Origin: a bacterium
GTDB lineage: Bacteria > Fidelibacterota > Marinisomatia > Marinisomatales > UBA1611
Assembly (NCBI GenBank): GCA_038127595.1
Contig: JAYPIC010000001.1
Location: forward strand, 19,399-83,398
Direction: 5' to 3'
DNA length: 64,000 nucleotides
In this document: piece by piece, positions 1 through 64,000 of the stretch
How the letters are laid out: the number at the start of each line of letters is the position of its first letter
Position numbering within the stretch: the stretch's first letter is position 1
The notes under the pieces: generated by a model
What the model was told of the DNA's origin: nothing
Databases searched by the model: none
Seen by the model: only the letters and a program-made list of their open reading frames with translations
Translations under genes and position numbers: made by a program

Positions 1-213
1 CTACAAACACCTCTTCAATAACTTCTTGGGAAATGATTTGGTTTTTATTGCTGCAGTTAAAAATAAATATTGAAAATAAAATAAAAAGCAGGGGAGATAC
101 AAAACGGATATAGCTTATTTTACTATACAGATTAGAAAGTGATTTGTGGATTATAAAAAGATGTCTCAAAATATTATCACAGAATTCTATCAAGATAATA
201 TAAATATTTAAAA

Positions 214-3200
214 TTAAAAAACAGGGGAGAAGTATCTTATTTCTTTTAGATTGCCTTTGTTATTATAAAAATACCATTTATCTACCATTTTACCACTCTT
301 GTATGAGCCTTGCATTTCTTTTCGTGTTTTGTCATAGTCCCACCAACTAGTCCAGGTACCATCTTTTTTTCCATCTTTATATTCACCTTCAGTTAGCTTT
401 CCATCTTCAAAGTATGCTATCCACTTACCATTTTTTAAGCCTTCGTTAAAAGAGCCTTCTTGCGTTTTTTTACCTTTTTCATTGTAAAAAATCCATTTAT
501 CATGGGCATTACCATCTCTTAGAGTACCTTCTTTTTCTTTTTCACCATTTTCATAATAGAAAGTCCATTTACCATTATAAACCCCATTTTCATACGTTCC
601 AATGTCTTTTATTTGTTGGTTGGAATAGTATGTCGTCCACAAACCATGCTTTTTTCCATCTTTGTATGCTCCCAATGTCTCTTTTCCGCCACTCCATGTT
701 CCTTTCGGCTGTGGTTCTGGAGTTGGCATTAAAACTACTTCAGGAACTTTTTTACTTTCATACCATCTAATCCAAGGTCCATCTTTTTTCCCGTTTTTGA
801 GGCGACCTAGAAATTCGTACTCTTCCTCTTTATTTTCATCTACTATAACGCCTGTAAAAGGAGTAGTGTTATCATCAATTTTATATAAGAGCTCGCTTTC
901 ATCTATTTTTGATAAATCTTTGAACTTAACATGATCAAGGCCTTTGCCATAATCAAATGTAAAATCTACTTGCCCATCTTTATTCCAGTATGTCCACACT
1001 CCTTCAGGCTTAGAAAGCTTTTGATTAATGTTGGCAGATAGATTTCCTTCTTTTTTCTTATTTCCGTTCTCATAATAATATGTCGTCAACCCATCACGAA
1101 TGTTATTCTTGTGAAAACCTTGCTCCATGATTTGATCACTGCCAGAATACCAAATAACCCAAGGTCCATTCGCTATTTCTTTCCCAGTTTCTGACTCTCC
1201 TTTATACGTAACCATTTTTGATCTGAATCCATCAACCCAAGTAGTTGCTGGCCCATTTAATTGTCCATCTTTCCAAAATTTTTCATACTCTTTTCCAAGA
1301 CTATCTGAAGAAGATACTACCCACTTAGTTTCCCTACCATTTAATAAGTCATTTGAGTAGGTCAGTTCTTGAGTTACTGCGCCGTCTTCATTGTAGTATA
1401 ACCAAAGACCATCACGTTCATTTTTTGAAAATGCCCCTTCGCTACTTTTAACTCCTGTTTCAAACCAGGAAACCCAAGCACCTTCTTTGTTTCCATCAAT
1501 ATAGTAACCTTCTTCTTCCTTGTTATCATTTAGATACCACCACCAGCTCCATAGCTCATTGTTTTCATCTTTATAGACACCATCTTTGTATTGCCAATTC
1601 CCGTTTTCGACATATTTTAGAGTGGGATCTTCTTTATACCATTTGGTCCATCTACCATGAGCTAATCCTTTTTTGTATCGTTGCTCTTCTTTAAGGTGGC
1701 CATTATCAAACCAATATTTATACAAGCTATCTACTTTACCAAAACTAAATGTGCCTTGTTCTTTAGCTTTACCATTGTTGTACCAAAGTGACCACTCACC
1801 ATGTTTTTTGCCACGATAATATTCACCTTGGACCTCAACTTGTCCATTATCATACCACTGAACCCATTTTCCATCTCTTTTTCCATCAAGAAATCTACCA
1901 AGTAGTTTATATCCCCTCTTTCCGCCGGTTTCCTCAACTATACCAACGTAAGGTTCGTATTTACCAATTTTAAAGGTAATGCCATCACGCTCTTCGATTT
2001 CTCCTAGAGTGACTTTCTCTAGCCCATCGCCATAATCAAATTTTAGCCATCTTTTTCCACCTCTTTCCCAATAGGTCCACTCACCTTCTTTTTCTTTTCC
2101 TCTCATTGTGCCCTGTCTATCTAAGCCGCCCTCTTTATACCATTTAGTTACTTTACCATCAATTACATCATTTACATATGTTTCTTCATGGAGTTTGTGA
2201 TATGCACTCCCAGTGGAATCATTCCATATAGTCCATAGACCATGCTTTTTTTCTTTTTTATAAAAGCCTTCTTTATCTTTTAATCCGTTTTTTCTCCACC
2301 AGATCCAATGCCCGTCCTTTTCTCCATTTAAATAATTAGCTTTAAGGGAATCAATTCCTGAAGAATACCAGTGGCGCCAAATCCCATCCTTTTTACCATC
2401 TTTATAGTTTATATGAAATTTTTTGTGTTGATCACTTTTTTCACCAAACCATTTAATGTGAGAACCGTGGTGAACTCCATTATCATAATTTATTTCTTCT
2501 GTCTTCTGCCCGCTTGTGCTCCAGTATATCCATTTTTTATGCTTCTTATTGTTAAGATACTCGCCATCAAGCTCTTTTATAATACCGCCCTCATACCAGC
2601 GTATATATTTACCATTAAGTTTTCCATCTGAATAACTAGCTAAAAATTTCTTATTTCCGTTTTCATACCAAGTGGTCCATGTACTATCTCTTTCACCATC
2701 TTTAAAATTTCTTTCTCTTCTTTTTTGACCATCTTCGTACCATTCTGTCCACAATCCTTCTTGGACTCCATCAATATAATTTGTTTCTTCTTTTTTAATA
2801 CCTGTTTCTTGGTAGTAAAGAGTCCAAAGGCCTTGTTGCTTACCATTGATATAGTTTTTTTCTTGGACTTTATTTCCATTTGAGTTCCAATATGATTGAA
2901 GCCCGTTAAACTTACCGTTCAAGTAATTTAGTTCTGTTTTTCTTTTTCCATCTTCAAAATATTCTGTCCAGGTCCCATCTCTATTTCCATTTAAATAATT
3001 ACCTTGTAATTTTAATTTTGGTTTAAAATTAGGAATGACGACCTCTACAGAATCCCAACGATTATTATTTTCTAAGGTGTCTTTGGTGTTTGGTTCTCCA
3101 TCTTCGCCATAATCGAACCACCATACCTCTTCCCAATATTCTGCCCACGCACCATTACGCACACCATTGGTATAATTTCCTTCTACTTTTATACCTCCGT

Positions 3201-3297
3201 TGTCATATTTAATGACGACTAAACCATCATTCTGCGCGAAAATGGCTGATAGCATTGCTAATGCAGCAAATAACTGTTTTATAGTTTTTATATACAT
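214..3297 (-). CDS. Secreted MORN-variant (MORN_2 / YwqK-type) repeat protein, 1027 aa
   Basis: N-terminal signal peptide (MYIKTIKQLFAALAMLSAIFA/QN). Almost the whole length is tandem ~23-aa units of the form G-x-W-x-x-[WY]-[YW]-x-N-G-x-K-x-x-E-G-x-[YF]-x-x-G-x-x-[DH]-G. Two copies of a distinct spacer module are present (FDYGDGLEKVTL... and FDYGKGLDHVKF..., each followed by ...PF/YxG-I-V... LGR-x-x-[ND]GK[RK]DG-x-W). Confidence 0.75.
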   Translation of the reverse strand: MYIKTIKQLFAALAMLSAIFAQNDGLVVIKYDNGGIKVEGNYTNGVRNGAWAEYWEEVWWFDYGEDGEPNTKDTLENNNRWDSVEVVIPNFKPKLKLQGNYLNGNRDGTWTEYFEDGKRKTELNYLNGKFNGLQSYWNSNGNKVQEKNYINGKQQGLWTLYYQETGIKKEETNYIDGVQEGLWTEWYEDGQKRRERNFKDGERDSTWTTWYENGNKKFLASYSDGKLNGKYIRWYEGGIIKELDGEYLNNKKHKKWIYWSTSGQKTEEINYDNGVHHGSHIKWFGEKSDQHKKFHINYKDGKKDGIWRHWYSSGIDSLKANYLNGEKDGHWIWWRKNGLKDKEGFYKKEKKHGLWTIWNDSTGSAYHKLHEETYVNDVIDGKVTKWYKEGGLDRQGTMRGKEKEGEWTYWERGGKRWLKFDYGDGLEKVTLGEIEERDGITFKIGKYEPYVGIVEETGGKRGYKLLGRFLDGKRDGKWVQWYDNGQVEVQGEYYRGKKHGEWSLWYNNGKAKEQGTFSFGKVDSLYKYWFDNGHLKEEQRYKKGLAHGRWTKWYKEDPTLKYVENGNWQYKDGVYKDENNELWSWWWYLNDNKEEEGYYIDGNKEGAWVSWFETGVKSSEGAFSKNERDGLWLYYNEDGAVTQELTYSNDLLNGRETKWVVSSSDSLGKEYEKFWKDGQLNGPATTWVDGFRSKMVTYKGESETGKEIANGPWVIWYSGSDQIMEQGFHKNNIRDGLTTYYYENGNKKKEGNLSANINQKLSKPEGVWTYWNKDGQVDFTFDYGKGLDHVKFKDLSKIDESELLYKIDDNTTPFTGVIVDENKEEEYEFLGRLKNGKKDGPWIRWYESKKVPEVVLMPTPEPQPKGTWSGGKETLGAYKDGKKHGLWTTYYSNQQIKDIGTYENGVYNGKWTFYYENGEKEKEGTLRDGNAHDKWIFYNEKGKKTQEGSFNEGLKNGKWIAYFEDGKLTEGEYKDGKKDGTWTSWWDYDKTRKEMQGSYKSGKMVDKWYFYNNKGNLKEIRYFSPVF

Positions 3298-3406
3298 TTT
3301 TTATACAAATGGAAGAAGAGTAAATGAAGATTTACCCCCCCTCGGATTCCTTTTGTAATTGAAATTTAAAACAAGAATATCACAAAGTCAAAAAGTGAAT
3401 GAAAAA

Positions 3407-4228
3407 TTAATTTTTCTTGTTGAGTCTTATCCAGAAACTTTGTCCGAATTTATCATTTAGGTTTATTAGGCCCTCATTGGCATTATTTGTACCTAAAAAT
3501 ACAGTCTCTGTCTCAAATTTGTTATTTGTCCTTAAATAGCCGCCACCATCAGATGCATTGCCAATGAAAGTGGTTAGTTTGCCAAACTTATTATAAGTTC
3601 TAAAATATCCGCTTCCCAAGAATGAGCCGGTTTCTCCAGAATTATCATAAATTCTTATTTGCCCTGAACTGTCAGCACCAGTGCCTACATAAATGCTTTC
3701 TTGGCCACTAAAGTTGTATGTGCGTAAGTATCCACCTCCATTAGTACCAGTGCCTAAGAAAATTGTTCTTTCTCCAAATTGATTATACGCTTGTAAGTAC
3801 CCATCCCCAATATATGATCTTGTTTCTCCTTGTTTATCATAGATTCGCAATTGTCCAGAGTTATCAGAACCTGTTCCAAGGTATGAGGTTTCTCTACCAG
3901 AATTGTTATAAGTTCTAATATATCCACCACCCATTCTACCTGTTCCAACATACGCTGACTCATCCCCTTCACCGTTGTATGCTCTTAAGTAGCCACCTCC
4001 GTCCTTACCTGTTCCAACAAACAATGTTGGTTCGCCAAAAGTGTTGTATGTCTGCATGTAGCCATTGCCCATATAGCCCATAACTACCCCGCGGTCATCT
4101 TCAACCGTGATGCTTTTTACAACTAAGTGGCCCAATTCATCCGTTTCAGGCCTAAATCCATAGATGGACAGAAAAAGTAGAGTAATTAAAACTCCAATTA
4201 TAGCGCTTTTTACATCAATGAATTTCAT
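3407..4228 (-). CDS. Exported or membrane-anchored Gly/Tyr-rich repeat protein, 273 aa; no family recognised
   Basis: N-terminal hydrophobic anchor or signal (AIIGVLITLLFLSIYGF). This is followed by about 10 tandem units such as GYLRTYNFSGQESIYVGTGADSS. The ORF is long, has no internal stops, and lies on the same strand as both neighbours. Confidence 0.6.
   Translation of the reverse strand: MKFIDVKSAIIGVLITLLFLSIYGFRPETDELGHLVVKSITVEDDRGVVMGYMGNGYMQTYNTFGEPTLFVGTGKDGGGYLRAYNGEGDESAYVGTGRMGGGYIRTYNNSGRETSYLGTGSDNSGQLRIYDKQGETRSYIGDGYLQAYNQFGERTIFLGTGTNGGGYLRTYNFSGQESIYVGTGADSSGQIRIYDNSGETGSFLGSGYFRTYNKFGKLTTFIGNASDGGGYLRTNNKFETETVFLGTNNANEGLINLNDKFGQSFWIRLNKKN
3425..4066 (-). repeat. Coding tandem repeat (18/23-aa units) inside the 273-aa protein
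   Basis: Protein-level units: GYMQTYNTFGEPTLFVGTGKDGG / GYLRAYNGEGDESAYVGTGRMGG / GYIRTYNNSGRETSYLGTGSDNS / GQLRIYDKQGETRSYIGD / GYLQAYNQFGERTIFLGTGTNGG / GYLRTYNFSGQESIYVGTGADSS / GQIRIYDNSGETGSFLGS / GYFRTYNKFGKLTTFIGNASDGG / GYLRTNNKFETETVFLGTNNANE. Boundaries are approximate. Confidence 0.6.
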
Positions 4229-4272
4229 TGTGCCTCCAGAAATTATATCTTACCAAAAATATAGATGATAAT

Positions 4273-5343
4273 TTAATCATATTCATACGTAATTATATTA
4301 ATTAGTATTGGCTTTCCACCTTCTGATGGTTTTAACATATCGTAATCATGTATTCTAGCTAATCTGCCTTTGTTATCATAGCCAATGGTTTTTTTCTGTA
4401 TAAGCCTACTTTTATCATCAAAAGTAGCTTGAATAATTTTTTTGTTTTTGCTGTTGTTTCGAGTTTCAACTCTACGGATAAGTTTTTTTGAAGCATCTGT
4501 AATAATTTTTGTTTCTCTTTTCATATCGTCTTCGTAAAGCTTTGTAATTGTTTTTTCTTGATCCCCATTCATATTAAAGTATATAATTTTATTTATTCTT
4601 CCTATGGCGTCGTATTCATATTTCTTAGAGCCTATTGAATAACCACGCCGTGAATCTATAATTTCATTAATATTACCCTTGTCATTGTAGGAGTATGTGG
4701 TCTTTCTCATAATTGAAGGATCATAGTTTTCTTCTTTTACTACTACTGCACCACTGCTGTCTACATCATAAATTGTATGCTCGATTACAAAGCCAGCATA
4801 AAATTCTTTATGTTCTTTTATTTTTCCATTTTTATCATAATCGAAGCTTTCCCCCCAAGGCATATTTTTATCATTAACTAGCAGGCCCTCGAGCTTGTTG
4901 GACTCGTTAACCTTAGAAGGATCAAACCTTATAATTTTCCATAATTTCCCATTGCTGTAGTATTTGTAGAATTCTTTCCATTTGAGTGAGTCATCTTTGG
5001 AGCCGTATAATTGCTTTGAAACTAAATTACCTTCAAGATTGTATTCATATTTAAAGTGCATTAACCTTTCTACACCTTCTAGCTTTTGAAGAGACCGTCT
5101 ATCTTCAAAGTCAATGTAGCTGTATTTTTTAGATAAAGGTATGTTATGTATATATAATGTGCTATCTAACAACTGTTTCTTTGAATTATAACGCACAATG
5201 GTAGATTGAGAGAGTTCTCTTGTTTCCGTACCAAAGTTTTTTGAGATGCTGTAGCTTTTAATAACTTTGGTATTTGAGCTTCCAACTAGAATCACAAATT
5301 GGAACAATATTAAGCATAAGATTTTGTTTATATGATTACACAT
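4273..5343 (-). CDS. Exported YD/RHS-like repeat protein, 356 aa
   Basis: Signal-like N-terminus (ILCLILFQFVILVGSS). Degenerate YD-type repeats are present (FKYEYNLEGNLV, FDYDKNGKIKE, YSYNDKGNINEI, KYEYDAIGRINKIIYFNMNGD, IGYDNKGRLARIHDYD, ITYEYD). No toxin-like C-terminus. Confidence 0.55.
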   Translation of the reverse strand: MCNHINKILCLILFQFVILVGSSNTKVIKSYSISKNFGTETRELSQSTIVRYNSKKQLLDSTLYIHNIPLSKKYSYIDFEDRRSLQKLEGVERLMHFKYEYNLEGNLVSKQLYGSKDDSLKWKEFYKYYSNGKLWKIIRFDPSKVNESNKLEGLLVNDKNMPWGESFDYDKNGKIKEHKEFYAGFVIEHTIYDVDSSGAVVVKEENYDPSIMRKTTYSYNDKGNINEIIDSRRGYSIGSKKYEYDAIGRINKIIYFNMNGDQEKTITKLYEDDMKRETKIITDASKKLIRRVETRNNSKNKKIIQATFDDKSRLIQKKTIGYDNKGRLARIHDYDMLKPSEGGKPILINIITYEYD

Positions 5344-5563
5344 TGTTATGAATTTATTTTAATATATTAATATTAAAAGCTACTATTTTTCTACGATGAG
5401 TAAACTAGATTTTTCAATTTATATCTACATATTAGAATGCGTAAAAGATTACGATTAAAAACTAGGGAAATAACAAATTTTCCGCACTTAAAGTAATTGA
5501 TTAAGTAGCGTTATTTCCTGTAAATTCAAATATATTAGTAATTTAGAGAATATTAATTTATTG

Positions 5564-5593
5564 TTGACATTAGACTAAAATATGTTTTAATAT
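5564..5593 (+). promoter_or_regulatory. Sigma70-like promoter candidate for the PEGA-protein gene
   Basis: TTGACA at 5564-5569, an 18-nt spacer, then TAATAT at 5588-5593. GGAG at 5604-5607 lies 6 nt upstream of the ATG at 5614. The promoter consensus of this lineage is unknown. Confidence 0.3.
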
Positions 5594-5613
5594 TGATTCA
5601 AGCGGAGTCCAAT

Positions 5614-7065
5614 ATGTTAAAAAATATAAAACATATCATCCTAGGTTTGTCCCTAATTATAGGTTGGGTAGAATCTTCAGTGCTTGAAGATATTAAGTAT
5701 GATCCAAAGACCAACGGTCTTATGATTAGTATAGAATATTCTGAGCCAATACCGGATGATAATATAATCGGTTGGAAGTCAGATAGAAACTGGCTTTACA
5801 TTACACTGTTAGGTGTAAAACACATAAATAATATTAGCCCAAAGTCAGATCCAAACAATTTGATTAAAGAGCTAGTTATCGATAGTTTTGATGAATCTGT
5901 TCAAATTGCTATCTTATTGACCAAGAAAATTCATTGGTACGATATAATTAACAGTGAGGGAACATCATCAGCTGTAGTTTTCATTCATACAGAAATGAAA
6001 AATAGCTTGCAGGCAAATTTGAAAAAACACTTAGATAAAAATGGTAAATCTGTGTTTTCTGTCGTATCTCAAGAGGGTTTTCCGACATACAACACTAGTT
6101 TTCAAGCCGCATTCAACAAGGCAAGAGAAGAATTAGGGCCTAATGCTCTTTTTCGTTATAAGGGCAAGCTCTATCATACAAATCATCCTAATGAAGTAAA
6201 TCAAAATGTTGCATCTGGATTTAAAGAGTTAGATGAAAAAAAATCTATCGATGATATTTTTGCTAATTACGCTTTGGCCACTAAAAAATTAGATCAGGTT
6301 TCTTCTGATGATCAATCCTCTAACGAGGATTTTAATACAGTCGATGAATACTTTGTTGATGAAGATTCTGGTCAAGAACTTTCAGAATGGTCTGATCTTG
6401 CTGAGGAAGATAAAAGTGAGAATACCAAGAGTAGTCTTTCCTTTTGGGACAGAATGACTGCAGCAAGAGAGGACGATGATAAAGCAAAACTTTTTGATAA
6501 TTTAGAATCTTCCAAGGGTCAATTAATTGAAGAACTTGCTGACCATTCAATAATTAATGATGATCTCGATGGTAGAATTATAAAAGTACCTAAAACTTCT
6601 TGGTGGCAAAAACTACCTTTCTCTTCTATTACAAAAGGAAGGTTCGGAGTTTCTAAAAAAAGGAAAAGCGATAAAGAGCTCCTTCTTGGTCAATCAGCAA
6701 TTAGAATAGATGCTAATTTGGATGGTGTACCTATATATATAGACGGCAGATACGTTGGACATACTCCTCTGAAAGCTCCCATTCGCGTTGAGCCAGGCTG
6801 GCATCAAGTTAGTGGATTTTCTCCTCAATATCTTATGTACTTGAACACTGGAACAATAGATTATGTCTCTAATGATCCTATGTTGAATAACCAAATATTT
6901 GGCACTGAAACGTTGTATGTTGAAGGAGGGAAGATTGCTAGATCTGAAATGAGGTTTGATTATGTAGGTCCTTCACTTCCGGTTAAAAAACAGGAAGGTG
7001 GTTGGTTAGTTGGTTTTCCGATTTTACTATCTTTCTTTTCTTTAATTGCATGGGGTGTGGCGTAA
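5614..7065 (+). CDS. Exported PEGA-domain protein with acidic linker and C-terminal hydrophobic tail
   Basis: Start re-set to ATG 5614 (MLKNIKHIILGLSLIIGWV signal peptide, GGAG RBS); the track start at TTG 5593 overlaps the -10 candidate. PEGA-like segment IRIDANLDGVPIYIDGRYVGHTPLKAPIRVEPGWHQV. C-terminal tail GGWLVGFPILLSFFSLIAWGVA. Confidence 0.6.
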   Translation: MLKNIKHIILGLSLIIGWVESSVLEDIKYDPKTNGLMISIEYSEPIPDDNIIGWKSDRNWLYITLLGVKHINNISPKSDPNNLIKELVIDSFDESVQIAILLTKKIHWYDIINSEGTSSAVVFIHTEMKNSLQANLKKHLDKNGKSVFSVVSQEGFPTYNTSFQAAFNKAREELGPNALFRYKGKLYHTNHPNEVNQNVASGFKELDEKKSIDDIFANYALATKKLDQVSSDDQSSNEDFNTVDEYFVDEDSGQELSEWSDLAEEDKSENTKSSLSFWDRMTAAREDDDKAKLFDNLESSKGQLIEELADHSIINDDLDGRIIKVPKTSWWQKLPFSSITKGRFGVSKKRKSDKELLLGQSAIRIDANLDGVPIYIDGRYVGHTPLKAPIRVEPGWHQVSGFSPQYLMYLNTGTIDYVSNDPMLNNQIFGTETLYVEGGKIARSEMRFDYVGPSLPVKKQEGGWLVGFPILLSFFSLIAWGVA

Positions 7066-7124
7066 GAAGCATTATAGCTTTCATTTATACCTTTTTATTC
7101 CTGCTTTTTTTCTAGATATTTACT

Positions 7125-8393
7125 TTGTCTGTTCATAATAAGGTTAAATCTTATATTCTAAGTAATAACATTGGTGACAATGCTGCAAGGAAAATAGGTG
7201 TTGAGGTCGAGTGTTTTGTTTTTGATAAAAATTATTATAGAATACCAGTAAATAAAGGGTCTATTTATTCTGCTAGCGATCTTTTAGAAGAACTAAATTC
7301 TATCGAGAAAATTTCAAACGCTAGTTTTTCTCTTGAACCCGGAGGTCAAATTGAGTGGGCCAGTCCAGTATGTCAAACCATTCAAGAACTTGATAAGTCA
7401 TTTTTAATCTACAAAAAGACACTAGATAAAATCTTAGAAAGAGAAGGTTATAAATCTCTTTTTATTGGCGTTGACCCATTAAGCGAGCCTGATGATGTTG
7501 AGCTAATTAAGCTTATGAAGTATCAATTGATGGATAAAAATATGGAAGAAAGAGGCTCTTTGGGCAAGTGGATGATGCGAAATACATGCAGCATTCAAAT
7601 TAATTATGACATAAAAAATGGGAAAGACCTGGAGGAGTCAGTATACATCTTAGATTGTCTTCATCCGGTATTGTCATATCTTTTTTCCTATAGTCCTTTT
7701 CAAAAAGGTGAAGTCATTGGAAATTTAAATTTGAGGAATCACATTTGGGAAAATACTGATGATAGTAGATGTAAATCTCTAATTAATCACGGCATAATTG
7801 ACAAGAGAAGTATTTTAGATGCGTATATTGATTTTGTTCTTCATGTCCCTGGAATATTTAAACTAGATAGTAAAAATAACATTCAAAAAACTGAATTCTC
7901 ACTAGGTGAAGACTTAAGAATTAAGTATTCTAAAGGAGCACTGAGTCAAGAAGATATAAAAGCAGCATTGCATCAAATATTTACAAATGTAAGATTAAAG
8001 AATTTGATTGAGGTGCGGGACATTGATTGTTTGCCATCTAATAGTATAATGGCTCCTGTTGCATTTGTTACTGGGTTAATAGATGCCCCTATGGTTAGGG
8101 AGAAATTATTGTCAATATTCAATAGCTGGACATTGGAAGAAAAATTATTATGGAATGATTTAGCTAAATGTCTAAGCGGTGATGTTGATGGACCTGGAGG
8201 GAAAAGTTTTTTAGATTGGGTTAAAATTATTTCCGAAATCTCAATCGGTGGGCTTAAAGCGAGAAAATACGGAGAAGAAAAATATTTCTCTAATTTTTCT
8301 GAAAATATACTTTTACATGGCCCATTAAGTTTTCAAAAGCAAAATAATTTTAAAAAATCAGGTAAACCTTTAAAAAAATATATATTTATTTAA
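7125..8393 (+). CDS. Glutamate--cysteine ligase family 2 protein (plant/EgtA-type GCS2)
   Basis: Motifs GVEVECFVFD and SLEPGGQIEWASP match the GCS2 family signature (E-x-E ... EPGGQ-x-E). TTG start; no in-frame ATG near the N-terminus. Confidence 0.7.
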   Translation: MSVHNKVKSYILSNNIGDNAARKIGVEVECFVFDKNYYRIPVNKGSIYSASDLLEELNSIEKISNASFSLEPGGQIEWASPVCQTIQELDKSFLIYKKTLDKILEREGYKSLFIGVDPLSEPDDVELIKLMKYQLMDKNMEERGSLGKWMMRNTCSIQINYDIKNGKDLEESVYILDCLHPVLSYLFSYSPFQKGEVIGNLNLRNHIWENTDDSRCKSLINHGIIDKRSILDAYIDFVLHVPGIFKLDSKNNIQKTEFSLGEDLRIKYSKGALSQEDIKAALHQIFTNVRLKNLIEVRDIDCLPSNSIMAPVAFVTGLIDAPMVREKLLSIFNSWTLEEKLLWNDLAKCLSGDVDGPGGKSFLDWVKIISEISIGGLKARKYGEEKYFSNFSENILLHGPLSFQKQNNFKKSGKPLKKYIFI

Positions 8394-8484
8394 AGCATTT
8401 ATACTTAATGAAAAAGTAATTAAAAGGGTTTAATTTTTGACTCATTGTATGTGATATTTGTATGATTTACAAAAATAAATTTTC

Positions 8485-9150
8485 ATGAAATTATATTTTA
8501 ATTCTAAACTTTTTCAAAAAGCATTAGCTGCTTTATCTGGGGGCTTTCTAGTTTTATTTTTGCTTGGTCATTTAGCTGGCAATTTGCAGCTATTCATACC
8601 TGGAGAATTAGGACAAAAACAATTTAACGCATATGCTCTTTTCATGACTACAAATCCTGCTGTAATTGCATTATCATATATAACATATTCATCAATTATT
8701 TTACATTCAATTTTAACGATTTATTTGGTTTTAAAGTCTAGACTTGCTAGGCCCATAGGATACCATGTTAGTACTGGAACAGGTAATAGTAGTTGGTCTT
8801 CAAGAAACATGGCTTTTTTAGGCACAATGTTATTAATATTTTTAATAATTCATTTGAGAAGTTTTTGGTATGAAATGCATTTTGGAGATATTGGACTTGA
8901 TAAATGGGGTAACAAAGATTTGCATACAGTAACAGTTACAGCCTTTGATAATATTTTTTATACTGGATTTTATGTTATTTCGATGGTGATGCTTGCATTT
9001 CATTTGTCTCACGGAGTTGGTTCAGCCTTCCAAACCTTGGGTCTTAACACTTCAAAGTATGAAAAAACAATTAACCTAATTGGGAAAGGGATAGCAGTGT
9101 TGATACCTCTAGTTTTTGCTAGTATCCCTATTACACTTTATGTTAGATAG
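8485..9150 (+). CDS. sdhC: Succinate dehydrogenase/fumarate reductase cytochrome b subunit (single-subunit b558 type)
   Basis: 221-aa polytopic membrane protein with conserved His residues ([32 protein letters not shown]). It lies immediately upstream of sdhA/sdhB and overlaps them. Confidence 0.8.
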
Positions 9151-11053
9151 TAAAATACCAAAAGGAGCATTAGCTAATAAATGGTCTGATTACAAGTCAA
9201 AAGTTCCATTAGTTAGTCCTGCCAACAAACTTAATTTAGATGTAATCATCGTTGGTACTGGTTTAGCAGGTGCTTCCGCTGCCTCATCTCTTGCTGAAAT
9301 GGGTTACAACGTGAAAGCTTTTTGTTTTCAAGATAGTCCAAGAAGAGCGCACTCAATTGCAGCCCAAGGAGGGATAAATGCAGCAAAAAATTATCAGAAT
9401 GATGGAGATAGCGTTTACAGATTATTTTATGATACTATAAAGGGTGGTGACTATAGATCCCGTGAAGCAAATGTCCATAGGTTAGCAGAAGTAAGTACAA
9501 ATATTATAGATCAATGTGTAGCTCAAGGTGTCCCTTTTGCAAGAGAATATGGTGGGACCCTAGATAATAGATCATTTGGAGGTGTCCAGGTATCTCGAAC
9601 ATTTTATGCAAGAGGGCAAACTGGGCAACAGCTTCTTTTGGGTGCTTACAGTGCTTTGAGTAGACAAATAAGCAGAGGCACTGTGCAGATGTATAATAGG
9701 CATGAAATGCTTGATGTTGTTATGATTGATGGCGTTGCTAGAGGTATAATTGCAAGAAATTTACTTACGGGCCAATATGAGCGTTACTTTGGGCATGCAG
9801 TTGTTTTGGCAACTGGAGGTTATGGCAATGTTTTTTACCTATCTACAAATGCAATGGGAAGTAACGTAACAGCTGCGTGGAAAGCGTATAAGAGAGGAGC
9901 AATGTTTGGGAATCCTTGTTTTACGCAGATACATCCTACCTGTATTCCTGTATCAGGAGATTATCAATCAAAATTAACATTGATGTCCGAATCACTTAGG
10001 AATGATGGCAGAATTTGGGTTCCTCTAAAGAAAGGTGATTCTAGGCTACCTGAGGATATTCCTGAAGATGAACGAGATTATTATCTTGAAAGGAAATATC
10101 CAGCTTTTGGTAATCTTGTCCCTAGGGATATAGCTTCTAGAGCAGCGAAGGAAAGATGTGATGATGGATATGGTGTCGGCCAAACAAAAATGGCTGTGTA
10201 TCTTGACTTTAAGGATGCTATTAATAATTTAGGTGAAGATACTGTGAGATCTAGATATGGGAATCTCTTCCAAATGTATAATAAAATAACAGGTGAAAAC
10301 CCATACAAAACACCGATGAGAATTTATCCTGCAGTACATTACACTATGGGGGGATTATGGGTAGATTATAATCTAATGACTACTGTACCTGGGTTATATT
10401 CAATTGGAGAATCAAATTTTTCAGATCATGGAGCAAATAGGTTAGGCGCCTCTGCTTTGATGCAAGGCCTTGCTGATGGTTATTTTGTTCTGCCTTATAC
10501 TATTGGAGAATATTTATCTAAAGAAATTAGGACAGATAGAATATCGACAGAGGATGAACACTTTGTTATTGCTGAAAAAGAAACAAGAAAACGGAATGAA
10601 AAATTACTCAATATTAAAGGTAAAAAAAGTGTAGAGAGCTTGCACAGGGAATTGGGTAAAATTATGTGGGATAACTGTGGAATGTCTAGAAATGAAAAAG
10701 ATTTAAAAAATGCGCTAACTCAGATAAAAGACCTTAAAAAAGATTTTTGGCAAAATATTTTTGTACCTGGTTCTGATAATGAACTAAACCCAGAGCTTGA
10801 AAAAGCGGGAAGGGTTGCTGACTTTATTGAACTAGGGGAACTTATGATCTATGACGCATTGGATAGAGAAGAATCCTGCGGAGGTCATTTTAGAGAAGAG
10901 CACCAAACTCCTGAGGGGGAAGCGCTTAGAGATGATGAGAACTATACGTTTGTTTCTGCGTGGGAATATAAAGGTGATGACAAGGTGCCAGAATTGCATA
11001 AAGAAAATTTAAATTATGAAGAGGTAACCCCTACTCAAAGGAGTTATAAATAA
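9140..11053 (+). CDS. sdhA: Succinate dehydrogenase/fumarate reductase flavoprotein subunit
   Basis: FAD-binding [15 protein letters not shown], the covalent-FAD His region [20 protein letters not shown], and [10 protein letters not shown]. Start re-set to ATG 9140 (MLDSKIPKG), overlapping the sdhC stop. Confidence 0.95.
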
Positions 11054-11806
11054 ATGAAAGAGCTAACAATTAAATTGAAAGTTTGGCGACAAAAAAACTC
11101 TAAAGACAAGGGCAGATTTGTTGATTATGATGTTCCTGGTCTTAATGAGCATATGTCTTTTTTAGAAATGTTAGATGTTTTAAACGAACGTTTAATTTCA
11201 TTAGGAGAGGAGCCAATTGCTTTTGATCATGATTGTAGAGAAGGAATTTGTGGCAGTTGCTCTATGGTGATTAACGGCAAGCCTCATGGTCCTCTGAAAG
11301 GGACAACTACTTGTCAACTGCATATGTATCATTTCAAAGATGGAGACAATATAGTAATTGAACCGTGGAGAGCAAAACCTTTTCCTGTAATTAAAGATTT
11401 AGTTGTAGATAGAACTCCATTTGATAGAATTATACAATCTGGTGGGTATATATCCGTAAATACTGGAAGTGCACCAGATGGTAATGCTATACCAATTTCG
11501 CAAGAGGATGCTTTGTATGCATTCGATGCTGCTGCATGTATTGGATGTGGTGCATGTGTTGCTGCCTGTAAAAACGCTTCAGCTAGTTTATTTGTTTCGG
11601 CTAAAGTATCTCAGTTAGCTTCATTGCCACAAGGACAACCTGAGAGAGACAAAAGAGTAGTGGCAATGGTAGATAAAATGGATGAAGAAGGATTTGGGCA
11701 TTGTACAAACACTGGAGCATGCGAGGCTGAGTGTCCTAAAGAAATTTCTCAAGAATATATAAGAAAGATGAACTGGGAATATCACAGAGCTAACATCAAG
11801 GGTTAG
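11054..11806 (+). CDS. sdhB: Succinate dehydrogenase/fumarate reductase iron-sulfur subunit
   Basis: 2Fe-2[10 protein letters not shown]; 4Fe-4S/3Fe-4S clusters [11 protein letters not shown] and [12 protein letters not shown]. Abuts the sdhA stop. Confidence 0.95.
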
Positions 11807-11812
11807 CAGCCT

Positions 11813-12427
11813 TTATTTTAATCTGAAGTTAACTGGTATTGAAATCCAGACACCAACAGCTCTTTCTCTTTGTTTCGCAGGCCTAAACCTTGTTTTTCTA
11901 ATTGCCTCCATTGCTGCTTCATCAAGTCCAGTATTTGGAATTCCTTTTAGGATAATAGTTTCTTTCACTCTTCCTTTTTGATCTATAAATGCTTGAACTA
12001 CAACGACTCCTTCTATTCCAGCTTCTTGAGCAATTTCGGGGTATATCGGTCTTATTGCGCTTATTGGTTTTGGAGGGTCATCGTAAGGAATAAACTTTAC
12101 TTTTGGGCCACTAGGTGCAGGAGGAGCGTCCCAAGCTTCAAAATCATCAAAATCTAGATCATCTAATGTTACATCATCTGCAATATCTTCATCGTCTGTA
12201 GGTACTGGTATGGAAGGCCTTGCTGGTGGAGGCGTATTGTCTATCTGTTGAGTCTGTGGGATGTCGATATTTTCAATTACAATTTGATCCACAGTACCAA
12301 ATTCAGATTCTGTAACAAATCTTGGGAATACTAAAAATATTAATACTAAACTAAATATACCACAAAGCCCTGCAATTCTAACAGTTATTGGATACTTACC
12401 TTTTAATGGGTTTGTATTTAGTTTCAT
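11813..12427 (-). CDS. tonB: TonB family energy transducer
   Basis: N-terminal anchor, Pro-rich linker (PPPARPSIPVP, PPAPSGP), and a C-terminal TonB domain (PIYPEIAQEAGIEGVVVVQAFIDQKGRV ... FRPAKQRERAVGVWISIPVNF). Last gene of the exbB-exbD-exbD-tonB string. Confidence 0.8.
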   Translation of the reverse strand: MKLNTNPLKGKYPITVRIAGLCGIFSLVLIFLVFPRFVTESEFGTVDQIVIENIDIPQTQQIDNTPPPARPSIPVPTDDEDIADDVTLDDLDFDDFEAWDAPPAPSGPKVKFIPYDDPPKPISAIRPIYPEIAQEAGIEGVVVVQAFIDQKGRVKETIILKGIPNTGLDEAAMEAIRKTRFRPAKQRERAVGVWISIPVNFRLK

Positions 12428-12837
12428 TAGCGAACTAGTGTTTTCGTACTATAATTAAGTTTTAGAGCATCCGCTTCTCTTAACTCTTCATGTATAGAGG
12501 AAATGAGTTCCATTTTTGCCTCTTCATCAGCTTTTAGAGAAACAATTAGTTGCGGATCTGACACTCTTTTTTCATACATTATTTTAGCGACATCTTGTAC
12601 CGCAAAAAGTCTATCATTTATTGATACTAGTCCTTCTTTGGAAACCCAAATGTGGGCAGTGTGACGTTTACCTTTTAATTTTTCTATTTTTTCAGCTTTT
12701 GGAATATTTACCGGTAGTCCAGAGTATTCACGCAGAACCGTGGTGACCATGAAAAATATTAGAAGCATGAATATAATATCAGGCATTGATGATGTCGGAA
12801 TTTCGCTTGATAATTGTGTTTTTCTTGAAAAGTTCAT
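12427..12837 (-). CDS. exbD: ExbD/TolR biopolymer transport protein
   Basis: Typical N-terminus (MPDIIFMLLIFFMVTT); about 135 aa; overlaps its neighbours by 1 nt. Confidence 0.85.
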   Translation of the reverse strand: MNFSRKTQLSSEIPTSSMPDIIFMLLIFFMVTTVLREYSGLPVNIPKAEKIEKLKGKRHTAHIWVSKEGLVSINDRLFAVQDVAKIMYEKRVSDPQLIVSLKADEEAKMELISSIHEELREADALKLNYSTKTLVR

Positions 12838-13235
12838 TAGTTTGAATTTGCTATGGATATTTTTTTTGCATTTGCAATTTTTAATTGATCTATTACTCTA
12901 ACATAATCACTGTAAGCAGTTTTTGGATGAGCTTTTACAGAAACAATCAATAGTGGGTTTTGACTCAATCTCTTCTTAACAATTCTGTTAATTTGTTCTA
13001 CATCTGTTGGTTCTTCGTCAAGTAGAACCTTACCCTGTGAATTAATTAGACAATTAAGAATATTCTTTTTTTGAATTTCTATTTCAACATCACCTGCTGG
13101 TGGGAGCACGATACCTAAGCCTTTGTCGGTATCTATTGTTGTGGTAACAAGAAAAAACACCAATAACAGGAAAGCTATATCTGCCATGGATCCAGTCGGG
13201 ATTTCTCCCCCCTTAAAACGACGATTCCTAATCAT
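12837..13235 (-). CDS. exbD: ExbD/TolR biopolymer transport protein (second copy)
   Basis: MADIAFLLLVFFLVTT motif; 132 aa; in tandem with the other exbD. Confidence 0.85.
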   Translation of the reverse strand: MIRNRRFKGGEIPTGSMADIAFLLLVFFLVTTTIDTDKGLGIVLPPAGDVEIEIQKKNILNCLINSQGKVLLDEEPTDVEQINRIVKKRLSQNPLLIVSVKAHPKTAYSDYVRVIDQLKIANAKKISIANSN

Positions 13236-13245
13236 TCAACAAAAA

Positions 13246-13851
13246 TTATTTTGAGTCTTGTAAATATTCTACAATTTTAATTGATTGCTCTTCCATATCT
13301 AAGATAAGCTTATCTATCATTGATACAAAAAAGTTCTGTGAAACTTGCATTATCATTGCTACAATAAGACCAAAGGCTGTAGTTAAAAGAGCCTGGGAAA
13401 TACCACCTGCAACAACAGCAGGAGATATATCGTTGGCCATTTTAATATCTTCAAATGCTTTGATCATACCTACAACGGTTCCTGTAAAACCAAGCATAGG
13501 TGCTATGGTAATTACTGAGTTAATCCAGATCATATTTTTTTCAAGAAAAGCCATTTCTAAACCACCAGCATTTTGTACTGCTTTTTCAATTTCTTCTTTC
13601 TGTTTCCCCATTTTTGAAAGCCCTGCTAAAAATATTGATGCAACAGGTCCTGGTGTGGATTCACAAAACTCGATAGCTTTATCTTTTCCTGAGTCATCAT
13701 AAACACTTTTTACATCTTCAAAAAACTTATTTGTATCAGAGCTTGAATTAACCAGTGAATAGGCTCTTTCTCCTACTACAGCTAAGCCAAATAGTAGAGC
13801 TATAAGAATTGGCCACATAAAGCCACCACCTTGTACAAAAAAATCAACCAT
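13246..13851 (-). CDS. exbB: MotA/TolQ/ExbB proton channel protein
   Basis: Three TM segments and the conserved C-terminal core (APMLGFTGTVVGMIKAF ... ISQALLTTAFGLIVA). Confidence 0.9.
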   Translation of the reverse strand: MVDFFVQGGGFMWPILIALLFGLAVVGERAYSLVNSSSDTNKFFEDVKSVYDDSGKDKAIEFCESTPGPVASIFLAGLSKMGKQKEEIEKAVQNAGGLEMAFLEKNMIWINSVITIAPMLGFTGTVVGMIKAFEDIKMANDISPAVVAGGISQALLTTAFGLIVAMIMQVSQNFFVSMIDKLILDMEEQSIKIVEYLQDSK

Positions 13852-13927
13852 TTATTACCTCCATAATTATGAGTTTATATTTTTAAAAAATTTAAATATC
13901 CAATTTTATTTATAATCAGCTTATAAT

Positions 13928-15544
13928 TTAATTACGGTAACCCAAGAATGCATTAGCTTCGTTAAAATATTTTAGCGCTTCAGAAACTTGATTATCAAGA
14001 GCTAGTCTTATGCTAGCAGATTCATCTTTTCCCCATATTGTTCCAGCAATTTCACTTTTTATTCTATTGTTGATAAATGTCCTATCCATTTCGAGAGAGT
14101 CTGCTATGAAAGAAATAGAATCGCTATCAAGATAATCTAAAAATTGTGAGTATATAGCTTGATTTACTTCCCAGTTCTTTTTAAACCTTGTAAAAGATTC
14201 ATATCCTAAATCATTCTGAGTAGCATAAGAAGAAGAAAAATTAAAGATCGGTCTTTCAGGGTTACGTAAAAGCTTTTGCGTTTCTTTTGTTAATTTACTT
14301 TTATATGGAATGTATTTGTCTGGCGTTATTCCGCCACCGCCATATACTGTGCGACCATTTCTTGTTTTATATTGAGGTCTCAATTTTCTAAGACTATCTA
14401 ATACTGATTCTCTGTCGTTAGCATAGAGTTCTTTGTAGTATGTCAAGTCATCACCTTCTTCATATGGTCTTTGGATTAATCGACCACTTGGAGTATAATA
14501 CCTTGCCATTGTTATTCGAATTGCAGAGCCGCCTTCAAGTGGCAATTGCCTTTGTACCAATCCTTTCCCAAAACTAGTTTCGCCAACAATCAATCCCCTG
14601 TCAAGGTCTTGGACTGCACCAGAAACTATTTCGCTCGCACTAGCTGAACCTCGGTTTATCAAGACTATGAGTGAAAAATCATCTCTCCCTTTTTTTGGAT
14701 CAGAGATGAAAGCTTGATTTGAATCTGAAATTTTTCCTTTTGTATAAACCAGTGTGTCCTTCGTTGAAATAAATAAATTAGACACTGCTGCTGCTTGTTC
14801 TAAATATCCACCACTGTTTCCGCGTAAATCAAAAATTAGTTTTTTAAAATTTTGTTTATCTAGTTTATCAATGGCCTTATTTACTTCATCAATGGTGGTA
14901 GCTGAAAACCTCCTCAATAATATGTAACCAGTATCTTCATCAAGCATTGTAGCCGCACCGACACTATATATTGGAATGTCGTCTCTGATTATAGTAACAT
15001 CAAAAGGTTCTTCTTGGCCAATGCGCTGTACTGATATATCAACTTTAGTGCCTTTTCTTCCCCTAAGTTTTTTTACAACTTCATCTTTTGTTATTTTGTA
15101 AGCATCTTCTCCATTAATTGCAACTATTCTATCGCCAGACTGAAGTCCAGCATAGTCCGATGGACTATCAGGAACCGGAGAAATCACTGTTATATAACCA
15201 TGAAGCACATCAAACTCAATCCCAATTCCTTGAAAATTTCCTCTGAATAGTTCATCTATATTTTCTTGCTCTTTGGCTGGTATATAAGTCGAATGCGGGT
15301 CTAGTTCCTCCATTAATCCATGGAAAGCACCATCCATTATCTTATCCATGTCAACGGCATCAAAATAAAAGTGATCAACATAAGATATAATTTGCTGCAT
15401 GACCATTATTTTATTTTTTAAAATTTTATATATGTTTTTGTTTTTAGAATATGCTTCCGGCATAAAAATTATGACAGCGATTATGAACCCAAATATGGCA
15501 GAGGTAACCATTGGCCAAATACGATTGACTTGATTTTTTGACAT
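13928..15544 (-). CDS. ctp: Carboxyl-terminal processing protease (peptidase S41) with PDZ domain
   Basis: PDZ (SPSDYAGLQSGDRIVAINGE); S41 catalytic region (DLRGNSGGYLEQA, NRGSASASEIVSGAVQD, FGKGLVQ). Confidence 0.9.
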   Translation of the reverse strand: MSKNQVNRIWPMVTSAIFGFIIAVIIFMPEAYSKNKNIYKILKNKIMVMQQIISYVDHFYFDAVDMDKIMDGAFHGLMEELDPHSTYIPAKEQENIDELFRGNFQGIGIEFDVLHGYITVISPVPDSPSDYAGLQSGDRIVAINGEDAYKITKDEVVKKLRGRKGTKVDISVQRIGQEEPFDVTIIRDDIPIYSVGAATMLDEDTGYILLRRFSATTIDEVNKAIDKLDKQNFKKLIFDLRGNSGGYLEQAAAVSNLFISTKDTLVYTKGKISDSNQAFISDPKKGRDDFSLIVLINRGSASASEIVSGAVQDLDRGLIVGETSFGKGLVQRQLPLEGGSAIRITMARYYTPSGRLIQRPYEEGDDLTYYKELYANDRESVLDSLRKLRPQYKTRNGRTVYGGGGITPDKYIPYKSKLTKETQKLLRNPERPIFNFSSSYATQNDLGYESFTRFKKNWEVNQAIYSQFLDYLDSDSISFIADSLEMDRTFINNRIKSEIAGTIWGKDESASIRLALDNQVSEALKYFNEANAFLGYRN

Positions 15545-15573
15545 TTATTTAATGAATTAAATTGAAAAGAGGG

Positions 15574-16467
15574 TTATAACCCAAGATATAGCATAGTCCT
15601 AAATGTAACACCGCTTAAAGTGTACTCTTCAGAGTCTCCGATAAGGTACCTACTGTTAAGTTTCCAACGACCTTGACCAATAGTTCCTTTGTTAAATCCA
15701 GCACTTATTCTTAGACCAACTCTATCGAGAAGTTGCCATTTAACAGCAACATATGGTTGAAAATTAAAAAATGTACCACTTAGATCAGACATTACTCCTG
15801 GTGCATTTGCCGCATTAAACCCCGAAATTGGATTGCCAAGGTTATCGACAGCGTAATAATAATTTACAGTCGAATTAGAATCAGCGTCTACGCCAGGTAC
15901 TTTAGGACCATATGAAAAATCAAACATTTCAGTCCATTTAGGGTTTGCCGCATATTGATCAATAGATAAATTCATTCTTCCAAGCCCCATCATGGCTCCA
16001 GCAGAAATCTCAAGATCTTGAAAAACAGGCATAACATATTCTATGGATGCTGCACCAAGTGAAATAGTAATCTTTGCTTCTATTGATGGATCAAAGTTAC
16101 CATCGTAATCAACTGAATTATCGATTTCATTCTGATCGAGAACACCATCTCCATCTGCATCTACAAATAAACGAACGTTAGTGACTGTGCTAATGCTTGA
16201 GCTACCAACACCGGCGTAGCTTCCAATTCTCCATTTTCCTGTCATGTGAGCAAAGCCCTCTCCGCCGTGTACAACAAAAGGAGAGTCGAATTTTTTAGGA
16301 TCTAATCCCAAGTCTTTTAATAGGTCGGTAGCTGGGAAATCCTCAATGTTTATATACATCGGGCTATATCCTATTCCACCACCAAAAAAGTCAGTAACAG
16401 GATATAGATCAAATTGACTGTAAAGTGATGTTATAAAGAATGTTATGCTTGTAATTATTTTTTTCAC
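15574..16467 (-). CDS. Putative outer-membrane beta-barrel protein with a Ca-binding-like DADGDGVLDQNE loop
   Basis: Signal peptide (MKKIITSITFFITSLYS/Q). Alternating amphipathic strands rich in G/Y/S. One thrombospondin-type-3-like Asp motif (VDADGDGVLDQNEID). No family assignment possible. Confidence 0.45.
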   Translation of the reverse strand: MKKIITSITFFITSLYSQFDLYPVTDFFGGGIGYSPMYINIEDFPATDLLKDLGLDPKKFDSPFVVHGGEGFAHMTGKWRIGSYAGVGSSSISTVTNVRLFVDADGDGVLDQNEIDNSVDYDGNFDPSIEAKITISLGAASIEYVMPVFQDLEISAGAMMGLGRMNLSIDQYAANPKWTEMFDFSYGPKVPGVDADSNSTVNYYYAVDNLGNPISGFNAANAPGVMSDLSGTFFNFQPYVAVKWQLLDRVGLRISAGFNKGTIGQGRWKLNSRYLIGDSEEYTLSGVTFRTMLYLGL

Positions 16468-16717
16468 AATATAAGACCTCTCCGCAATGTATATGAAATC
16501 TAGTCAATTTATGTACTATCCATTAAATACAAAAGAAAATATATGCTGAATTTTGATCAAAAATAAAAAAAACTAATTTTCGGTCTTTTTCTTGGAAAAA
16601 ATGGTTCTTTAACCTATATTTTTCGCTAGAGTAAACGAGGTAAGGGAGTTTATTTCTATAATCTCCTGTAAAATAGATACGTCTTGACGTGGATAATTGT
16701 TCAAGGCAGAAAGTATA

Positions 16718-19129
16718 ATGATGCGGAAAAATAACATTATTTTTGGTATTTACTGGTGCATTTATGTATCTGTATTGTGCTATGAATCATTGTTAGGTGG
16801 TCAACTAAATAGGACTAGCGGTCTTTATGACCTTGATGGTGATGGTCATAGAGAGGTCCTAGTTATCAGTAGTTCTGATAGGATGGCTGCATTGATTGAA
16901 TTCAAAGGTAAGGTGATAAGTGACACTGTTTGGTCTTACACTCTTCCTCAAGGGACTTATTTTACAGATGTTTCCATATTAGACATTGATAACAATGGTC
17001 AGCCAGATCTTATCGCATCTTCAAAAATCAATGCAGATAGTAATGACGATGGTTGGCTTTATGTTTTTCAGGGTACAATGAAAGGTTTTTCAAATATGCC
17101 ACTGATTGCTGGTCAATCTGGTCTTGAGTTTGAAAATATCAGGCCTTTAAATCTATCAAGAGTTTATGGAAGTTCATCACAACTTTCCGTTTCATTTGGT
17201 ACTCCTGTTAGGAAGACTTTAGTTTTTAACCCCCACATCAAAAACGAACAATTGGAAATCAAAAACGCCAAGGTTTTGAGTGAACCATTAATTCAGAATG
17301 GCTTTGGCCATATGTATTCAGGCGGATTTGTTTCATTTGGCGGCAATTATGTTGCGCAATTTTCAGCAGAGATAAACACTCTTAAGGTTGCTATTTTTAA
17401 TGCAAATGAAAATTTTAAACATGTAACAACTGAAATTTTAAGTTTGGGTAATGCTAGAGGAATCATTGGAGCTGAAGTTCAATCATATAATAATTTAAAA
17501 AAAGGTGAGCAGGGGTTATTGATACCATTTAGAACCGGTGAAGTAAAAATACTTAATGTTAAATCAGGTAAAGTAAAAATAGATGATTCAGAATTCTCAC
17601 ATGAAGAATTGTTTTTAGAAATGGAAGACCCAGATAAATCAGAAATTCTAGATTTAGTGAACAATAGAATAGAATCTGGCTTTTATGACAAGACCATTAC
17701 TAAAGAAGATTATATTAATGATAATGAGTTAAAAAAGTTTGGTTTAGTTAAAAAGCCTATTGATGGGCCTACTTTAGTTGATTATTTAAATGAAGCTGGG
17801 ATAGTGAAAAAGCCTAAAGATCGTAAAAGAATTGATATTCCTGCTGAAAGTTCTGATATGAGTAGTGAAATATGGGCTGCAAAAGCATCAGTTAAAGTTG
17901 AACAGATAGACTCTACGTTGCTTTCTTTAAATGATTCTATTTTTAAAAATCCAATACCAGATGAAGATAAAGAAATTGCATTCCACAGGACAGTATTCGG
18001 GCCTTCTGATTCTGTTGCTATAGCAGAAACATGGGAGGATACATTAAGAAATGTTCTTGTCCCTGAATCCCTTGGCTTGTCTGAAAAAGAAGAAGAAAAA
18101 ACTGGTATTGACCTTTATTATGTAATGGTAATGACGCCATCCAAAGGGAATAAAGATAGATATGTTTTTGATGGTGAAGCGCCATTTGGAATAAATGTCA
18201 TGCAAGTTCCTCCAATGGGAGAAGCTACTCATTTCCAGCATAGCGTGTCTGCAAATACAAATTTTTTACGCAGGGGGAATGATTACGATTTTGCATATAC
18301 CTTAAAAGAGCAAGTCTCTGATAGTATAACTACTCTTACAATGGTTCATGATATGCAGACCAATATTATCTTTATGTCTATTTCACCAGAAGCAGATTCA
18401 ATCTCTCAATCTTATCAACCAGAAGCATTTGATCCCAAGTTATTTGAATTTCCTGATTACTTTTTTGAAGGTTTCCCGACCAGTTTAGGCATGGATTTTA
18501 AAGATAAGCTGATTAAGTTTTCTTTTGATGACTCTGGAGATAGTGCAAATTACCAGGGGCTTTACCTATCTGCAACCACCCCTTCAAACCCATCTCAATC
18601 TCTGGCTGTTTTTTTAAATGAAGGTACTTTGCAGGCCATTAGAGGAGAAGTTAAAGTTCGTGAAAATGGTTCTAAAAAAATAACCACTCAATTTGATATT
18701 GCTGGTTATCTTGAACCATCTGCTATGTTCTCTAGATTGATTCAAGAAGAGTTTTCAGATTCCCTAAAGACTAATTTACTTCAAGGTGCCTATCTAGAAG
18801 AGCCTCTCTTTGGCCCTAGTGGTAAGCTGCCAAAAGTTTCTCATGAAAGAAGAATTCCAGAAGCTCAGTTTGATCAAAAAAATCCTGATATTCCTGTAGA
18901 TCCTTTAAAAGGAATTTACCCAGAGGGTCAGGGCATCATTACAAATTCTAAAGCTAAATTAGAAACGGCTGCTCCTGAACCACAAGGCCCGGTAGATAAT
19001 CCTTCTGATCCTGATATAGAAAACGCGATCTCAAGTTCTAAATCGGATACTTTAAATCTTGAAAATGCAAAGAGTGCTTTGCCAGAATCAATCGAGATTA
19101 AGACAAATAAGCCTGAGGAAAACCGATAA
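16718..19129 (+). CDS. Large exported protein with an FG-GAP/VCBS-like N-terminal region and a Pro/Glu-rich C-terminus
   Basis: Start re-set to ATG 16718 (MMRKNNIIFGIYWCIYVSVLCY anchor). DxDGDG-type motifs are present (LYDLDGDGHREVLV, ILDIDNNGQPDLIA). The N-terminal ~130 aa resemble the N-terminus of the next gene. Confidence 0.5.
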   Translation: MMRKNNIIFGIYWCIYVSVLCYESLLGGQLNRTSGLYDLDGDGHREVLVISSSDRMAALIEFKGKVISDTVWSYTLPQGTYFTDVSILDIDNNGQPDLIASSKINADSNDDGWLYVFQGTMKGFSNMPLIAGQSGLEFENIRPLNLSRVYGSSSQLSVSFGTPVRKTLVFNPHIKNEQLEIKNAKVLSEPLIQNGFGHMYSGGFVSFGGNYVAQFSAEINTLKVAIFNANENFKHVTTEILSLGNARGIIGAEVQSYNNLKKGEQGLLIPFRTGEVKILNVKSGKVKIDDSEFSHEELFLEMEDPDKSEILDLVNNRIESGFYDKTITKEDYINDNELKKFGLVKKPIDGPTLVDYLNEAGIVKKPKDRKRIDIPAESSDMSSEIWAAKASVKVEQIDSTLLSLNDSIFKNPIPDEDKEIAFHRTVFGPSDSVAIAETWEDTLRNVLVPESLGLSEKEEEKTGIDLYYVMVMTPSKGNKDRYVFDGEAPFGINVMQVPPMGEATHFQHSVSANTNFLRRGNDYDFAYTLKEQVSDSITTLTMVHDMQTNIIFMSISPEADSISQSYQPEAFDPKLFEFPDYFFEGFPTSLGMDFKDKLIKFSFDDSGDSANYQGLYLSATTPSNPSQSLAVFLNEGTLQAIRGEVKVRENGSKKITTQFDIAGYLEPSAMFSRLIQEEFSDSLKTNLLQGAYLEEPLFGPSGKLPKVSHERRIPEAQFDQKNPDIPVDPLKGIYPEGQGIITNSKAKLETAAPEPQGPVDNPSDPDIENAISSSKSDTLNLENAKSALPESIEIKTNKPEENR

Positions 19130-19137
19130 ACAACAAG

Positions 19138-22100
19138 ATGAAATATTTTAATTACAAAATAATTTTGTCTGCTATATTTATTTTAGCATTATCATTTTTG
19201 AATGCGCAGAAGATTGTACACCTTGAAGGGTCGTATGATTTAGATGGAGATAATTTATTAGAGTTTATCTCCCTTGAGCTAGATCCTGATAAAAATGTTT
19301 TCCCAACAGTTGTAAAATACAATGAGGTTGATCAAGATGGTTATCAATCATCAATCTGGGAATTTGATGCTCCAAAGGAACTAGATGGTTATTTTGTTGA
19401 TGCAAAAATAGGTGACTTAGATGGTGATGGCATTCCAGATTTAATCATTGTAATGAATCTTTCTAGGTTTGGCACGAATTCTACGCCTCATGTTTTTGTA
19501 GCTGTATATAGCTGGGAGGATGGTTCTTTTTCTGAATTACCTTCAATTACGCTAGATATTGGAAAGCAAGACCGGTCTTTAAGGTGTAATAACTTTTCTA
19601 TGTTAGATCATGATGCTGATGGTGATCAAGAATTAGTTTTATCATTAGGTAGTCCTTATAGAGGTTTTGCAATTTTAGATTTAGACAGCCAAGGGAGATT
19701 GGTGATTATTAAAAAAATTAGACCTGATGAAATGTTAGTTGGGTCTGGGTTGCTATATTCTGCAGTTGTTGATTATGATAATGATGGCTATGAAGATTTA
19801 CTAGCTATTAGTCCTGAGGGCAATACAATAAAAGCACAGCCATTTTATAATATTGGTGGCATATTTGATTCCGGGCCTTTGATAAGAAAAAATTTTGAAG
19901 GTATAAGTGGAATATTGCATAACTCTTTCCAGCTTACTGATTGGGATGCTGATGGATTTAAAGACGTACTAGCACCATTTAGATCTGGAGATATTATAGC
20001 ATTGACTTTAACTCCTGCTACTTTAGTTATTGAAAGAGTGCCTGTCCAACCAGGTCCTCTTACTCAAATTGAAATAGCAGACTTTAACCAAGATAATTAC
20101 AAAGATTTACTGATGCTTTCATCTGATATTAATGCCTTAACAATGATTTCAGGCGAAGATGGGGGCATGGAAAGCGTTCGAAATGTTATGTCAAAAGTAC
20201 CGGAAGAGATGCAAGTCTTTTCCATGCTTCCTTTGACTAAACTTGGCAAATATACTGGAAGCACTATGGTTTCAGGTTGGGACGGAAATAGTAATTCAAT
20301 ATTTATTTTAGATTTTGGTAAGAAATCTGCTGAGTACGACCAAGGGTTTTTATTAAGCACAGATTTTATTACTGAACAGTTGCCTGACTTATTATCAAAT
20401 ATAGAGGACATACAGCCTGAAGTCCCCGAAATTTATGTTGAAGTAATCCCAGAGCAACTTCCTCAATTGCCACAACCTGAAGAAGAAGTAATTACAGAAT
20501 TAGGCGAACAAAGAATTCAAAGCGTCCCTCAAGCGCTGGATCCTACTGTCATTGAAGGCGATGTTTTGAAAGAACAGCCTAGATCAGTACCACCGAAGAA
20601 GGTCATTCGAACTCTAGAAAGTCCAAAAACTTTAAAAGAGGAAGAGATGATAGGTCAGCGACTTCCTAAGCATGTTCTTCCTCAATACATATTAACCTTA
20701 AATCAACCATTTGAGTATATGTTATTGAGGGATACTACAGAAGCATTTCATAGTTTTAGATGGCAAGTTCCGCCGCCTAAAGGAATGTTTTTTCATTACG
20801 AAAGTCAAACAATTAGATGGGTGCCAAATCAAGAGCAGTTGGATGCTTTTCCAGTATCATATTTAGTTAGGGTAAAAGTTGATGAAATTATGGAAGCCTT
20901 ATCAGCTTCTGGCAGTGTTAATCAAGAATATAAAACTGTTCCAGTTCTTGAAAGCAGAGATGAACAAGTTTGGATATACGTAAATGATCCGCCAAGATTT
21001 TTAACTCAACCTTTAGGTACAGAGTTTGTAGCTGGTGGAGTATTTCAGTACGAACCTATAGTTAGAGATAGAAATAAAGATGCATCGTTGCAATTCTTTT
21101 TAGAGGTCGCTCCGCCAGGTATGACAATAAATGATGGTGTTCTTTATTGGAAGTCTGATAGCATAAATGCTGAACAGTATGATGTCAGATTAGTGGTTTC
21201 CGATGGATTTGAGAGAGATGTCCAAGAATTTCAATTATCTGCCAGATCTGGAATTAGAATTTTATCAAAAGCGCCAACAATGGCCACTGTTGGGGAGAAG
21301 TATAATTATGATGTAAAAGTTTGGAGACAAAGAACTAGTCAAGATGCAAATTATAAATTGTTTTATGGTCCTAGTGGAATGAGAGTAGATAAGAAATCTG
21401 GATTGTTAACTTGGGTCCCAAATGAAACGCAGATCGATACAGTTGAGTATGCCTTGGTCTCCACTCATGGAGTTGCTTCAGATACTCAGTTTGTTAAAGT
21501 TTTTGTAAATCATCCTCCAGTCATCCAAAAGGCGCCAGCTCCAATGACAAAAATAAATGTAGGTGCTATTTGGGATTTTGATTTAATGGCTCAAGACCCA
21601 AATAAGAACGATAAACTCATTTATACTGCTCATATACTCCCTGAAGGAATGAGAATGGATGCACGTACAGGCCGTCTACATTGGGAGCCTTCTACTGCTC
21701 AAGTAGATTTTCATAAACTTAGAATCGAAGTTTCAGATGGCCATCTTAGTAAGTTTATTGAATCAGAATTTTTTGTGAATGCTCCTATTAAAATAGTTTC
21801 TGTACCGACAATGACTGCAACAGTCGGTGACGAATACACGTATAAACTAATGACAGTTGATAGGAATAAAGGCGCATTGCTGCCTTTTGATAAAGTTGTA
21901 AAAGTTGAGGATGTAAGTAACACTAAAATATATAGTATAAATATTTCAGATGATGTTGTAATTCAGAACATTGATAGGTTTCTTGGAGACTGGTATAATG
22001 CGAAAGAAGTTTATTACGTCAACCCAAAATATCCTGCAGATACATTAGTATCTAGAGTCAATTTGAAGCGATATGTTCAATCTGTGTTTTATGAAGATAA

Positions 22101-23013
22101 TAGACTTTGGGTCATTACCTCAACAATAAATGGTCGAACAATAAAGATTAAAGATTTTTTATGGGAATTTTTTCAGGGTAATAAGGGTAAGCCACCTCGA
22201 ATACTTGTAGAAAGAGTGAACCCTGTGCGTTTTACTTTGACTGAGTTTCCAGAAGGTATGGAGGTTGATGAATCTCTTGGTGCTATAAAATGGACACCTA
22301 AAAAATCTCAAACAGATATGCATAGAATTTCTGTAATGGTTTCTGATGGCTACACAAAAGATGAACAGATATATGAAGTGTATTCAAATCATTTACCTAC
22401 AATTATTTCAAACACACCTCGAATGGCTTTAGTTGGAGAGTTATTTAAATATCAAGTTAGGGTTGAAGATTTAAATGAAGGTGCTAACCTGAAATATAAT
22501 TTAATTAAAGGCCCTCATGGTATGCAGCTTGATAAGAGTGGAAAAATATTATGGGTTCCGAAAGCTGCACAAATCAATTATAATGATTTTGAAGTTTCTG
22601 TCACAGATGGATATGGAACTGATATCCAATCTGGAAGAATATTTATAAATAACCCACCTTCAATTATTTCAACTCCAAAGCCTGTTGGTCTTACTGGTCA
22701 TACTTGGAGGTATAAGTTAACTACTGAAGATTTGAATGGAGATAGAGTAACATATCGTGCAGTGCGATTGCCTAAATTTGCAAAATTTGATAGAAGAACT
22801 GCTACTCTTGAGTGGACCCCAAGAAAGAACCAAGATGGTGTAAATGACTTTATTTTAATGGCGGTTGACGAGCATGGAGCAACGACAACTCATGATTTCC
22901 AAGTCCATGTGTTTTACGATCCAAGTGCAAAACAATTAGTAAATAGTGGTTGGCCTTTGATGTTAACTTTTGTTGGTGTTGTTTTTGCTTGGGGCGCTGG
23001 GCAAATGAACTAG
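19138..23013 (+). CDS. Giant surface protein: FG-GAP/VCBS-like N-terminal region plus about 7 He_PIG / dystroglycan-type cadherin-like Ig modules plus a C-terminal hydrophobic tail
   Basis: Signal peptide (ILSAIFILALSFLNA/QK). FG-GAP-like motifs SYDLDGDNLLEF, IGDLDGDGIPDLII, MLDHDADGDQELV, VVDYDNDGYEDLL, LTDWDADGFKDVL and IADFNQDNYKDLL. Seven modules carry P-x-G-M-x-[VLMI]-D-x-x-[ST]G-x-[LI]-x-W-x-P ... V-[ST]-DG (e.g. GPSGMRVDKKSGLLTWVP, LPEGMRMDARTGRLHWEP, GPHGMQLDKSGKILWVP). Tail is SGWPLMLTFVGVVFAWGAGQMN. Confidence 0.6.
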   Translation: MKYFNYKIILSAIFILALSFLNAQKIVHLEGSYDLDGDNLLEFISLELDPDKNVFPTVVKYNEVDQDGYQSSIWEFDAPKELDGYFVDAKIGDLDGDGIPDLIIVMNLSRFGTNSTPHVFVAVYSWEDGSFSELPSITLDIGKQDRSLRCNNFSMLDHDADGDQELVLSLGSPYRGFAILDLDSQGRLVIIKKIRPDEMLVGSGLLYSAVVDYDNDGYEDLLAISPEGNTIKAQPFYNIGGIFDSGPLIRKNFEGISGILHNSFQLTDWDADGFKDVLAPFRSGDIIALTLTPATLVIERVPVQPGPLTQIEIADFNQDNYKDLLMLSSDINALTMISGEDGGMESVRNVMSKVPEEMQVFSMLPLTKLGKYTGSTMVSGWDGNSNSIFILDFGKKSAEYDQGFLLSTDFITEQLPDLLSNIEDIQPEVPEIYVEVIPEQLPQLPQPEEEVITELGEQRIQSVPQALDPTVIEGDVLKEQPRSVPPKKVIRTLESPKTLKEEEMIGQRLPKHVLPQYILTLNQPFEYMLLRDTTEAFHSFRWQVPPPKGMFFHYESQTIRWVPNQEQLDAFPVSYLVRVKVDEIMEALSASGSVNQEYKTVPVLESRDEQVWIYVNDPPRFLTQPLGTEFVAGGVFQYEPIVRDRNKDASLQFFLEVAPPGMTINDGVLYWKSDSINAEQYDVRLVVSDGFERDVQEFQLSARSGIRILSKAPTMATVGEKYNYDVKVWRQRTSQDANYKLFYGPSGMRVDKKSGLLTWVPNETQIDTVEYALVSTHGVASDTQFVKVFVNHPPVIQKAPAPMTKINVGAIWDFDLMAQDPNKNDKLIYTAHILPEGMRMDARTGRLHWEPSTAQVDFHKLRIEVSDGHLSKFIESEFFVNAPIKIVSVPTMTATVGDEYTYKLMTVDRNKGALLPFDKVVKVEDVSNTKIYSINISDDVVIQNIDRFLGDWYNAKEVYYVNPKYPADTLVSRVNLKRYVQSVFYEDNRLWVITSTINGRTIKIKDFLWEFFQGNKGKPPRILVERVNPVRFTLTEFPEGMEVDESLGAIKWTPKKSQTDMHRISVMVSDGYTKDEQIYEVYSNHLPTIISNTPRMALVGELFKYQVRVEDLNEGANLKYNLIKGPHGMQLDKSGKILWVPKAAQINYNDFEVSVTDGYGTDIQSGRIFINNPPSIISTPKPVGLTGHTWRYKLTTEDLNGDRVTYRAVRLPKFAKFDRRTATLEWTPRKNQDGVNDFILMAVDEHGATTTHDFQVHVFYDPSAKQLVNSGWPLMLTFVGVVFAWGAGQMN

Positions 23014-24041
23014 ATAAATAAACTATTTATTTTGTCTTCTAATTTATTATCAGGTGAAAAATGCATTTCTGTTTTTAATGCGTAAACAGGAATTTTAGGA
23101 TTGATATCTGGTATTTTTACCAAATCTTTTTCAGTTGTGATGATATAGTTTGCGCTAAATTTTTTTGCATCATTTTGTACTTTTTGCAAGTCATTAGCTT
23201 TAAATTTATAATGATCTAAAAATTTGCTGTGACCAACAATGTTCGCACCGATTTTTTCTACTGTTTTTTTAAACCCTCTATTATCCCCGATGGCAGATAG
23301 TAAATATATGTTTTTTGATTTTAATTTTGCTTTATCTATTTCCTGCTTATCTTTCCCAATTAGCTTTGATTTGGATTCTAACACACTATTTATTCTTTCT
23401 ACATTCACATTTTTTAGTAACTTGTTCAAATAGTTTAAATTGTTATGCACATTAGTCTTTGTATAAATTATCAAGTCAGCTCTTTTTAATCCGCTTATTC
23501 GTTCTCTTAAATTCCCTATTGGAAGTATTTTATGAGTTCTCTTAGTATCCTTACTGTTAATTAATACTATATCCAAATCTCTATGAATTGACCGGTGTTG
23601 GAACCCATCATCAATTATGATAACGTCAAGATCAAATTCAGATGTAATTCTGAGTCCAGCTTCATATTTTGATTCTCCTACAACTATGGGTATAGAATTT
23701 AAATTTTGTGATAGTAAGAAAGCTTCATCTCCATATTGTTCCCATGAATTAGGTTTATCAAACCCATTAGTTACTAACTTTACATGTTTTGATGATCTGC
23801 CATATCCCCTACTAATAATACCCACATTTTTCCCAATTGATTGTAAATGCAAAGCTAAAAATTCTACAGTTGGTGTTTTTCCAGATCCTCCAGTAGTTAT
23901 ATTTCCTACACTAATAACTTTACATGGTAATTTGTTGGTATTAAAAATATTTGTATCATACAAGTAATTTCTTAATGTTGTGATCAGTCCGTACAAAAAT
24001 GATAATGGATATAATAGTAATTTAAGTGTTGTTTTTAGCAT
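23010..24041 (-). CDS. lpxK: Tetraacyldisaccharide 4'-kinase
   Basis: P-loop VISVGNITTGGSGKTP and DDGFQH motif. Start re-set to ATG 24041 (MLKTTLKLLLYPLSFLYG); the track N-terminal 40 aa overlap the upstream gene. Confidence 0.9.
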   Translation of the reverse strand: MLKTTLKLLLYPLSFLYGLITTLRNYLYDTNIFNTNKLPCKVISVGNITTGGSGKTPTVEFLALHLQSIGKNVGIISRGYGRSSKHVKLVTNGFDKPNSWEQYGDEAFLLSQNLNSIPIVVGESKYEAGLRITSEFDLDVIIIDDGFQHRSIHRDLDIVLINSKDTKRTHKILPIGNLRERISGLKRADLIIYTKTNVHNNLNYLNKLLKNVNVERINSVLESKSKLIGKDKQEIDKAKLKSKNIYLLSAIGDNRGFKKTVEKIGANIVGHSKFLDHYKFKANDLQKVQNDAKKFSANYIITTEKDLVKIPDINPKIPVYALKTEMHFSPDNKLEDKINSLFI

Positions 24042-24681
24042 ATTCTTTATTTGTACTCTCAACTTTATCCATTGCATCAGATAGTAATTTTTTACATGTT
24101 TCAAAATCTTGTTCAGGATCAAGCTGTAATGGCTCACCATATTGGAGAAAAATCTTACCAAATGGTTTTTCTAAAAAAAATGTATGCCAATTAGTAAACT
24201 GCCAATTTTTTGTAGATATTGCGGAAACAGGAATTATCAATGCCCCCGTTTTTTGAGCTGCTTTTATAACACCTGGTTTAGGGATTCTTTCTGGTCCTTT
24301 GGGGCCATCAGGCGTTATACCAACGAGAGAAGAAGGTTGCCTTAGTATTTTAACTATTCTAACAAATATTTTAGATCCTCCTTTAGAACTTGAACCTCTA
24401 AGCATTTTCCAGCCAAGTTTAATTCCTATTCTCGATATTAATTCTCCATCTTTATTTAACCCTGCCAAGCCATAAAATTTCTTGTTCATAAGGTGCATAA
24501 ATGGAGTTAATAGTTGTCCATGCCAGCAAGATAAAATAATACTTTTTTTATTTTTTAACGGAAGTTTGAAATTGTTAGAGCCTCTAACATCCCATTTATT
24601 TGTATTATAAAAAAAATATAATATCCACTTTGCCAAGCTTGCTTGTACAGACAGTAAAAAGTTATCGTATTTATTTTTCAT
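24022..24681 (-). CDS. DUF374-family (lysophospholipid-acyltransferase-like) protein of LPS clusters
   Basis: SCWHGQLL ... NKDGELISR ... LRGSSSKGG ... ITPDGPKGP, characteristic of DUF374 proteins usually found next to or fused with waaA/lpx genes. Overlaps lpxB and lpxK. Confidence 0.7.
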   Translation of the reverse strand: MKNKYDNFLLSVQASLAKWILYFFYNTNKWDVRGSNNFKLPLKNKKSIILSCWHGQLLTPFMHLMNKKFYGLAGLNKDGELISRIGIKLGWKMLRGSSSKGGSKIFVRIVKILRQPSSLVGITPDGPKGPERIPKPGVIKAAQKTGALIIPVSAISTKNWQFTNWHTFFLEKPFGKIFLQYGEPLQLDPEQDFETCKKLLSDAMDKVESTNKEYAKNNT

Positions 24682-25801
24682 TATCTTTTTCTGATATTAT
24701 ATGTTTTGCAGCTCTATCAAACACACCTGGAGATCCTAACTTTGTTCTTATTTTTTTATATTTTTCTATAGTCTCTTTTCGCTTTTTTGATGATGGTGAA
24801 AGGTATTCAAGTAAGTGGGGCAATATTTTTTTTGCAGTCATATCACTTTGAATAAGTTCAGGTATAATCTTTTCCTCTGAAATTAGATTTACTATTGATA
24901 TGAAATTTACCTTCCCAAATATTTTGAAAATCATCCAATTAATGTATGAGGTTTTATAGCAAACTATAGTTGGTATTTCTGCTAAGGCACATTCAAGATT
25001 TACAGTACCAGAACTGCTAATTGCCGCAGTCCCATGCTTAAGTGCATTGGTAACAGAAGATTCAATTATTATAAAATCTGGGATATTTTTTATAATTACA
25101 TTATTAGATTTGACAAGACAAAATCTTAGTGAGGGCAATTTTTCCTTTAATAAAAAGATGGTTTCTAAAAAAACAGGCCAATGATTATTTATTTCTTGCT
25201 GTCTACTACCTGGAAGTAGAACCAATAACGAATCATCACTTTTTAAATTGTGTTTTTTAAGAAAAATTTTATCCTTATCTAGCTTGTAGTCTTCATCTAA
25301 AAAAGGATGTCCTGGATAGTATGTTTTCAATCCCTTCGAGTTATACCAGTTAGTTTCAAATGGGAAAATAGATATAAAATCTGAAATGTTTTCTTTCATA
25401 AATAAGATTCTATTTTCTTTCCAGGCCCATGTTTGAGGCAGAATGAAATATGTAATAGGAATGTCTAGATGTTTTATCTTTTTAACTAAACGCAAATTAA
25501 ATCCCGGATAATCAATAAGTAGTAATTTATCAGGTCTTGAAATTTGAATTTCAGAAACTGTATCGTTTAAAATTTTGGATAGTCTATTGTAGTTTTTTAA
25601 TACTTCTACAAAGCCCATTACTGACATTGTGTCGATATGGTTTTTTACATGTACGCCCGCCTCTATCATTTTGTCCCCACCATTACCAATGAATTTTATA
25701 TTTGGAGAAATTTTTTTTAATGATAATACTAATTTTGCTGCATGGATATCCCCAGAAGGCTCGCCGGCAGATATAAAGAAAGTACTGATTTTATCACTCA
25801 T
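24671..25801 (-). CDS. lpxB: Lipid-A-disaccharide synthase
   Basis: N-terminal FISAGEPSGDIHAAKLV, DYPGFNLRL, LLPGSRQQEI and SGTVNLECAL; about 376 aa. Confidence 0.9.
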   Translation of the reverse strand: MSDKISTFFISAGEPSGDIHAAKLVLSLKKISPNIKFIGNGGDKMIEAGVHVKNHIDTMSVMGFVEVLKNYNRLSKILNDTVSEIQISRPDKLLLIDYPGFNLRLVKKIKHLDIPITYFILPQTWAWKENRILFMKENISDFISIFPFETNWYNSKGLKTYYPGHPFLDEDYKLDKDKIFLKKHNLKSDDSLLVLLPGSRQQEINNHWPVFLETIFLLKEKLPSLRFCLVKSNNVIIKNIPDFIIIESSVTNALKHGTAAISSSGTVNLECALAEIPTIVCYKTSYINWMIFKIFGKVNFISIVNLISEEKIIPELIQSDMTAKKILPHLLEYLSPSSKKRKETIEKYKKIRTKLGSPGVFDRAAKHIISEKDNEK

Positions 25802-26391
25802 AAAAAGTTAAATAGAGAAATAATCTGAGATTTAAATAATATTAAAATAAAAATTAACGATATGTTTTGAAGAGTTCGCTTTTCTGTTTTCAATGTCTTA
25901 TATAAGTTTTGAGGTTCAATTTTATTGCCGCTATCCCAGGGTTTAAGCTTTGGTAAAAGTTTGGGAACATTTTCAATGTACGATTCATATTCTTCTCCAA
26001 ATTTTAATTTGAGAGTTTCTTCCTCTAAAGATATGATAAAATAATATTGAACCATGAAAAAGATTATGATTATCGAAACAAGTTGCCACATCCATTGTCC
26101 TCCCCCAAGAAATGCCACACCAGCATAAATTATTATATTTCCCCAGTAGAGAGGGTTTCTTGTGTGAGAATAAGGCCCTGATGTACATAATGAAGGTGCG
26201 CCTACATTTCTAGTTCTAGTGGCTCCCCCAGCATAGCGAACAGCATTTATTCTAATTATTTCTCCAATGGCTATCAGTAAAATTCCTAATATGTTAAAAG
26301 GGATTATTGGTTGGCTGTTATAAATGATTGCTAAGGCTATTGGGATTGGCGTATAGCTTCTAAATTTGAAAAATATGTTTCTGATATCCAT
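25798..26391 (-). CDS. Isoprenylcysteine carboxyl methyltransferase (ICMT/PEMT)-family membrane methyltransferase
   Basis: Polytopic 197-aa protein with the family C-terminal core (GPYSHTRNPLYWGNIIIYAG ... EEETLKLKFGEEYESY). Overlaps the upstream dehydrogenase by 1 nt and lpxB by 4 nt. Confidence 0.65.
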   Translation of the reverse strand: MDIRNIFFKFRSYTPIPIALAIIYNSQPIIPFNILGILLIAIGEIIRINAVRYAGGATRTRNVGAPSLCTSGPYSHTRNPLYWGNIIIYAGVAFLGGGQWMWQLVSIIIIFFMVQYYFIISLEEETLKLKFGEEYESYIENVPKLLPKLKPWDSGNKIEPQNLYKTLKTEKRTLQNISLIFILILFKSQIISLFNFL

Positions 26392-27383
26392 TAATTTAAA
26401 TCCTCAAGAATCATTTCATTAATTTTAATTACTACATCTAAAGCATTACGCGCTGCAATACCATCGACAATGGGTTTTTCTCTTTTTAGTATCGAGTTTA
26501 CAAAGTTATCAAGCTCTGCACGCAAAGGATCATATTCGTCGATCTCCGGTTTTTCGTAAATAATATATTTATTATCATTTTTTTCTGGAAATGGTTCAAT
26601 ATGCAACGCATTTTCAATTAGGTTTTTATCTTTTGTTATGTTATATATTTCTGTTTGAGATAATAATAAGTCTATTGTTGAATACAAATTTTCTTGAAAA
26701 ATCTTAATTTTTCTAACTTTATCCTTTGCGACCCTGCTAGAAGTAATACTAGACACAGTTCCATTTTCAAATCGTATTCTTGCATGAGCAATATCTACAG
26801 AATTAGTTAAAATTGAAACTCCGCTCGCATGAATACTTTTCACCTTTGATTGTACTAGTGATAATAATATATCAATGTCATGAATCATTAAATCAAGCAC
26901 AACTGGAACATCAGTGCCCCTTACAGTGTATGGTGCAAGTCTTTGAATGTCTATAAATTTTGGACTTAGATCATATTTATCTAATACTTTAAGTGCAGGA
27001 TTTAATCTTTCAATATGTCCAACTTGAATTATTAATTTTTTCTTTTTTGCTTCTTCAATTAATCTATCAGCCTGTATGGTTGTTTCAGTAATAGGTTTTT
27101 CAATAAAAACATTGCAATCAAAATTAGATATTGCATCCTTTGCTACGTCATAATGAAACTCGGTTGGAGTTACTATTGATATTGCATCGCATTTTTGCAT
27201 CAATTCATTTGCTTTTTCAAAATATTTAGTATCATAGATAGTTGCTATTTTTTTACCTCTAACCGAATCAGTATCATACACACCTAATAGGTTAATATTG
27301 TTCATATTACTGTAATGCTTAACATGATGCTGCCCGAGGTGGCCTACACCTATTACTCCAATGCTTATCTTTTGCGATTTCAT
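26391..27383 (-). CDS. Gfo/Idh/MocA-family NAD(P)-dependent oxidoreductase (possible sugar-nucleotide 3-dehydrogenase)
   Basis: Rossmann N-terminus ISIGVIGVGHLGQHH and the EKP motif (VFIEKPIT). First gene of the lpxB-lpxK operon. Confidence 0.8.
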   Translation of the reverse strand: MKSQKISIGVIGVGHLGQHHVKHYSNMNNINLLGVYDTDSVRGKKIATIYDTKYFEKANELMQKCDAISIVTPTEFHYDVAKDAISNFDCNVFIEKPITETTIQADRLIEEAKKKKLIIQVGHIERLNPALKVLDKYDLSPKFIDIQRLAPYTVRGTDVPVVLDLMIHDIDILLSLVQSKVKSIHASGVSILTNSVDIAHARIRFENGTVSSITSSRVAKDKVRKIKIFQENLYSTIDLLLSQTEIYNITKDKNLIENALHIEPFPEKNDNKYIIYEKPEIDEYDPLRAELDNFVNSILKREKPIVDGIAARNALDVVIKINEMILEDLN

Positions 27384-27533
27384 AAGATTTAATATTTTTT
27401 AGATTTTAATATATATAAAGTTGTTGATTAATTAGTGAAATCTCCACAGAAATTATTGAGTAAAAAAACTTGCATTTAGTGTTTAAATAAATCAATTTTA
27501 GATGTAATTCGTAGGTAAAATCGGAGTTTCGTT

Positions 27534-28187
27534 ATGAATAACGATGTTAAATCCGGGTTTGGGTATATTATACCTTTTGGAGCTATTATAGGTTTCTTTA
27601 CAGCTTTATTTCTCGGTGAATTTTTAATTAGTGTTGTCATTGCTATAGCAGGCATTCTTGTGTGGTTCTTGTATATGGTTGTAATGGAGTCTTCTCCACC
27701 ATCTAACCTCGGGAATCTGATCATCTTTTTTGGTGTCCTGTTATCAGTGGGCGTCTTTATGGGTTTTGGTGTCTCTCAAAATATGTGGGGAGGGGTAGAA
27801 TTCGTATCTGAAGGTTCACTTTTTGCTTTAGTTATTTTATTTTTTTCTGTCCTTACCGGTATGCTTTTTAGGGGACAGCCTATCATTCAACAAACCAATC
27901 CATCATATGATTTGAATGCTCAGGAAAAAAAATTGGTTGAGGATGCTTTAAAAAACGAAGGTCAAAATTCTAGTTCTTCTGACCCTAAAGTTATTGTTGT
28001 AAAGCAAGAAGCGAACTCTCAAGATAAGGAAGATGCCACAGCTAAAGCTAAGGAGCTTGTGCCAGAAGCAGCTACTCATCAATATAATAATCCCTACGTG
28101 TATGCTTACCCGCCTGAGTATTATTATGATGAAGATGATTATGAAGACGATTATGAGGACGAATATGAAGACGACTACGAAGAGTAG
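27534..28187 (+). CDS. Four-TM membrane protein with a disordered tail ending in a Tyr/acidic repeat
   Basis: GGAG RBS upstream of ATG 27534; four hydrophobic helices; C-terminus YPPEYYYDEDDYEDDYEDEYEDDYEE. No family recognised. Confidence 0.5.
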   Translation: MNNDVKSGFGYIIPFGAIIGFFTALFLGEFLISVVIAIAGILVWFLYMVVMESSPPSNLGNLIIFFGVLLSVGVFMGFGVSQNMWGGVEFVSEGSLFALVILFFSVLTGMLFRGQPIIQQTNPSYDLNAQEKKLVEDALKNEGQNSSSSDPKVIVVKQEANSQDKEDATAKAKELVPEAATHQYNNPYVYAYPPEYYYDEDDYEDDYEDEYEDDYEE

Positions 28188-28204
28188 TTTATAAAATAAG
28201 TATT

Positions 28205-29305
28205 TTATACATTGAATTTGAAAAAGATGCAATCGCCATCTTTTACAATGTAGTCTTTACCCTCTGTTCTTGATAACCCCAAATTTGATAGTGCAGTTTC
28301 TGATCCATGTACTATTAGATCGTCATAACTGAAGACCTCGGCTTTGATAAATCCTCTTTCAAAATCACTATGGATTACGCCAGCTGATTGCTTAGCAGTA
28401 TAGCCTTTCCGTATTGTCCATGCTCTTACTTCTGATGGCCCACCTGTAAAATAAGTCTGAAGTCCTAATAGATTGAAGCTAGTTTTTACAATTTTATTCA
28501 ATCCTGATTCATTTAAATTATATTCTGCCAGAAAAAGTTTTTCTTCTTCCTTAGACAGTGTTGATATTTCTTGTTCTATAGAGGCACAAACTTTTACAAC
28601 GCTACTATTTTTTGAAGATGCATAATTAATTAATGCTTCTAGATTTTTATTGGTATTATCATTAGCAATGTCTTCTTCACTAATGTTCGCTACGTAAAGA
28701 ATTGGCTTATTTGTTAAAAGATGAAATGTCTTCAATACTTCAAGCTCTTCAGCGTTATACTCTAGGCTATTTGCCCAAAATCCCTCACCGCAGTGATTAA
28801 CTAATTTTTCAAGAAGCTCTGCTTCAAATTTTAATTTTTTATCTCCATTCTTTGCTAAACGTTTTGTCTTATCAAATTTTCTTTCGAGCGAATCTAAATC
28901 TGAAAGTAATAATTCTGTTTCAATTATCTCAGCATCTCTTACAGGATCAACAGATCCATTAACATGTACAATACCTGAATCATCAAAACATCTTACAACG
29001 TGAATGATCGCAGATGTTTCTCTTATCTGGCCTAAGAATTTGTTTCCTAATCCTTCACCTTTATTTGCTCCTTGAACTAATCCTGCAATATCTATGAACT
29101 CAACTGTTGCTGGAATTACTTTCTCAGGATTATATATGTCTTTAAGTTTTTCTAATCTTTCATCTGGAAGATTTACGATGCCCACATGAGGGTCTATTGT
29201 ACAAAAAGGGAAGTTTTCAGCTGGAGCATTTGATTTTGTTAGCGCATTAAACAGGGTTGACTTGCCAACATTTGGAAGTCCTACTATACCACATTTTAAT
29301 GACAT
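28205..29305 (-). CDS. ychF: Redox-regulated ATPase YchF (Obg-family)
   Basis: G1 GIVGLPNVGKSTLFNALT, FCTIDP, DIAGLV, and a C-terminal TGS-like region (RAWTIRKGYTAKQSAGVIHSDFERGFI). Confidence 0.95.
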   Translation of the reverse strand: MSLKCGIVGLPNVGKSTLFNALTKSNAPAENFPFCTIDPHVGIVNLPDERLEKLKDIYNPEKVIPATVEFIDIAGLVQGANKGEGLGNKFLGQIRETSAIIHVVRCFDDSGIVHVNGSVDPVRDAEIIETELLLSDLDSLERKFDKTKRLAKNGDKKLKFEAELLEKLVNHCGEGFWANSLEYNAEELEVLKTFHLLTNKPILYVANISEEDIANDNTNKNLEALINYASSKNSSVVKVCASIEQEISTLSKEEEKLFLAEYNLNESGLNKIVKTSFNLLGLQTYFTGGPSEVRAWTIRKGYTAKQSAGVIHSDFERGFIKAEVFSYDDLIVHGSETALSNLGLSRTEGKDYIVKDGDCIFFKFNV

Positions 29306-29851
29306 TTAAAAAGAATCTAGCGATGGATCTTTGCCAAAGTCATAAACTAAATTATCAAAGATTCCAACTTGAAGATTTTTTGCTGTGTAGATTTTTTTAT
29401 CATCAGCTTGCATTTCAGCATCAGCCCATATCATCGATTTAGATCTAGTAATTAATTTTTTAATGCTAACATTATAAATTATTTTTTTATGGTACGGCCT
29501 TACTTGGCCACGGAATTTTACATCCCCAACGCCTAATGCTCTTCCTTTACCAATTGCTCCACTCCAAGTGAGGAAGAATCCTACTAATTGCCACATTCCA
29601 TCAAGGCCTAAACAGCCAGGCATTACCGGGTCCCCTTTGAAGTGACAATGAAAAAACCATAATTCCTCTGTGATATCCATTTCAGCTAGGATTGAGCCTT
29701 TATCATATGCTCCACCTTCATTACTTATATTTAAAATTCTGTCAATCATCAACATGGGTTCGAGAGGAAGTTTGGCATTATCTTGACCAAACATATCTCC
29801 ATTTGCCATGGATAATAGTTCTTGTTTATTAAATGAATTTTTCTGACTCAT
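29306..29851 (-). CDS. fabA: 3-hydroxydecanoyl-[ACP] dehydratase / trans-2-decenoyl-[ACP] isomerase
   Basis: Close match over the length to the FabA pattern, including LWFFHCHFKGDPVMPGCLGLDGMWQLVGFFL (active-site His and following region). Confidence 0.9.
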   Translation of the reverse strand: MSQKNSFNKQELLSMANGDMFGQDNAKLPLEPMLMIDRILNISNEGGAYDKGSILAEMDITEELWFFHCHFKGDPVMPGCLGLDGMWQLVGFFLTWSGAIGKGRALGVGDVKFRGQVRPYHKKIIYNVSIKKLITRSKSMIWADAEMQADDKKIYTAKNLQVGIFDNLVYDFGKDPSLDSF

Positions 29852-29979
29852 ATGGTTATTTTCCTTTTATTGCGACTTCATTTAGCTTAATAAATTATTA
29901 CTTATTTGTGAATTAAGCATTTGAATCTATTTAGTAATTGAAATTTTGGTAATTTATATGATAAAAATTTGGAGGAAAT

Positions 29980-30762
29980 ATGTCTAAATGGGCTTTGATA
30001 TTAGGCGCATCAACAGGTCATGGTGGAGCAACAGCAATTAGCTTAGCTGAAAAAGGTTACGGAATACTTGGTTTTCATTTTGATCGCGGTGAGACAAAAA
30101 AAGAAGCAGAAAAAACAATTTCCAAGGTAAGTGAATTAAATGGGGGTATGTGCCACTATTGGAATACAAATGCTGCATCTGAAGAAACTATGGAAAAATA
30201 TATTCCAGAAATAAAAGAGGTAGTTGGAGATGGTCACTTAAAATTATTATTGCATTCTATTGCTTTTGGTACGACAACAAATTTTTTTGGAGACAAACCG
30301 GTTACTCAACGTCAAATGGATATGACAGTACATGTTATGGGTAACTCGTTACTTTACTGGACGCAAAAACTATTTAACCAAAAACTACTTTCTAATGGTT
30401 CTAGAATTATAGGACTAACCAGCGAAGGGAATTATCTTGCGATGGAAGGGTATGGTCCTGTAAGTGTTGCTAAAGTTGCGATGGAAGCAATAATTAGGCA
30501 GATTGGATGGGAGTTAGGTGAATTTGGAATCACAGCTAACTCTATTCAGGCAGGTATAACACCTACTCGTGCATTAACAAAAATAACAGATAGATGGGAG
30601 ACATGGGTTGAAAATACAAAGAAAAGAAACCCTATGCGTCGCACAACTACACCTAATGATGTAGCTAATGCTGTTAAGTTATTGATGGAACCAGAAGCTG
30701 ATTTTATAAATTGCTCAATTATATACTGTGATGGAGGTGAGCACAGGTCGGGCTCGTTTTAA
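29980..30762 (+). CDS. SDR-family enoyl-[ACP] reductase-like protein (FabL-like)
   Basis: Rossmann N-terminus ALILGASTGHGGATA. Y-x6-K catalytic spacing (YGPVSVAK) in the context SEGNYLAMEGYGPVSVAKVAMEA resembles FabI/FabL rather than classical Y-x3-K SDRs. Divergent from fabA. Confidence 0.55.
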   Translation: MSKWALILGASTGHGGATAISLAEKGYGILGFHFDRGETKKEAEKTISKVSELNGGMCHYWNTNAASEETMEKYIPEIKEVVGDGHLKLLLHSIAFGTTTNFFGDKPVTQRQMDMTVHVMGNSLLYWTQKLFNQKLLSNGSRIIGLTSEGNYLAMEGYGPVSVAKVAMEAIIRQIGWELGEFGITANSIQAGITPTRALTKITDRWETWVENTKKRNPMRRTTTPNDVANAVKLLMEPEADFINCSIIYCDGGEHRSGSF

Positions 30763-30771
30763 ATGAAAATT

Positions 30772-31158
30772 TTAAGAAGAACTCTTCTTATTTTGAAGTT
30801 CTATTTTTTCTTTTATTAACTCTACTAGCTCATGAGTATCTGGAGAAGGAGATAAATCAAAACTATTTTCTGCTTCTCTAAGTGCGTATTCCCACCATCC
30901 TTTTTTAGTATAAGATAGTGCTAATTTAAAGTGAGCTGTCCCTAAAATCTTAAATTGTTCTCTGTCTAATTTGCTATGATCTGGAGGCAGTAATCTACTT
31001 ACTTCACGATATTCTGTAATGGCATCATCAATAAGTCCTTTTTGAAGGTACCAGTTACCAAGCTCAAGGTGTTGTTCTGGATCTTTTTCGCAAGCATATA
31101 TTGAAAATAATGCTAGTGCTATTAAACCTTGTTTAAAATATTGTTTATATAAATTCAT
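30772..31158 (-). CDS. Small TPR-like lipoprotein
   Basis: Start re-set to MNLYKQYF...; lipobox-like LFSIYA/C; TPR-like helices (LGNWYLQKGLIDDAITEYREV, HFKLALSYTKKGWWEYALREAENS). Confidence 0.5.
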   Translation of the reverse strand: MNLYKQYFKQGLIALALFSIYACEKDPEQHLELGNWYLQKGLIDDAITEYREVSRLLPPDHSKLDREQFKILGTAHFKLALSYTKKGWWEYALREAENSFDLSPSPDTHELVELIKEKIELQNKKSSS

Positions 31159-31214
31159 AATTATAAGCACTTAATATTGAAGTTCATGCATTCTAAAATC
31201 AAGAAGAAAATCAA

Positions 31215-32462
31215 TTAAATGTGTAATTTATTATAACCGGGGTCTTTAACAAAAAATAATAGCAATACTATAGAAATAAATAAACAGGCGCCTATTATAT
31301 AGAATGAAAGAAGGAATAGTCCTTTATTTACTAAAAATCCAATTCCAAACAAAAATAAAATAGCAAATGGTGCTAAAAATGAATCTATAAGAGCCATATA
31401 TGTTTTTTTATCTTTATCCTTAGCAAAATCGTAAATTAAATTCATAGCAGATGGCATAAATGCACCTTGACCAGCACCGATGAAAATAAATATACAATAT
31501 ACGATAAACATGTTTTTTGAGAAAAGTGCTGAAATAACTGCTAAAAAATGAAATAAATAAGCTAAAAGCATACTTGTTTTATGACCATATTTATCTCCTA
31601 AGTACCCTGACGCATAGCTAAAGACTCCCATAGAAATGACATTTAGTATTGTAAATAATCCCACCTCGCTGATATTAAAGTTGAATTTATTTTGGCAATA
31701 TACTGCGTAGAGACCCATTGCAGGAAGAGTTGCGCAGTAAAATATTCTAGAAAAAAGATATCTGTGAAAATTTGTTCTTTTCAATATGACCTCTTTTATA
31801 TCTTTTTTAAATGCTGTTAGGGACTTTTTTTTGATCTCATTTTCTTTTTCTTTGTAAAAATAAAAAACAAAGGTGCCTATTGCTAAACTGAAAAATAAAA
31901 TGATGAAACCAATACCAAAATTTCTAGGGAATTGAATATTTTTTTCTAATATGTTTTTTAAAGCAATTCCGCCTGTAAGAGCACCGATACTATTGAAAGC
32001 AAATCCAACACCAAAAAACTTTCCCCTTAAAGATTTATTTGTAGTTTTTTCTAAAAAATCAGCCCAAATAGGAACGATTATGCCAATCGCTAGAGCATAA
32101 GCGATAAAAAGTGTAAAGTAAATTTTCCAAGCATTTGGGTTTTTAATTATATCAGAAAATGTAAAAACATATCCCATTATAAAAGCTACAAATAAAATTA
32201 TGCAGTGAACGCTGATGACGAGTTTCTTTGTATTAGTAATGTTTCTAGTCAAAGCTGCTATAATTAACATTGGCAGTGCAATTATGATAGAAAATATTCC
32301 CGCTGAAGATGTCGCAATTACTTCTGGGGCTCCTAGCTCTTTCAAAAAAAGAGGAACGACAGCATAAACAGTATGAAATGAGCTTCCAAATCCCCAAAAA
32401 AATTCATGAATGTTATTAAATTTTTGATTTTGATAATGATGGGTGATTTTAAGATCATTCAT
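31215..32462 (-). CDS. MFS transporter
   Basis: About 12 predicted TM helices and a central hydrophilic loop (YKEKENEIKKKSLTAFKKD). Start re-set to ATG 32462 (MNDLKITHH); it overlaps the upstream stop as ATGAATGA. Confidence 0.75.
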   Translation of the reverse strand: MNDLKITHHYQNQKFNNIHEFFWGFGSSFHTVYAVVPLFLKELGAPEVIATSSAGIFSIIIALPMLIIAALTRNITNTKKLVISVHCIILFVAFIMGYVFTFSDIIKNPNAWKIYFTLFIAYALAIGIIVPIWADFLEKTTNKSLRGKFFGVGFAFNSIGALTGGIALKNILEKNIQFPRNFGIGFIILFFSLAIGTFVFYFYKEKENEIKKKSLTAFKKDIKEVILKRTNFHRYLFSRIFYCATLPAMGLYAVYCQNKFNFNISEVGLFTILNVISMGVFSYASGYLGDKYGHKTSMLLAYLFHFLAVISALFSKNMFIVYCIFIFIGAGQGAFMPSAMNLIYDFAKDKDKKTYMALIDSFLAPFAILFLFGIGFLVNKGLFLLSFYIIGACLFISIVLLLFFVKDPGYNKLHI

Positions 32463-33351
32463 TTGAATTCTCTTGAGCAAGTAGAGTAGTTGATAGCAGT
32501 AGAAAGGTAGCTCCAAGCAGTTGCATGAATGCAAGTGATTCACCATTTCTTATCCAATCAATGATCACAGCAGACAAAGGCCAAAACAGTTCAAACAGAG
32601 TAGTATGGGACGCAGGGAGTTTATTTAAGCCGTAGTAGTATATAAAAAGAGCGAATGTTCCGCTAGAAAGAACAATGATGATTATCATACTCCATTGATT
32701 TAATGATATATCAACATTTAAAATTTCAAAATTAAAAATAATTATTATTATTAGACTGATTAGTGTTGTAACGGCTAATCGCAATCCTGTGACTGCACTG
32801 TAGTGTAAGCTTACTAAAGCTTTTTTAGCTATAGCAGTAGAACTACCCCAACAAAAAGCGGCCAATAATGCAAGTAGTGCAGCTATTAAAGTATTATCAT
32901 CCCAATTAGGTACTGAATTTTTACCAAATGTAACTAAATAACCACCAATGATTGCTAAAAAAGCTAATAGTATATACTTTTTGGATAATTTTTCCTTAAG
33001 GATAATGGCTGCTAACGACATAGCAAAAACAGGTTGTAGTTTTTGAAGCAAGACTACAATAGATAGATCAATATATCCAACGTAGCTCAATGCTTTTGTA
33101 TAAAAATATGTACCACCCATCCCTCCTAAAATAGATATCCATAATATTGATATCCATCCAGACTGCAGAAGTCCTTTTATATCATTCCAATATTTTTTTA
33201 GAAAAGGAATGAAAATTAAGGTGCCTACACCGTGCTCAATGGTTATTATTAGTAGCGCTGGGAGTGCGTAGAGTGATTGCCTTAGTAAGGCATCAACGCT
33301 CCAAAGTAAGGCTGCAAATATTACCGCAAGATGTGGGGCGTATTTATACAT
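32455..33351 (-). CDS. EamA/DMT-family transporter
   Basis: Ten hydrophobic helices arranged as two EamA-like halves; 298 aa. Confidence 0.8.
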   Translation of the reverse strand: MYKYAPHLAVIFAALLWSVDALLRQSLYALPALLIITIEHGVGTLIFIPFLKKYWNDIKGLLQSGWISILWISILGGMGGTYFYTKALSYVGYIDLSIVVLLQKLQPVFAMSLAAIILKEKLSKKYILLAFLAIIGGYLVTFGKNSVPNWDDNTLIAALLALLAAFCWGSSTAIAKKALVSLHYSAVTGLRLAVTTLISLIIIIIFNFEILNVDISLNQWSMIIIIVLSSGTFALFIYYYGLNKLPASHTTLFELFWPLSAVIIDWIRNGESLAFMQLLGATFLLLSTTLLAQENSNE

Positions 33352-33360
33352 ATTGTTGCG

Positions 33361-33909
33361 TTAGCTATAGCCCGAAGTATTACTAATATCACCAATTTCG
33401 ATACCTAGAGAGTTAGTTGCAATGATCCAAATGTTATCAGTTTTTTGCTCAAAAATTATAGAGGTGCTTGATTTTTGAATTAGCCAATCTCCATTTTCTA
33501 TTTCCCTTTCAAGCTGGCCACTATCCCAACCTGCATGTCCTAAGAATAGTTTGCTCTTAACACCTTTTGATTTTTGAATTGAGGATAATAGCTCAATATT
33601 CCCTGAAATTGATACTTCATCACTGACAGGCACTGATTTGCTTGATTCATTATTTGTATGCAAAAAAAGAACCCTATCTGTTAGCACTGGGCCACCTATG
33701 TGAAGATAATTTTCTTCAAGATATTTATTTAAATCAATATCTGAGCTTGAATCTTTTAAAGTAAGGTTATTTTTTTTTATCGCCTTATTAATTATAAGAC
33801 CCATTGCGCCTGTTTTATCATGTTCGCACAAATAGACTACAGACTTTTCAAAAAAAGGATCTTTTAAGTGTGGTACAGATATTAAAAAATGGTTTTTTAA
33901 AGAGTTCAT
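33361..33909 (-). CDS. YqgE/AlgH family protein (UPF0301)
   Basis: LISVPHLKDPFFEKSVVYLCEHDKTGAMGLIINK, GGPV, and GHAGWDSGQLEREIENGDW. Confidence 0.85.
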   Translation of the reverse strand: MNSLKNHFLISVPHLKDPFFEKSVVYLCEHDKTGAMGLIINKAIKKNNLTLKDSSSDIDLNKYLEENYLHIGGPVLTDRVLFLHTNNESSKSVPVSDEVSISGNIELLSSIQKSKGVKSKLFLGHAGWDSGQLEREIENGDWLIQKSSTSIIFEQKTDNIWIIATNSLGIEIGDISNTSGYS

Positions 33910-33978
33910 GAAGTTATTTTTTAAAAAAGATTATCTAAGAGTTTTGGCGCTGGGTTCTTATTAGACGTAATATAAAGG

Positions 33979-36831
33979 ATGTCTAAAATTAAAAAAACAT
34001 ACGGTAATACAAAATCTCTTACCGAAATAGTTGTTAAAGGCGCCAGGCAACACAATTTAAAAAATATAAACGTTACCATTCCTAGAGATAAGTTAGTAGT
34101 TATAACTGGATTATCAGGCTCTGGTAAGTCCTCTTTAGCGTTCGATACAATTTATGCAGAAGGTCAGCGTAGATATGTTGAATCCCTATCGACATATGCA
34201 AGACAATTTCTTGGATTGATGGAAAAGCCAGATATGGATACCATTGAAGGATTGTCACCTGCTATAAGTATTGAACAGAAAGCAAGTGCCCGAAATCCAC
34301 GAAGCACAGTCGGGACTGTAACTGAAATTCATGATTACTTAAGACTGCTATTTGCACATGTTGGGCAGCCAACATGCTGGAAATGTGGTGACCCAATAAA
34401 AAAGCAATCTGTTCAACAGGTTGTTGATTCTATTTTCAAAATTAAAAAGAAAACTAAGATTTTTATTTTGGCTCCAGTTATTAGAGGTAAAAAAGGGCAA
34501 CATAAAAGTGTCATTAATCAGATTCAAAAACAAGGCTTCCTGCGTATTAGAATTGATGGTGAAGTCTATAAGGTTGATGATAAAATCGAATTGGATAAAA
34601 ATAAAAAACACACTATCGAAATTCTTGTTGATAGGTTAATTGTTGAACCTTCCATGAAAGAAAGGATTAGTGAATCCGTAGAATTGTCCATGAAATTAGG
34701 GGATGGATTGATAATTGTCCATGAGCTAAATGGGGAGGATCATATTTTTAGTGAAAATTTTGCCTGTCCTAAATGTAATGTTAGTCTTGAAGAATTAACT
34801 CCAAGAATGTTTTCATTTAATTCTCCTTTTGGTGCTTGTAAAAAGTGTGAGGGGATAGGAACTAAAATGGAAGTGAATCCTGACCTAGTTGTTCCTGATA
34901 AAAACAAATCTTTAGTGCAAGGAGCAATTTCTTCTTTAGGGGAGCAACCTAGGGGTAATTGGTATGGCAGTATTTTAAAAAGTTTAGCTAAGCATCTAAA
35001 TTTTAATTTTTCCACACCATGGATAAAATTAGATAAAGATATTCGTTATGAACTTCTTTATGGTTCTGGTAAGACTGAATATCAAATGCAATATAGTTCC
35101 GACAGGTGGTCTGGGACCTATAGTGGAGGGTGGGAAGGCGCAATACCGAATTTGATGAGAAGATATAAACAGACAAAGTCTAACGGTGTGAGAGAGTGGA
35201 TAGAGCAATTTATGAGCATGAGAGACTGTATGGCATGTAATGGGACTAGATTAAAAAAAGAAAGCTTAGCTGTGCTTCTGGATGGTAAAAATTTAGGCGA
35301 CATTTCAGCGATGTCTGTAAAAAACTTACAAGAATTTTTCGAAAAGATTCAACTTTCAGAAAAAGATAAGCAAATAGCAAATCAAATTCTAAAAGAAATT
35401 AATCAACGTTTATCATTTCTTAACAATGTAGGACTTGGGTACCTTACTTTAAGTAGGTCTGCTGCAACTTTATCTGGAGGGGAATCGCAAAGGATTCGAC
35501 TTGCTACTCAAATTGGTTCGCAACTGATGGGGGTTTTGTATATCCTTGATGAGCCTTCTATCGGATTACATTCAAGAGATAATGCGAGGCTCCTTTCAAC
35601 ATTAAAAACATTGCGTGATATAGGTAACTCTATACTTGTCGTGGAACATGACCAAGATACAATGGAATCGTCAGACTTTATCATTGATATTGGGCCAAAG
35701 GCTGGTAAACTTGGAGGCGAGGTCGTTTTTGCAGGCAAACCAAAAGATATATACAATTCAGAAAAATCTCTCACTGGGGAATACCTATCTGGTAAAAAAA
35801 GAATAGAAATACCTGAGAATAGAAGAAAGGGAGTATCCTCATCAATTAGATTATTTGGAGCAAAAGGTAACAATTTAAAAAATGTAGATGTTCAGTTTCC
35901 TCTAGGAAAGTTAATATCAATCTCAGGCGTTTCAGGTAGTGGAAAAAGTACCTTAATTAATGAAACGTTGTATCCTATAATCGCTCAACATATTAACGGT
36001 TCGAGAGTATATCCTTTAGAATATTCTTCAATTGAAGGATTGAAATTCATTGATAAAATCATTCAAATAGACCAAAAACCTATTGGGAGGACGCCTAGAT
36101 CAAACCCGGCAACTTATACAGGACTCTTCACTTTTGTTCGAGATTTGTTTGCCAAATTACCTGATTCAAAAGTTAAAGGATATAAACCTGGTCGTTTTTC
36201 ATTCAATGTTAAAGGAGGCAGGTGTGAATCTTGTGAAGGGGACGGAATAATTAAAATTGAAATGAATTTTTTACCTGATGTTTATGTTACCTGCGAAATT
36301 TGCAATGGGGCGAGATATAATAGAGAGACATTAGAAATAAAATATAAAGGGAAGTCAATATCTGACATTCTAAGCATGGACGTTGACGATGCTCTCACAT
36401 TTTTTGAGAACATACCTGCAATTACTAAGAAGCTTAAAACATTAAAAGATGTAGGTTTAGGCTATATTCATCTGGGGCAACAGGCAACAACCTTATCAGG
36501 CGGGGAGGCCCAAAGAGTAAAATTATCTACTGAACTTTCAAAGATTAATACAAGGAAAACCTTATATATTTTAGATGAGCCAACAACGGGATTACATTTT
36601 GAAGATATAAGAATATTGCTCAAAGTATTACAGAAACTTGTTGATAGAGGAAATACTGTTATAATAATCGAACATAATATGGACGTAATCAAATCATCAG
36701 ACTGGGTAATAGACTTAGGCCCTGAAGGAGGTGATGAAGGAGGGCAAATAATATCTTGTGGTACTCCTGAGAGTTTAGCTGAAAATAAGAAATCGTATAC
36801 AGGTCAGTTTTTAAAAAATATTTTAAAATAA
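33979..36831 (+). CDS. uvrA: Excinuclease ABC subunit A
   Basis: Two ABC ATPase modules (GLSGSGKSSLAFDT, GVSGSGKSTLINET; LSGGESQR/LSGGEAQR) and zinc modules (CPKCNV...CKKCEG; CESCEGDG...CEICNG). Confidence 0.97.
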   Translation: MSKIKKTYGNTKSLTEIVVKGARQHNLKNINVTIPRDKLVVITGLSGSGKSSLAFDTIYAEGQRRYVESLSTYARQFLGLMEKPDMDTIEGLSPAISIEQKASARNPRSTVGTVTEIHDYLRLLFAHVGQPTCWKCGDPIKKQSVQQVVDSIFKIKKKTKIFILAPVIRGKKGQHKSVINQIQKQGFLRIRIDGEVYKVDDKIELDKNKKHTIEILVDRLIVEPSMKERISESVELSMKLGDGLIIVHELNGEDHIFSENFACPKCNVSLEELTPRMFSFNSPFGACKKCEGIGTKMEVNPDLVVPDKNKSLVQGAISSLGEQPRGNWYGSILKSLAKHLNFNFSTPWIKLDKDIRYELLYGSGKTEYQMQYSSDRWSGTYSGGWEGAIPNLMRRYKQTKSNGVREWIEQFMSMRDCMACNGTRLKKESLAVLLDGKNLGDISAMSVKNLQEFFEKIQLSEKDKQIANQILKEINQRLSFLNNVGLGYLTLSRSAATLSGGESQRIRLATQIGSQLMGVLYILDEPSIGLHSRDNARLLSTLKTLRDIGNSILVVEHDQDTMESSDFIIDIGPKAGKLGGEVVFAGKPKDIYNSEKSLTGEYLSGKKRIEIPENRRKGVSSSIRLFGAKGNNLKNVDVQFPLGKLISISGVSGSGKSTLINETLYPIIAQHINGSRVYPLEYSSIEGLKFIDKIIQIDQKPIGRTPRSNPATYTGLFTFVRDLFAKLPDSKVKGYKPGRFSFNVKGGRCESCEGDGIIKIEMNFLPDVYVTCEICNGARYNRETLEIKYKGKSISDILSMDVDDALTFFENIPAITKKLKTLKDVGLGYIHLGQQATTLSGGEAQRVKLSTELSKINTRKTLYILDEPTTGLHFEDIRILLKVLQKLVDRGNTVIIIEHNMDVIKSSDWVIDLGPEGGDEGGQIISCGTPESLAENKKSYTGQFLKNILK

Positions 36832-36909
36832 ATAAAATTAGTGTTCTTGGTGTCGGACACATGAAGGCTTAATTTTAGAGTCGCTTTAACAGTATTTATT
36901 TTCTTTTAT

Positions 36910-37956
36910 ATGACAGATATATTTATCACTGACCCTAGCCCCTTTGAAGAAGATATAATTGCAGAAAAATCTCTTAGGCCATTAAAGTTTGATGAGTTCA
37001 TAGGGCAGAAAGAGCTTGTTGATAATCTTAAATTGTATATTGATGCAGCTAATGGTAGAGAAGAGGCACTAGATCATGTTTTATTATTTGGTCCTCCAGG
37101 TTTAGGTAAAACTACTTTGGCAAATATCATCTCTAGAGAGCTGAATGTAAATATTAAACAAGCTTCAGGGCCAGTAATTGATCGAGCCGGTGACTTAGCA
37201 GGAATGTTGACAAATATTCAGCACAGAGATGTATTTTTTATTGATGAGATTCATAGACTTAATAGCGTCGTTGAAGAATATTTATATTCTGCTATGGAAG
37301 ATTTTAAGATTGACATTATGATCGACAAAGGGCCTAGTGCTCGGAGTGTCCAGTTGGATTTAGATCCTTTCACCTTGGTTGGGGCAACTACTCGGCTAGG
37401 AAATTTAACTTCTCCATTGAGAGATAGATTCGGAATTATCTTAAGAGTAGATTATTATGGAGCTGAGGATTTATTTCACATAGTTTGTAGATCAGCTGAG
37501 ATATTAGAGGTTGACATAGACGACGAAGGTGCTATGGAACTTGCAAAAAGAAGTCGAGGGACACCTAGAGTAGCAAATCGTATTCTAAGAAGGGCAAGAG
37601 ATTATGCTCAAGTGAAAGCAGATGGGCGAATTAGTTATGATGTTGCAAACATGGCTTTGAATAAATTAGGCGTGGATAAATTTGGACTTGATATAATGGA
37701 TAGGAATATTTTAGAAATACTAATTGATAAGTTTTCCGGTGGTCCAGTGGGGATAAAATCTCTTGGAGTTGCGGTTGGGGAAGATCCAGCTACGATCGAA
37801 GATGTCTATGAACCATTCTTAATAAAACAAGGTTTTATGCAGCGTACTTCAAGGGGTAGAGTAGCTCAGGAGTCAGCATATAAATTACTTGATAAACCGA
37901 CAAACAATAATAACCAAAAGGATTTATTTAATGATAGAAAAAAAGAAAAAATTTAA
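36910..37956 (+). CDS. ruvB: Holliday junction branch migration DNA helicase RuvB
   Basis: Walker [12 protein letters not shown], Walker B FIDEIHRL, and [13 protein letters not shown]. Confidence 0.95.
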
Positions 37957-38986
37957 ACTCGGAGATTTTGATTACCCCTTACCAAAAAAACATATTGCTC
38001 AGTACCCTGGTAAGAAAAGAGACGAGTCAAAATTAATGGTTGTCAATAGAGAAGAAAAAACTATTGAGCATAAAAAATTTAGTAACATTGTTGATCACTT
38101 AAGGAAAAATGATTTATTGATATTAAATAATACGAAAGTTTTCCCAGCTAGGTTGTTTGCAACGAAGGATAGAACAGATGCAAAAGTAGAAGTTTTTTTA
38201 TTAAGGGAGCTTGCTCAAAATTTATGGGAAGTAATGGTCAGGCCTGCTAGAAAGGTCAGAATAGGTAATAAATTAGTATTTACGCCAAAGTTAATGTGTG
38301 ATGTCATTGATAATACGGTTTCAGGCGGAAGAGTAGTTCGATTTGAATCTGAAAGTCAGGAAGAATTACATAGTATAATTGACAAAATAGGGACCTCTCC
38401 TTTACCACCATATATAACCAGAGATCCTGAACCTAGTGATAAAAAAAGATACCAAACTGTATATGCTACTGAGCGCGGAGCTGTTGCTGCTCCAACAGCT
38501 GGACTTCATTTTACTGAGTCTTTAATTAAGAAAATTGAAAAAAAGGGTGTGAAAATAGAATATATAACCTTGCATATTGGGCTTGGTACATTTAGACCAG
38601 TTCAGGTGGAAGACTTAAATAGGCATCAAATGGATTCCGAATATTTTGAGGTTTCTCCAAAAACTGCGATGGCTATTAATGAAGCTAGAAAAAAGCACAG
38701 GAAAATCGTTGCTGTCGGAACATCAACAATTAGAGCTCTTGAGACTGTAGTTGTGTCTGGTTTTATGGTTTCTCCTAAAAGAGGATGGACAGATAAGTTT
38801 ATCTACCCACCATATGAATATAAAATGGTCGATTCCATGGTTACTAATTTTCACACGCCAAAATCAACATTAATGATGATGGTAAGTGCTTTTGCTGATA
38901 TTGATTTGTTAAAAAAGGCATACCGTGAAGCAAAAAAGAACGACTACAGATTTCTTAGTTATGGTGATGCTATGATAATTATTTAG
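37931..38986 (+). CDS. queA: tRNA preQ1(34) S-adenosylmethionine ribosyltransferase-isomerase
   Basis: [36 protein letters not shown] and [10 protein letters not shown]. Start re-set to ATG 37931, overlapping the ruvB 3' end. Confidence 0.93.
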
Positions 38987-39002
38987 GGATTAGTTTAAAA
39001 AT

Positions 39003-39680
39003 TTGAATAAAGTCTCTGCGATAATTCTTGCTGCTGGCAGCGGTAGTAGATTTGGTGAAAAAAAACAGTTTAAAGAGCTTAATGGGAAGCCTATTTGGTT
39101 TTATTCATTAAATACTTTCATTCAATCTGAATCTATTGACGAGTTAATTTTAGTAATTCCTAATGATTCATTAGAAACCTTAAAACAATCTCAAGTTTTC
39201 ACATCTTTAAATAAAACAAATAACATTAAATTGGTTTCAGGAGGTGAATCTAGAAAAGATTCAGTTTTTAATGGTCTCAAAGTAGTAAAAAAAGCGATTG
39301 ATATTGTTTGCATTCATGATGCAGCAAGGCCATTTATTAAAGCCTCTTACATTAAACATTCAGTTGAAGCTTGTAGTGAGTTTGATGGTGCGATAATAGC
39401 AATTCCTTCTGTTGATACAGTGAAAAAAGTTGATAAACAAATAATAAAAAATACAATTGACAGAGAGTCTTTATGGATGGCACAAACTCCTCAAACTTTT
39501 AAAAAAGATAAGCTTCTGTATGCTATCAAAAATTCTTCACATTTAAATGTTACAGATGAGAGTATGCTTATGGAGGAAGCTAATTTTAAAATTAAATTAA
39601 TTGAAGGTGATCAGTCTAATTTTAAAATAACTAATGAAATAGACTGGGAGTTAGCAAAAGTTATGGCGGAGGTAGAATAA
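39003..39680 (+). CDS. ispD: 2-C-methyl-D-erythritol 4-phosphate cytidylyltransferase
   Basis: AIILAAGSGSRFG, VCIHDAARPF and AQTPQTF. TTG start. Confidence 0.9.
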   Translation: MNKVSAIILAAGSGSRFGEKKQFKELNGKPIWFYSLNTFIQSESIDELILVIPNDSLETLKQSQVFTSLNKTNNIKLVSGGESRKDSVFNGLKVVKKAIDIVCIHDAARPFIKASYIKHSVEACSEFDGAIIAIPSVDTVKKVDKQIIKNTIDRESLWMAQTPQTFKKDKLLYAIKNSSHLNVTDESMLMEEANFKIKLIEGDQSNFKITNEIDWELAKVMAEVE

Positions 39681-39683
39681 GTT

Positions 39684-40172
39684 ATGATTCGTTCTGGAAT
39701 AGGTTTTGATGCTCATCAACTAAAGAAAGGTACTGATTTATACATTGGTGGAGTAAAAATTGATTCGGATTTGGGTTCTTTGGGTCATTCTGACGGGGAT
39801 GCTTTAATTCATGCTCTTGCAGATTCATTATTAGGTGCTGCTGGGATGGGGGACATTGGTCAATATTTTCCTAGCGAGGAAAAGGAGTGGAAGAATGCAA
39901 AAAGCGAAATATTTTTATTTGAAGTAAAAAAAATTCTTATTAATAATGGGTTTAAAATCTCCAATATTGATTGTACGGTTATATTGCAAAAACCAAAGAT
40001 TAATACATATATAAAATCAATTCGGAATAATATTTCAAGAATATTAGAGCTAAATAAAAAGTATGTCTCCATTAAAGCTACAACAACGGATTACTTGGGA
40101 TATATTGGTGATTCAAAAGGATGGAGTGTAATCTCCATTGCAACTATCATTGATGAGAATGAACACAGTTAA
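39684..40172 (+). CDS. ispF: 2-C-methyl-D-erythritol 2,4-cyclodiphosphate synthase
   Basis: IGFDAHQL, GHSDGDALIHAL and IGQYFPS. Confidence 0.93.
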   Translation: MIRSGIGFDAHQLKKGTDLYIGGVKIDSDLGSLGHSDGDALIHALADSLLGAAGMGDIGQYFPSEEKEWKNAKSEIFLFEVKKILINNGFKISNIDCTVILQKPKINTYIKSIRNNISRILELNKKYVSIKATTTDYLGYIGDSKGWSVISIATIIDENEHS

Positions 40173-41004
40173 AATTAATTCATATGCTAAAGTTAATGTA
40201 GGGCTTAAAATTTTAAATAAAAGAACAGATGGATATCATAATATTAGCACAATATTTCAAGAAATCGATTTACATGATGAGTTAACAATTTCTAAAAATA
40301 TCAGCGGATGTCAATTTAGTTCAAATGTTAATTGGTTACATAATGATCAAAATAATTTGTGTATTATAGCATACAATCATATGAAAGATCTTTACGGTAT
40401 AAAAGGAATTGATATCGTTCTGACAAAAAACATTTCTAGAGGTAGCGGTCTGGGTGGTGGATCATCGAATGCAGCGGCTGTTTTGAAAAGTATTAGTAAA
40501 ATTTATGATTTAAATGTTTCTGATGAGGATTTGATAGAAATTGGGTCAAAAATTGGAGCTGACGTTCCTTTTTTCATAAAAGGAGGCACTCAAATTGGTG
40601 AAGGGATAGGTGAAAAACTCATAGGTTTAAAATCTAAAATAAAAGGCTGGTATTTAATTATTACTCCAGATCTTACTATTGATACAAAATGGGCATATTC
40701 ACAATTTAAAAATATATTGGATAATGCTACACTCCCTACTAAATTTTCCGACTTATTTAGTGAAAAGATAGTTGATCTTGACACAATAAAGTTTTTTGAG
40801 AACAATTTTGAATCTGTTGTTTTTCCAACATATCCAGAGATTGGTGCAATAAAAAAAGAACTCTTTGCATTAGGTGCAAAGTTTGCCAGTCTGTCGGGTT
40901 CTGGCTCGACTGTGTTTGGGATTTTCGATGATAATGCTAAAGTTAAAAAAGCATTTTCTCATTTCTCTCCAATGCACAAGGCATATATTGCTCGCTCTAT
41001 TTAA
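40159..41004 (+). CDS. ispE: 4-diphosphocytidyl-2-C-methyl-D-erythritol kinase
   Basis: SYAKVNVGLKIL, the GHMP kinase motif GSGLGGGSSNAAAV, and GADVPFF. Start set to ATG 40159 (ATG 40153 is also possible), overlapping the ispF end. Confidence 0.9.
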   Translation: MNTVKINSYAKVNVGLKILNKRTDGYHNISTIFQEIDLHDELTISKNISGCQFSSNVNWLHNDQNNLCIIAYNHMKDLYGIKGIDIVLTKNISRGSGLGGGSSNAAAVLKSISKIYDLNVSDEDLIEIGSKIGADVPFFIKGGTQIGEGIGEKLIGLKSKIKGWYLIITPDLTIDTKWAYSQFKNILDNATLPTKFSDLFSEKIVDLDTIKFFENNFESVVFPTYPEIGAIKKELFALGAKFASLSGSGSTVFGIFDDNAKVKKAFSHFSPMHKAYIARSI

Positions 41005-41027
41005 TTTGTTGGTCAAATTATAAAAAT

Positions 41028-41098
41028 TGGGGCGTCGTCTAATGGTAGGACACCTGGTTTTGGTCCAGGCAGTTGGGGTTCGAGTCCCTACGCCCCAG
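41028..41098 (+). tRNA. tRNA-Gln (anticodon UUG)
   Basis: Manual cloverleaf: acceptor TGGGGCG/CGCCCCA; D arm GTCT-AATGGTA-GGAC; anticodon arm CCTGG-TTTTGGT-CCAGG (anticodon TTG); variable CAGT; T arm TGGGG-TTCGAGT-CCCTA; discriminator G. The U1-A72 pair and G73 fit Gln identity. CCA is not fully encoded. Confidence 0.9.
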
Positions 41099-41112
41099 CA
41101 AATGTTATTTAA

Positions 41113-42057
41113 ATGAAAAGAGAACGTAAAATATTTAGTGGTAGAAGTAATCCTGAGTTAGCAAAAAAAATTGCTATTTCAGCTGATTGTCAATTAGGAG
41201 ATATTTCAATTAAGACATTTTCAGATGGTGAAATATGGGTAAAATATGAAGAAAATGTTAGAGGGCAGGATGTATTTATTATTCAATCTACAAACGGTCC
41301 TTCTGAAAATATAATTGAATTAGCTCTGATGACAGATGCTGCTGTTAGAGCATCTGCTAGTACAGTTAACATAATTATGCCTTACTTTGGTTATGGGAGG
41401 CAAGACAGAAAAGATCAACCAAGGGTGCCGATTTCATCAAGGGTAATGATTGATATTTTCACTAGCATGGGGGCAGATAGAATAGTAACAATGGATTTAC
41501 ATTCCACTCAAATTCAAGGTTTCGCGAAAATACCCTTTGATCATTTATATAGTAGAATGGTATTAATGAAGGCAATATCAGATTTAGGTCTTGATCCAAA
41601 AAGATCAGTTGTTTTAGCCCCTGATGTAGGTTCTGCTGCTATAAGCCAAGCTTATGCAAAAAGATTAAAAATGCATTTTGCATTGATTGACAAGAGGAGG
41701 TTTGCTCCTAATCAAGCTAAAGTAAGTCACTTAATAGGTGATTTAGACAGTAAGGACGTTCTCATCATTGATGATATGATTGATACCGCGGGGACAACTG
41801 TAGGTGCAGCAAATGCAGCTATGGAAAAAGGAGCTAAATCTGTAACTGCTATAGCGACTCATGGAGTTTTGTCAGGGCCTGCAATTGAAAGATTAAAAAG
41901 CGCTCCAATAAAAAATTTAGTTGTTACCGACACAATACAAATACCAAAAGAAAAAATATTAAGTAATATGAAAATTATCACAGTCGCTGATGTGTTTGGG
42001 GCAGCGATCAATCGTATTCATAATGGTGAATCCGTTAGCGCATTATTTGAATTTTAA
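41113..42057 (+). CDS. prs: Ribose-phosphate pyrophosphokinase
   Basis: YFGYGRQDRK, DLHSTQIQGFF-like (DLHSTQIQGFA), and the PRPP-binding loop LIIDDMIDTAGT. Confidence 0.95.
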   Translation: MKRERKIFSGRSNPELAKKIAISADCQLGDISIKTFSDGEIWVKYEENVRGQDVFIIQSTNGPSENIIELALMTDAAVRASASTVNIIMPYFGYGRQDRKDQPRVPISSRVMIDIFTSMGADRIVTMDLHSTQIQGFAKIPFDHLYSRMVLMKAISDLGLDPKRSVVLAPDVGSAAISQAYAKRLKMHFALIDKRRFAPNQAKVSHLIGDLDSKDVLIIDDMIDTAGTTVGAANAAMEKGAKSVTAIATHGVLSGPAIERLKSAPIKNLVVTDTIQIPKEKILSNMKIITVADVFGAAINRIHNGESVSALFEF

Positions 42058-42072
42058 AAAGGAGAAATAAGG

Positions 42073-42741
42073 ATGGCTACATCTTATTATAAATTAGATA
42101 TTGAAATCAGAGAATCTGTTGGTAAAAAATCAACAAAAGCAATCAGAAGAGATGGCAAGATCCCAAGTACATTATATTTTAAAGGAGATGAACCTGAGAG
42201 TATTGCCATAGATAAAATAAAACTTTATCAGGCGTTAAAATCTGACCAGCGTGTTTATGAGGTTGAATTAGGCGGTGAATCTCAGTATGTAATGGTAAAA
42301 GCTGTACAATATCATCCTGTAACAGATGAAATTATTCATTTAGATTTTATGCGAGTACGTAGGTCCGAAAAGATGACGATTTCCGTTCCTCTAGTTCTAG
42401 TTGGTAAGCCAATAGGTGTAGTTGAAGGTGGAATTTTATCTCAAGCACTTAATCAAATTGAAATAAGTTGTTTCCCAACAAACGTACCAGATCAAATTGA
42501 GGTTAACGTTGATAAAATGGAGCTTAATTCATCCATTAGTGTAGCAGATGTATCCACTGATGATGAAGAGGTGGAAATACTTAGTTCATCAGAAATAAAT
42601 GTTGCAACAATTACAGCTCCTAGTTCTGAAAAAGAAGAAACAGTTTCTGACGATGATATTGTTACTGATGAGGATAAAGATGAATCATCTGATGATCAAA
42701 AATCTGATGATAGTGATAATCAAGAGGAATCAAAAGAATAG
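42073..42741 (+). CDS. rplY: 50S ribosomal protein L25 / general stress protein Ctc, with acidic C-terminal extension
   Basis: RRDGKIPSTLY, HPVTDEIIHLDF, and the conserved prs-ctc-pth synteny. Confidence 0.9.
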   Translation: MATSYYKLDIEIRESVGKKSTKAIRRDGKIPSTLYFKGDEPESIAIDKIKLYQALKSDQRVYEVELGGESQYVMVKAVQYHPVTDEIIHLDFMRVRRSEKMTISVPLVLVGKPIGVVEGGILSQALNQIEISCFPTNVPDQIEVNVDKMELNSSISVADVSTDDEEVEILSSSEINVATITAPSSEKEETVSDDDIVTDEDKDESSDDQKSDDSDNQEESKE

Positions 42742-42749
42742 ATCTAGTT

Positions 42750-43304
42750 TTGATTGTATTTATAGGTTTAGGAAATGTTGGTGAGCAGTATAAAGAAACA
42801 AAGCATAATGCAGGATTTTGGATAATGGACGAGATGGCAGCAAGACATAAAATTTCTTTTAGCCCAGGGAGCGGAGATTACGTTATTGCATCAAAGACAG
42901 ATAAGTTCCACCTTGTTAAGCCGAGTACAGGTATGAATAGAAGTGGCAATGCAGTTTCACAACTAATTAAATCAAAAAATATCCTACCTGAACAGATTTG
43001 TGTCATTTTAGATGATGTAGATTTACCTCTTGGTAAAATACGTATAAAACCAAAAGGCGGTGATGGTTCTCATCGAGGCTTACAGAATATTATTTACCTA
43101 TCAAACACAGACAACATTCCTAGGCTTAGATTTGGTATTGGCACTAGTGAAAAAATGCGTCCAGCAGAAAATTATGTATTGGAACCATTTAAAAAGGATG
43201 ATGATAAAACTCTTGCTCGTGAAACTGTAAAAAATGCAGCAGATGCTTTAGATAGTGTGGTTTTTAATGGAATAGATAAAACAATGAATATTTATAACTC
43301 ATAG
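42750..43304 (+). CDS. pth: Peptidyl-tRNA hydrolase
   Basis: FIGLGNVGEQYKETKHNAGFW, MNRSGNAV and GGDGSHRGLQNI. TTG start. Confidence 0.9.
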   Translation: MIVFIGLGNVGEQYKETKHNAGFWIMDEMAARHKISFSPGSGDYVIASKTDKFHLVKPSTGMNRSGNAVSQLIKSKNILPEQICVILDDVDLPLGKIRIKPKGGDGSHRGLQNIIYLSNTDNIPRLRFGIGTSEKMRPAENYVLEPFKKDDDKTLARETVKNAADALDSVVFNGIDKTMNIYNS

Positions 43305-43324
43305 AAATGGAGATTTAAAAAATA

Positions 43325-45508
43325 ATGCAAAATGAAAATAACTTTGTTTTACTAGTGATTTTATCTGGTATTCTTGCAATGGCTTTTGCTTTTTGGAAGG
43401 CCTCATGGATAAACACACAAAACGAGGGTAATCAGCGTATGAAAACTATTGGTGCTAGCATTGCAGATGGAGCAATGGCCTTTCTTCGTGCTGAGTATCG
43501 AATACTAGGTGTTTTTGTTGTCGCTGTAGCTCTCGTCCTTGGTTATGCAAATTCTGGGAGAGCAGATTCAAGCGCATTTATAGCTCTTTCATTCATTATT
43601 GGCGCCGTAGCTTCTGGTTTTGCAGGATTCCTAGGTATGAAAGTAGCAACAAAGGCAAACAATCGTACAACTCATGCTGCAGAAACAAGCTTGGCTAAAG
43701 CTTTAAATGTAGCATTTAGCGGCGGAGTTGTGATGGGTTTAAGTGTTGTTGGTTTAGGGGTTCTAGGCTTGGGAATTCTTTTTTATGTTTATGGGGAAAT
43801 GGGAATTTTTAACAATGACATTGAAATAATATTAAATGTTTTATCTGGATTTTCTTTAGGAGCTTCTTCTATTGCGCTTTTTGCAAGAGTTGGAGGAGGT
43901 ATTTATACAAAAGCTGCTGATGTTGGAGCAGATTTAGTGGGTAAGGTAGAGTCTGGTATTCCTGAAGATCATCCTCTTAACCCTGCTACTATAGCTGATA
44001 ATGTTGGAGATAATGTTGGAGATGTGGCTGGCATGGGAGCAGATTTATTTGAATCTTATGTAGGATCAATAATTGGATCTATGGTCTTAGGTTCAACCCT
44101 TTATGCTTACGGTGCTGGGTTTGATTTCAATTTTGTCCTGCTTCCGCTTCTAATCGCAGCATCAGGTATAGTCGTATCAATAGGTGGTACCTTTTTAGTT
44201 TCAGTCAAGGAGGGCGGGGATCCTCAGAAAGCATTAAATAAAGGAGAGTTTGGTAGCGGGCTAATAATGGTTGCGGTAATATATATTTTAATAACTTACT
44301 TTTTACCAGAAAAATTTGTTGCTCAGCAGGGTTTTGGGAAATCTTATGATAGTATAGGTGTATTTTATGCCACAGTCATAGGCCTCTTTGGCGGGCTTGG
44401 AATTGGGAAAATAACCGAATATTACACTGGAACTGGTACAAAACCAGTTGAGTCTATTTCTAAGCAATCCATGACTGGACCAGCTACTAACATTATTGCA
44501 GGTCTGGGTGTTGGTATGGAATCTACTGCAGTTCCAATTATGATAATTTCAGGTAGCATTATGGGTGCATACTATTTTGCAGGTCTTTATGGAATAGCTA
44601 TGGCAGCTCTTGGAATGCTTGCAAATACTGGGATTCAACTGGCTGTCGATGCATATGGACCAATTTCAGATAATGCAGGCGGGATTGCAGAGATGGCTGA
44701 ATTACCCAAAGAGGTTAGAGAGAGAACAGATAAGCTTGATGCTGTAGGTAATACTACCGCTGCAATTGGTAAGGGTTTTGCTATAGGTTCTGCAGCTTTA
44801 ACTGCTTTAGCGCTATTCGCTGCCTTTAAAGTTAAAAGTGGTATTGATATTATAAATATTTCTGATCCCATGGTAATGGCAGGTTTGTTCATTGGTGGTA
44901 TGTTACCTTTTCTTTTCTCTTCAATGGCGATGGGAGCTGTAGGTAGAGCCGCAATGTCAATGATTGAAGAAGTGAGAAGACAGTTCAAGGAAATTCCTGA
45001 ATTGAAAAAAGCACTTGAGATAATGAATCTTAAAAACCGAGAAGATTGGAATGAAGATGATAAGAAAGCCTACAATGATGCTATGGGAAAGGCAGAGCAT
45101 GGGAAATGCGTTGAAATTTCTACTGAGTCTGCCATTAGAGAAATGGTTTTACCAGGCCTTTTAGCAGTATCAATGCCTGTTATTGTAGGATTTTTACCAA
45201 AAATGTTTGGTAGCAATCAAGGACCTGAAATATTAGGAGGATTACTTGCAGGAGTAACAGTAAGTGGCGTATTGATGGCTATCTTTCAATCAAATTCAGG
45301 AGGTGCCTGGGACAATGCAAAGAAAATGATTGAGGAAGGCATTACAATAGATGGTCAAAAATTAGTTAAAGGCTCAGAGGCCCATAAAGCCTCTGTTGTC
45401 GGCGATACTGTAGGAGATCCATTTAAGGACACTTCTGGTCCATCATTAAATATTTTAATAAAACTTATGTCAGTGGTGTCTTTGGTAATTGCACCGTTGA
45501 TTAAATAG
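43325..45508 (+). CDS. hppA: Membrane-bound ion-translocating pyrophosphatase (K+-dependent subtype signature)
   Basis: [48 protein letters not shown] and [18 protein letters not shown]. Ala in GNTTAA marks the K+-dependent class. Confidence 0.95.
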
Positions 45509-45524
45509 AATCTAGGGAGATTAT

Positions 45525-45947
45525 ATGCGTTATTATGAACTAATATACATTGTTAACTCAAATGTAGAACGAAAGAAAATTGACCAAATCATGAAAGATA
45601 TTAGTAGTAGGTTAGAAAATACTGATTCAAAAATAATAAATCATGTTGTTTGGGGTAAGAAAAAACTAGCATATCCCATAAAAGGGAACACCTACGGGAA
45701 TTACATTCTGTTACATTATGAAGGTGGAGACAATAACAAGCTAAATGAATTTGATTCATGGTTAAAGCTCAGTGGTTTGGTGATTAGACATATGATTGTT
45801 AGGTTAGAAGAAAAGCCCGATGTCGTCAAAGGTTTTGATGATGAAAAACCTGAAAATAACTCTGAAAAAAAGTCAGAAGATCTAGTAGAAAAAGATAAAG
45901 AGCAATTAGAAAAAGAAATTGTTGAAGAAGATAAGGAGGTAGAATAA
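45525..45947 (+). CDS. rpsF: 30S ribosomal protein S6 with acidic C-terminal extension
   Basis: [10 protein letters not shown]..., [10 protein letters not shown], and synteny with rpsR-rplI. Confidence 0.9.
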
Positions 45948-46174
45948 TGGCTTTCCAAACAAGAAGAAAATATTGCTATTTTAAAGAAAACAATATAGCA
46001 GCAGTAGATTATAAAGATGTAAAATTATTGAAGAGGTTTATCAATGATAATGGTAAAATTATGCCTAGAAGAGTTACTGGGACTAGTGCTAAAATGCATC
46101 GAAAAGTTGTTGGCGCTATAAAACGAGCTAGAACTATAGGCTTAATGCCTTTTGTTGATAGTGGTTCTGAATAA
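45947..46174 (+). CDS. rpsR: 30S ribosomal protein S18
   Basis: [49 protein letters not shown]. Confidence 0.93.
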
Positions 46175-46192
46175 TAGTATGGAGATTATATC

Positions 46193-46636
46193 ATGAAAGT
46201 TATTTTACTAAACGATGTTGAAAATTTAGGTCTCGCTGGAGACATTGTTATCGTAAAACCTGGTTATGCTAGAAATAGATTAATACCTCAAGGTTTGGCG
46301 TTAAGAGCATCAAATAAAAATATTGCTGTTGCGAGTGAGAGAAAAAAGGTAGCGAATGTTAAGCTTGAACGTGAAAATATTGCTCTGCAAAAGTTAGCTA
46401 AAAAACTTAGCAATGTTGAAATAACTATTGAAGTTAATGTTGGAGAAGAAGAAAAAATGTTTGGTTCAATTACTAATTTAGATGTGCACAAAGAGCTAAC
46501 ATCTAAAGGGTTTGAACTTGATAAAAACCAGATAATTATTGACGAACCAATCAAAGCTTTAGGTATTTATCATGCAAAAGTTAAAATTGCAAAAGATATT
46601 ACATCTGATGTGAAGTTATATGTCATAAAGGGTTAG
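46193..46636 (+). CDS. rplI: 50S ribosomal protein L9
   Basis: MKVILLNDVENLGLAGDIVIVKPGYARNRLIPQGLA. Confidence 0.93.
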   Translation: MKVILLNDVENLGLAGDIVIVKPGYARNRLIPQGLALRASNKNIAVASERKKVANVKLERENIALQKLAKKLSNVEITIEVNVGEEEKMFGSITNLDVHKELTSKGFELDKNQIIIDEPIKALGIYHAKVKIAKDITSDVKLYVIKG

Positions 46637-46653
46637 TTCCCTATTAATTTATA

Positions 46654-48891
46654 ATGTTCGCTGAGGTATCGCTTCCAATATCTTCATTCCAAAATTTTAC
46701 ATACTCAATTCCTGAGAATTTAAAAAAGTCCTTATTAGTTGGATCAAAAGTCAAAGTTCCATTTGGGGCAAGAAAAGTTAACGGTATCATTGTCTCATTA
46801 ATTGACGAAAGTTCATTTGCTGGTAACCTAAAATCAATCATTGATGTTGACGATAACACGCCCGTGTTATCTAACGAACTTTGGAAGCTAGTTAATTGGA
46901 TAAGCCATTATTATGTTACCCCGATTGGATTAGCATATAATACTGTATTGCCTTTTTCACTTTTAAGCAATCATAACCCTAGGAAAGCTTGGTTTGTAAG
47001 GTATGTAGCTAGACATAAGAATAATAAAAAAAATACTTATGAAAAGCTATCTTCTAAGCAAAATTCGATTTTTGAAGCCACTAGACAAGCTCCATTAGAA
47101 TACATAAAAGTTTCTAGATTTAAAGGAATAAGCTCAAACCCCATATCAATATGCAAAGCACTTGAAAAAAAGGGTTTAGTTGAGCTTGAAAAAAGAAATC
47201 AAGATAAAGCGATTGAAGAAACTTCATTTAAATCCTTAAAAAAAAATATATTATACAATAAAGAACAACTTATAGTCATTAAAAGTCTAAAGACTGCAAT
47301 TAAATCAGGGGTATATAGTTCAAACCTTTTACATGGTGTTACGGGAAGTGGTAAGACTGAAATTTTTATTGAAATAATAAAAACTGTTAAAAAACTTGGT
47401 AAGTGTTCTATTGTTCTCATTCCCGAAATTTCGCTTACATCTCAAATTGCTGGACGTTTTAAACAGGTTTTCGGGGATGACATGGCTTTATGGCACTCAC
47501 AATTATCTAAATCTCAGCGCGCAAAAACTTGGAGGGATATAAATGATGGAGCATGTAAAATCGTAATAGGAGCAAGAAGTGCTATTTTTTCACCAGTTAA
47601 AAACTTAGGGCTGATCATTGTCGATGAAGAACATGATAGTTCATACAAGCAAGATTCACCATCCCCTCGTTATCATGCTAGAGATGTTGCTATTATGAGA
47701 TCTAAAATAGAAAAATGCACTGTTGTTTTGTCTAGTGCTACCCCTAGCTTGGAAACATTCTATAATTATAAGCTTAAAAAATATAATTATTTGACATTAT
47801 CAAAAAGGTATGGAGATGCTTTATATCCAAAAGTTCGAGTAGTAGATTTAATTGATGAAAGCAAAGAATCTGGAAAGTTTAACATTATTATTTCAGGCTT
47901 ATTGCAAGAGAAAATTGAAAAAAGGTTAAGTGAAAATGAGCAAGTTTTGCTTATCCAGAACCGAAGAGGATTTTCTCCTACAGTAAAGTGCTCTGATTGT
48001 GGTACTGTAGTAATGTGTCTAGCTTGCAAAACGCCATTAACTTTTCATAAATATGATAATAATTTTAAATGTCATATATGTGGATTTACCAGTTTTAAAA
48101 ATTTAGATAATTGTAGTGAATGCCTTAGTCAAAATTTTTCATACATGGGGACTGGAACGCAAAAGGTTGAAGAATTAATACAAAAAACTTTTCCCAATGC
48201 AAGGGTTGCCAGAATAGATCATGATAGCTCCAAAAATAGCTCTTTGACTATTAAGATTCTACAAAAATTCCAGGATGGTGAAATTGATATCCTTTTAGGG
48301 ACTCAAATGATAGCAAAGGGGTTAGATTTTCCAGAAATAACTTTAGTTGGAATTATCAATGCTGACTTAGGATTGCATATCCCCGATTTTAGATCTAGTG
48401 AAAGGACATTTCAATTAATTTATCAAGCAGCTGGCAGGTCAGGAAGGGGAAAGAAAAGAGGAGAGGTTGTGATTCAGACTTATGATAAAGAAAACCTGGT
48501 AATTAAAGCAGCATCTAAATTGAATCTAAAAGACTATTATAATAATATGCTAACTGACAGAAATACATTGAATTATCCTCCTTATAGTTGGGTATCAAAA
48601 GTTGAATTTTTAGGCCCTAATTTAAAATCTGTATTTTCTTTGTCTAATAGGGTTAGAAACAATTTTTTTGGTATATATAAAGGTCTTGAAATCCTTGGCC
48701 CCGCTCCATGTTTTAAGGAGAAGGTAAATAATAAATACCGATTTCAAATTATCTTGAAATCCATAAAAAAATATGATTCAAATAGTGAAAAATTACACTC
48801 TTTCATAAGTAAAAACTTCATTGAGCATAAAAATCAAATAACAGGCTCAAATAAAATCAACATTCATATTGATCCTATCTCAATGATATGA
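46654..48891 (+). CDS. priA: Primosomal replication restart helicase PriA
   Basis: Walker A HGVTGSGKTE, DEEHD, Cys-rich zinc insertion (CSDCGTVVMCLACKTPLTFH...CHICG...CSEC), and QLIYQAAGRSGRG. Confidence 0.93.
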   Translation: MFAEVSLPISSFQNFTYSIPENLKKSLLVGSKVKVPFGARKVNGIIVSLIDESSFAGNLKSIIDVDDNTPVLSNELWKLVNWISHYYVTPIGLAYNTVLPFSLLSNHNPRKAWFVRYVARHKNNKKNTYEKLSSKQNSIFEATRQAPLEYIKVSRFKGISSNPISICKALEKKGLVELEKRNQDKAIEETSFKSLKKNILYNKEQLIVIKSLKTAIKSGVYSSNLLHGVTGSGKTEIFIEIIKTVKKLGKCSIVLIPEISLTSQIAGRFKQVFGDDMALWHSQLSKSQRAKTWRDINDGACKIVIGARSAIFSPVKNLGLIIVDEEHDSSYKQDSPSPRYHARDVAIMRSKIEKCTVVLSSATPSLETFYNYKLKKYNYLTLSKRYGDALYPKVRVVDLIDESKESGKFNIIISGLLQEKIEKRLSENEQVLLIQNRRGFSPTVKCSDCGTVVMCLACKTPLTFHKYDNNFKCHICGFTSFKNLDNCSECLSQNFSYMGTGTQKVEELIQKTFPNARVARIDHDSSKNSSLTIKILQKFQDGEIDILLGTQMIAKGLDFPEITLVGIINADLGLHIPDFRSSERTFQLIYQAAGRSGRGKKRGEVVIQTYDKENLVIKAASKLNLKDYYNNMLTDRNTLNYPPYSWVSKVEFLGPNLKSVFSLSNRVRNNFFGIYKGLEILGPAPCFKEKVNNKYRFQIILKSIKKYDSNSEKLHSFISKNFIEHKNQITGSNKINIHIDPISMI

Positions 48892-49781
48892 AATTCATTT
48901 TATTCTTAATACTTTCATTATCATCTCTGCATTCTAATGAATCGCGACCTGGGTTATCGGTTTGGTTTTCAGCTAATGACCTCTCATTTGCCGGAGGAGG
49001 AAAGTTGCTTTTCAATCCAAATAGTAGGGATGTTGATTTAAACGTTATTTCAAAAGGTAAAATTTTTTCGACATCATTTATTTTCTATCCCGCGGGAGTT
49101 CAAGCTCAGTCTGCTTCTATGTTATTAAGTAAGAGCAATAAATCTATAATCGCTTCAATCAATCATGTCTCATATGGTACATTTAAAGGTTATGACGAAA
49201 ATGCGGTGGCAACCGGAAACTACACTTCAAGTGATACTTGGTTTAGGTTTGGTTATAATGAAAAATCTAAAACATTGCCTTTTAATTACGGAGTCTCTAA
49301 TCAATTTTATATATCGAAATTAGAAGACATTATTTCTACATCTATTTACTCATCTTTTGGATTAGTATGGACAATAAAAAAATACAACTTGGATATTGGC
49401 TGGACGGTTAATGATATACTTTTATTTTATAATAGATCGACTGATGATATTAATTCAACAAATTTTCTTATTGGAGTTTCCAAAGACTTAGTACATTTGC
49501 CCCTCAAACTATCAATTGACACCAAGCTTAGTACAAGTCTAGTCCCTAAGGATTATTTTTTAAGTGGGACTTTTTACATATCAAAGAACATTGCCTTAAA
49601 CCTAGGTACATCAACAAGAAAATTCAGCCAAAATACTGAACAAAATTTATCTCAGACTATTTTTGGATCAAGCGGGGTTGGAGTATTATTTAAAAATAAA
49701 GAATTAGTTATTGGTTACGGTTTGTACTTTTATGGAACAGGTGGATTTTCTTCTGGCTTAGATATGAGCATTAATTTTTAA
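48888..49781 (+). CDS. Putative outer-membrane beta-barrel protein (unassigned family)
   Basis: Signal peptide (MKFILFLILSLSSLHS/N), alternating beta-strand pattern, and a C-terminal aromatic residue (...GLDMSINF). Start overlaps the priA stop (ATGA); stop overlaps the lipase start (TAATG). Confidence 0.45.
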   Translation: MKFILFLILSLSSLHSNESRPGLSVWFSANDLSFAGGGKLLFNPNSRDVDLNVISKGKIFSTSFIFYPAGVQAQSASMLLSKSNKSIIASINHVSYGTFKGYDENAVATGNYTSSDTWFRFGYNEKSKTLPFNYGVSNQFYISKLEDIISTSIYSSFGLVWTIKKYNLDIGWTVNDILLFYNRSTDDINSTNFLIGVSKDLVHLPLKLSIDTKLSTSLVPKDYFLSGTFYISKNIALNLGTSTRKFSQNTEQNLSQTIFGSSGVGVLFKNKELVIGYGLYFYGTGGFSSGLDMSINF

Positions 49782-50983
49782 TGAAAATTTTCTCATTATA
49801 TATTTTTTTAATTAGTGTTGTATTTTCTCAAAATAAAAATCCTATAGTGCTTATTCACGGTTTTTTTGGTTGGGGGAATGAAGAGTTAGGAGATTATAAA
49901 TATTGGGGTGGTAAAAAAGATATTCAAAGAATGTTGGAGAGTCATGGATACAAGGTAATTAATGTTTCTGTTGGTCCTATTTCGTCAAATTGGGATAGGG
50001 CTATAGAAGTATATTACCAATTAAAAGGTGGGCAAGTTGATTACGGCTTAAGTCACTCAGAAAAATATGGTTTAACTCAAAAACCACATGATAAAAAATA
50101 TGAAGGTTTATACAGGGAGTGGGGTAGCGAAAACCCAGTACATTTAATTGGCCACAGTATGGGTGGGCAAACCGCAAGGATGCTTCAATACCTACTGGAA
50201 AATGAATTTTATGTTGATGACAGTTTGGGATTGAAAGAAGATTCTAAATTATTGGGTAGTTCAAATAGGGGTTGGATAAAAAGTATTACATCTATAGCAA
50301 CGCCTCATGATGGAAGTACATTAGCAGATATTGTCACAAAAACTTTTCCCTTCATACAATACTTTATTGGTCTTGCAGGGGTAGTTGGAACAAATTTTTA
50401 TGATTTTGATCTTAGTCAATGGGATATAAAAAGAAACACTGGTGAAACCTGGTCAAAATATGTTCAAAGGATGAGAGGGCACGATGCTTGGAATACAAAA
50501 AATATAAGTTCTTGGGATTTGAGTTTAGACGGGGCTGCAGAGCTAAATACCTATCTAAATGCTAGTTCTAATGTTTTTTATTTTTCATATACTTTTTCAG
50601 CTACTTCAAAAAATAGAGTGACTGGATATCATACTCCTGATAAAGATGTTTTTTTATTAATACGTTCAAGAGCGAAACTAATTGGATCTAGAGTAGTGTT
50701 TACCGATAATGGAAGTGCAACAGATTCAACTTGGTGGGAGAATGATGGTATAGTTAATTCTAGATCGATGAGGGGCCCTACCACAGGAAATAATGGAGCA
50801 GATCTCATAGTAGAGTATCAACCTTCTAAACCACTTATGAAAGGGCGATGGTATACCTTTGAACCCATAAAACTAGATCATTACCAGAGCGTAGGTCATA
50901 TGATATCAAGAGAAAAAAGAACTATATTAGATTCAATGTTTGTAAATCACGCAAAACTGCTTTGGTCTCTTCCTAAAGACTAA
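49781..50983 (+). CDS. Secreted triacylglycerol lipase, Bacillus/Staphylococcus-type (family I.5/I.6-like)
   Basis: Signal peptide (ISVVFS/QN). NPIVLIHGFFGWGNEELGDYKYWGG ... VGPISSNWDRAIEVYYQLKGGQVDYG closely follows the Geobacillus/Staphylococcus lipase N-terminal pattern. Nucleophile elbow GHSMGGQTAR; NDGIVN near the C-terminus. Confidence 0.85.
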   Translation: MKIFSLYIFLISVVFSQNKNPIVLIHGFFGWGNEELGDYKYWGGKKDIQRMLESHGYKVINVSVGPISSNWDRAIEVYYQLKGGQVDYGLSHSEKYGLTQKPHDKKYEGLYREWGSENPVHLIGHSMGGQTARMLQYLLENEFYVDDSLGLKEDSKLLGSSNRGWIKSITSIATPHDGSTLADIVTKTFPFIQYFIGLAGVVGTNFYDFDLSQWDIKRNTGETWSKYVQRMRGHDAWNTKNISSWDLSLDGAAELNTYLNASSNVFYFSYTFSATSKNRVTGYHTPDKDVFLLIRSRAKLIGSRVVFTDNGSATDSTWWENDGIVNSRSMRGPTTGNNGADLIVEYQPSKPLMKGRWYTFEPIKLDHYQSVGHMISREKRTILDSMFVNHAKLLWSLPKD

Positions 50984-51002
50984 TATTTTATAAATAGAAA
51001 AT

Positions 51003-51021
51003 TAGTTGTAATATACAACTA
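51003..51021. promoter_or_regulatory. Perfect palindrome TAGTTGTA-ATA-TACAACTA abutting the MarR start codon (candidate autoregulatory operator)
   Basis: 8-bp arms at 51003-51010 and 51014-51021 are exact reverse complements. The right arm ends on the A of the marR ATG (51021). Confidence 0.3.
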
Positions 51022-51443
51022 TGAATCAAGGTGAACTTTTTACTGCTTTTCTTGTTGATTTACAAAGAATTTTCAGAACAGAAGTAGTCCCCAAGAATTT
51101 ATCCTACAGTCAAGTTTTAGCTATTATTATCATTCCTGATGACGGGATCGAGATGTCCGAATTAGCGAGAGCACTTGGTCTAGAAAATAGTAGTGTAACT
51201 AGACTTATCGCTCGTTTAGAGCGTAATAATTATGTTACAAGAAAAAAAAGTGAAGCAGATAGAAGATCAATTAATGTTTTTTTAGATCAAAAAGGCTCCA
51301 TGTTGCAAACTGATATTGAAAAAAAAATAGATAAAATTGGTAATCAAATATTTTTAAAAAATAATCAGGTTGAGAAAGAATTATTTTTAGAAAATTTATC
51401 ATTATTCCAATGGTCTTTGAAGAAGACATTTCTAAAAAAATAA
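51021..51443 (+). CDS. MarR-family transcriptional regulator
   Basis: Winged-helix segment MSELARALGLENSSVTRLIARLERNNYVTRKKSEADRRSINVFL; 140 aa. Confidence 0.8.
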   Translation: MNQGELFTAFLVDLQRIFRTEVVPKNLSYSQVLAIIIIPDDGIEMSELARALGLENSSVTRLIARLERNNYVTRKKSEADRRSINVFLDQKGSMLQTDIEKKIDKIGNQIFLKNNQVEKELFLENLSLFQWSLKKTFLKK

Positions 51444-52507
51444 AGAGTAACCCCGTGCAGTTATCAGCTTTTTTATTAGACTGGTTTGATAAAAATAAAA
51501 GAGAGCTACCATTTCGAAAAAATAGAAGTGTATATAGTATTTGGGTTTCAGAGGTAATGTTGCAACAAACTAAGGTAGATATTGTTATCCCATATTTTAA
51601 TTCATGGATGAAAAAATTTCCTAACATAAAGTCTGTAGCAGAAGCATCTGAGGAAAATATTCTAAAATCTTGGGAAGGCCTAGGGTATTATTCTAGATGT
51701 AGGAATTTTCACAAAGCTGCTAAAATAATTGTAAATGATTATGGTTCAAAAATTCCTGAGGATTGGGACAATTTCAGGTCACTCCCTGGAGTTGGTGACT
51801 ACACTGCTGGAGCTGTGCTTTCAATTGCTCTTAATAAGAACTATTTGGCAATTGATGGCAATGTTAAAAGAGTTGTTTCTCGAATTACAAGAAGAAAAAA
51901 ATTGAGCAAATATAATTTGAATTACATAAGATCTTTTTTATCAAAGAATATAGATATAATTAGAACTGGGGATTTTAACGAAGCTATTATGGAACTAGGG
52001 GCTTGCATATGTTTACCTAGGTTGCCTAAGTGCAGACAATGCCCTCTTAATTCGTTTTGTGCTGGTTACAAAAGTGGGACCCCAAGTAATTATCCTCAAA
52101 AATCAGTTACTAAAAAAGTCCCTGTGCGTACTTTTGTAGGAGGTATAATTAGATTTAAGGATAGGATTTTGATCCAAAAAAGAGATAGCCAAATGTTGAA
52201 TGGTCTTTGGGAAATTCCTATGAAACAAGTAACTCTAGATAGCAATTATATTTTTGATTTTAAAAAATATATATTTGATAAATATGGATACATAATAAGT
52301 TTTAAAAAGATTATATCCGAAGTTGAACATGTATACTCGCATTTTAAAATGAAATTAATTGTCATGGATTTTATTATTTGTGATAATGTCAGAAACACTG
52401 GAAATTCTTTTTCTTGGATTTCTAAAAGAGATATTGACCGTTACGCTTTTCATAGAGCAAATCATAAGGTGTTTAAATTATTTAAGAGTTTTAATTGGGA
52501 TGTTTAG
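51410..52507 (+). CDS. mutY: A/G-specific adenine DNA glycosylase
   Basis: LLDWFDKNKRELPFR, WVSEVMLQQTKV, HhH GLGYYSRCRNF / LPGVGDYTAGAV, the 4Fe-4S loop C-x6-C-x2-C-x5-C (CLPRLPKCRQCPLNSFC), and a NUDIX-like C-terminus. ATG 51410 overlaps marR by 34 nt; GTG 51455 is an alternative start. Confidence 0.9.
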   Translation: MVFEEDISKKIKSNPVQLSAFLLDWFDKNKRELPFRKNRSVYSIWVSEVMLQQTKVDIVIPYFNSWMKKFPNIKSVAEASEENILKSWEGLGYYSRCRNFHKAAKIIVNDYGSKIPEDWDNFRSLPGVGDYTAGAVLSIALNKNYLAIDGNVKRVVSRITRRKKLSKYNLNYIRSFLSKNIDIIRTGDFNEAIMELGACICLPRLPKCRQCPLNSFCAGYKSGTPSNYPQKSVTKKVPVRTFVGGIIRFKDRILIQKRDSQMLNGLWEIPMKQVTLDSNYIFDFKKYIFDKYGYIISFKKIISEVEHVYSHFKMKLIVMDFIICDNVRNTGNSFSWISKRDIDRYAFHRANHKVFKLFKSFNWDV

Positions 52508-53207
52508 AGCAATTATTTCATTAATTCTATGGCCATTGTGGTTTGCGTATTTATTAGTCATATTCCCAATTTTTTTGGTTTATACTATAGTTGTAAATAA
52601 ACAATATTTTCATTATTTCTTAAGTCCAATGTCCTATCTATTTTGTCTTCTAGGCGGTCAATTAGTAAAGAAAACTGGGCTAACACCTGATCCAGAAGGA
52701 GGCCCTTATTTATATTTAATTAATCATCAATCTCTCTTCGACCATTTTGCATTGGGTAAATATATGAATCATTATGTTACGGCTGTTGCCAAACAAGAGC
52801 ACCTTAGTTATCCGCTCTGGGGGCAAGTAGCAAGGTCGTATGGAATAGTTCCTATAAATAGAGCAAATATTAAAAAGGCTTTATCAAGCTTAAAAGTTGT
52901 TGAAAAAGCAATAATGAATGAAAAGACATCTTTCCTTATTGCTCCAGAAGGTACAAGATCAAAAGATGGTAAATTAGGAATTTTTAAAAAAGGAGCATTT
53001 CACATTGCAAAAAACACAGGTGTAAAAATTATCCCAGTTATTATTGATGGTGCATATAAGGCTAAAAATGTTGGGGATTGGAGGCTAACTCCAGGTGTAA
53101 TAAACATTCATTTTTCTGATATAATTGATCAAGAATTGTATAAAGATATGACGGTTGAAGAGCTAAGAGATTATACTATTGATCAATATAAAACCATTCT
53201 AGAATAG
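52500..53207 (+). CDS. plsC: 1-acyl-sn-glycerol-3-phosphate acyltransferase
   Basis: H-x4-D block (INHQSLFD), FLIAPEGTRS, and IPVIIDG. Start re-set to ATG 52500 (MFRAIISL...), overlapping the mutY stop. Confidence 0.85.
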   Translation: MFRAIISLILWPLWFAYLLVIFPIFLVYTIVVNKQYFHYFLSPMSYLFCLLGGQLVKKTGLTPDPEGGPYLYLINHQSLFDHFALGKYMNHYVTAVAKQEHLSYPLWGQVARSYGIVPINRANIKKALSSLKVVEKAIMNEKTSFLIAPEGTRSKDGKLGIFKKGAFHIAKNTGVKIIPVIIDGAYKAKNVGDWRLTPGVINIHFSDIIDQELYKDMTVEELRDYTIDQYKTILE

Positions 53208-53214
53208 TTATGTA

Positions 53215-53616
53215 ATGAGTATTTTAAATTTTAATAATATTGAAATTTCGCAGATTTTAGTATCTATATTTTTTTTAATTGTTTTTTTTCAATCAAGCTT
53301 AGATAAAATAAATGATAGAGAAGGTAATTTGAAGTTTTTCAATCATCACTTTAAAGGAACCTTTTTTCAAAATTACACATTAATATCTCTTAACTTTTTG
53401 GCATTATTAGAAATTACTTCCGCTTTTTTATGCTGTTTTGGGATTTTTTACAAACTTTCATATCATGATTCGATTTTCATATATTATGGATTGCTTATGA
53501 TTGCTATTGTTTTATTGTCATTATTACTCGGACAGCGATTAGCCAAAGACTATGCTGGCGCTGCAGATATCACTATTTATTTTATTTTATGTATTGTTAC
53601 AATTTTGAGCTTTTAA
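53215..53616 (+). CDS. Small four-TM membrane protein (DoxX-like)
   Basis: 133 aa with four hydrophobic helices. The resemblance to the DoxX family is weak. Confidence 0.4.
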   Translation: MSILNFNNIEISQILVSIFFLIVFFQSSLDKINDREGNLKFFNHHFKGTFFQNYTLISLNFLALLEITSAFLCCFGIFYKLSYHDSIFIYYGLLMIAIVLLSLLLGQRLAKDYAGAADITIYFILCIVTILSF

Positions 53617-53632
53617 ATAAGGGATTAGAGTT

Positions 53633-54976
53633 ATGGATAAATCTATTACGAAAAAAATGATTAATAATTATCAGGAAGAGTGCAATAACAGCGTAAAAAT
53701 AAAGCTTTCTCGCAATGCTGCAACCCATAACGAGGTTACAGATCTAGCTATGGACTGGGATGAGTTTAGAAAAATAGACCATTCATTTTCAGAAACAATT
53801 ACTGGGGAAATGAAGATAACTAACCAAAAATCTAGCGGAAGATGTTGGGGATTTGCGGGATTGAATCTTTTTAGGGTTTATCTTGGAAGAAAGCATAACA
53901 TTCGCAATTTTGAATTTTCTCAAACATATTTCATGTTTTGGGATAAATTAGAAAAATCAAATTATTTTTTAAACAGTATCATCAGCACTGCTAATAGCTC
54001 TTGGAATAGTCGCATAATTATGCACTTATTAGACAACCCGATACAAGATGGTGGTCAATGGGACATGTGGGTGAATCTGATTAATAAGTATGGAGTTGTT
54101 CCAAAATCTGAAATGCCTGAGACTTATCAATCTAGTCGCTCTATGCGAATGAATAGAATGATAACTAGAAAACTTCGTGAATTTGCAAAGGAACTAAGAG
54201 ATGCTATAAAAAATAATATAGATGAAGAAAACTTATTTAATATGAAAGATGATATGTTAAATGTGGTCTATAAAATGTTAGTCATTCATCTAGGGGCTCC
54301 TCCAAATAAGTTTACATGGCAAATTAGAGACAAGAAGAAAAATTTTCTTCGGTTCGAGAACTTAACTCCTCAAAGTTTTTTTAGTAAACATGTGGGCCTT
54401 AACCTTAACGACTTAGTTTGTCTAATTAATTGTCCGATGTCAGATAAATCATATAAAAAAGTCTATAGTGTGGAACATCTTGGAAATGTTATTGAAGGCC
54501 AACCAATTAGATATTTAAATACAAAAATTGAAATACTAAAAAAAGCAGCTATTCAATCTATAAAAAATGATGATCCTGTGTGGTTTGGATGTGATGTTGG
54601 TAAATATCTGCACCGGTCTCATGGTGTAATGGATACTGATCTATTTGATTTTGATTTATTTTATGATACGCAATTTACAATGGACAAAGCTACACGATTG
54701 GAGTATGGCGAAAGCAAAATGACACATGCTATGCTGTTTACTGGTGTGGACCTAGATTTAAATGGCAATCCTGTAAAATGGCGAGTTGAAAATAGTTGGG
54801 GTGATCGAAATGGTGAAAAAGGGTTTTATATAATGTCAGATAAATGGTTTGATGAGTTTTTATATGAAGTTGTTGTAGATAAAAAATATTTAGAAGACGA
54901 GTATGTAAAATTATACGAAATAGAGGAAGCTCAATTATTGCCTCCTTGGGACCCAATGGGGGCTCTAGCAAAGTAA
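53633..54976 (+). CDS. pepC: Aminopeptidase C / bleomycin hydrolase (peptidase C1B)
   Basis: Catalytic Cys context NQKSSGRCWGFAGLN, THAMLFTGVD (His), and VENSWG (Asn); about 447 aa, typical of C1B. Confidence 0.9.
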   Translation: MDKSITKKMINNYQEECNNSVKIKLSRNAATHNEVTDLAMDWDEFRKIDHSFSETITGEMKITNQKSSGRCWGFAGLNLFRVYLGRKHNIRNFEFSQTYFMFWDKLEKSNYFLNSIISTANSSWNSRIIMHLLDNPIQDGGQWDMWVNLINKYGVVPKSEMPETYQSSRSMRMNRMITRKLREFAKELRDAIKNNIDEENLFNMKDDMLNVVYKMLVIHLGAPPNKFTWQIRDKKKNFLRFENLTPQSFFSKHVGLNLNDLVCLINCPMSDKSYKKVYSVEHLGNVIEGQPIRYLNTKIEILKKAAIQSIKNDDPVWFGCDVGKYLHRSHGVMDTDLFDFDLFYDTQFTMDKATRLEYGESKMTHAMLFTGVDLDLNGNPVKWRVENSWGDRNGEKGFYIMSDKWFDEFLYEVVVDKKYLEDEYVKLYEIEEAQLLPPWDPMGALAK

Positions 54977-54983
54977 ATTAAAT

Positions 54984-56864
54984 ATGGATGCAAAAATATA
55001 CTGGTTATTGGCGTTCGTAGGACTCTATTGGTCCTATTGTATTTTTTGGGGCATTAAAGGCGCAATTACTTCTAAAACCTCTGAAGATTATTTTGTAGCA
55101 GGTAGATCAATAGGAACCTGGGTATTTGTACTTGCAGCAACTGCAACTAGTTTTTCAGGATGGACATTTGTTGGGCATCCGGGGAAAATACTTACAGATG
55201 GTCTACCATATGCATTTGCTTCATTTTATGCACTTACAATACCATTTACTGGAGTTCTTTTTTTGAGAAGACAATGGGTGCTTGGAAGAGTTTATAATTA
55301 TGTAACTCCAGGAGAAATGTATTCTGATTATTACGGCGGTAATTCAATGAGAGCGTTAACAGTATTAGTTGCATTTCTATTTTCTGTCCCATATTTGGGT
55401 ATTCAACTTCGAGCATCTGGAGCATTATTTAATGTCCTCACTGATGGTTTAATTTCAACTAATTTAGGTATGATATTATTATCTGCAGTAGTAGTTATCT
55501 ATGTTGCTTCAGGAGGATTAAAATCGGTTGCTTATGTTGACTGTGCTCAAGCAATTTTGTTAGCATTAGGTATAATAGTACTTGGAGTTATTACGATAAA
55601 ATGGATTGGTGGATGGAATTTATTCACCGAGGGGATTGGCGTTTTAGTTAAAAATGATTTAATAAGTGGTAATCGATTAACATTACAGGGTTTTTCTAGT
55701 AGAGTGGCGATGCCGGGTTCTATTCAAATTGTTTCATCAGGTTCAAATGCAGTAGGTGGTATATGGACTGGTATGATGTGTATGACATACATGTTTGCTT
55801 TAATGGGCATACAGTCTTCACCGGCATTTTCAATGTGGGCCTATGCAAATAAAACCTCTAAACCCTTTAGATGGCAGCAAGTAGTTGCTTCATCAATCGT
55901 TATCGGTATCATTTTATTTACATTTACTATCATTCAAGGGATGGGCGCTGATGTCTTAGTATTAAATGGAATTTTTGAGACAATATCGGATAGTACTTTA
56001 GTACCAAAGTTAATTAATCTAATGTCTGAATCAGCACCATGGTTAGTAGGGCTTTTAGCTGTCTGTGCCCTCGCAGCAATGCAAAGCACAGGATCTGCTT
56101 ATATGTCAACTTTTAGTGCAATGATAACTAGAGACATATATAAAAATTATATTGATGAAGAAGTAACTGAAGATAGACAAAAGTTCATAGGACGTTTATT
56201 TGTAGTTGTTGTAGCAGTTGCGGCATTGGTTGTTGCGATAGTTTCTACAGACGCTTTGGTAATGTTAGGCGGTCTTGCGGTAGCTTATGGATTTCAGATG
56301 TATCCAGCGCTTTTTGGGAACCTTTATTGTAAATGGATTTCTAAAACAGGGGTTACTATGGGTTTAATTGCTGGACTTTTGGCTGTTACTTTAACAGATA
56401 AGATGTCTAGTATATTTCCTTTACCATGGGGAGCTTATCCTCTTACTATACACTCTGCAGGGTGGGGGATATTTTTTAATATAATTTTTACAGGCTTTGG
56501 TTCTTATTTTTTCCCAGATAGTGATCAAAAAAATTTAGATAAAGAAAAAAGGCATGCATTTTTATCTGAAGTTGCAGGAGTGCCAGCGTCAAAGAAAAAA
56601 TTAGTTCCTTTAGCATATTGTCTTGTCATATTTTGGTTCTTATTTGGGTTTGGCCCTTTTGCGATGATTGGCAACACTTTATTTTCCGACCCAAACATAC
56701 CTGCTACTTGGGCACCATTTAATTTGCCATCAATATGGATATGGCAATTAGTTTTTTTATTTTTCGGAATTTTTGTGATGTGGTTTTTAGCTTTTTATAT
56801 GGGTTTTTCAAAGCCTATTCCTTCTAAAAAGTTAGAGAATACATTTAATAATTATTTTAAGTAA
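54984..56864 (+). CDS. Sodium:solute symporter (SSF) family transporter
   Basis: At least 13 TM helices; N-terminal pattern YFVAGRSIGTWVFVLAATATSFSGWTFVG is typical of SSF. Starts 7 nt after pepC. Confidence 0.85.
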   Translation: MDAKIYWLLAFVGLYWSYCIFWGIKGAITSKTSEDYFVAGRSIGTWVFVLAATATSFSGWTFVGHPGKILTDGLPYAFASFYALTIPFTGVLFLRRQWVLGRVYNYVTPGEMYSDYYGGNSMRALTVLVAFLFSVPYLGIQLRASGALFNVLTDGLISTNLGMILLSAVVVIYVASGGLKSVAYVDCAQAILLALGIIVLGVITIKWIGGWNLFTEGIGVLVKNDLISGNRLTLQGFSSRVAMPGSIQIVSSGSNAVGGIWTGMMCMTYMFALMGIQSSPAFSMWAYANKTSKPFRWQQVVASSIVIGIILFTFTIIQGMGADVLVLNGIFETISDSTLVPKLINLMSESAPWLVGLLAVCALAAMQSTGSAYMSTFSAMITRDIYKNYIDEEVTEDRQKFIGRLFVVVVAVAALVVAIVSTDALVMLGGLAVAYGFQMYPALFGNLYCKWISKTGVTMGLIAGLLAVTLTDKMSSIFPLPWGAYPLTIHSAGWGIFFNIIFTGFGSYFFPDSDQKNLDKEKRHAFLSEVAGVPASKKKLVPLAYCLVIFWFLFGFGPFAMIGNTLFSDPNIPATWAPFNLPSIWIWQLVFLFFGIFVMWFLAFYMGFSKPIPSKKLENTFNNYFK

Positions 56865-56918
56865 AGAATAATGACATTTTCTTTCATTCTGCAATAAAGA
56901 ATAAATATATTTAGACTA

Positions 56919-58307
56919 ATGGATACAAATAAAAAAAATGAAGCTAGTTCGTCATCTCTTGATGACATAGAAAAAAAAATACATGCTAATCAGGTTCTGT
57001 ATGATCAACTTCATCAGTCCTTAGTTGATGAATCTTTAGCTCAGGCGGATGAAGATGAGAAGAGTTTAGCCAATAGCAAATCTGAAATAGGTACTGAGGA
57101 AACTGTTTTTTCTAAATTATCAAATTATTACCAGTCAAATGAATTATTTAGATATGCTATTTGGGGGTTTGGCGCTGTATTTTTTGCAACAACTATTTTA
57201 ACGATTATTGAGTATCCTCTTTTTAGCGGAAGTGTAAAAGATGATGTTGGCGATGGTTTTATGTTTGGTGGTAGTGAGCCGAACTGGATAGATACATTTT
57301 TTCATACTTTTTGGTGGGCAGTAGTAACCTTTACTACTGTAGGGTATGGTGATGTAAGCCCTGAAACACATTTAGGAAAATTTTTAACTATAATTATAAT
57401 GATTTTAAATCTAGGCATTGTTACAATGCTTACAGGTGCTGTTTCTTCAGTTTTAGTAGCAGCGCGTTTGAAAGGAGATGATAAATTGGACGAAACTAAA
57501 TTTCATGGACATTTAATCATAGCTGGTTGGAATTCTGCAGTGCAATCAGCGCTTAGATTGGTTGAGGCAAATGAGGATTCTACTTCTGTTGTGATTTTAA
57601 TTAATGAGACAGAAGAGGAAATAATTAAAAGAGCAATTTCTGGTTTTGATCGATTAGATATAACGCACTTGTCAGAGAATTTTACTCAAGAAGGAGTATT
57701 AAAAAAAGCGTATATTGAAGAGTGTGGTACATTTATGATAGTTCCAGATGAATCTGGACTGCTTCCAAACGAAAAGCCCGATGAGGATAAAACAGTTTTA
57801 ACAGCTCTTACTGCGAAATCCATACTAGAGGACATTCAGGTTGTAGCATATATTTTAGACGAAGAGTACATTTCTCATTTGCATAGAGCAAATGTAAACG
57901 AGATAGTCTTTCCTGACGAACACATTCCGCATATGTTAGCCAAGCATGTTACCGATCCGGGTGTCCCACAACTTTTTGATGAACTTATTACACAGGAAAA
58001 ACAGGATAAAGGCATTCAGGTTGTACCCATTCCAAAAGGATTGGTTGGTTTAACGCACAATAAAGTTTCAGCATATTACAAATTCAAACATAAATGGCTA
58101 TTGGTAGGATATGCAATTAAGAAAGCTGGATTTAGTCTTGAAGAGCAAATGGGTGAGAGTGGTAGTCCTATTATTAGAGACATGATTAAAGAACAGCTAG
58201 ATGGTGCAGGAATAAAGTTGTCAAGTGATGAGCATGTAATTGTTGAGATCAACCCTGATGATGAATATGTCATTGATGGGAAACATAAAGCTTTAGTATT
58301 GAGGTAA
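56919..58307 (+). CDS. Two-TM potassium channel with C-terminal RCK/TrkA-N-like domain
   Basis: Selectivity filter TFTTVGYGD between two TM helices. The downstream Rossmann-like gating domain starts HLIIAGWNSAVQSALRLV (degenerate GxGxxG), as in MthK-type channels. Long acidic N-terminal extension. Confidence 0.8.
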   Translation: MDTNKKNEASSSSLDDIEKKIHANQVLYDQLHQSLVDESLAQADEDEKSLANSKSEIGTEETVFSKLSNYYQSNELFRYAIWGFGAVFFATTILTIIEYPLFSGSVKDDVGDGFMFGGSEPNWIDTFFHTFWWAVVTFTTVGYGDVSPETHLGKFLTIIIMILNLGIVTMLTGAVSSVLVAARLKGDDKLDETKFHGHLIIAGWNSAVQSALRLVEANEDSTSVVILINETEEEIIKRAISGFDRLDITHLSENFTQEGVLKKAYIEECGTFMIVPDESGLLPNEKPDEDKTVLTALTAKSILEDIQVVAYILDEEYISHLHRANVNEIVFPDEHIPHMLAKHVTDPGVPQLFDELITQEKQDKGIQVVPIPKGLVGLTHNKVSAYYKFKHKWLLVGYAIKKAGFSLEEQMGESGSPIIRDMIKEQLDGAGIKLSSDEHVIVEINPDDEYVIDGKHKALVLR

Positions 58308-58311
58308 AGAT

Positions 58312-58875
58312 ATGGGTGTTAGTGCTAGTCAAATACAAAAAATAAATTATTTTAGTAAAGTTCCAGAAGAATTTTGCTCTCAAATTGCTAAGGCGGTAGT
58401 TGAAGAAAATTGTCCTCCTGGCACTGTGCTGCTTAAAGAAGGTGAAGCGGGAGATACAATGCTTTTAATTTTTCAAGGCCAAGTTGAAGTATCTAAAAAT
58501 ATGATGGTTAAAGCTTCTAGCGGGTTTACTATGTCAACTAAGTCAATAATAAGATTAGAAACTACAGACCCTGCGCCATCAAATGACCCTATTACTCAAC
58601 CAACTGTATCAGTGGTAAAGGCTCCTGCTTTTGGTATAGGAGAATTTTCTTTAGTCCTTGATGACGCTAAGCGAACATCACATGTCACAGCAATGACAGA
58701 TGTAAAATATGGAATTTTAAGTTTAGAAGATTTCTCAAGGATAGTAGATAAAAACCCTTCAATTGGGGGGCCGGTATATTTTGAGGTAGCAAAGTCCGCA
58801 GTGAATAACTTAGCTACTGCAACTCAAGATATATCTAATTTGACTCAGGCATTCTTTTTTGCTTTAACTAAATAA
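58312..58875 (+). CDS. Stand-alone cyclic-nucleotide-binding (CNB) domain protein
   Basis: FFSKVPEEFCSQIAKAVVEENCPPGTVLLKEGEAGDTMLLIFQGQVEV followed by the phosphate-binding-cassette-like FGIGEFSLVLDDAKRTSHVTAMTD. A roughly 40-aa insertion separates the two. GAGG RBS; 4-nt gap from the channel gene. Confidence 0.65.
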   Translation: MGVSASQIQKINYFSKVPEEFCSQIAKAVVEENCPPGTVLLKEGEAGDTMLLIFQGQVEVSKNMMVKASSGFTMSTKSIIRLETTDPAPSNDPITQPTVSVVKAPAFGIGEFSLVLDDAKRTSHVTAMTDVKYGILSLEDFSRIVDKNPSIGGPVYFEVAKSAVNNLATATQDISNLTQAFFFALTK

Positions 58876-58878
58876 TTA

Positions 58879-60681
58879 TTATTTAATAAAAAACGTCCTT
58901 CTCCTAGTATTTATTTTTTCTTCAAGTTCGATTATTTTTTCTTTTTCTAACGGCGTCTTTTCTTCTTTAGAGCTCAATTTATCTAATTCTAATCTTAAGA
59001 ATTGGACATCACGATCAAGTTTTTCGAGACGTCCTTTCATTTGTTTAGACAACATTTTTTTAAAATCATCAATTTTATCGCTATCTGGAGAATAATAAAT
59101 ATTCGTATTTCCTCGATCAGTGTCTTCCCAAAATGTTGGGCCACTAAATTTGATTCTATTATATAGTCCTTCCATTAAGTTCAGATAAGTTTGATTGTCA
59201 AAATAAGCAAGGTCATCAAGTACATCTGCAACAATGGTCTCTGCAAAATCAAGGTTTTTAATTTTTATATAATGAAGAGCTAGTCCAATTTGTAATACTC
59301 GCACGCCATTATTTACGCTTTGATCTAGATCATCTTTTGGATAATCTGGAGGATTATCAAGTTGTAAAATTTCTTTTAATAAATGTTCCTGCAGCTCGAG
59401 GTCCCAATTTTTTTCAGAAATGATGATAGATATCTTTTTTAGTTCAGTAGTTAATACATCTACAATAAAATATAGCGAAGGGTTGTTAGCTGCTTGTTTA
59501 TAAATTTCATTACTATAGAATTTGAAATAGAAGTATCCCATTTTTAGCAAATCAATTTTATTTTTATCAACATAACCTTGCAAAAGAGTTGAATAGTGGA
59601 ATGCTAAATTGTATAAATTCCTTGGTTCATTATTTCTGACTGCATGCTTTATTGCAAATCTCATAAATGTATTAAATCTTATATTAATATCCGTAATTAA
59701 ACTATCTTGTTCGAGTTCTAAGGCTAAAAGCCCTACTGAGCTAATTTCATTAGCGATAAGAGAAGCTAGTTCATATTCTCCGTTCTCCATTTTTCGTATA
59801 TATGCATTACCCATCATTTTAAAAGATTTTACTTCGTAAAATGTTTTTCTATCTTCTATATCTTTATATTGGTGTTCAACATATGTTCTGAAAGTTGGAT
59901 TATTTCTAATGGTATCTGTAGCAGTAAAAAATTTTGGATCATAGGAATCCTTGTTCATCATATACACTCTTACTGTATCACCAACCCGTCGAATGATTTC
60001 TGTTTGAGCCTCTTTGAATGATATATATTCAAGTAGGTCATCGAATTGATCTATAGTAGACATTAATTGATGCTGATAATGTTCAATAACTCTACTATCA
60101 TTCATTGTAAGTTGTACGGGCTTTTGCTTTAACCTTTTTATGTCAGCAATATTCAGCGAATAGAGTTTTCTAATTACATTATCTGTTTTTGAATAGAGTA
60201 AGATGTAAAATATGTATGGCAATGATAAAACAGAAGATAGGGGAAGGTAAATGTAAGTATTTAACATGACACTAGATAGCCTATCCATTGGTTCAAAATA
60301 GTACATAATTATTGTTGAATGAATAGACGCAAGAATTAAAAACCATATGAAGATAAGACTTATCCAATCTCTAACGAACAGGTCCATCAATTTTGGAGTG
60401 GATTCTGCTGCTATTGCAATGACAATTATCAATGTACCTAAAACTGTAGCTAATACTCCTCCCCATATTTCGGGTGCAAAAGTGAGGTCTACGGCTCCAT
60501 GAGCTTCTTTGTTAATATCAAAGAATTGTTCAAGGAATAAAATGACTTGTGGATAAAGCTGATGAAATAAAGAATCGCTTATGAGAATGACTAAAAAAAC
60601 GATTAGTAAGGAGGCTAGCGATCTGTTTCTATTTATCAGATTCAATGTATTTGCAAAAAATATTGTAATATTACTGTTCAT
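58879..60681 (-). CDS. Uncharacterised membrane protein: N-terminal multi-TM module plus ~430-aa helical cytoplasmic region plus C-terminal coiled coil
   Basis: About 5 hydrophobic helices in the first ~170 aa; the remainder is helical and Tyr/Asn/Lys-rich. C-terminal heptad-like GRLEKLDRDVQFLRLELDKLSSKEEKTPLEKEKIIELEEKI. No family confidently recognised. Confidence 0.5.
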   Translation of the reverse strand: MNSNITIFFANTLNLINRNRSLASLLIVFLVILISDSLFHQLYPQVILFLEQFFDINKEAHGAVDLTFAPEIWGGVLATVLGTLIIVIAIAAESTPKLMDLFVRDWISLIFIWFLILASIHSTIIMYYFEPMDRLSSVMLNTYIYLPLSSVLSLPYIFYILLYSKTDNVIRKLYSLNIADIKRLKQKPVQLTMNDSRVIEHYQHQLMSTIDQFDDLLEYISFKEAQTEIIRRVGDTVRVYMMNKDSYDPKFFTATDTIRNNPTFRTYVEHQYKDIEDRKTFYEVKSFKMMGNAYIRKMENGEYELASLIANEISSVGLLALELEQDSLITDINIRFNTFMRFAIKHAVRNNEPRNLYNLAFHYSTLLQGYVDKNKIDLLKMGYFYFKFYSNEIYKQAANNPSLYFIVDVLTTELKKISIIISEKNWDLELQEHLLKEILQLDNPPDYPKDDLDQSVNNGVRVLQIGLALHYIKIKNLDFAETIVADVLDDLAYFDNQTYLNLMEGLYNRIKFSGPTFWEDTDRGNTNIYYSPDSDKIDDFKKMLSKQMKGRLEKLDRDVQFLRLELDKLSSKEEKTPLEKEKIIELEEKINTRRRTFFIK

Positions 60682-60934
60682 CCTTATGTAAAGTAGTAAA
60701 ACATTGTTAATGGAAGCTACGATTTTGATATATGTTTTTCAATATTGAAGAAGACTTTCTATCCAGATGTTACTTAATATAATACGTTATAGTGGAATCG
60801 GTTTTTATTGCTCTTCACATAAACCGATGATAACTTCCTAATAGCTCTATTGAGTTTAGAGGTTCGTAGACTCAATATAGAGTAGTAATAGTAGTTACGA
60901 ACTTTAAATGTAAATTAATTCTAACGAGGTAATT

Positions 60935-61366
60935 ATGTCAGATTGGACAAATAGTCACGACTTAGTATATGCATTTGTTTGTGTTTCTTTTTTAGCAGAT
61001 GGAGATGTTGATGAGTCTGAGAAAGAAGCAATGCGTGGTAACGTAAAAGTTATGCTCCCAGATATGGGAGATGATGAGTATCATCAAGTTGAAAAAGAAG
61101 TTATTGATAAATTTATTGCCCTCGGCGATGAAGCTTCTCGTTTTGACCAATATGGTTCTTCACTCAGTGCAATCAAAGAAATGTTTTCTTCTGATGATGA
61201 TCGTTATAAGGTAATTAAAAACCTTGCTTACATTGCTAGGGCTGATGAATTTATTCACGAAAATGAAATGAAAATGATTGAGCAAGCAGTTAGCGATTTA
61301 GATATGGAAGATAAAGTCAGTTTGGTTAAAACTGAATCTACCCTTTTTGTAGATTTTAAAGGGTAA
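60935..61366 (+). CDS. TerB-like (tellurite-resistance TerB / DjlA-N fold) small cytoplasmic protein
   Basis: Two half-repeats with the TerB-type pattern: FLADGDVDESEKEAM and IARADEFIHENEMKMIEQ. 143 aa; AGGT RBS. Confidence 0.5.
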   Translation: MSDWTNSHDLVYAFVCVSFLADGDVDESEKEAMRGNVKVMLPDMGDDEYHQVEKEVIDKFIALGDEASRFDQYGSSLSAIKEMFSSDDDRYKVIKNLAYIARADEFIHENEMKMIEQAVSDLDMEDKVSLVKTESTLFVDFKG

Positions 61367-61380
61367 TTAAAAAATATATT

Positions 61381-61413
61381 ACGATGCCTGGGTTAATCCC
61401 AGGTATCGTTTTT
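61381..61413 (+). terminator. Rho-independent terminator downstream of the TerB-like gene
   Basis: ACGATGCCTGGG (61381-61392) pairs with CCCAGGTATCGT (61398-61409). This gives a 12-bp stem with one G-U and a 5-nt loop TTAAT. It runs into the T tract TTTTT (61409-61413). Confidence 0.6.
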
Positions 61414-61437
61414 ATTAATTTAAATAGGAATACGAAT

Positions 61438-61593
61438 ATGTCTGAAAAAAGAACACACAGTGACGATAGACGAAATAACGACCGCAGAAATGCCGATCGA
61501 AGATTAAGCAATGTAACAGTTGAAAATGATAGAAGAACTGATGGAGATAGAAGACAAGATGAGCGCCGTTCTGTAAAGGACCGACGCTCATAA
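61438..61593 (+). CDS. 51-aa (D/E)RR-repeat microprotein
   Basis: MSEKRTHSDDRRNNDRRNADRRLSNVTVENDRRTDGDRRQDERRSVKDRRS. Seven D/E-R-R triplets are encoded by different synonymous codons (gat aga cga / gac cgc aga / gat cga aga / gat aga aga / gag cgc cgt / gac cga cgc), arguing for selection at protein level. AGGAA lies upstream of ATG 61438. The track start at 61384 lies inside the terminator stem. Confidence 0.4.
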   Translation: MSEKRTHSDDRRNNDRRNADRRLSNVTVENDRRTDGDRRQDERRSVKDRRS

Positions 61594-61606
61594 TATTAAT
61601 CTCTAC

Positions 61607-62281
61607 TTAACAGTAGACTCTTTCCATTCCTGATAGGAAATTATTTAAAGAAGATAATGCAAGTTCAATAGCTTCTAACGCTTCTTCTTTCTTTTCATCA
61701 GTATCACAAACATCGCCAATCAAATCTTTAATAACTTGCCTGTGAATGATATCTGCAGATTGATGCACCTCAAAGAACTTTAATGTGTCCTCACCATTTT
61801 TAGCACCGTAATATTTCTTTAAACCGTCAATTTTATTTTCAGCAATTTCAGGGATCATAGATTCATAACAATAAAGAGCACTGAATCCAACATGGTAACG
61901 CTCGTCTTTTGATAGTTTCATAAAATTGTCTACCAGCTCTTTTGTTTCTTTTATTGCCACAGTATTTTTTACATCTTTTCTTTTTTTACCCATGCCTTCT
62001 GCAAAACGCATCCATAATTCTGGATGATTTTCATCACCACGCTCTTCATCGATTAAGTTTTCTAGAATTTCTTGTCTTACTGATATATCATCACAGTTTG
62101 AGTGGATTGATGATAAATATCTAGGGAAAGCAGAAACATGTTTAAAATATTGGGCAGCATATTCTTGAATGGTAGATCGATCTAATTCACCTGCATTCCA
62201 AGCTTTATAAAAAGAGTGATTTAGTAAATGATGCTCTTCAATTTTGTTTTCAACTATGTTTAAAAATTCAGTTTTGTTCAT
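61607..62281 (-). CDS. CADD-type heme-oxygenase-like di-metal oxidase (PqqC/TenA-fold; candidate p-aminobenzoate synthase type)
   Basis: HHLLNHSFYKAWNAGELDRSTIQEYAAQYFKHVSAFPRYLSSIHSNCDD ... NLIDEERGDENHPELW ... YCYESMIPEIA ... EVHQSADIIH. This is collinear, as far as I recall it, with the Chlamydia CADD (CT610) family. It includes the E...H, E and H-x3-D-x2-H metal-ligand spacing. Start re-set to ATG 62281. Confidence 0.75.
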   Translation of the reverse strand: MNKTEFLNIVENKIEEHHLLNHSFYKAWNAGELDRSTIQEYAAQYFKHVSAFPRYLSSIHSNCDDISVRQEILENLIDEERGDENHPELWMRFAEGMGKKRKDVKNTVAIKETKELVDNFMKLSKDERYHVGFSALYCYESMIPEIAENKIDGLKKYYGAKNGEDTLKFFEVHQSADIIHRQVIKDLIGDVCDTDEKKEEALEAIELALSSLNNFLSGMERVYC

Positions 62282-62310
62282 ACAGTACTCCAAACGTTAA
62301 ATGATTTAAA

Positions 62311-63591
62311 TTATCCTAGCCATATACCGGCACAGAAAAATAACCCCGTTAGGAAGTGTAATCCAATAGTTCCTGCATTAGCAGGCTGTAATAATCTATT
62401 GTCATAATGCTTGTATAATGTTTTTATCGTAAAAATACTGTAAACTGATGTTATTAACGACACAAGGGATAATGTTGGGAAAGTAAGTGGGTTAGTCCAG
62501 GATAATGCAATGATGCTAACAAACGCCCCTACGATTAATGCAACGTATCCTATCCTTGCTTTCTCTGGCCCAAAAACAACGACTAAATTATTTTTACCGG
62601 TTGCTTTATCACCATCATGGTCAGGAAATTGATTAACGAAAACTATAGCAGCTACTAGAAAGCCTATTGGTATCCCTGCAAATACTGCATCCATGATATG
62701 GGTCATGTCACCACTTGTTTGCACAAGAAAACTACCAGCGACCATTAGTGGTCCAAAATTTAAACCAATTAAAAGCTCTCCCATCCCTTTTCTAGATGCA
62801 AATCTAAATGGTGGGGCTGTATAAAAAAGACCGGAAAGAAATCCAACGATCCCAAGATACAAAATGTTTATGCCTGCTTTATAAATAAGAGGTATACCAA
62901 CAATAGCACTTAAAGCAAAAGTTATTATAGCAACATTTAACATACCTTTAGCTGAGATAAGTCCCATTTGAATACTCCTACTTCCTCCTGAAAAAGGCAC
63001 CATGTAGTTGTAATTTGCTTCATCTGTCCCACTAGTGTGGTCGTAATAGTCATTCGATGTGTTTGTACCTATGTGCAATAAAAATCCGCCTAACATTGTT
63101 AAAGTAAAATAAAACCAATCAATACTTACAAATCTACTTGCTACAGCTGCTCCTAAAAGGATTGGGACAATTGTTGCAGTTAAAAACGGTAGTCTCATTA
63201 TCACCATCCAACTAAATAGCTTTGTTCCAAAACTGATTTTTGGACGGACTTCATCTGCAGACTTATCAGATAGTGGAGAGGTTACACCACAATAGCCGAT
63301 GTGGTTACCTTCCTTATCTTTGGTGGGTGTAATTTTAATTTTGCAAGGCAATTCGGTTCCATCTTTGTGTAAAAAAACAGTGTTTCCTTCCCAAGCTCCT
63401 TTTTCAACGGACTCTGCAAGCCAATTAACTACATGGCCTAATACAATTTGACCAGCACTGAAATCGCTCACCCTACCTTTGCCAATAATTTCTTCTTCTG
63501 TGTATCCGAATAATTGCTGCGCACCTTCACTAAACGTTTCAATTTTACCATCAAGGTCGCAGGTTATTACGCTTTTTAAATTTTTACTCAT
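62311..63591 (-). CDS. PAS domain fused to a MenA-like UbiA-family polyprenyltransferase
   Basis: N-terminal ~115 aa carry the PAS pattern (ITCDLDGKIETFSEGAQQLFGYTEEEIIGKGRVSDF ... FLHKDGTELPCKIKITPTKDKEGNHIGYCGV). This is followed by about 8 TM helices with both UbiA Asp-rich motifs in the MenA form (NDYYDHTSGTD; DHDGDKATGKNNL). Start re-set to ATG 63591. Confidence 0.8.
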   Translation of the reverse strand: MSKNLKSVITCDLDGKIETFSEGAQQLFGYTEEEIIGKGRVSDFSAGQIVLGHVVNWLAESVEKGAWEGNTVFLHKDGTELPCKIKITPTKDKEGNHIGYCGVTSPLSDKSADEVRPKISFGTKLFSWMVIMRLPFLTATIVPILLGAAVASRFVSIDWFYFTLTMLGGFLLHIGTNTSNDYYDHTSGTDEANYNYMVPFSGGSRSIQMGLISAKGMLNVAIITFALSAIVGIPLIYKAGINILYLGIVGFLSGLFYTAPPFRFASRKGMGELLIGLNFGPLMVAGSFLVQTSGDMTHIMDAVFAGIPIGFLVAAIVFVNQFPDHDGDKATGKNNLVVVFGPEKARIGYVALIVGAFVSIIALSWTNPLTFPTLSLVSLITSVYSIFTIKTLYKHYDNRLLQPANAGTIGLHFLTGLFFCAGIWLG

Positions 63592-63681
63592 AATATTTAT
63601 TTCCCTTATCTTTAAAAATATTAAGCTTTTAAATTTAGCTCTCAATATTTTCTTAGAACGAAACATATTTTAATTTTTTTT

Positions 63682-64000
63682 ATGAGTACAATAGCAAAAA
63701 GGATAGCTTTTCATACGCTAGGTTGTAAGTTGAATTTTTCGGAGACATCAACACTGTCGAGAGACTCACTTAAGTATGGTTATGAAAATGTTGACTCTAA
63801 AGAGTTTGCGGACATATATGTATTTAATACATGCTCAGTTACAGAAAATGCTAATAAAGAAACTCGTAAACTTATCAGAAGAAGTAAGCGTATTAATCCA
63901 AACGCATTCATTACTCTTGTAGGGTGTTATGCTCAATTAAAACCAGAAGAATTAACAAATATTGAGGATGTAAATCTTGTTTTAGGCACAGAAGATAAAT
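63682..64000 (+). CDS. MiaB/RimO/MtaB-family radical-SAM methylthiotransferase (MtaB-like), 5' part only (runs off the window)
   Basis: My own translation from ATG 63682 gives MSTIAKRIAFHTLGCKLNFSETSTLSRDSLKYGYENVDSKEFADIYVFNTCSVTENANKETRKLIRRSKRINPNAFITLVGCYAQL. This is the UPF0004 N-terminal domain with its conserved Cys residues. The frame stays open to the window end. Confidence 0.8.
   Translation, partial: MSTIAKRIAFHTLGCKLNFSETSTLSRDSLKYGYENVDSKEFADIYVFNTCSVTENANKETRKLIRRSKRINPNAFITLVGCYAQLKPEELTNIEDVNLVLGTEDK

What the first reader, a model, noticed from the sequence alone, without database searches (positions are those of the whole stretch)
61607..62281. CADD-type di-metal oxidase co-transcribed with the PAS-prenyltransferase: possible head-group-plus-prenylation module
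Seen: the gene starts 29 nt after the PAS-MenA stop on the same strand. It keeps the ligand spacing of heme-oxygenase-like di-metal oxidases (DEE...H, YES, H-x3-D-x2-H). Established: the Chlamydia CADD/CT610 family makes p-aminobenzoate in a self-sacrificing reaction for folate synthesis, and UbiA/Coq2-type enzymes can prenylate 4-hydroxy- or 4-amino-benzoate. Inference: an aromatic-acid-forming oxidase paired with an aromatic prenyltransferase, with no folate genes nearby, suggests the oxidase product may feed the prenyltransferase. That would be a non-canonical quinone or prenylated-aromatic route rather than folate. This is a hypothesis only; adjacency could be coincidental in such a compact genome.
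Basis: partly seen in the sequence, partly recalled or inferred. Interest (0 to 1): 0.55.

Follow-up and report, generated by a model that had tools for sequence, protein, structure and literature searches.

The report
Folate-precursor (pABA) synthase beside a menaquinone-type prenyltransferase
This gene is an ordinary member of the known CADD family, most likely making the folate precursor pABA in a marine SAR406 bacterium, and the membrane prenyltransferase gene next to it looks like a vitamin-K2 (menaquinone) enzyme rather than a user of its product.

Summary
Window 61607-62281 (-) encodes a 224-aa CADD/PabS-type di-metal protein. It starts 29 nt after a PAS-UbiA gene on the same strand, with a GGAG ribosome-binding site and no terminator between them. 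It passes the curated CADD model (277 bits, cutoff 200). It keeps all six metal ligands, the sacrificial Tyr27 and the amine-donor Lys152. It is 46% identical to a solved 4-aminobenzoate synthase.

The organism is a marine Marinimicrobia (SAR406). The gene pair recurs in this group in both gene orders, always tightly spaced. But only 11 of 80 species-representative PAS-UbiA loci have it, and 57 with full flanks do not. None of the Chloroflexota or Myxococcota loci have it, and five of eight sampled CADD relatives sit elsewhere.

The prenyltransferase is MenA/UBIAD1-type, not UbiA/Coq2-type. In relatives it overlaps a MenG methyltransferase gene, follows a men-operon thioesterase gene, or occupies the exact slot of the classical men operon. 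The window also encodes a b558-type succinate dehydrogenase, the kind typical of menaquinone users.

Best reading: a folate pABA synthase sharing a lineage-specific two-gene operon with a menaquinone prenyltransferase. I found no support for a head-group-plus-prenylation module. The genome-wide check for folate and pab genes could not be run.

The parts
61607..62281 (-). CADD/PabS-family heme-oxygenase-like di-metal protein, 224 aa; predicted self-sacrificing 4-aminobenzoate synthase
   Evidence: TIGR04305 scores 277.1 bits against a cutoff of 200. PDB hits: 9pj4 3e-53 and 1rcw 2e-45. Tyr27, Lys152 and the six ligands are conserved as Y25, K150, E79, H86, E140, H173, D177 and H180. An AF2 model (pLDDT 79) has CtCADD structures as its best PDB matches.
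62282..62310 (-). 29-nt intergenic spacer with a GGAG ribosome-binding site (62288-62291) 6 nt before the CADD ATG
   Evidence: Read directly from the sequence. No terminator-like site lies here. Relatives have spacers of 28-43 nt in the UbiA>CADD order and 23-32 nt in the CADD>UbiA order.
62311..63591 (-). PAS-UbiA fusion, 426 aa: N-terminal PAS domain (about 63289-63573) and a MenA/UBIAD1-type membrane prenyltransferase domain (about 62404-63171). The longest ORF reaches 63666, but the start at 63591 is preferred.
   Evidence: Pfam PAS_9 3.6e-12 and UbiA 1.2e-30. The best NCBIfam hits are all MenA models but fall below their cutoffs. The nearest solved structure is UBIAD1, 8djk. Homologues are 424-429 aa. 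AAGGGA lies upstream of the 63591 ATG, and a promoter-like site falls inside the longer ORF.
63618..63645 (-). Promoter-like site TTGAGA-16-TAATAT upstream of the PAS-UbiA start, in the divergent intergenic region. This is a weak consensus match only.
   Evidence: One search found 6 sites in the region against 12.2 expected by chance, so this site is positional support only.
63682..64000 (+). 5' end of a divergently transcribed MtaB/MiaB-like radical-SAM methylthiotransferase, cut by the window end. It marks the upstream boundary of the two-gene unit.
   Evidence: Sequence read. The orthologue in L004, L089 and L091 carries UPF0004 and Radical_SAM domains. It is a conserved neighbour of the pair (cluster c8).

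Best explanation
The gene encodes an orthologue of the CADD/PabS self-sacrificing 4-aminobenzoate synthases. By homology, a di-metal (Fe/Fe or Mn/Fe) centre activates O2. A radical is relayed to Tyr25, whose side chain is cut off and oxidised. Lys150 donates the amine, giving one pABA per protein molecule, for folate synthesis. This mechanism is inferred from the family and is not shown here. The gene is most likely co-transcribed with the upstream PAS-UbiA gene as a two-gene operon. That operon is inherited within part of the marine Marinimicrobia (SAR406). PAS-UbiA is best read as a sensor-fused MenA-type prenyltransferase of menaquinone biosynthesis. The two products therefore serve different cofactors, folate and menaquinone. 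The adjacency reflects shared transcription or lineage history, not a substrate-product relation.
For: CADD identity:
- It passes TIGR04305.
- It is 46% identical to PDB 9pj4 '4-aminobenzoate synthase' and 39% identical to CT610.
- Tyr27, Lys152 and the ligands are invariant or nearly so across 146 relatives.
- The fold model matches CtCADD best.
- It scores far below the PqqC cutoff (57 against 240) and the BesC cutoff (50 against 500).

Operon: a 29-nt spacer, an RBS and no terminator.

PAS-UbiA as a menaquinone enzyme:
- Its best NCBIfam hits are MenA models (151 bits). The 4-HB-type model TIGR01475 gives only 18.6 bits against a cutoff of 180.8.
- The nearest solved structure is UBIAD1.
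- In L072 a MenG/UbiE gene (TIGR01934, 212.7 bits, cutoff 158) overlaps its 3' end by 13 nt.
- In 8 species a hotdog thioesterase gene directly precedes it (gap -1 to +12 nt). That thioesterase is 57-63% identical to the men-operon thioesterase.
- In 13 species it sits between the same flanking genes that bracket the TetR-MenG-thioesterase-MenF-MenD-MenB-MenA-MenCE operon in L096-L105.
- The window encodes b558-family SdhC plus Bacillus-type SdhA. By established knowledge this is the type used by menaquinone organisms.

Patchy pairing: 11 loci with the pair against 57 without, and 5 of 8 CADD contexts unpaired.
Against: The pair recurs in two gene orders, always co-directional and within 23-43 nt. 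This spans lineages only 65-72% identical in protein sequence. That is more persistence than random adjacency would give, so some co-selection cannot be excluded.

No folate biosynthesis gene was seen in the window or next to any sampled Marinimicrobia CADD, so the folate role rests on homology only.

PAS-UbiA misses every MenA equivalog cutoff, for example TIGR00751 at 94.8 against 102.15. Canonical MenA genes are common in Marinimicrobia. PAS-UbiA may therefore be a paralogue with a different substrate.
Confidence: 0.7

Rival explanations
1. Functional co-selection without substrate transfer. The two genes are kept together because both supply cofactor head-group chemistry without chorismate: pABA from a protein tyrosine, and menaquinone from a salvaged naphthoate through a MenA-only route. 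Alternatively, both are placed under one O2/redox-responsive promoter, with the PAS domain as sensor.
For: The pair is retained in both gene orders with tight spacing in the same GcvP-MtaB...CarB locus. In 13 species PAS-UbiA occupies the slot where relatives carry the whole men operon. Conversely, L006 has a canonical men operon and CADD but no PAS-UbiA at the shared locus. CADD chemistry needs O2 (PMC9522330).
Against: It was not determined whether PAS-UbiA genomes lack the men or shikimate pathways. L006 has shikimate genes, a men operon and CADD together, so CADD is not tied to loss of chorismate synthesis. Most PAS-UbiA loci lack an adjacent CADD. No ligand or signal for the PAS domain is known.
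Confidence: 0.15
2. One reading: CADD-made pABA (or a related aromatic acid) is the head group that PAS-UbiA prenylates, starting a non-canonical quinone or prenylated-aromatic pathway.
For: The genes are adjacent and probably co-transcribed. The pair recurs in two orders in marine Marinimicrobia. No folate genes are nearby. PAS-UbiA is not a cutoff-passing MenA. The source of its head group is unknown in lineages where it replaces the men operon position.
Against: PAS-UbiA groups with MenA/UBIAD1, not with the UbiA/Coq2 enzymes that accept 4-HB or pABA. Its other conserved partners are MenG and a MenI-type thioesterase. No hydroxylase, decarboxylase or O-methyltransferase genes accompany the pair. 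The pair is absent from 57 of 68 PAS-UbiA loci with usable flanks, including all non-Marinimicrobia ones. CADD enzymes are single-turnover (PMC9522330, PMC11965152). CADD occurs alone in at least 4 other contexts.
Confidence: 0.05
3. The protein is a CADD-like heme-oxygenase-like oxidase with a different reaction, for example one acting on a free substrate, and not a pABA synthase.
For: The superfamily is chemically diverse (PMC13108848). The second-sphere pair is a hybrid, Tyr141 kept and Tyr170 replaced by Phe, seen in neither characterised enzyme. There is no folate gene linkage.
Against: It scores well above the family-specific cutoff. Both self-sacrificed residues and all ligands are invariant in 146 relatives. 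Identity to a solved pABA synthase is 46%. NePabS also lacks linkage to a folate cluster (PMC11965152).
Confidence: 0.05

Closest known systems
CADD / CT610 of Chlamydia trachomatis (self-sacrificing Mn/Fe pABA synthase; PDB 1rcw, 8va9)
   Same: 39% identity over 214 residues. It shares the six ligands, Tyr27, Lys152, Tyr43 and Tyr141. It has the same family model TIGR04305, and CtCADD is the best fold match.
   Different: It is not in a folBPKA-folC2 cluster as in Chlamydia (PMC4161248). The Tyr170 equivalent is Phe. It comes from a free-living marine SAR406 bacterium and pairs with a PAS-UbiA gene.
NePabS / NE1434 of Nitrosomonas europaea (Fe/Fe pABA synthase). PDB 9pj4 '4-aminobenzoate synthase' has numbering consistent with it (inference).
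   Same: This is the closest solved relative, 46% identity, E=3e-53. Like NePabS, it is not clustered with folate biosynthesis genes. NePabS sits next to glyA (PMC11965152), and here gcvP, another THF-dependent enzyme gene, is 2-3 genes away in relatives. It has Phe at the Tyr170 position, as NePabS does.
   Different: It keeps Tyr at the Tyr141 position, where NePabS has Phe148. It lacks the 9-residue insertion of 9pj4. Its metal preference therefore cannot be read off.
PqqC (pyrroloquinoline-quinone synthase), the name JGI gives to several homologues
   Same: Same TENA/THI-4/PqqC superfamily fold.
   Different: TIGR02111 scores 57 bits against a cutoff of 240, and structural identity is about 20%. 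The PqqC label on relatives is a mis-annotation.
MenA / UBIAD1 naphthoquinone prenyltransferases (for the partner gene)
   Same: The best HMM hits are MenA models and the best PDB hit is UBIAD1. It has the NxxxNDxxD and DxxxD motifs. Relatives have MenG and MenI-type neighbours.
   Different: It carries an N-terminal PAS domain and falls below all MenA equivalog cutoffs. It is only about 30% identical to the canonical Marinimicrobia MenA found inside men operons.

Membership tests
CADD/PabS self-sacrificing 4-aminobenzoate synthase (NCBIfam TIGR04305) | Whole-protein score above the curated family cutoff | tested here: met
   277.1 bits against a cutoff of 200, covering model positions 1-211 of 212.
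CADD/PabS self-sacrificing 4-aminobenzoate synthase (NCBIfam TIGR04305) | Six di-metal ligands (CT610 Glu81, His88, Glu142, His174, Asp178, His181) | tested here: met
   They map to E79, H86, E140, H173, D177 and H180. They are invariant in 145-146 of 146 relatives.
CADD/PabS self-sacrificing 4-aminobenzoate synthase (NCBIfam TIGR04305) | Sacrificial tyrosine (Tyr27) and amine-donor lysine (Lys152) | tested here: met
   They map to Y25 and K150 and are invariant in 146 of 146 sequences. Their roles are taken from PMC9522330 and PMC11965152.
CADD/PabS self-sacrificing 4-aminobenzoate synthase (NCBIfam TIGR04305) | Heme-oxygenase-like helical bundle fold | tested here: met
   The AF2 model is all-helical with mean pLDDT 79.4. 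The top Foldseek PDB hits are CtCADD 8va9, 8vag and 1rcw, with probability 1.0 and TM about 0.62. Model quality is only moderate.
CADD/PabS self-sacrificing 4-aminobenzoate synthase (NCBIfam TIGR04305) | Second-sphere aromatic pair that sets metal choice (CADD Tyr141/Tyr170; NePabS Phe148/Phe177) | tested here: inconclusive
   Here the pair is Tyr139/Phe169, a hybrid shared by 144 of 146 relatives. Metal preference cannot be inferred from it.
CADD/PabS self-sacrificing 4-aminobenzoate synthase (NCBIfam TIGR04305) | Produces pABA with only metal, O2 and reductant; complements E. coli delta-pabABC | not testable with these tools
   This needs an experiment.
CADD/PabS self-sacrificing 4-aminobenzoate synthase (NCBIfam TIGR04305) | Host genome has folP/folK/folC and the rest of the folate pathway but lacks pabA/B/C | not testable with these tools
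   Only 64 kb plus flanks of this genome were accessible. No fol or pab gene was found in the window. This negative result carries little weight.
PqqC (TIGR02111) | Score above the equivalog cutoff | tested here: not met
   57.2 bits against a cutoff of 240.
MenA, 1,4-dihydroxy-2-naphthoate polyprenyltransferase (partner gene 62311-63591) | Score above a MenA equivalog cutoff | tested here: not met
   TIGR00751 scores 94.8 against 102.15, and NF004751 scores 151 against 264. The canonical Marinimicrobia MenA scores 253-267 on TIGR00751.
MenA, 1,4-dihydroxy-2-naphthoate polyprenyltransferase (partner gene 62311-63591) | Genomic association with other menaquinone genes | tested here: met
   The association is seen in relatives, not in this window. 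MenG overlaps PAS-UbiA in L072. A men-operon-type thioesterase directly precedes it in 8 species. It occupies the men-operon slot in 13 species.
UbiA/Coq2 4-hydroxybenzoate (and pABA) polyprenyltransferase (partner gene) | Sequence membership of the 4-HB prenyltransferase clade | tested here: not met
   The only related model hit is TIGR01475, 18.6 bits against a cutoff of 180.8. No 4-HB-type UbiA structure appears among the PDB hits.
Dedicated head-group-plus-prenylation biosynthetic module | The two genes co-occur consistently wherever either is found, together with tailoring enzymes | tested here: not met
   The pair occurs in 11 loci; 57 with full flanks lack it and 10 are truncated. Five of eight CADD contexts lack PAS-UbiA. 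No tailoring genes are adjacent.

The most novel reading that the evidence does not exclude
In streamlined marine SAR406 lineages the PAS-UbiA/CADD pair could be a selected 'chorismate-independent cofactor cassette'. CADD would make pABA from its own tyrosine. A sensor-fused MenA-type enzyme would prenylate a head group not made by the classical men operon. That head group would be either a salvaged naphthoate or, in the boldest version, the CADD-derived aminobenzoate itself. The evidence leaves this open. The pair persists in both gene orders. PAS-UbiA sits exactly where relatives carry the whole men operon. I could not determine whether pair-bearing genomes still have the men or shikimate pathways.
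Probability: 0.12. Interest if true: 0.6.

Novelty: new member of a known kind. Interest (0 to 1): 0.3.

Why it matters
If the ordinary reading is right, abundant ocean SAR406 bacteria make the folate precursor pABA by sacrificing one protein molecule per pABA rather than through PabABC. That bears on vitamin and precursor budgets in seawater. It also corrects the 'PQQ synthase' annotations given to these genes in metagenomes. The partner gene is the more open question. A PAS-fused MenA-like family is widespread in Marinimicrobia and in the Anaerolineae of the Chloroflexota, and also occurs in Myxococcota. In some lineages it occupies the place of the whole men operon. That hints at regulated or salvage-based menaquinone synthesis.

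Tried and rejected
1. I searched the window and 1.46 Mb of fetched loci for FolP, FolK, FolB, FolA, FolE, ThyA and GlyA with tblastn. There were no hits.

2. Literature searches for folate or menaquinone metabolism in Marinimicrobia/SAR406 and for PAS-MenA fusions found nothing usable.

3. I tried to prove or exclude co-occurrence of canonical MenA and PAS-UbiA in one genome. I matched contig lengths and assembly accessions of canonical MenA hits to the PAS-UbiA loci. No overlap was found, so the question stays open.

A 7-sequence alignment worked.

5. I considered the cyclase-family (PF04199) neighbour of PAS-UbiA in 17 loci as a possible kynurenine-formamidase-type source of an aminobenzoate. 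I rejected it as evidence. It scores only 47 bits against the arylformamidase cutoff of 223.

6. The PqqC and BesC identities for the CADD gene were rejected on score.

7. A possible internal promoter for CADD inside the UbiA 3' end (62444-62415) is a 9-of-12 consensus match, in a region that has fewer such matches than shuffled sequence. I did not treat it as evidence.

Full report
**What is at the coordinates.** Window 61607-62281 on the - strand is a clean 224-aa ORF running from ATG at 62281 to TAA at 61607-61609. The mechanical ORF list extends it to a TTG four codons upstream. The upstream same-strand ORF ends at 62311, which leaves a 29-nt spacer. On the coding strand the spacer reads TTTAAATCATTTAACGTTTGGAGTACTGT. 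A GGAG sits 6 nt before the ATG. No terminator-like site lies between the genes.

**Identity of the protein.**
- It matches Pfam Haem_oxygenas_2 (2e-28) and TENA_THI-4 (4e-24).
- It passes the curated NCBIfam model TIGR04305 'CADD family putative folate metabolism protein' at 277 bits, cutoff 200. It is far below the PqqC model (57 against 240) and the BesC model (50 against 500).
- Against solved structures, the best sequence hits are 9pj4 '4-aminobenzoate synthase' (3e-53), CT610 1rcw (2e-45) and CtCADD 8va9. Identity is 46% to 9pj4 and 39% to CT610.
- The experimentally defined residues come from PMC9522330 and PMC11965152. Sacrificial Tyr27 maps to Y25, and amine-donor Lys152 maps to K150. 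The six ligands map to E79, H86, E140, H173, D177 and H180.
- In an alignment of 146 relatives these residues are invariant, with one sequence differing at one ligand.
- An AlphaFold model (mean pLDDT 79) is all-helical, and its best PDB matches are the CtCADD structures.
- One detail differs from both characterised enzymes. The second-sphere pair that switches metal preference is Tyr/Tyr in CADD and Phe/Phe in NePabS (PMC11965152). Here, and in 144 of 146 relatives, it is Tyr/Phe.
- Several homologues carry the JGI name 'pyrroloquinoline-quinone synthase'. On the scores above that is a mis-annotation.

**The organism and the window.** A scan of species-representative genomes places the locus in marine Candidatus Marinimicrobia (SAR406 / Neomarinimicrobiota). 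The nearest genome is MAG MED-G177 at 99% identity, followed by SAG AG-390-N21 and TMED217. The window is about 33% G+C. It encodes housekeeping genes, including IspD/IspF/IspE, an H+-pyrophosphatase, ribosomal proteins, and LpxB/LpxK. It also encodes a succinate dehydrogenase with a b558-family cytochrome b subunit (TIGR02046, 140 bits, cutoff 96) and a Bacillus-type flavoprotein. By established knowledge this di-haem type is typical of menaquinone-using bacteria. No folate or pab gene lies in the window.

**The partner gene.** The upstream ORF has an N-terminal PAS domain and a UbiA-superfamily domain.
- Homologues are 424-429 aa.
- A promoter-like site and an AAGGGA precede the internal ATG at 63591. 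I therefore take 63591 as the start, giving 426 aa.
- Its NCBIfam hits are dominated by MenA models, the best at 151 bits, but all fall below cutoff. TIGR00751 narrowly misses at 94.8 against 102.15.
- The only 4-hydroxybenzoate-type model listed scores 18.6 against 180.8.
- The nearest solved structure is human UBIAD1, the menaquinone-4 prenyltransferase.
- An exhaustive representative search shows that the PAS-UbiA architecture is a real family, with about 20 clusters at 30-50% identity.
- The genome scan confirmed 344 stretches, in Marinimicrobia, Anaerolineae and Myxococcota.

**Is the pair conserved?** I clustered the ORFs around PAS-UbiA in the 80 species-representative loci returned by the genome scan.
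- Eleven loci have an adjacent, co-directional CADD gene.
- Seven of these are in the order UbiA>CADD, with gaps of 28-43 nt. They are the window's own clade (L009-L014) plus L032.
- Four are in the reversed order CADD>UbiA, with gaps of 23-31 nt (L016, L020, L022, L063).
- Fifty-seven loci with at least 900 bp on both sides have no CADD. These include all 16 Chloroflexota/Myxococcota loci and the basal Marinimicrobia.
- Ten loci are truncated.

Metagenome contigs show both orders inside the same neighbourhood. L089 reads GcvP, MtaB, CADD, UbiA, CarB, CarA. L091 reads GcvP, MtaB, UbiA, CADD, TerB...CarB. L018 has the same locus without CADD. On a neighbour-joining tree the CADD sequences fall into two lineages that correspond to the two gene orders. 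Each lineage also contains unlinked members.

Seen from the CADD side, eight sampled proteins at 67-83% identity give three paired contexts and five unpaired ones, in four other settings. None is next to folate genes.

The linkage is therefore real and old within part of the marine radiation. It has been broken many times and does not exist outside that group.

**What the partner does, judged from its other neighbours.** Three independent contexts tie PAS-UbiA to menaquinone.
- In the basal genome L072 its 3' end overlaps by 13 nt a methyltransferase gene that passes the MenG/UbiE model (212.7 bits, cutoff 158).
- In eight species it is directly preceded, with a gap of -1 to +12 nt, by a hotdog thioesterase gene. 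The best models for that thioesterase are DHNA-CoA hydrolases. It is 57-63% identical to the thioesterase inside a bona fide Marinimicrobia men operon.
- In 13 species PAS-UbiA lies between a GldG-like/DUF4340 gene pair on one side and a 917-aa secreted-protein gene followed by an SDR gene on the other. Contigs L096-L105 carry orthologues of those flanking genes (51-77% identity). There they bracket the full operon TetR-MenG-thioesterase-MenF-MenD-MenB-MenA-MenC/E.

Conversely, the 2.14-Mb Marinimicrobia genome behind L006 has CADD next to an MtaB remnant, a canonical men operon 6-9 kb away, and no PAS-UbiA at that locus.

Canonical MenA, about 30% identical to the PAS-UbiA catalytic domain, is common in the phylum. 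I could not establish whether the two prenyltransferases ever share a genome.

- In its favour: probable co-transcription, and persistence of the pair through a gene-order swap.
- Against it, the transferase belongs to the naphthoquinone (MenA/UBIAD1) branch. It does not belong to the UbiA/Coq2 branch, for which pABA prenylation is known.
- Its other conserved partners are menaquinone enzymes.
- No hydroxylase, decarboxylase or methyltransferase genes accompany the pair.
- Most PAS-UbiA genes have no CADD beside them, and most sampled CADD genes have no PAS-UbiA beside them.
- CADD-type enzymes yield one pABA per polypeptide (PMC9522330, PMC11965152). I infer that this fits a vitamin precursor better than a membrane lipid head group.
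- NePabS shows that a genuine pABA synthase need not sit with folate biosynthesis genes (PMC11965152).
- In relatives gcvP, which encodes a tetrahydrofolate-dependent enzyme, lies two to three genes from the pair. This is a weak one-carbon link.

**Conclusion.** The gene is best explained as a Marinimicrobia orthologue of the self-sacrificing pABA synthases, serving folate synthesis. It shares a lineage-specific bicistronic operon with a PAS-fused MenA-type prenyltransferase of menaquinone synthesis (confidence about 0.7).

A softer functional link is that both genes provide cofactor chemistry independent of chorismate or the men operon, or that both sit under one redox-responsive promoter. 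It remains possible, at about 0.15. Direct feeding of pABA into the prenyltransferase is unlikely, at about 0.05.

The decisive missing piece is the genome-wide inventory of fol, pab, aro and men genes in this clade.

Noticed in passing
window 62311-63591 (-); loci L009-L088: PAS fused to a MenA-like UbiA domain is a widespread family that I could not find described. The genome scan confirmed 344 stretches in species-representative genomes of Marinimicrobia, Anaerolineae and Myxococcota. The family shares a conserved N-terminal motif [KTL]S[VTI][IV][TH]CD[LM][ED]G. A full-text search for PAS plus MenA fusion papers found none.
   Followed up: partly
L023, L026, L028, L029, L033, L036, L037, L039, L044, L050, L061, L065, L066 compared with L096-L105: In 13 Marinimicrobia species PAS-UbiA sits between the same flanking genes that bracket a complete 8-gene classical men operon in other Marinimicrobia contigs. 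The flanks are GldG-like/DUF4340 on one side and a 917-aa secreted protein with an SDR on the other. The single fused gene thus occupies the slot of the whole operon. Whether those genomes lost de novo naphthoate synthesis is unknown.
   Followed up: partly
L072:9971-12102: In a basal, high-GC (61%) Marinimicrobia genome the PAS-UbiA gene overlaps by 13 nt a MenG/UbiE-family methyltransferase gene. That gene scores 212.7 bits on TIGR01934, cutoff 158.
   Followed up: yes
window 61438-61593 (+): A small convergent ORF lies 13 nt beyond the CADD stop. It encodes a roughly 51-aa, highly charged peptide made of (D/E)RR repeats (MSEKRTHSDDRRNNDRRNADRR...). It is conserved next to CADD in all UbiA>CADD loci, and faintly in L032 and L091. 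It has no family match. The listed 69-aa ORF probably starts at its internal Met19.
   Followed up: partly
window 61381-61409 (+): A strong hairpin (12-bp stem, 7 G-C pairs) followed by a T-run lies right after the TerB-domain gene (60935-61366). It overlaps the 5' end of the 69-aa ORF call, which supports the shorter start for the small ORF.
   Followed up: no
L009:7819-8610, L004:6514-7296 (just beyond the window end): In the window's own clade only, a second heme-oxygenase-like protein gene (Pfam PF11251, DUF3050/HamA_HO-like, 260 aa) lies between gcvP and the MtaB-like gene, two genes upstream of the pair. It has no NCBIfam match.
   Followed up: no
window 61607-62281 (-), residues 139 and 169: The second-sphere aromatic pair reported to set Fe/Fe or Mn/Fe preference is Tyr/Phe here and in 144 of 146 relatives. 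This is intermediate between CADD (Tyr/Tyr) and NePabS (Phe/Phe) (PMC11965152).
   Followed up: partly
window 8485-11806 (+): A succinate dehydrogenase/fumarate reductase operon has a b558-family di-haem cytochrome b subunit (TIGR02046, 140 bits, cutoff 96) and a Bacillus-type SdhA. This suggests a menaquinone-based respiratory chain.
   Followed up: partly
window 58879-60681 (-), and 60935-61366 (+): A conserved 600-aa protein with no Pfam match sits next to a TerB-domain protein. Together with a cNMP-binding protein and a TrkA-N K+ channel, they form a block that follows CADD in all UbiA>CADD loci.
   Followed up: no
L017 (PBRL01000073.1): A contig labelled 'Chloroflexota bacterium NP954' carries a PAS-UbiA 71% identical to the window's. 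It groups with the Marinimicrobia sequences, so it is probably a mis-binned or mislabelled contig.
   Followed up: no
L019, L021, L024, L025, L034, L035, L047, L048 and others (17 loci): The commonest alternative context of PAS-UbiA has a putative cyclase-family gene (PF04199) upstream and a LexA-ImuB-DnaE2 SOS mutagenesis cassette downstream.
   Followed up: partly

Follow-up and report, generated by a model that had tools for sequence, protein, structure and literature searches.

The family that best matches the protein studied here, by a wide margin, is that of the MenA prenyltransferases (TIGR00751, NF004751). It shares with them two Asp-rich motifs and a nine-helix core, and quinone-related genes are found next to its relatives. 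It differs from them by an N-terminal 108-aa PAS domain plus linker, and its use of 1,4-dihydroxy-2-naphthoate (DHNA) is putative. The closest solved structure is UBIAD1 (PDB 8djk; 23% identity), on the basis of its sequence (E 8.6e-11) as well as its fold (Foldseek E 5e-8, with a TM over the target of 0.75). UBIAD1 is the animal menaquinone-4 synthase and has a regulatory role through its binding to HMG-CoA reductase. To our knowledge, it carries no sensor domain.

As for the PAS part, the KCNH/hERG channels likewise combine an N-terminal PAS domain in the cytoplasm with a polytopic membrane part. We know of no ligand or cofactor for this “eag” domain, which probably acts intramolecularly. 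The output there is an ion channel and here it is an enzyme, and the likeness is one of design analogy, not of close homology. Finally, the menaquinone pathway is known to be under feedback, with DHNA allosterically inhibiting MenD (PMC9835592, PMC12421875). This is similar to the role proposed below for the PAS domain, in that a pathway metabolite gives post-translational control of the same pathway. With MenD, the enzyme under control is soluble and the first committed one, and the metabolite acts at an allosteric pocket, whereas in the fusion a discrete sensor-type domain sits on the membrane prenylation step.

The window, that is, the whole stretch of 64,000 nucleotides analysed, has a GC content of about 33% and comes from a marine SAR406/Marinimicrobia bacterium. 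Its PAS-UbiA gene is, with a probability of roughly 60% as judged from sequence, a MenA-type prenyltransferase of the menaquinone branch, which would transfer a polyprenyl chain onto a naphthoate (most likely DHNA) and carry a built-in PAS regulatory module. The features of the locus are as follows.

63618..63645 (-): promoter-like site TTGAGA-16-TAATAT upstream of the ATG at 63591, tentative, from a consensus scan alone (weak evidence)
62311..63591 (-): complete PAS-UbiA gene (ORF list, sequence, Pfam PAS_9 and UbiA, orthologue lengths)
63268..63579 (-): N-terminal cytoplasmic PAS domain, aa 5-108 (Pfam, TIGR00229, AF2, Foldseek)
63451..63474 (-): PAS motif specific to this family, R40-V-S-D-F-S-A-G47, with the consensus RVSxFSPG, at the site of the LOV “NCRFLQ” flavin motif (22-protein consensus and phototropin-2 LOV1 alignment)
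63193..63267 (-): linker and amphipathic helix, aa 109-133, with 5 K/R, ending at the invariant R133-x-x-F136 before TM1 (AF2 secondary structure)
62314..63192 (-): UbiA/MenA-type intramembrane prenyltransferase domain, aa 134-426, nine long helices (Pfam, NCBIfam, UBIAD1 8djk, helix list)
63022..63063 (-): first Asp-rich motif N177-T-S-N-D-Y-Y-D-H-T-S-G-T-D190, with N177, N180, D181, D184 and D190 invariant
62593..62634 (-): second Asp-rich motif N320-Q-F-P-D-H-D-G-D-K-A-T-G-K333, with N320, P323, D324 and D328 invariant, G332 and K333 nearly so
61607..62281 (-): downstream gene for a CADD-type self-sacrificing 4-aminobenzoate synthase, 224 aa (TIGR04305, 277 bits vs 200)

The fusion occupies a single reading frame of 426 aa, with the stop codon at 62311-62313. 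The mechanically called ORF is longer (62311..63666 (-), 451 aa). The ATG at 63591, from which the protein begins MSKNLK, is the better candidate start, because orthologues are 424-429 aa long, the 25-aa extension of the longer ORF is not conserved among them, and the promoter-like site falls inside this extension. An Rfam search near the gene returned no riboswitch or other RNA. The initial annotation, which had placed PAS and UbiA in one uninterrupted frame, is borne out by Pfam matches above the cut-offs for both domains, and every peptide and motif it quoted was found in the sequence.

A scan with one genome per species found the fusion at 31 loci, mostly from Marinimicrobia/SAR406, with most copies full-length and 67-99% identical. 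The best genome match is the orthologue in MAG MED-G177 (99% protein identity), followed by one in a Marinimicrobia single-cell genome (96%). Two taxon labels in this set, “Chloroflexota” (L009) and “Gammaproteobacteria” (L023), probably reflect mis-binned MAGs, as these proteins are 71-94% identical to the window protein, like the labelled Marinimicrobia. All of the best 120 database clusters (120/120) have PAS together with UbiA; many come from Tara or other marine metagenomes, and some have hundreds of members. The two parts are equally conserved among 25 Marinimicrobia orthologues, with a mean pairwise identity of 0.78 for PAS and 0.774 for UbiA. In the long-range comparison PAS is the more conserved part (75-82% vs 64-71%). 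Where synonymous sites are unsaturated, dN/dS is around 0.01-0.1 in both parts. Judged on these sequences, the PAS domain and the fusion are kept by purifying selection across the phylum.

That a frameshift or an assembly error joined two separate genes, a caveat of the initial annotation, therefore has a practically negligible probability. The same unbroken frame is seen in 31 independent assemblies, a single-cell genome included, and in hundreds of metagenome clusters, and purifying selection runs across the junction. Together with the identities and dN/dS values above, this recurrence excludes the artefact and places the PAS part under selection.

A wider search covered 1.84 billion representatives at 50% identity, of which the best 150 clusters were classified. 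About 25 of these are PAS-UbiA, at identities down to 30%. The distant fusions, 30-50% identical to the window protein, belong to a second Marinimicrobia clade, to Dehalococcoidia/Chloroflexota and to MAGs of Micrarchaeia, Cryomorphaceae and Pseudomonadota; the fusion of Marine Group II Euryarchaeota bears an additional EF-hand pair N-terminal to PAS. An approximate NJ tree built from the catalytic domains, which supports nothing beyond the grouping of most PAS fusions, clusters 16 of 20 PAS-fused representatives together. Close relatives without PAS exist, such as P0127, which is genuinely stand-alone and 52% identical, so PAS is not needed for catalysis. The nearest non-UbiA PAS domains among the best 150 representatives are those of generic multi-PAS proteins, with at most 27% identity. 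This PAS subtype therefore looks dedicated to the prenyltransferase.

In databases, fusion proteins are named automatically as MenA or as “hypothetical”. A literature search on PAS fused to a UbiA prenyltransferase found no paper on the architecture, in line with the initial remark that it is uncharacterised, and a search on Marinimicrobia/SAR406 and menaquinone found no statement about the quinone pathway. That the fusion might be both common and already described was another early caveat. The first part is true, given its presence in marine metagenomes, while no description was found. The architecture is undescribed rather than rare.

The N-terminal stretch of about 115 aa, first read as PAS by eye, has this fold by profile and by model. 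In 451-aa numbering, Pfam PAS_9 (PF13426) matches residues 32-126 with E 3.6e-12 and 46.9 bits vs a cut-off of 27. PAS (PF00989; 28.8 vs 22.6), TIGR00229 (40.1 vs 22.9) and PAS_3 are likewise above their cut-offs. The AF2 model has the canonical topology, with five strands (7-12, 16-20, 67-74, 80-91 and 97-106) and four helices at a pLDDT of about 90. The best Foldseek match is 3lyx (rmsd 1.3 A, TM 0.82), a structure whose own ligand is not established. Besides the RVSxFSPG motif, W57, K76-D77-G78 and G99-Y-C-G102 are conserved among 22 fusion proteins. In the wider family, G15 is the sole invariant PAS residue and D12 is nearly so. A disulfide switch between Cys11 and Cys101 was considered as a family-wide mechanism and rejected, with Cys11 being common, Cys101 present in about half of the family and no covariation between them.

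For the catalytic part, Pfam UbiA (PF01040) matches residues 166-421 in 451-aa numbering (E 1.2e-30, 107.1 bits vs a cut-off of 34.2). The full AF2 model (pLDDT 89, pTM 0.85) has nine long helices after PAS, and the Foldseek matches of this part are UBIAD1, DGGGP synthase, AfUbiA and ApUbiA. The marks of the UbiA superfamily are all present, namely a profile match above cut-off, two Asp-rich motifs of the kind that binds Mg2+/diphosphate, on the cytoplasmic (PAS) side, and a fold of around nine helices. The MenA-like patterns NDxxDxxxGxD and DxxxDxxxGK, reported initially, are confirmed as N180-D-Y-Y-D184-H-T-S-G-T-D190 and D324-H-D-G-D328-K-A-T-G-K333. Their core Asp residues are invariant in the 22 fusion proteins over which invariance was judged (30-90% identity), and the catalytic core is intact.

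The ten best NCBIfam matches, at 95-151 bits, are nine DHNA-prenyltransferase models and the generic prenyltransferase PRK05951. Other UbiA subfamilies score lower (ChlG 43 bits, UbiA_other 19, CyoE 17), which places the protein closer to MenA than to any other of them. On the other hand, none of the curated MenA equivalog cut-offs is reached. The score is just below that of TIGR00751 (94.8 vs 102.15) and well below those of the PRK-derived models (NF004751, 151 vs 264), with others lower. Two other fusion types score above the TIGR00751 cut-off, and so do the nearest relatives that stand alone. The earlier label “MenA-type” thus holds as a preference over other UbiA subfamilies and fails against every curated equivalog cut-off. 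On present profiles, “MenA” is the best homology assignment, rather than a membership established by score.

In terms of topology, no signal peptide or helix was seen before the PAS domain. Loops on the PAS side carry 11 K+R, vs 1 on the opposite side, and the helix ends that hold the two Asp-rich motifs face the PAS side as well, according to AF2 helices and sequence. The PAS domain therefore lies on the cytoplasmic side of the membrane, as do both catalytic motifs, and is predicted to adjoin the active-site face. The cytoplasmic placement given in the initial annotation agrees with this charge bias and with the missing N-terminal helix. PAS is tethered to the enzyme by the 25-residue linker and amphipathic helix, and a pTM of 0.85 for the two-domain model indicates a confident mutual placement of the two parts.

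PAS is not the only domain found at this position. Among the best 150 clusters, 22 have other N-terminal domains of 140-200 aa, in addition to the 25 with PAS. PNPOx-like domains account for 13 of these 22, with one cluster including a protein from a Nitrososphaerales archaeon MAG, and H-NOX-like domains for four (AF2 pLDDT 83; Foldseek TM 0.69 to K. algicida H-NOX). The remaining five have an N-terminus without an assigned family. The early statement that UbiA/MenA enzymes are normally stand-alone is then too strong for the MenA clade examined. Two of the three other N-terminal families have no match in Pfam, and by hhalign the three show no relation to PAS or to each other. MenA-type enzymes have therefore gained ligand-binding cytoplasmic domains several times independently, and this recurrence is the strongest indirect argument for a regulatory rather than decorative PAS.

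No other men gene was found among the approximately 45 ORFs scanned in the 64-kb window. The window does encode MEP-pathway genes, as well as a b558-type single-subunit SdhC beside SdhA and SdhB (8485-11806; TIGR02046, 140 bits vs 96). The latter confirms the menaquinone-type, single-cytochrome-b succinate:quinone oxidoreductase proposed initially. Among orthologues and relatives, a MenI/YdiI-like hotdog thioesterase, below its own model cut-off, lies directly upstream in three Marinimicrobia species (L007, L026, L030). In another Marinimicrobia clade (L035-37), PAS-UbiA is the last gene of a trp/shikimate operon. A polyprenyl synthetase is found directly upstream in L044, sdhA/sdhB directly downstream in L042, and UbiE and UbiB near the distant member L046, which also has an O-methyltransferase and ebo-like genes beside it. 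As quinone-related neighbours are repeatedly found, the protein is best read as a respiratory-quinone prenyltransferase whose likeliest acceptor is DHNA. Two further candidate neighbours were rejected. The Rieske+TPP enzyme adjoining the gene in L038 is PoxB/pyruvate-oxidase-like instead of MenD, and the Marine Group II gene has a methyltransferase nearby that proved on testing not to be UbiE/MenG.

In the window itself, the downstream neighbour is the CADD-type gene. The assignment follows from the profile score above cut-off and from the conserved sacrificial Tyr, as the H-x-F-Y motif, when aligned with PDB 9pj4 (E 3e-53), retains its Tyr, which corresponds to Ct Tyr27; CT610 (1rcw) is matched at E 2e-45. 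Only 29 nt separate it from PAS-UbiA, with no terminator-like site between them, and the two genes are probably co-transcribed. CADD is adjacent and co-directional in 12 of the 31 loci. It follows PAS-UbiA in L001-6, L022, L023 and L025, and precedes it in L008, L012 and L014, so that both gene orders occur. We take this adjacency to reflect co-regulation, or else what is left of an aromatic/cofactor gene neighbourhood.

It could also mean that the acceptor is an aromatic other than DHNA, for instance a CADD-linked product (4-aminobenzoate or another tyrosine-derived ring), leading to a different quinone or lipid. Scores under every MenA equivalog cut-off would fit with this, as would the 12 CADD loci and the O-methyltransferase and ebo-like genes of L046. 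We consider it unlikely, since the CADD protein looks like an ordinary pABA synthase of the folate pathway and many orthologues have no CADD nearby. In addition, the other contexts (MenI-like thioesterase, polyprenyl synthase, UbiE, SDH) are classical for menaquinone or respiration, and the most closely related stand-alone proteins score above the menA cut-off. Prenylation of DHNA is the preferred reading. As to the PAS domain, several neighbours suggest a light, oxygen or redox sensor with flavin or heme, like LOV, NifL, Aer or FixL, by which plankton of the surface ocean would make menaquinone synthesis depend on light or oxygen. After 3lyx, the structures nearest to the PAS part are flavin PAS domains, namely NifL PAS1 (2gj3), many LOV domains and Aer (8dik), and its sequence-profile neighbours include FixL and DosP. 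On a flavobacterial-type contig (L040), the gene shares its island with rhodopsin, blh, photolyases and a CarH-like regulator. However, profile comparisons and the phototropin-2 LOV1 alignment found no known cofactor motif. In that alignment, the N-C-R-F-L-Q of LOV falls on V41-S42-D43-F44-S45-A46, with the photoactive Cys replaced, and the flavin contacts Asn, Asn and Gln of strands G/H/I fall on F73, C83 and T104. FixL alignments break over the heme-binding F helix, and His53, although present here, is variable in the family. Such a sensor is improbable, more so than a different acceptor, and we infer that the PAS ligand is not a flavin bound in the LOV manner, nor a heme bound in the FixL manner.

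A stronger alternative, by analogy, is that PAS is structural and senses nothing, acting in dimerisation, as a docking cap, or in recruiting upstream soluble enzymes (e.g. DHNA-CoA thioesterase). Family-wide conservation limited to the generic scaffold residues D12 and G15 would be expected of such a domain, and the missing cofactor motif, the hERG PAS domains among the sequence-profile matches and the confident placement of the two domains by AF2 all point the same way. Against it, the clade-specific RVSxFSPG lies exactly where PAS domains contact ligands, and the domains found in the parallel fusions (H-NOX-like, PNPOx-like, EF-hand) have folds that classically bind ligands, a pattern that argues for sensing. 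A purely structural PAS is thus possible, though rather doubtful. The direct ligand or redox control put forward initially has a real architecture behind it; the control itself is a role that we infer, with LOV flavin residues and the FixL heme His not conserved.

With a regulatory PAS, the protein could work as follows. The MenA-type core would add the polyprenyl chain to its naphthoate acceptor, most likely DHNA. The PAS domain would either switch with redox or bind a small molecule from the cytoplasm, for which DHNA, a naphthoquinone/quinol and other redox-linked metabolites are the rational candidates. Its state would pass through the short linker and the amphipathic helix before TM1, opening or closing access to the catalytic chamber. 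Quinone output would then be tuned post-translationally, at the membrane-committing step.

Taken further, MenA-type prenylation may be a general and unrecognised control point of respiratory-quinone supply, wired to one-component sensors, in which the PAS domain gates the enzyme on binding DHNA, a quinone or a redox signal. Similar wiring would have evolved repeatedly, with H-NOX-like domains, PNPOx-like domains (including the Nitrososphaerales archaeon MAG) and EF-hand plus PAS in Marine Group II archaea. We propose this only tentatively. The parallel fusions do suggest a general principle, not a one-off.

Little is understood of how microbes adjust the size of their quinone pool, and the known post-translational control acts at soluble MenD. 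Sensing at the membrane enzyme, where the head group becomes committed to the lipid phase, would be a mechanism of another kind and one open to direct testing, and the PAS domain, being soluble, lends itself easily to ligand screens. Since the fusion belongs to the core genes of SAR406/Marinimicrobia, with relatives in Marine Group II archaea, any such control would act in very abundant microbes along ocean oxygen gradients. If true, some of the most abundant heterotrophs of the ocean would adjust their quinone content post-translationally to oxygen, redox or metabolite cues.

The surroundings of the PAS-UbiA gene, whose product joins a PAS domain to a MenA-type UbiA prenyltransferase, and of the window more broadly, include the following genes.

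43325-45508, (+): membrane-integral pyrophosphatase
58879-60681, (-): 600-aa protein with hydrophobic N-terminal segments
61384-61593, (+): putative small Arg/Asp-rich ORF of 69 aa with repeated DRR motifs
61607-62281, (-): CADD-type self-sacrificing 4-aminobenzoate synthase, directly downstream of PAS-UbiA

The CADD gene adjoins PAS-UbiA at 12 of the 31 loci, with both gene orders occurring, and this adjacency outlasts what chance neighbours usually show. A second heme-oxygenase-like protein is encoded in the same organism, just past the window's end (L001, 5819-6610), between GcvP and an MtaB-like gene, and therefore two proteins of this type would flank PAS-UbiA. Judged by eye, the second is DUF3050-like; NCBIfam models gave no match for it.

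On the other side of the CADD gene, the putative small ORF separates it from a TerB-like gene. A terminator-like hairpin at 61381-61409 overlaps this ORF, which is kept at 53-91% in four loci (L001, L002, L006 and L023). In several Marinimicrobia loci, the 600-aa protein, for which Pfam returned no match, is encoded beside the TerB-like gene and conserved at 77-99%.

Elsewhere in the window, very large surface-type proteins are encoded at 214-5343 and 16697-23013. The surface-type set comprises a MORN-repeat protein of 1027 aa, an RHS-repeat protein and two FG-GAP/He_PIG proteins (810 and 1291 aa). The pyrophosphatase passed the Na+-translocating equivalog model, with 1109 bits against a cut-off of 1059.

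Outside the UbiA fusions, the strongest match to the window PAS domain is P0121 (26% identity), a protein from outside the window that has 4799 aa and 31 PAS-like stretches. Other N-terminal domains were also seen on MenA-type prenyltransferases from outside the window. Four representatives (P0138, P0171, P0210 and P0213) carry a domain of about 185 aa, whose AF2 model resembles folds of H-NOX, a heme-NO/O2 sensor (Foldseek TM 0.69, E about 1e-3); the four sequences showed no invariant His. A PNPOx-like split-barrel domain is fused to the enzyme in P0140, P0144, P0148 and 10 related clusters; one cluster of this whole set includes a protein from a MAG of Nitrososphaerales, which are ammonia-oxidising archaea.

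Among the loci of other genomes, four settings of PAS-UbiA relatives stand out.

L032-L034, 10001-11626: enzyme with EF-hand pair, PAS and UbiA, 541-551 aa, Marine Group II Euryarchaeota
L038, 6783-8729: fusion of a Rieske domain and a pyruvate-oxidase/PoxB-like TPP enzyme, 648 aa
L040/L041, 8001-17290: light-related island with PAS-UbiA, flavobacterial-type contig
L046, 2429-6969: UbiE, UbiB, EboD-like, EboE, O-methyltransferase and Dabb protein, beside a distant PAS-UbiA

The Marine Group II protein is 43% identical to the window PAS-UbiA. In L032, the PAS-UbiA gene adjoins those for a flavodoxin and for a CREG/HugZ-like barrel that is a protein in its own right. The Rieske/PoxB-like gene is the second gene downstream from a PAS-UbiA, and the light-related island holds genes for a rhodopsin, a beta-carotene dioxygenase, two photolyases/cryptochromes and a MerR+B12-binding (CarH-like) regulator. 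Finally, in L046, the EboD-like 3-dehydroquinate synthase scored 551 bits and EboE 459 bits, and this neighbourhood is one of ebo-cluster genes mixed with quinone genes.
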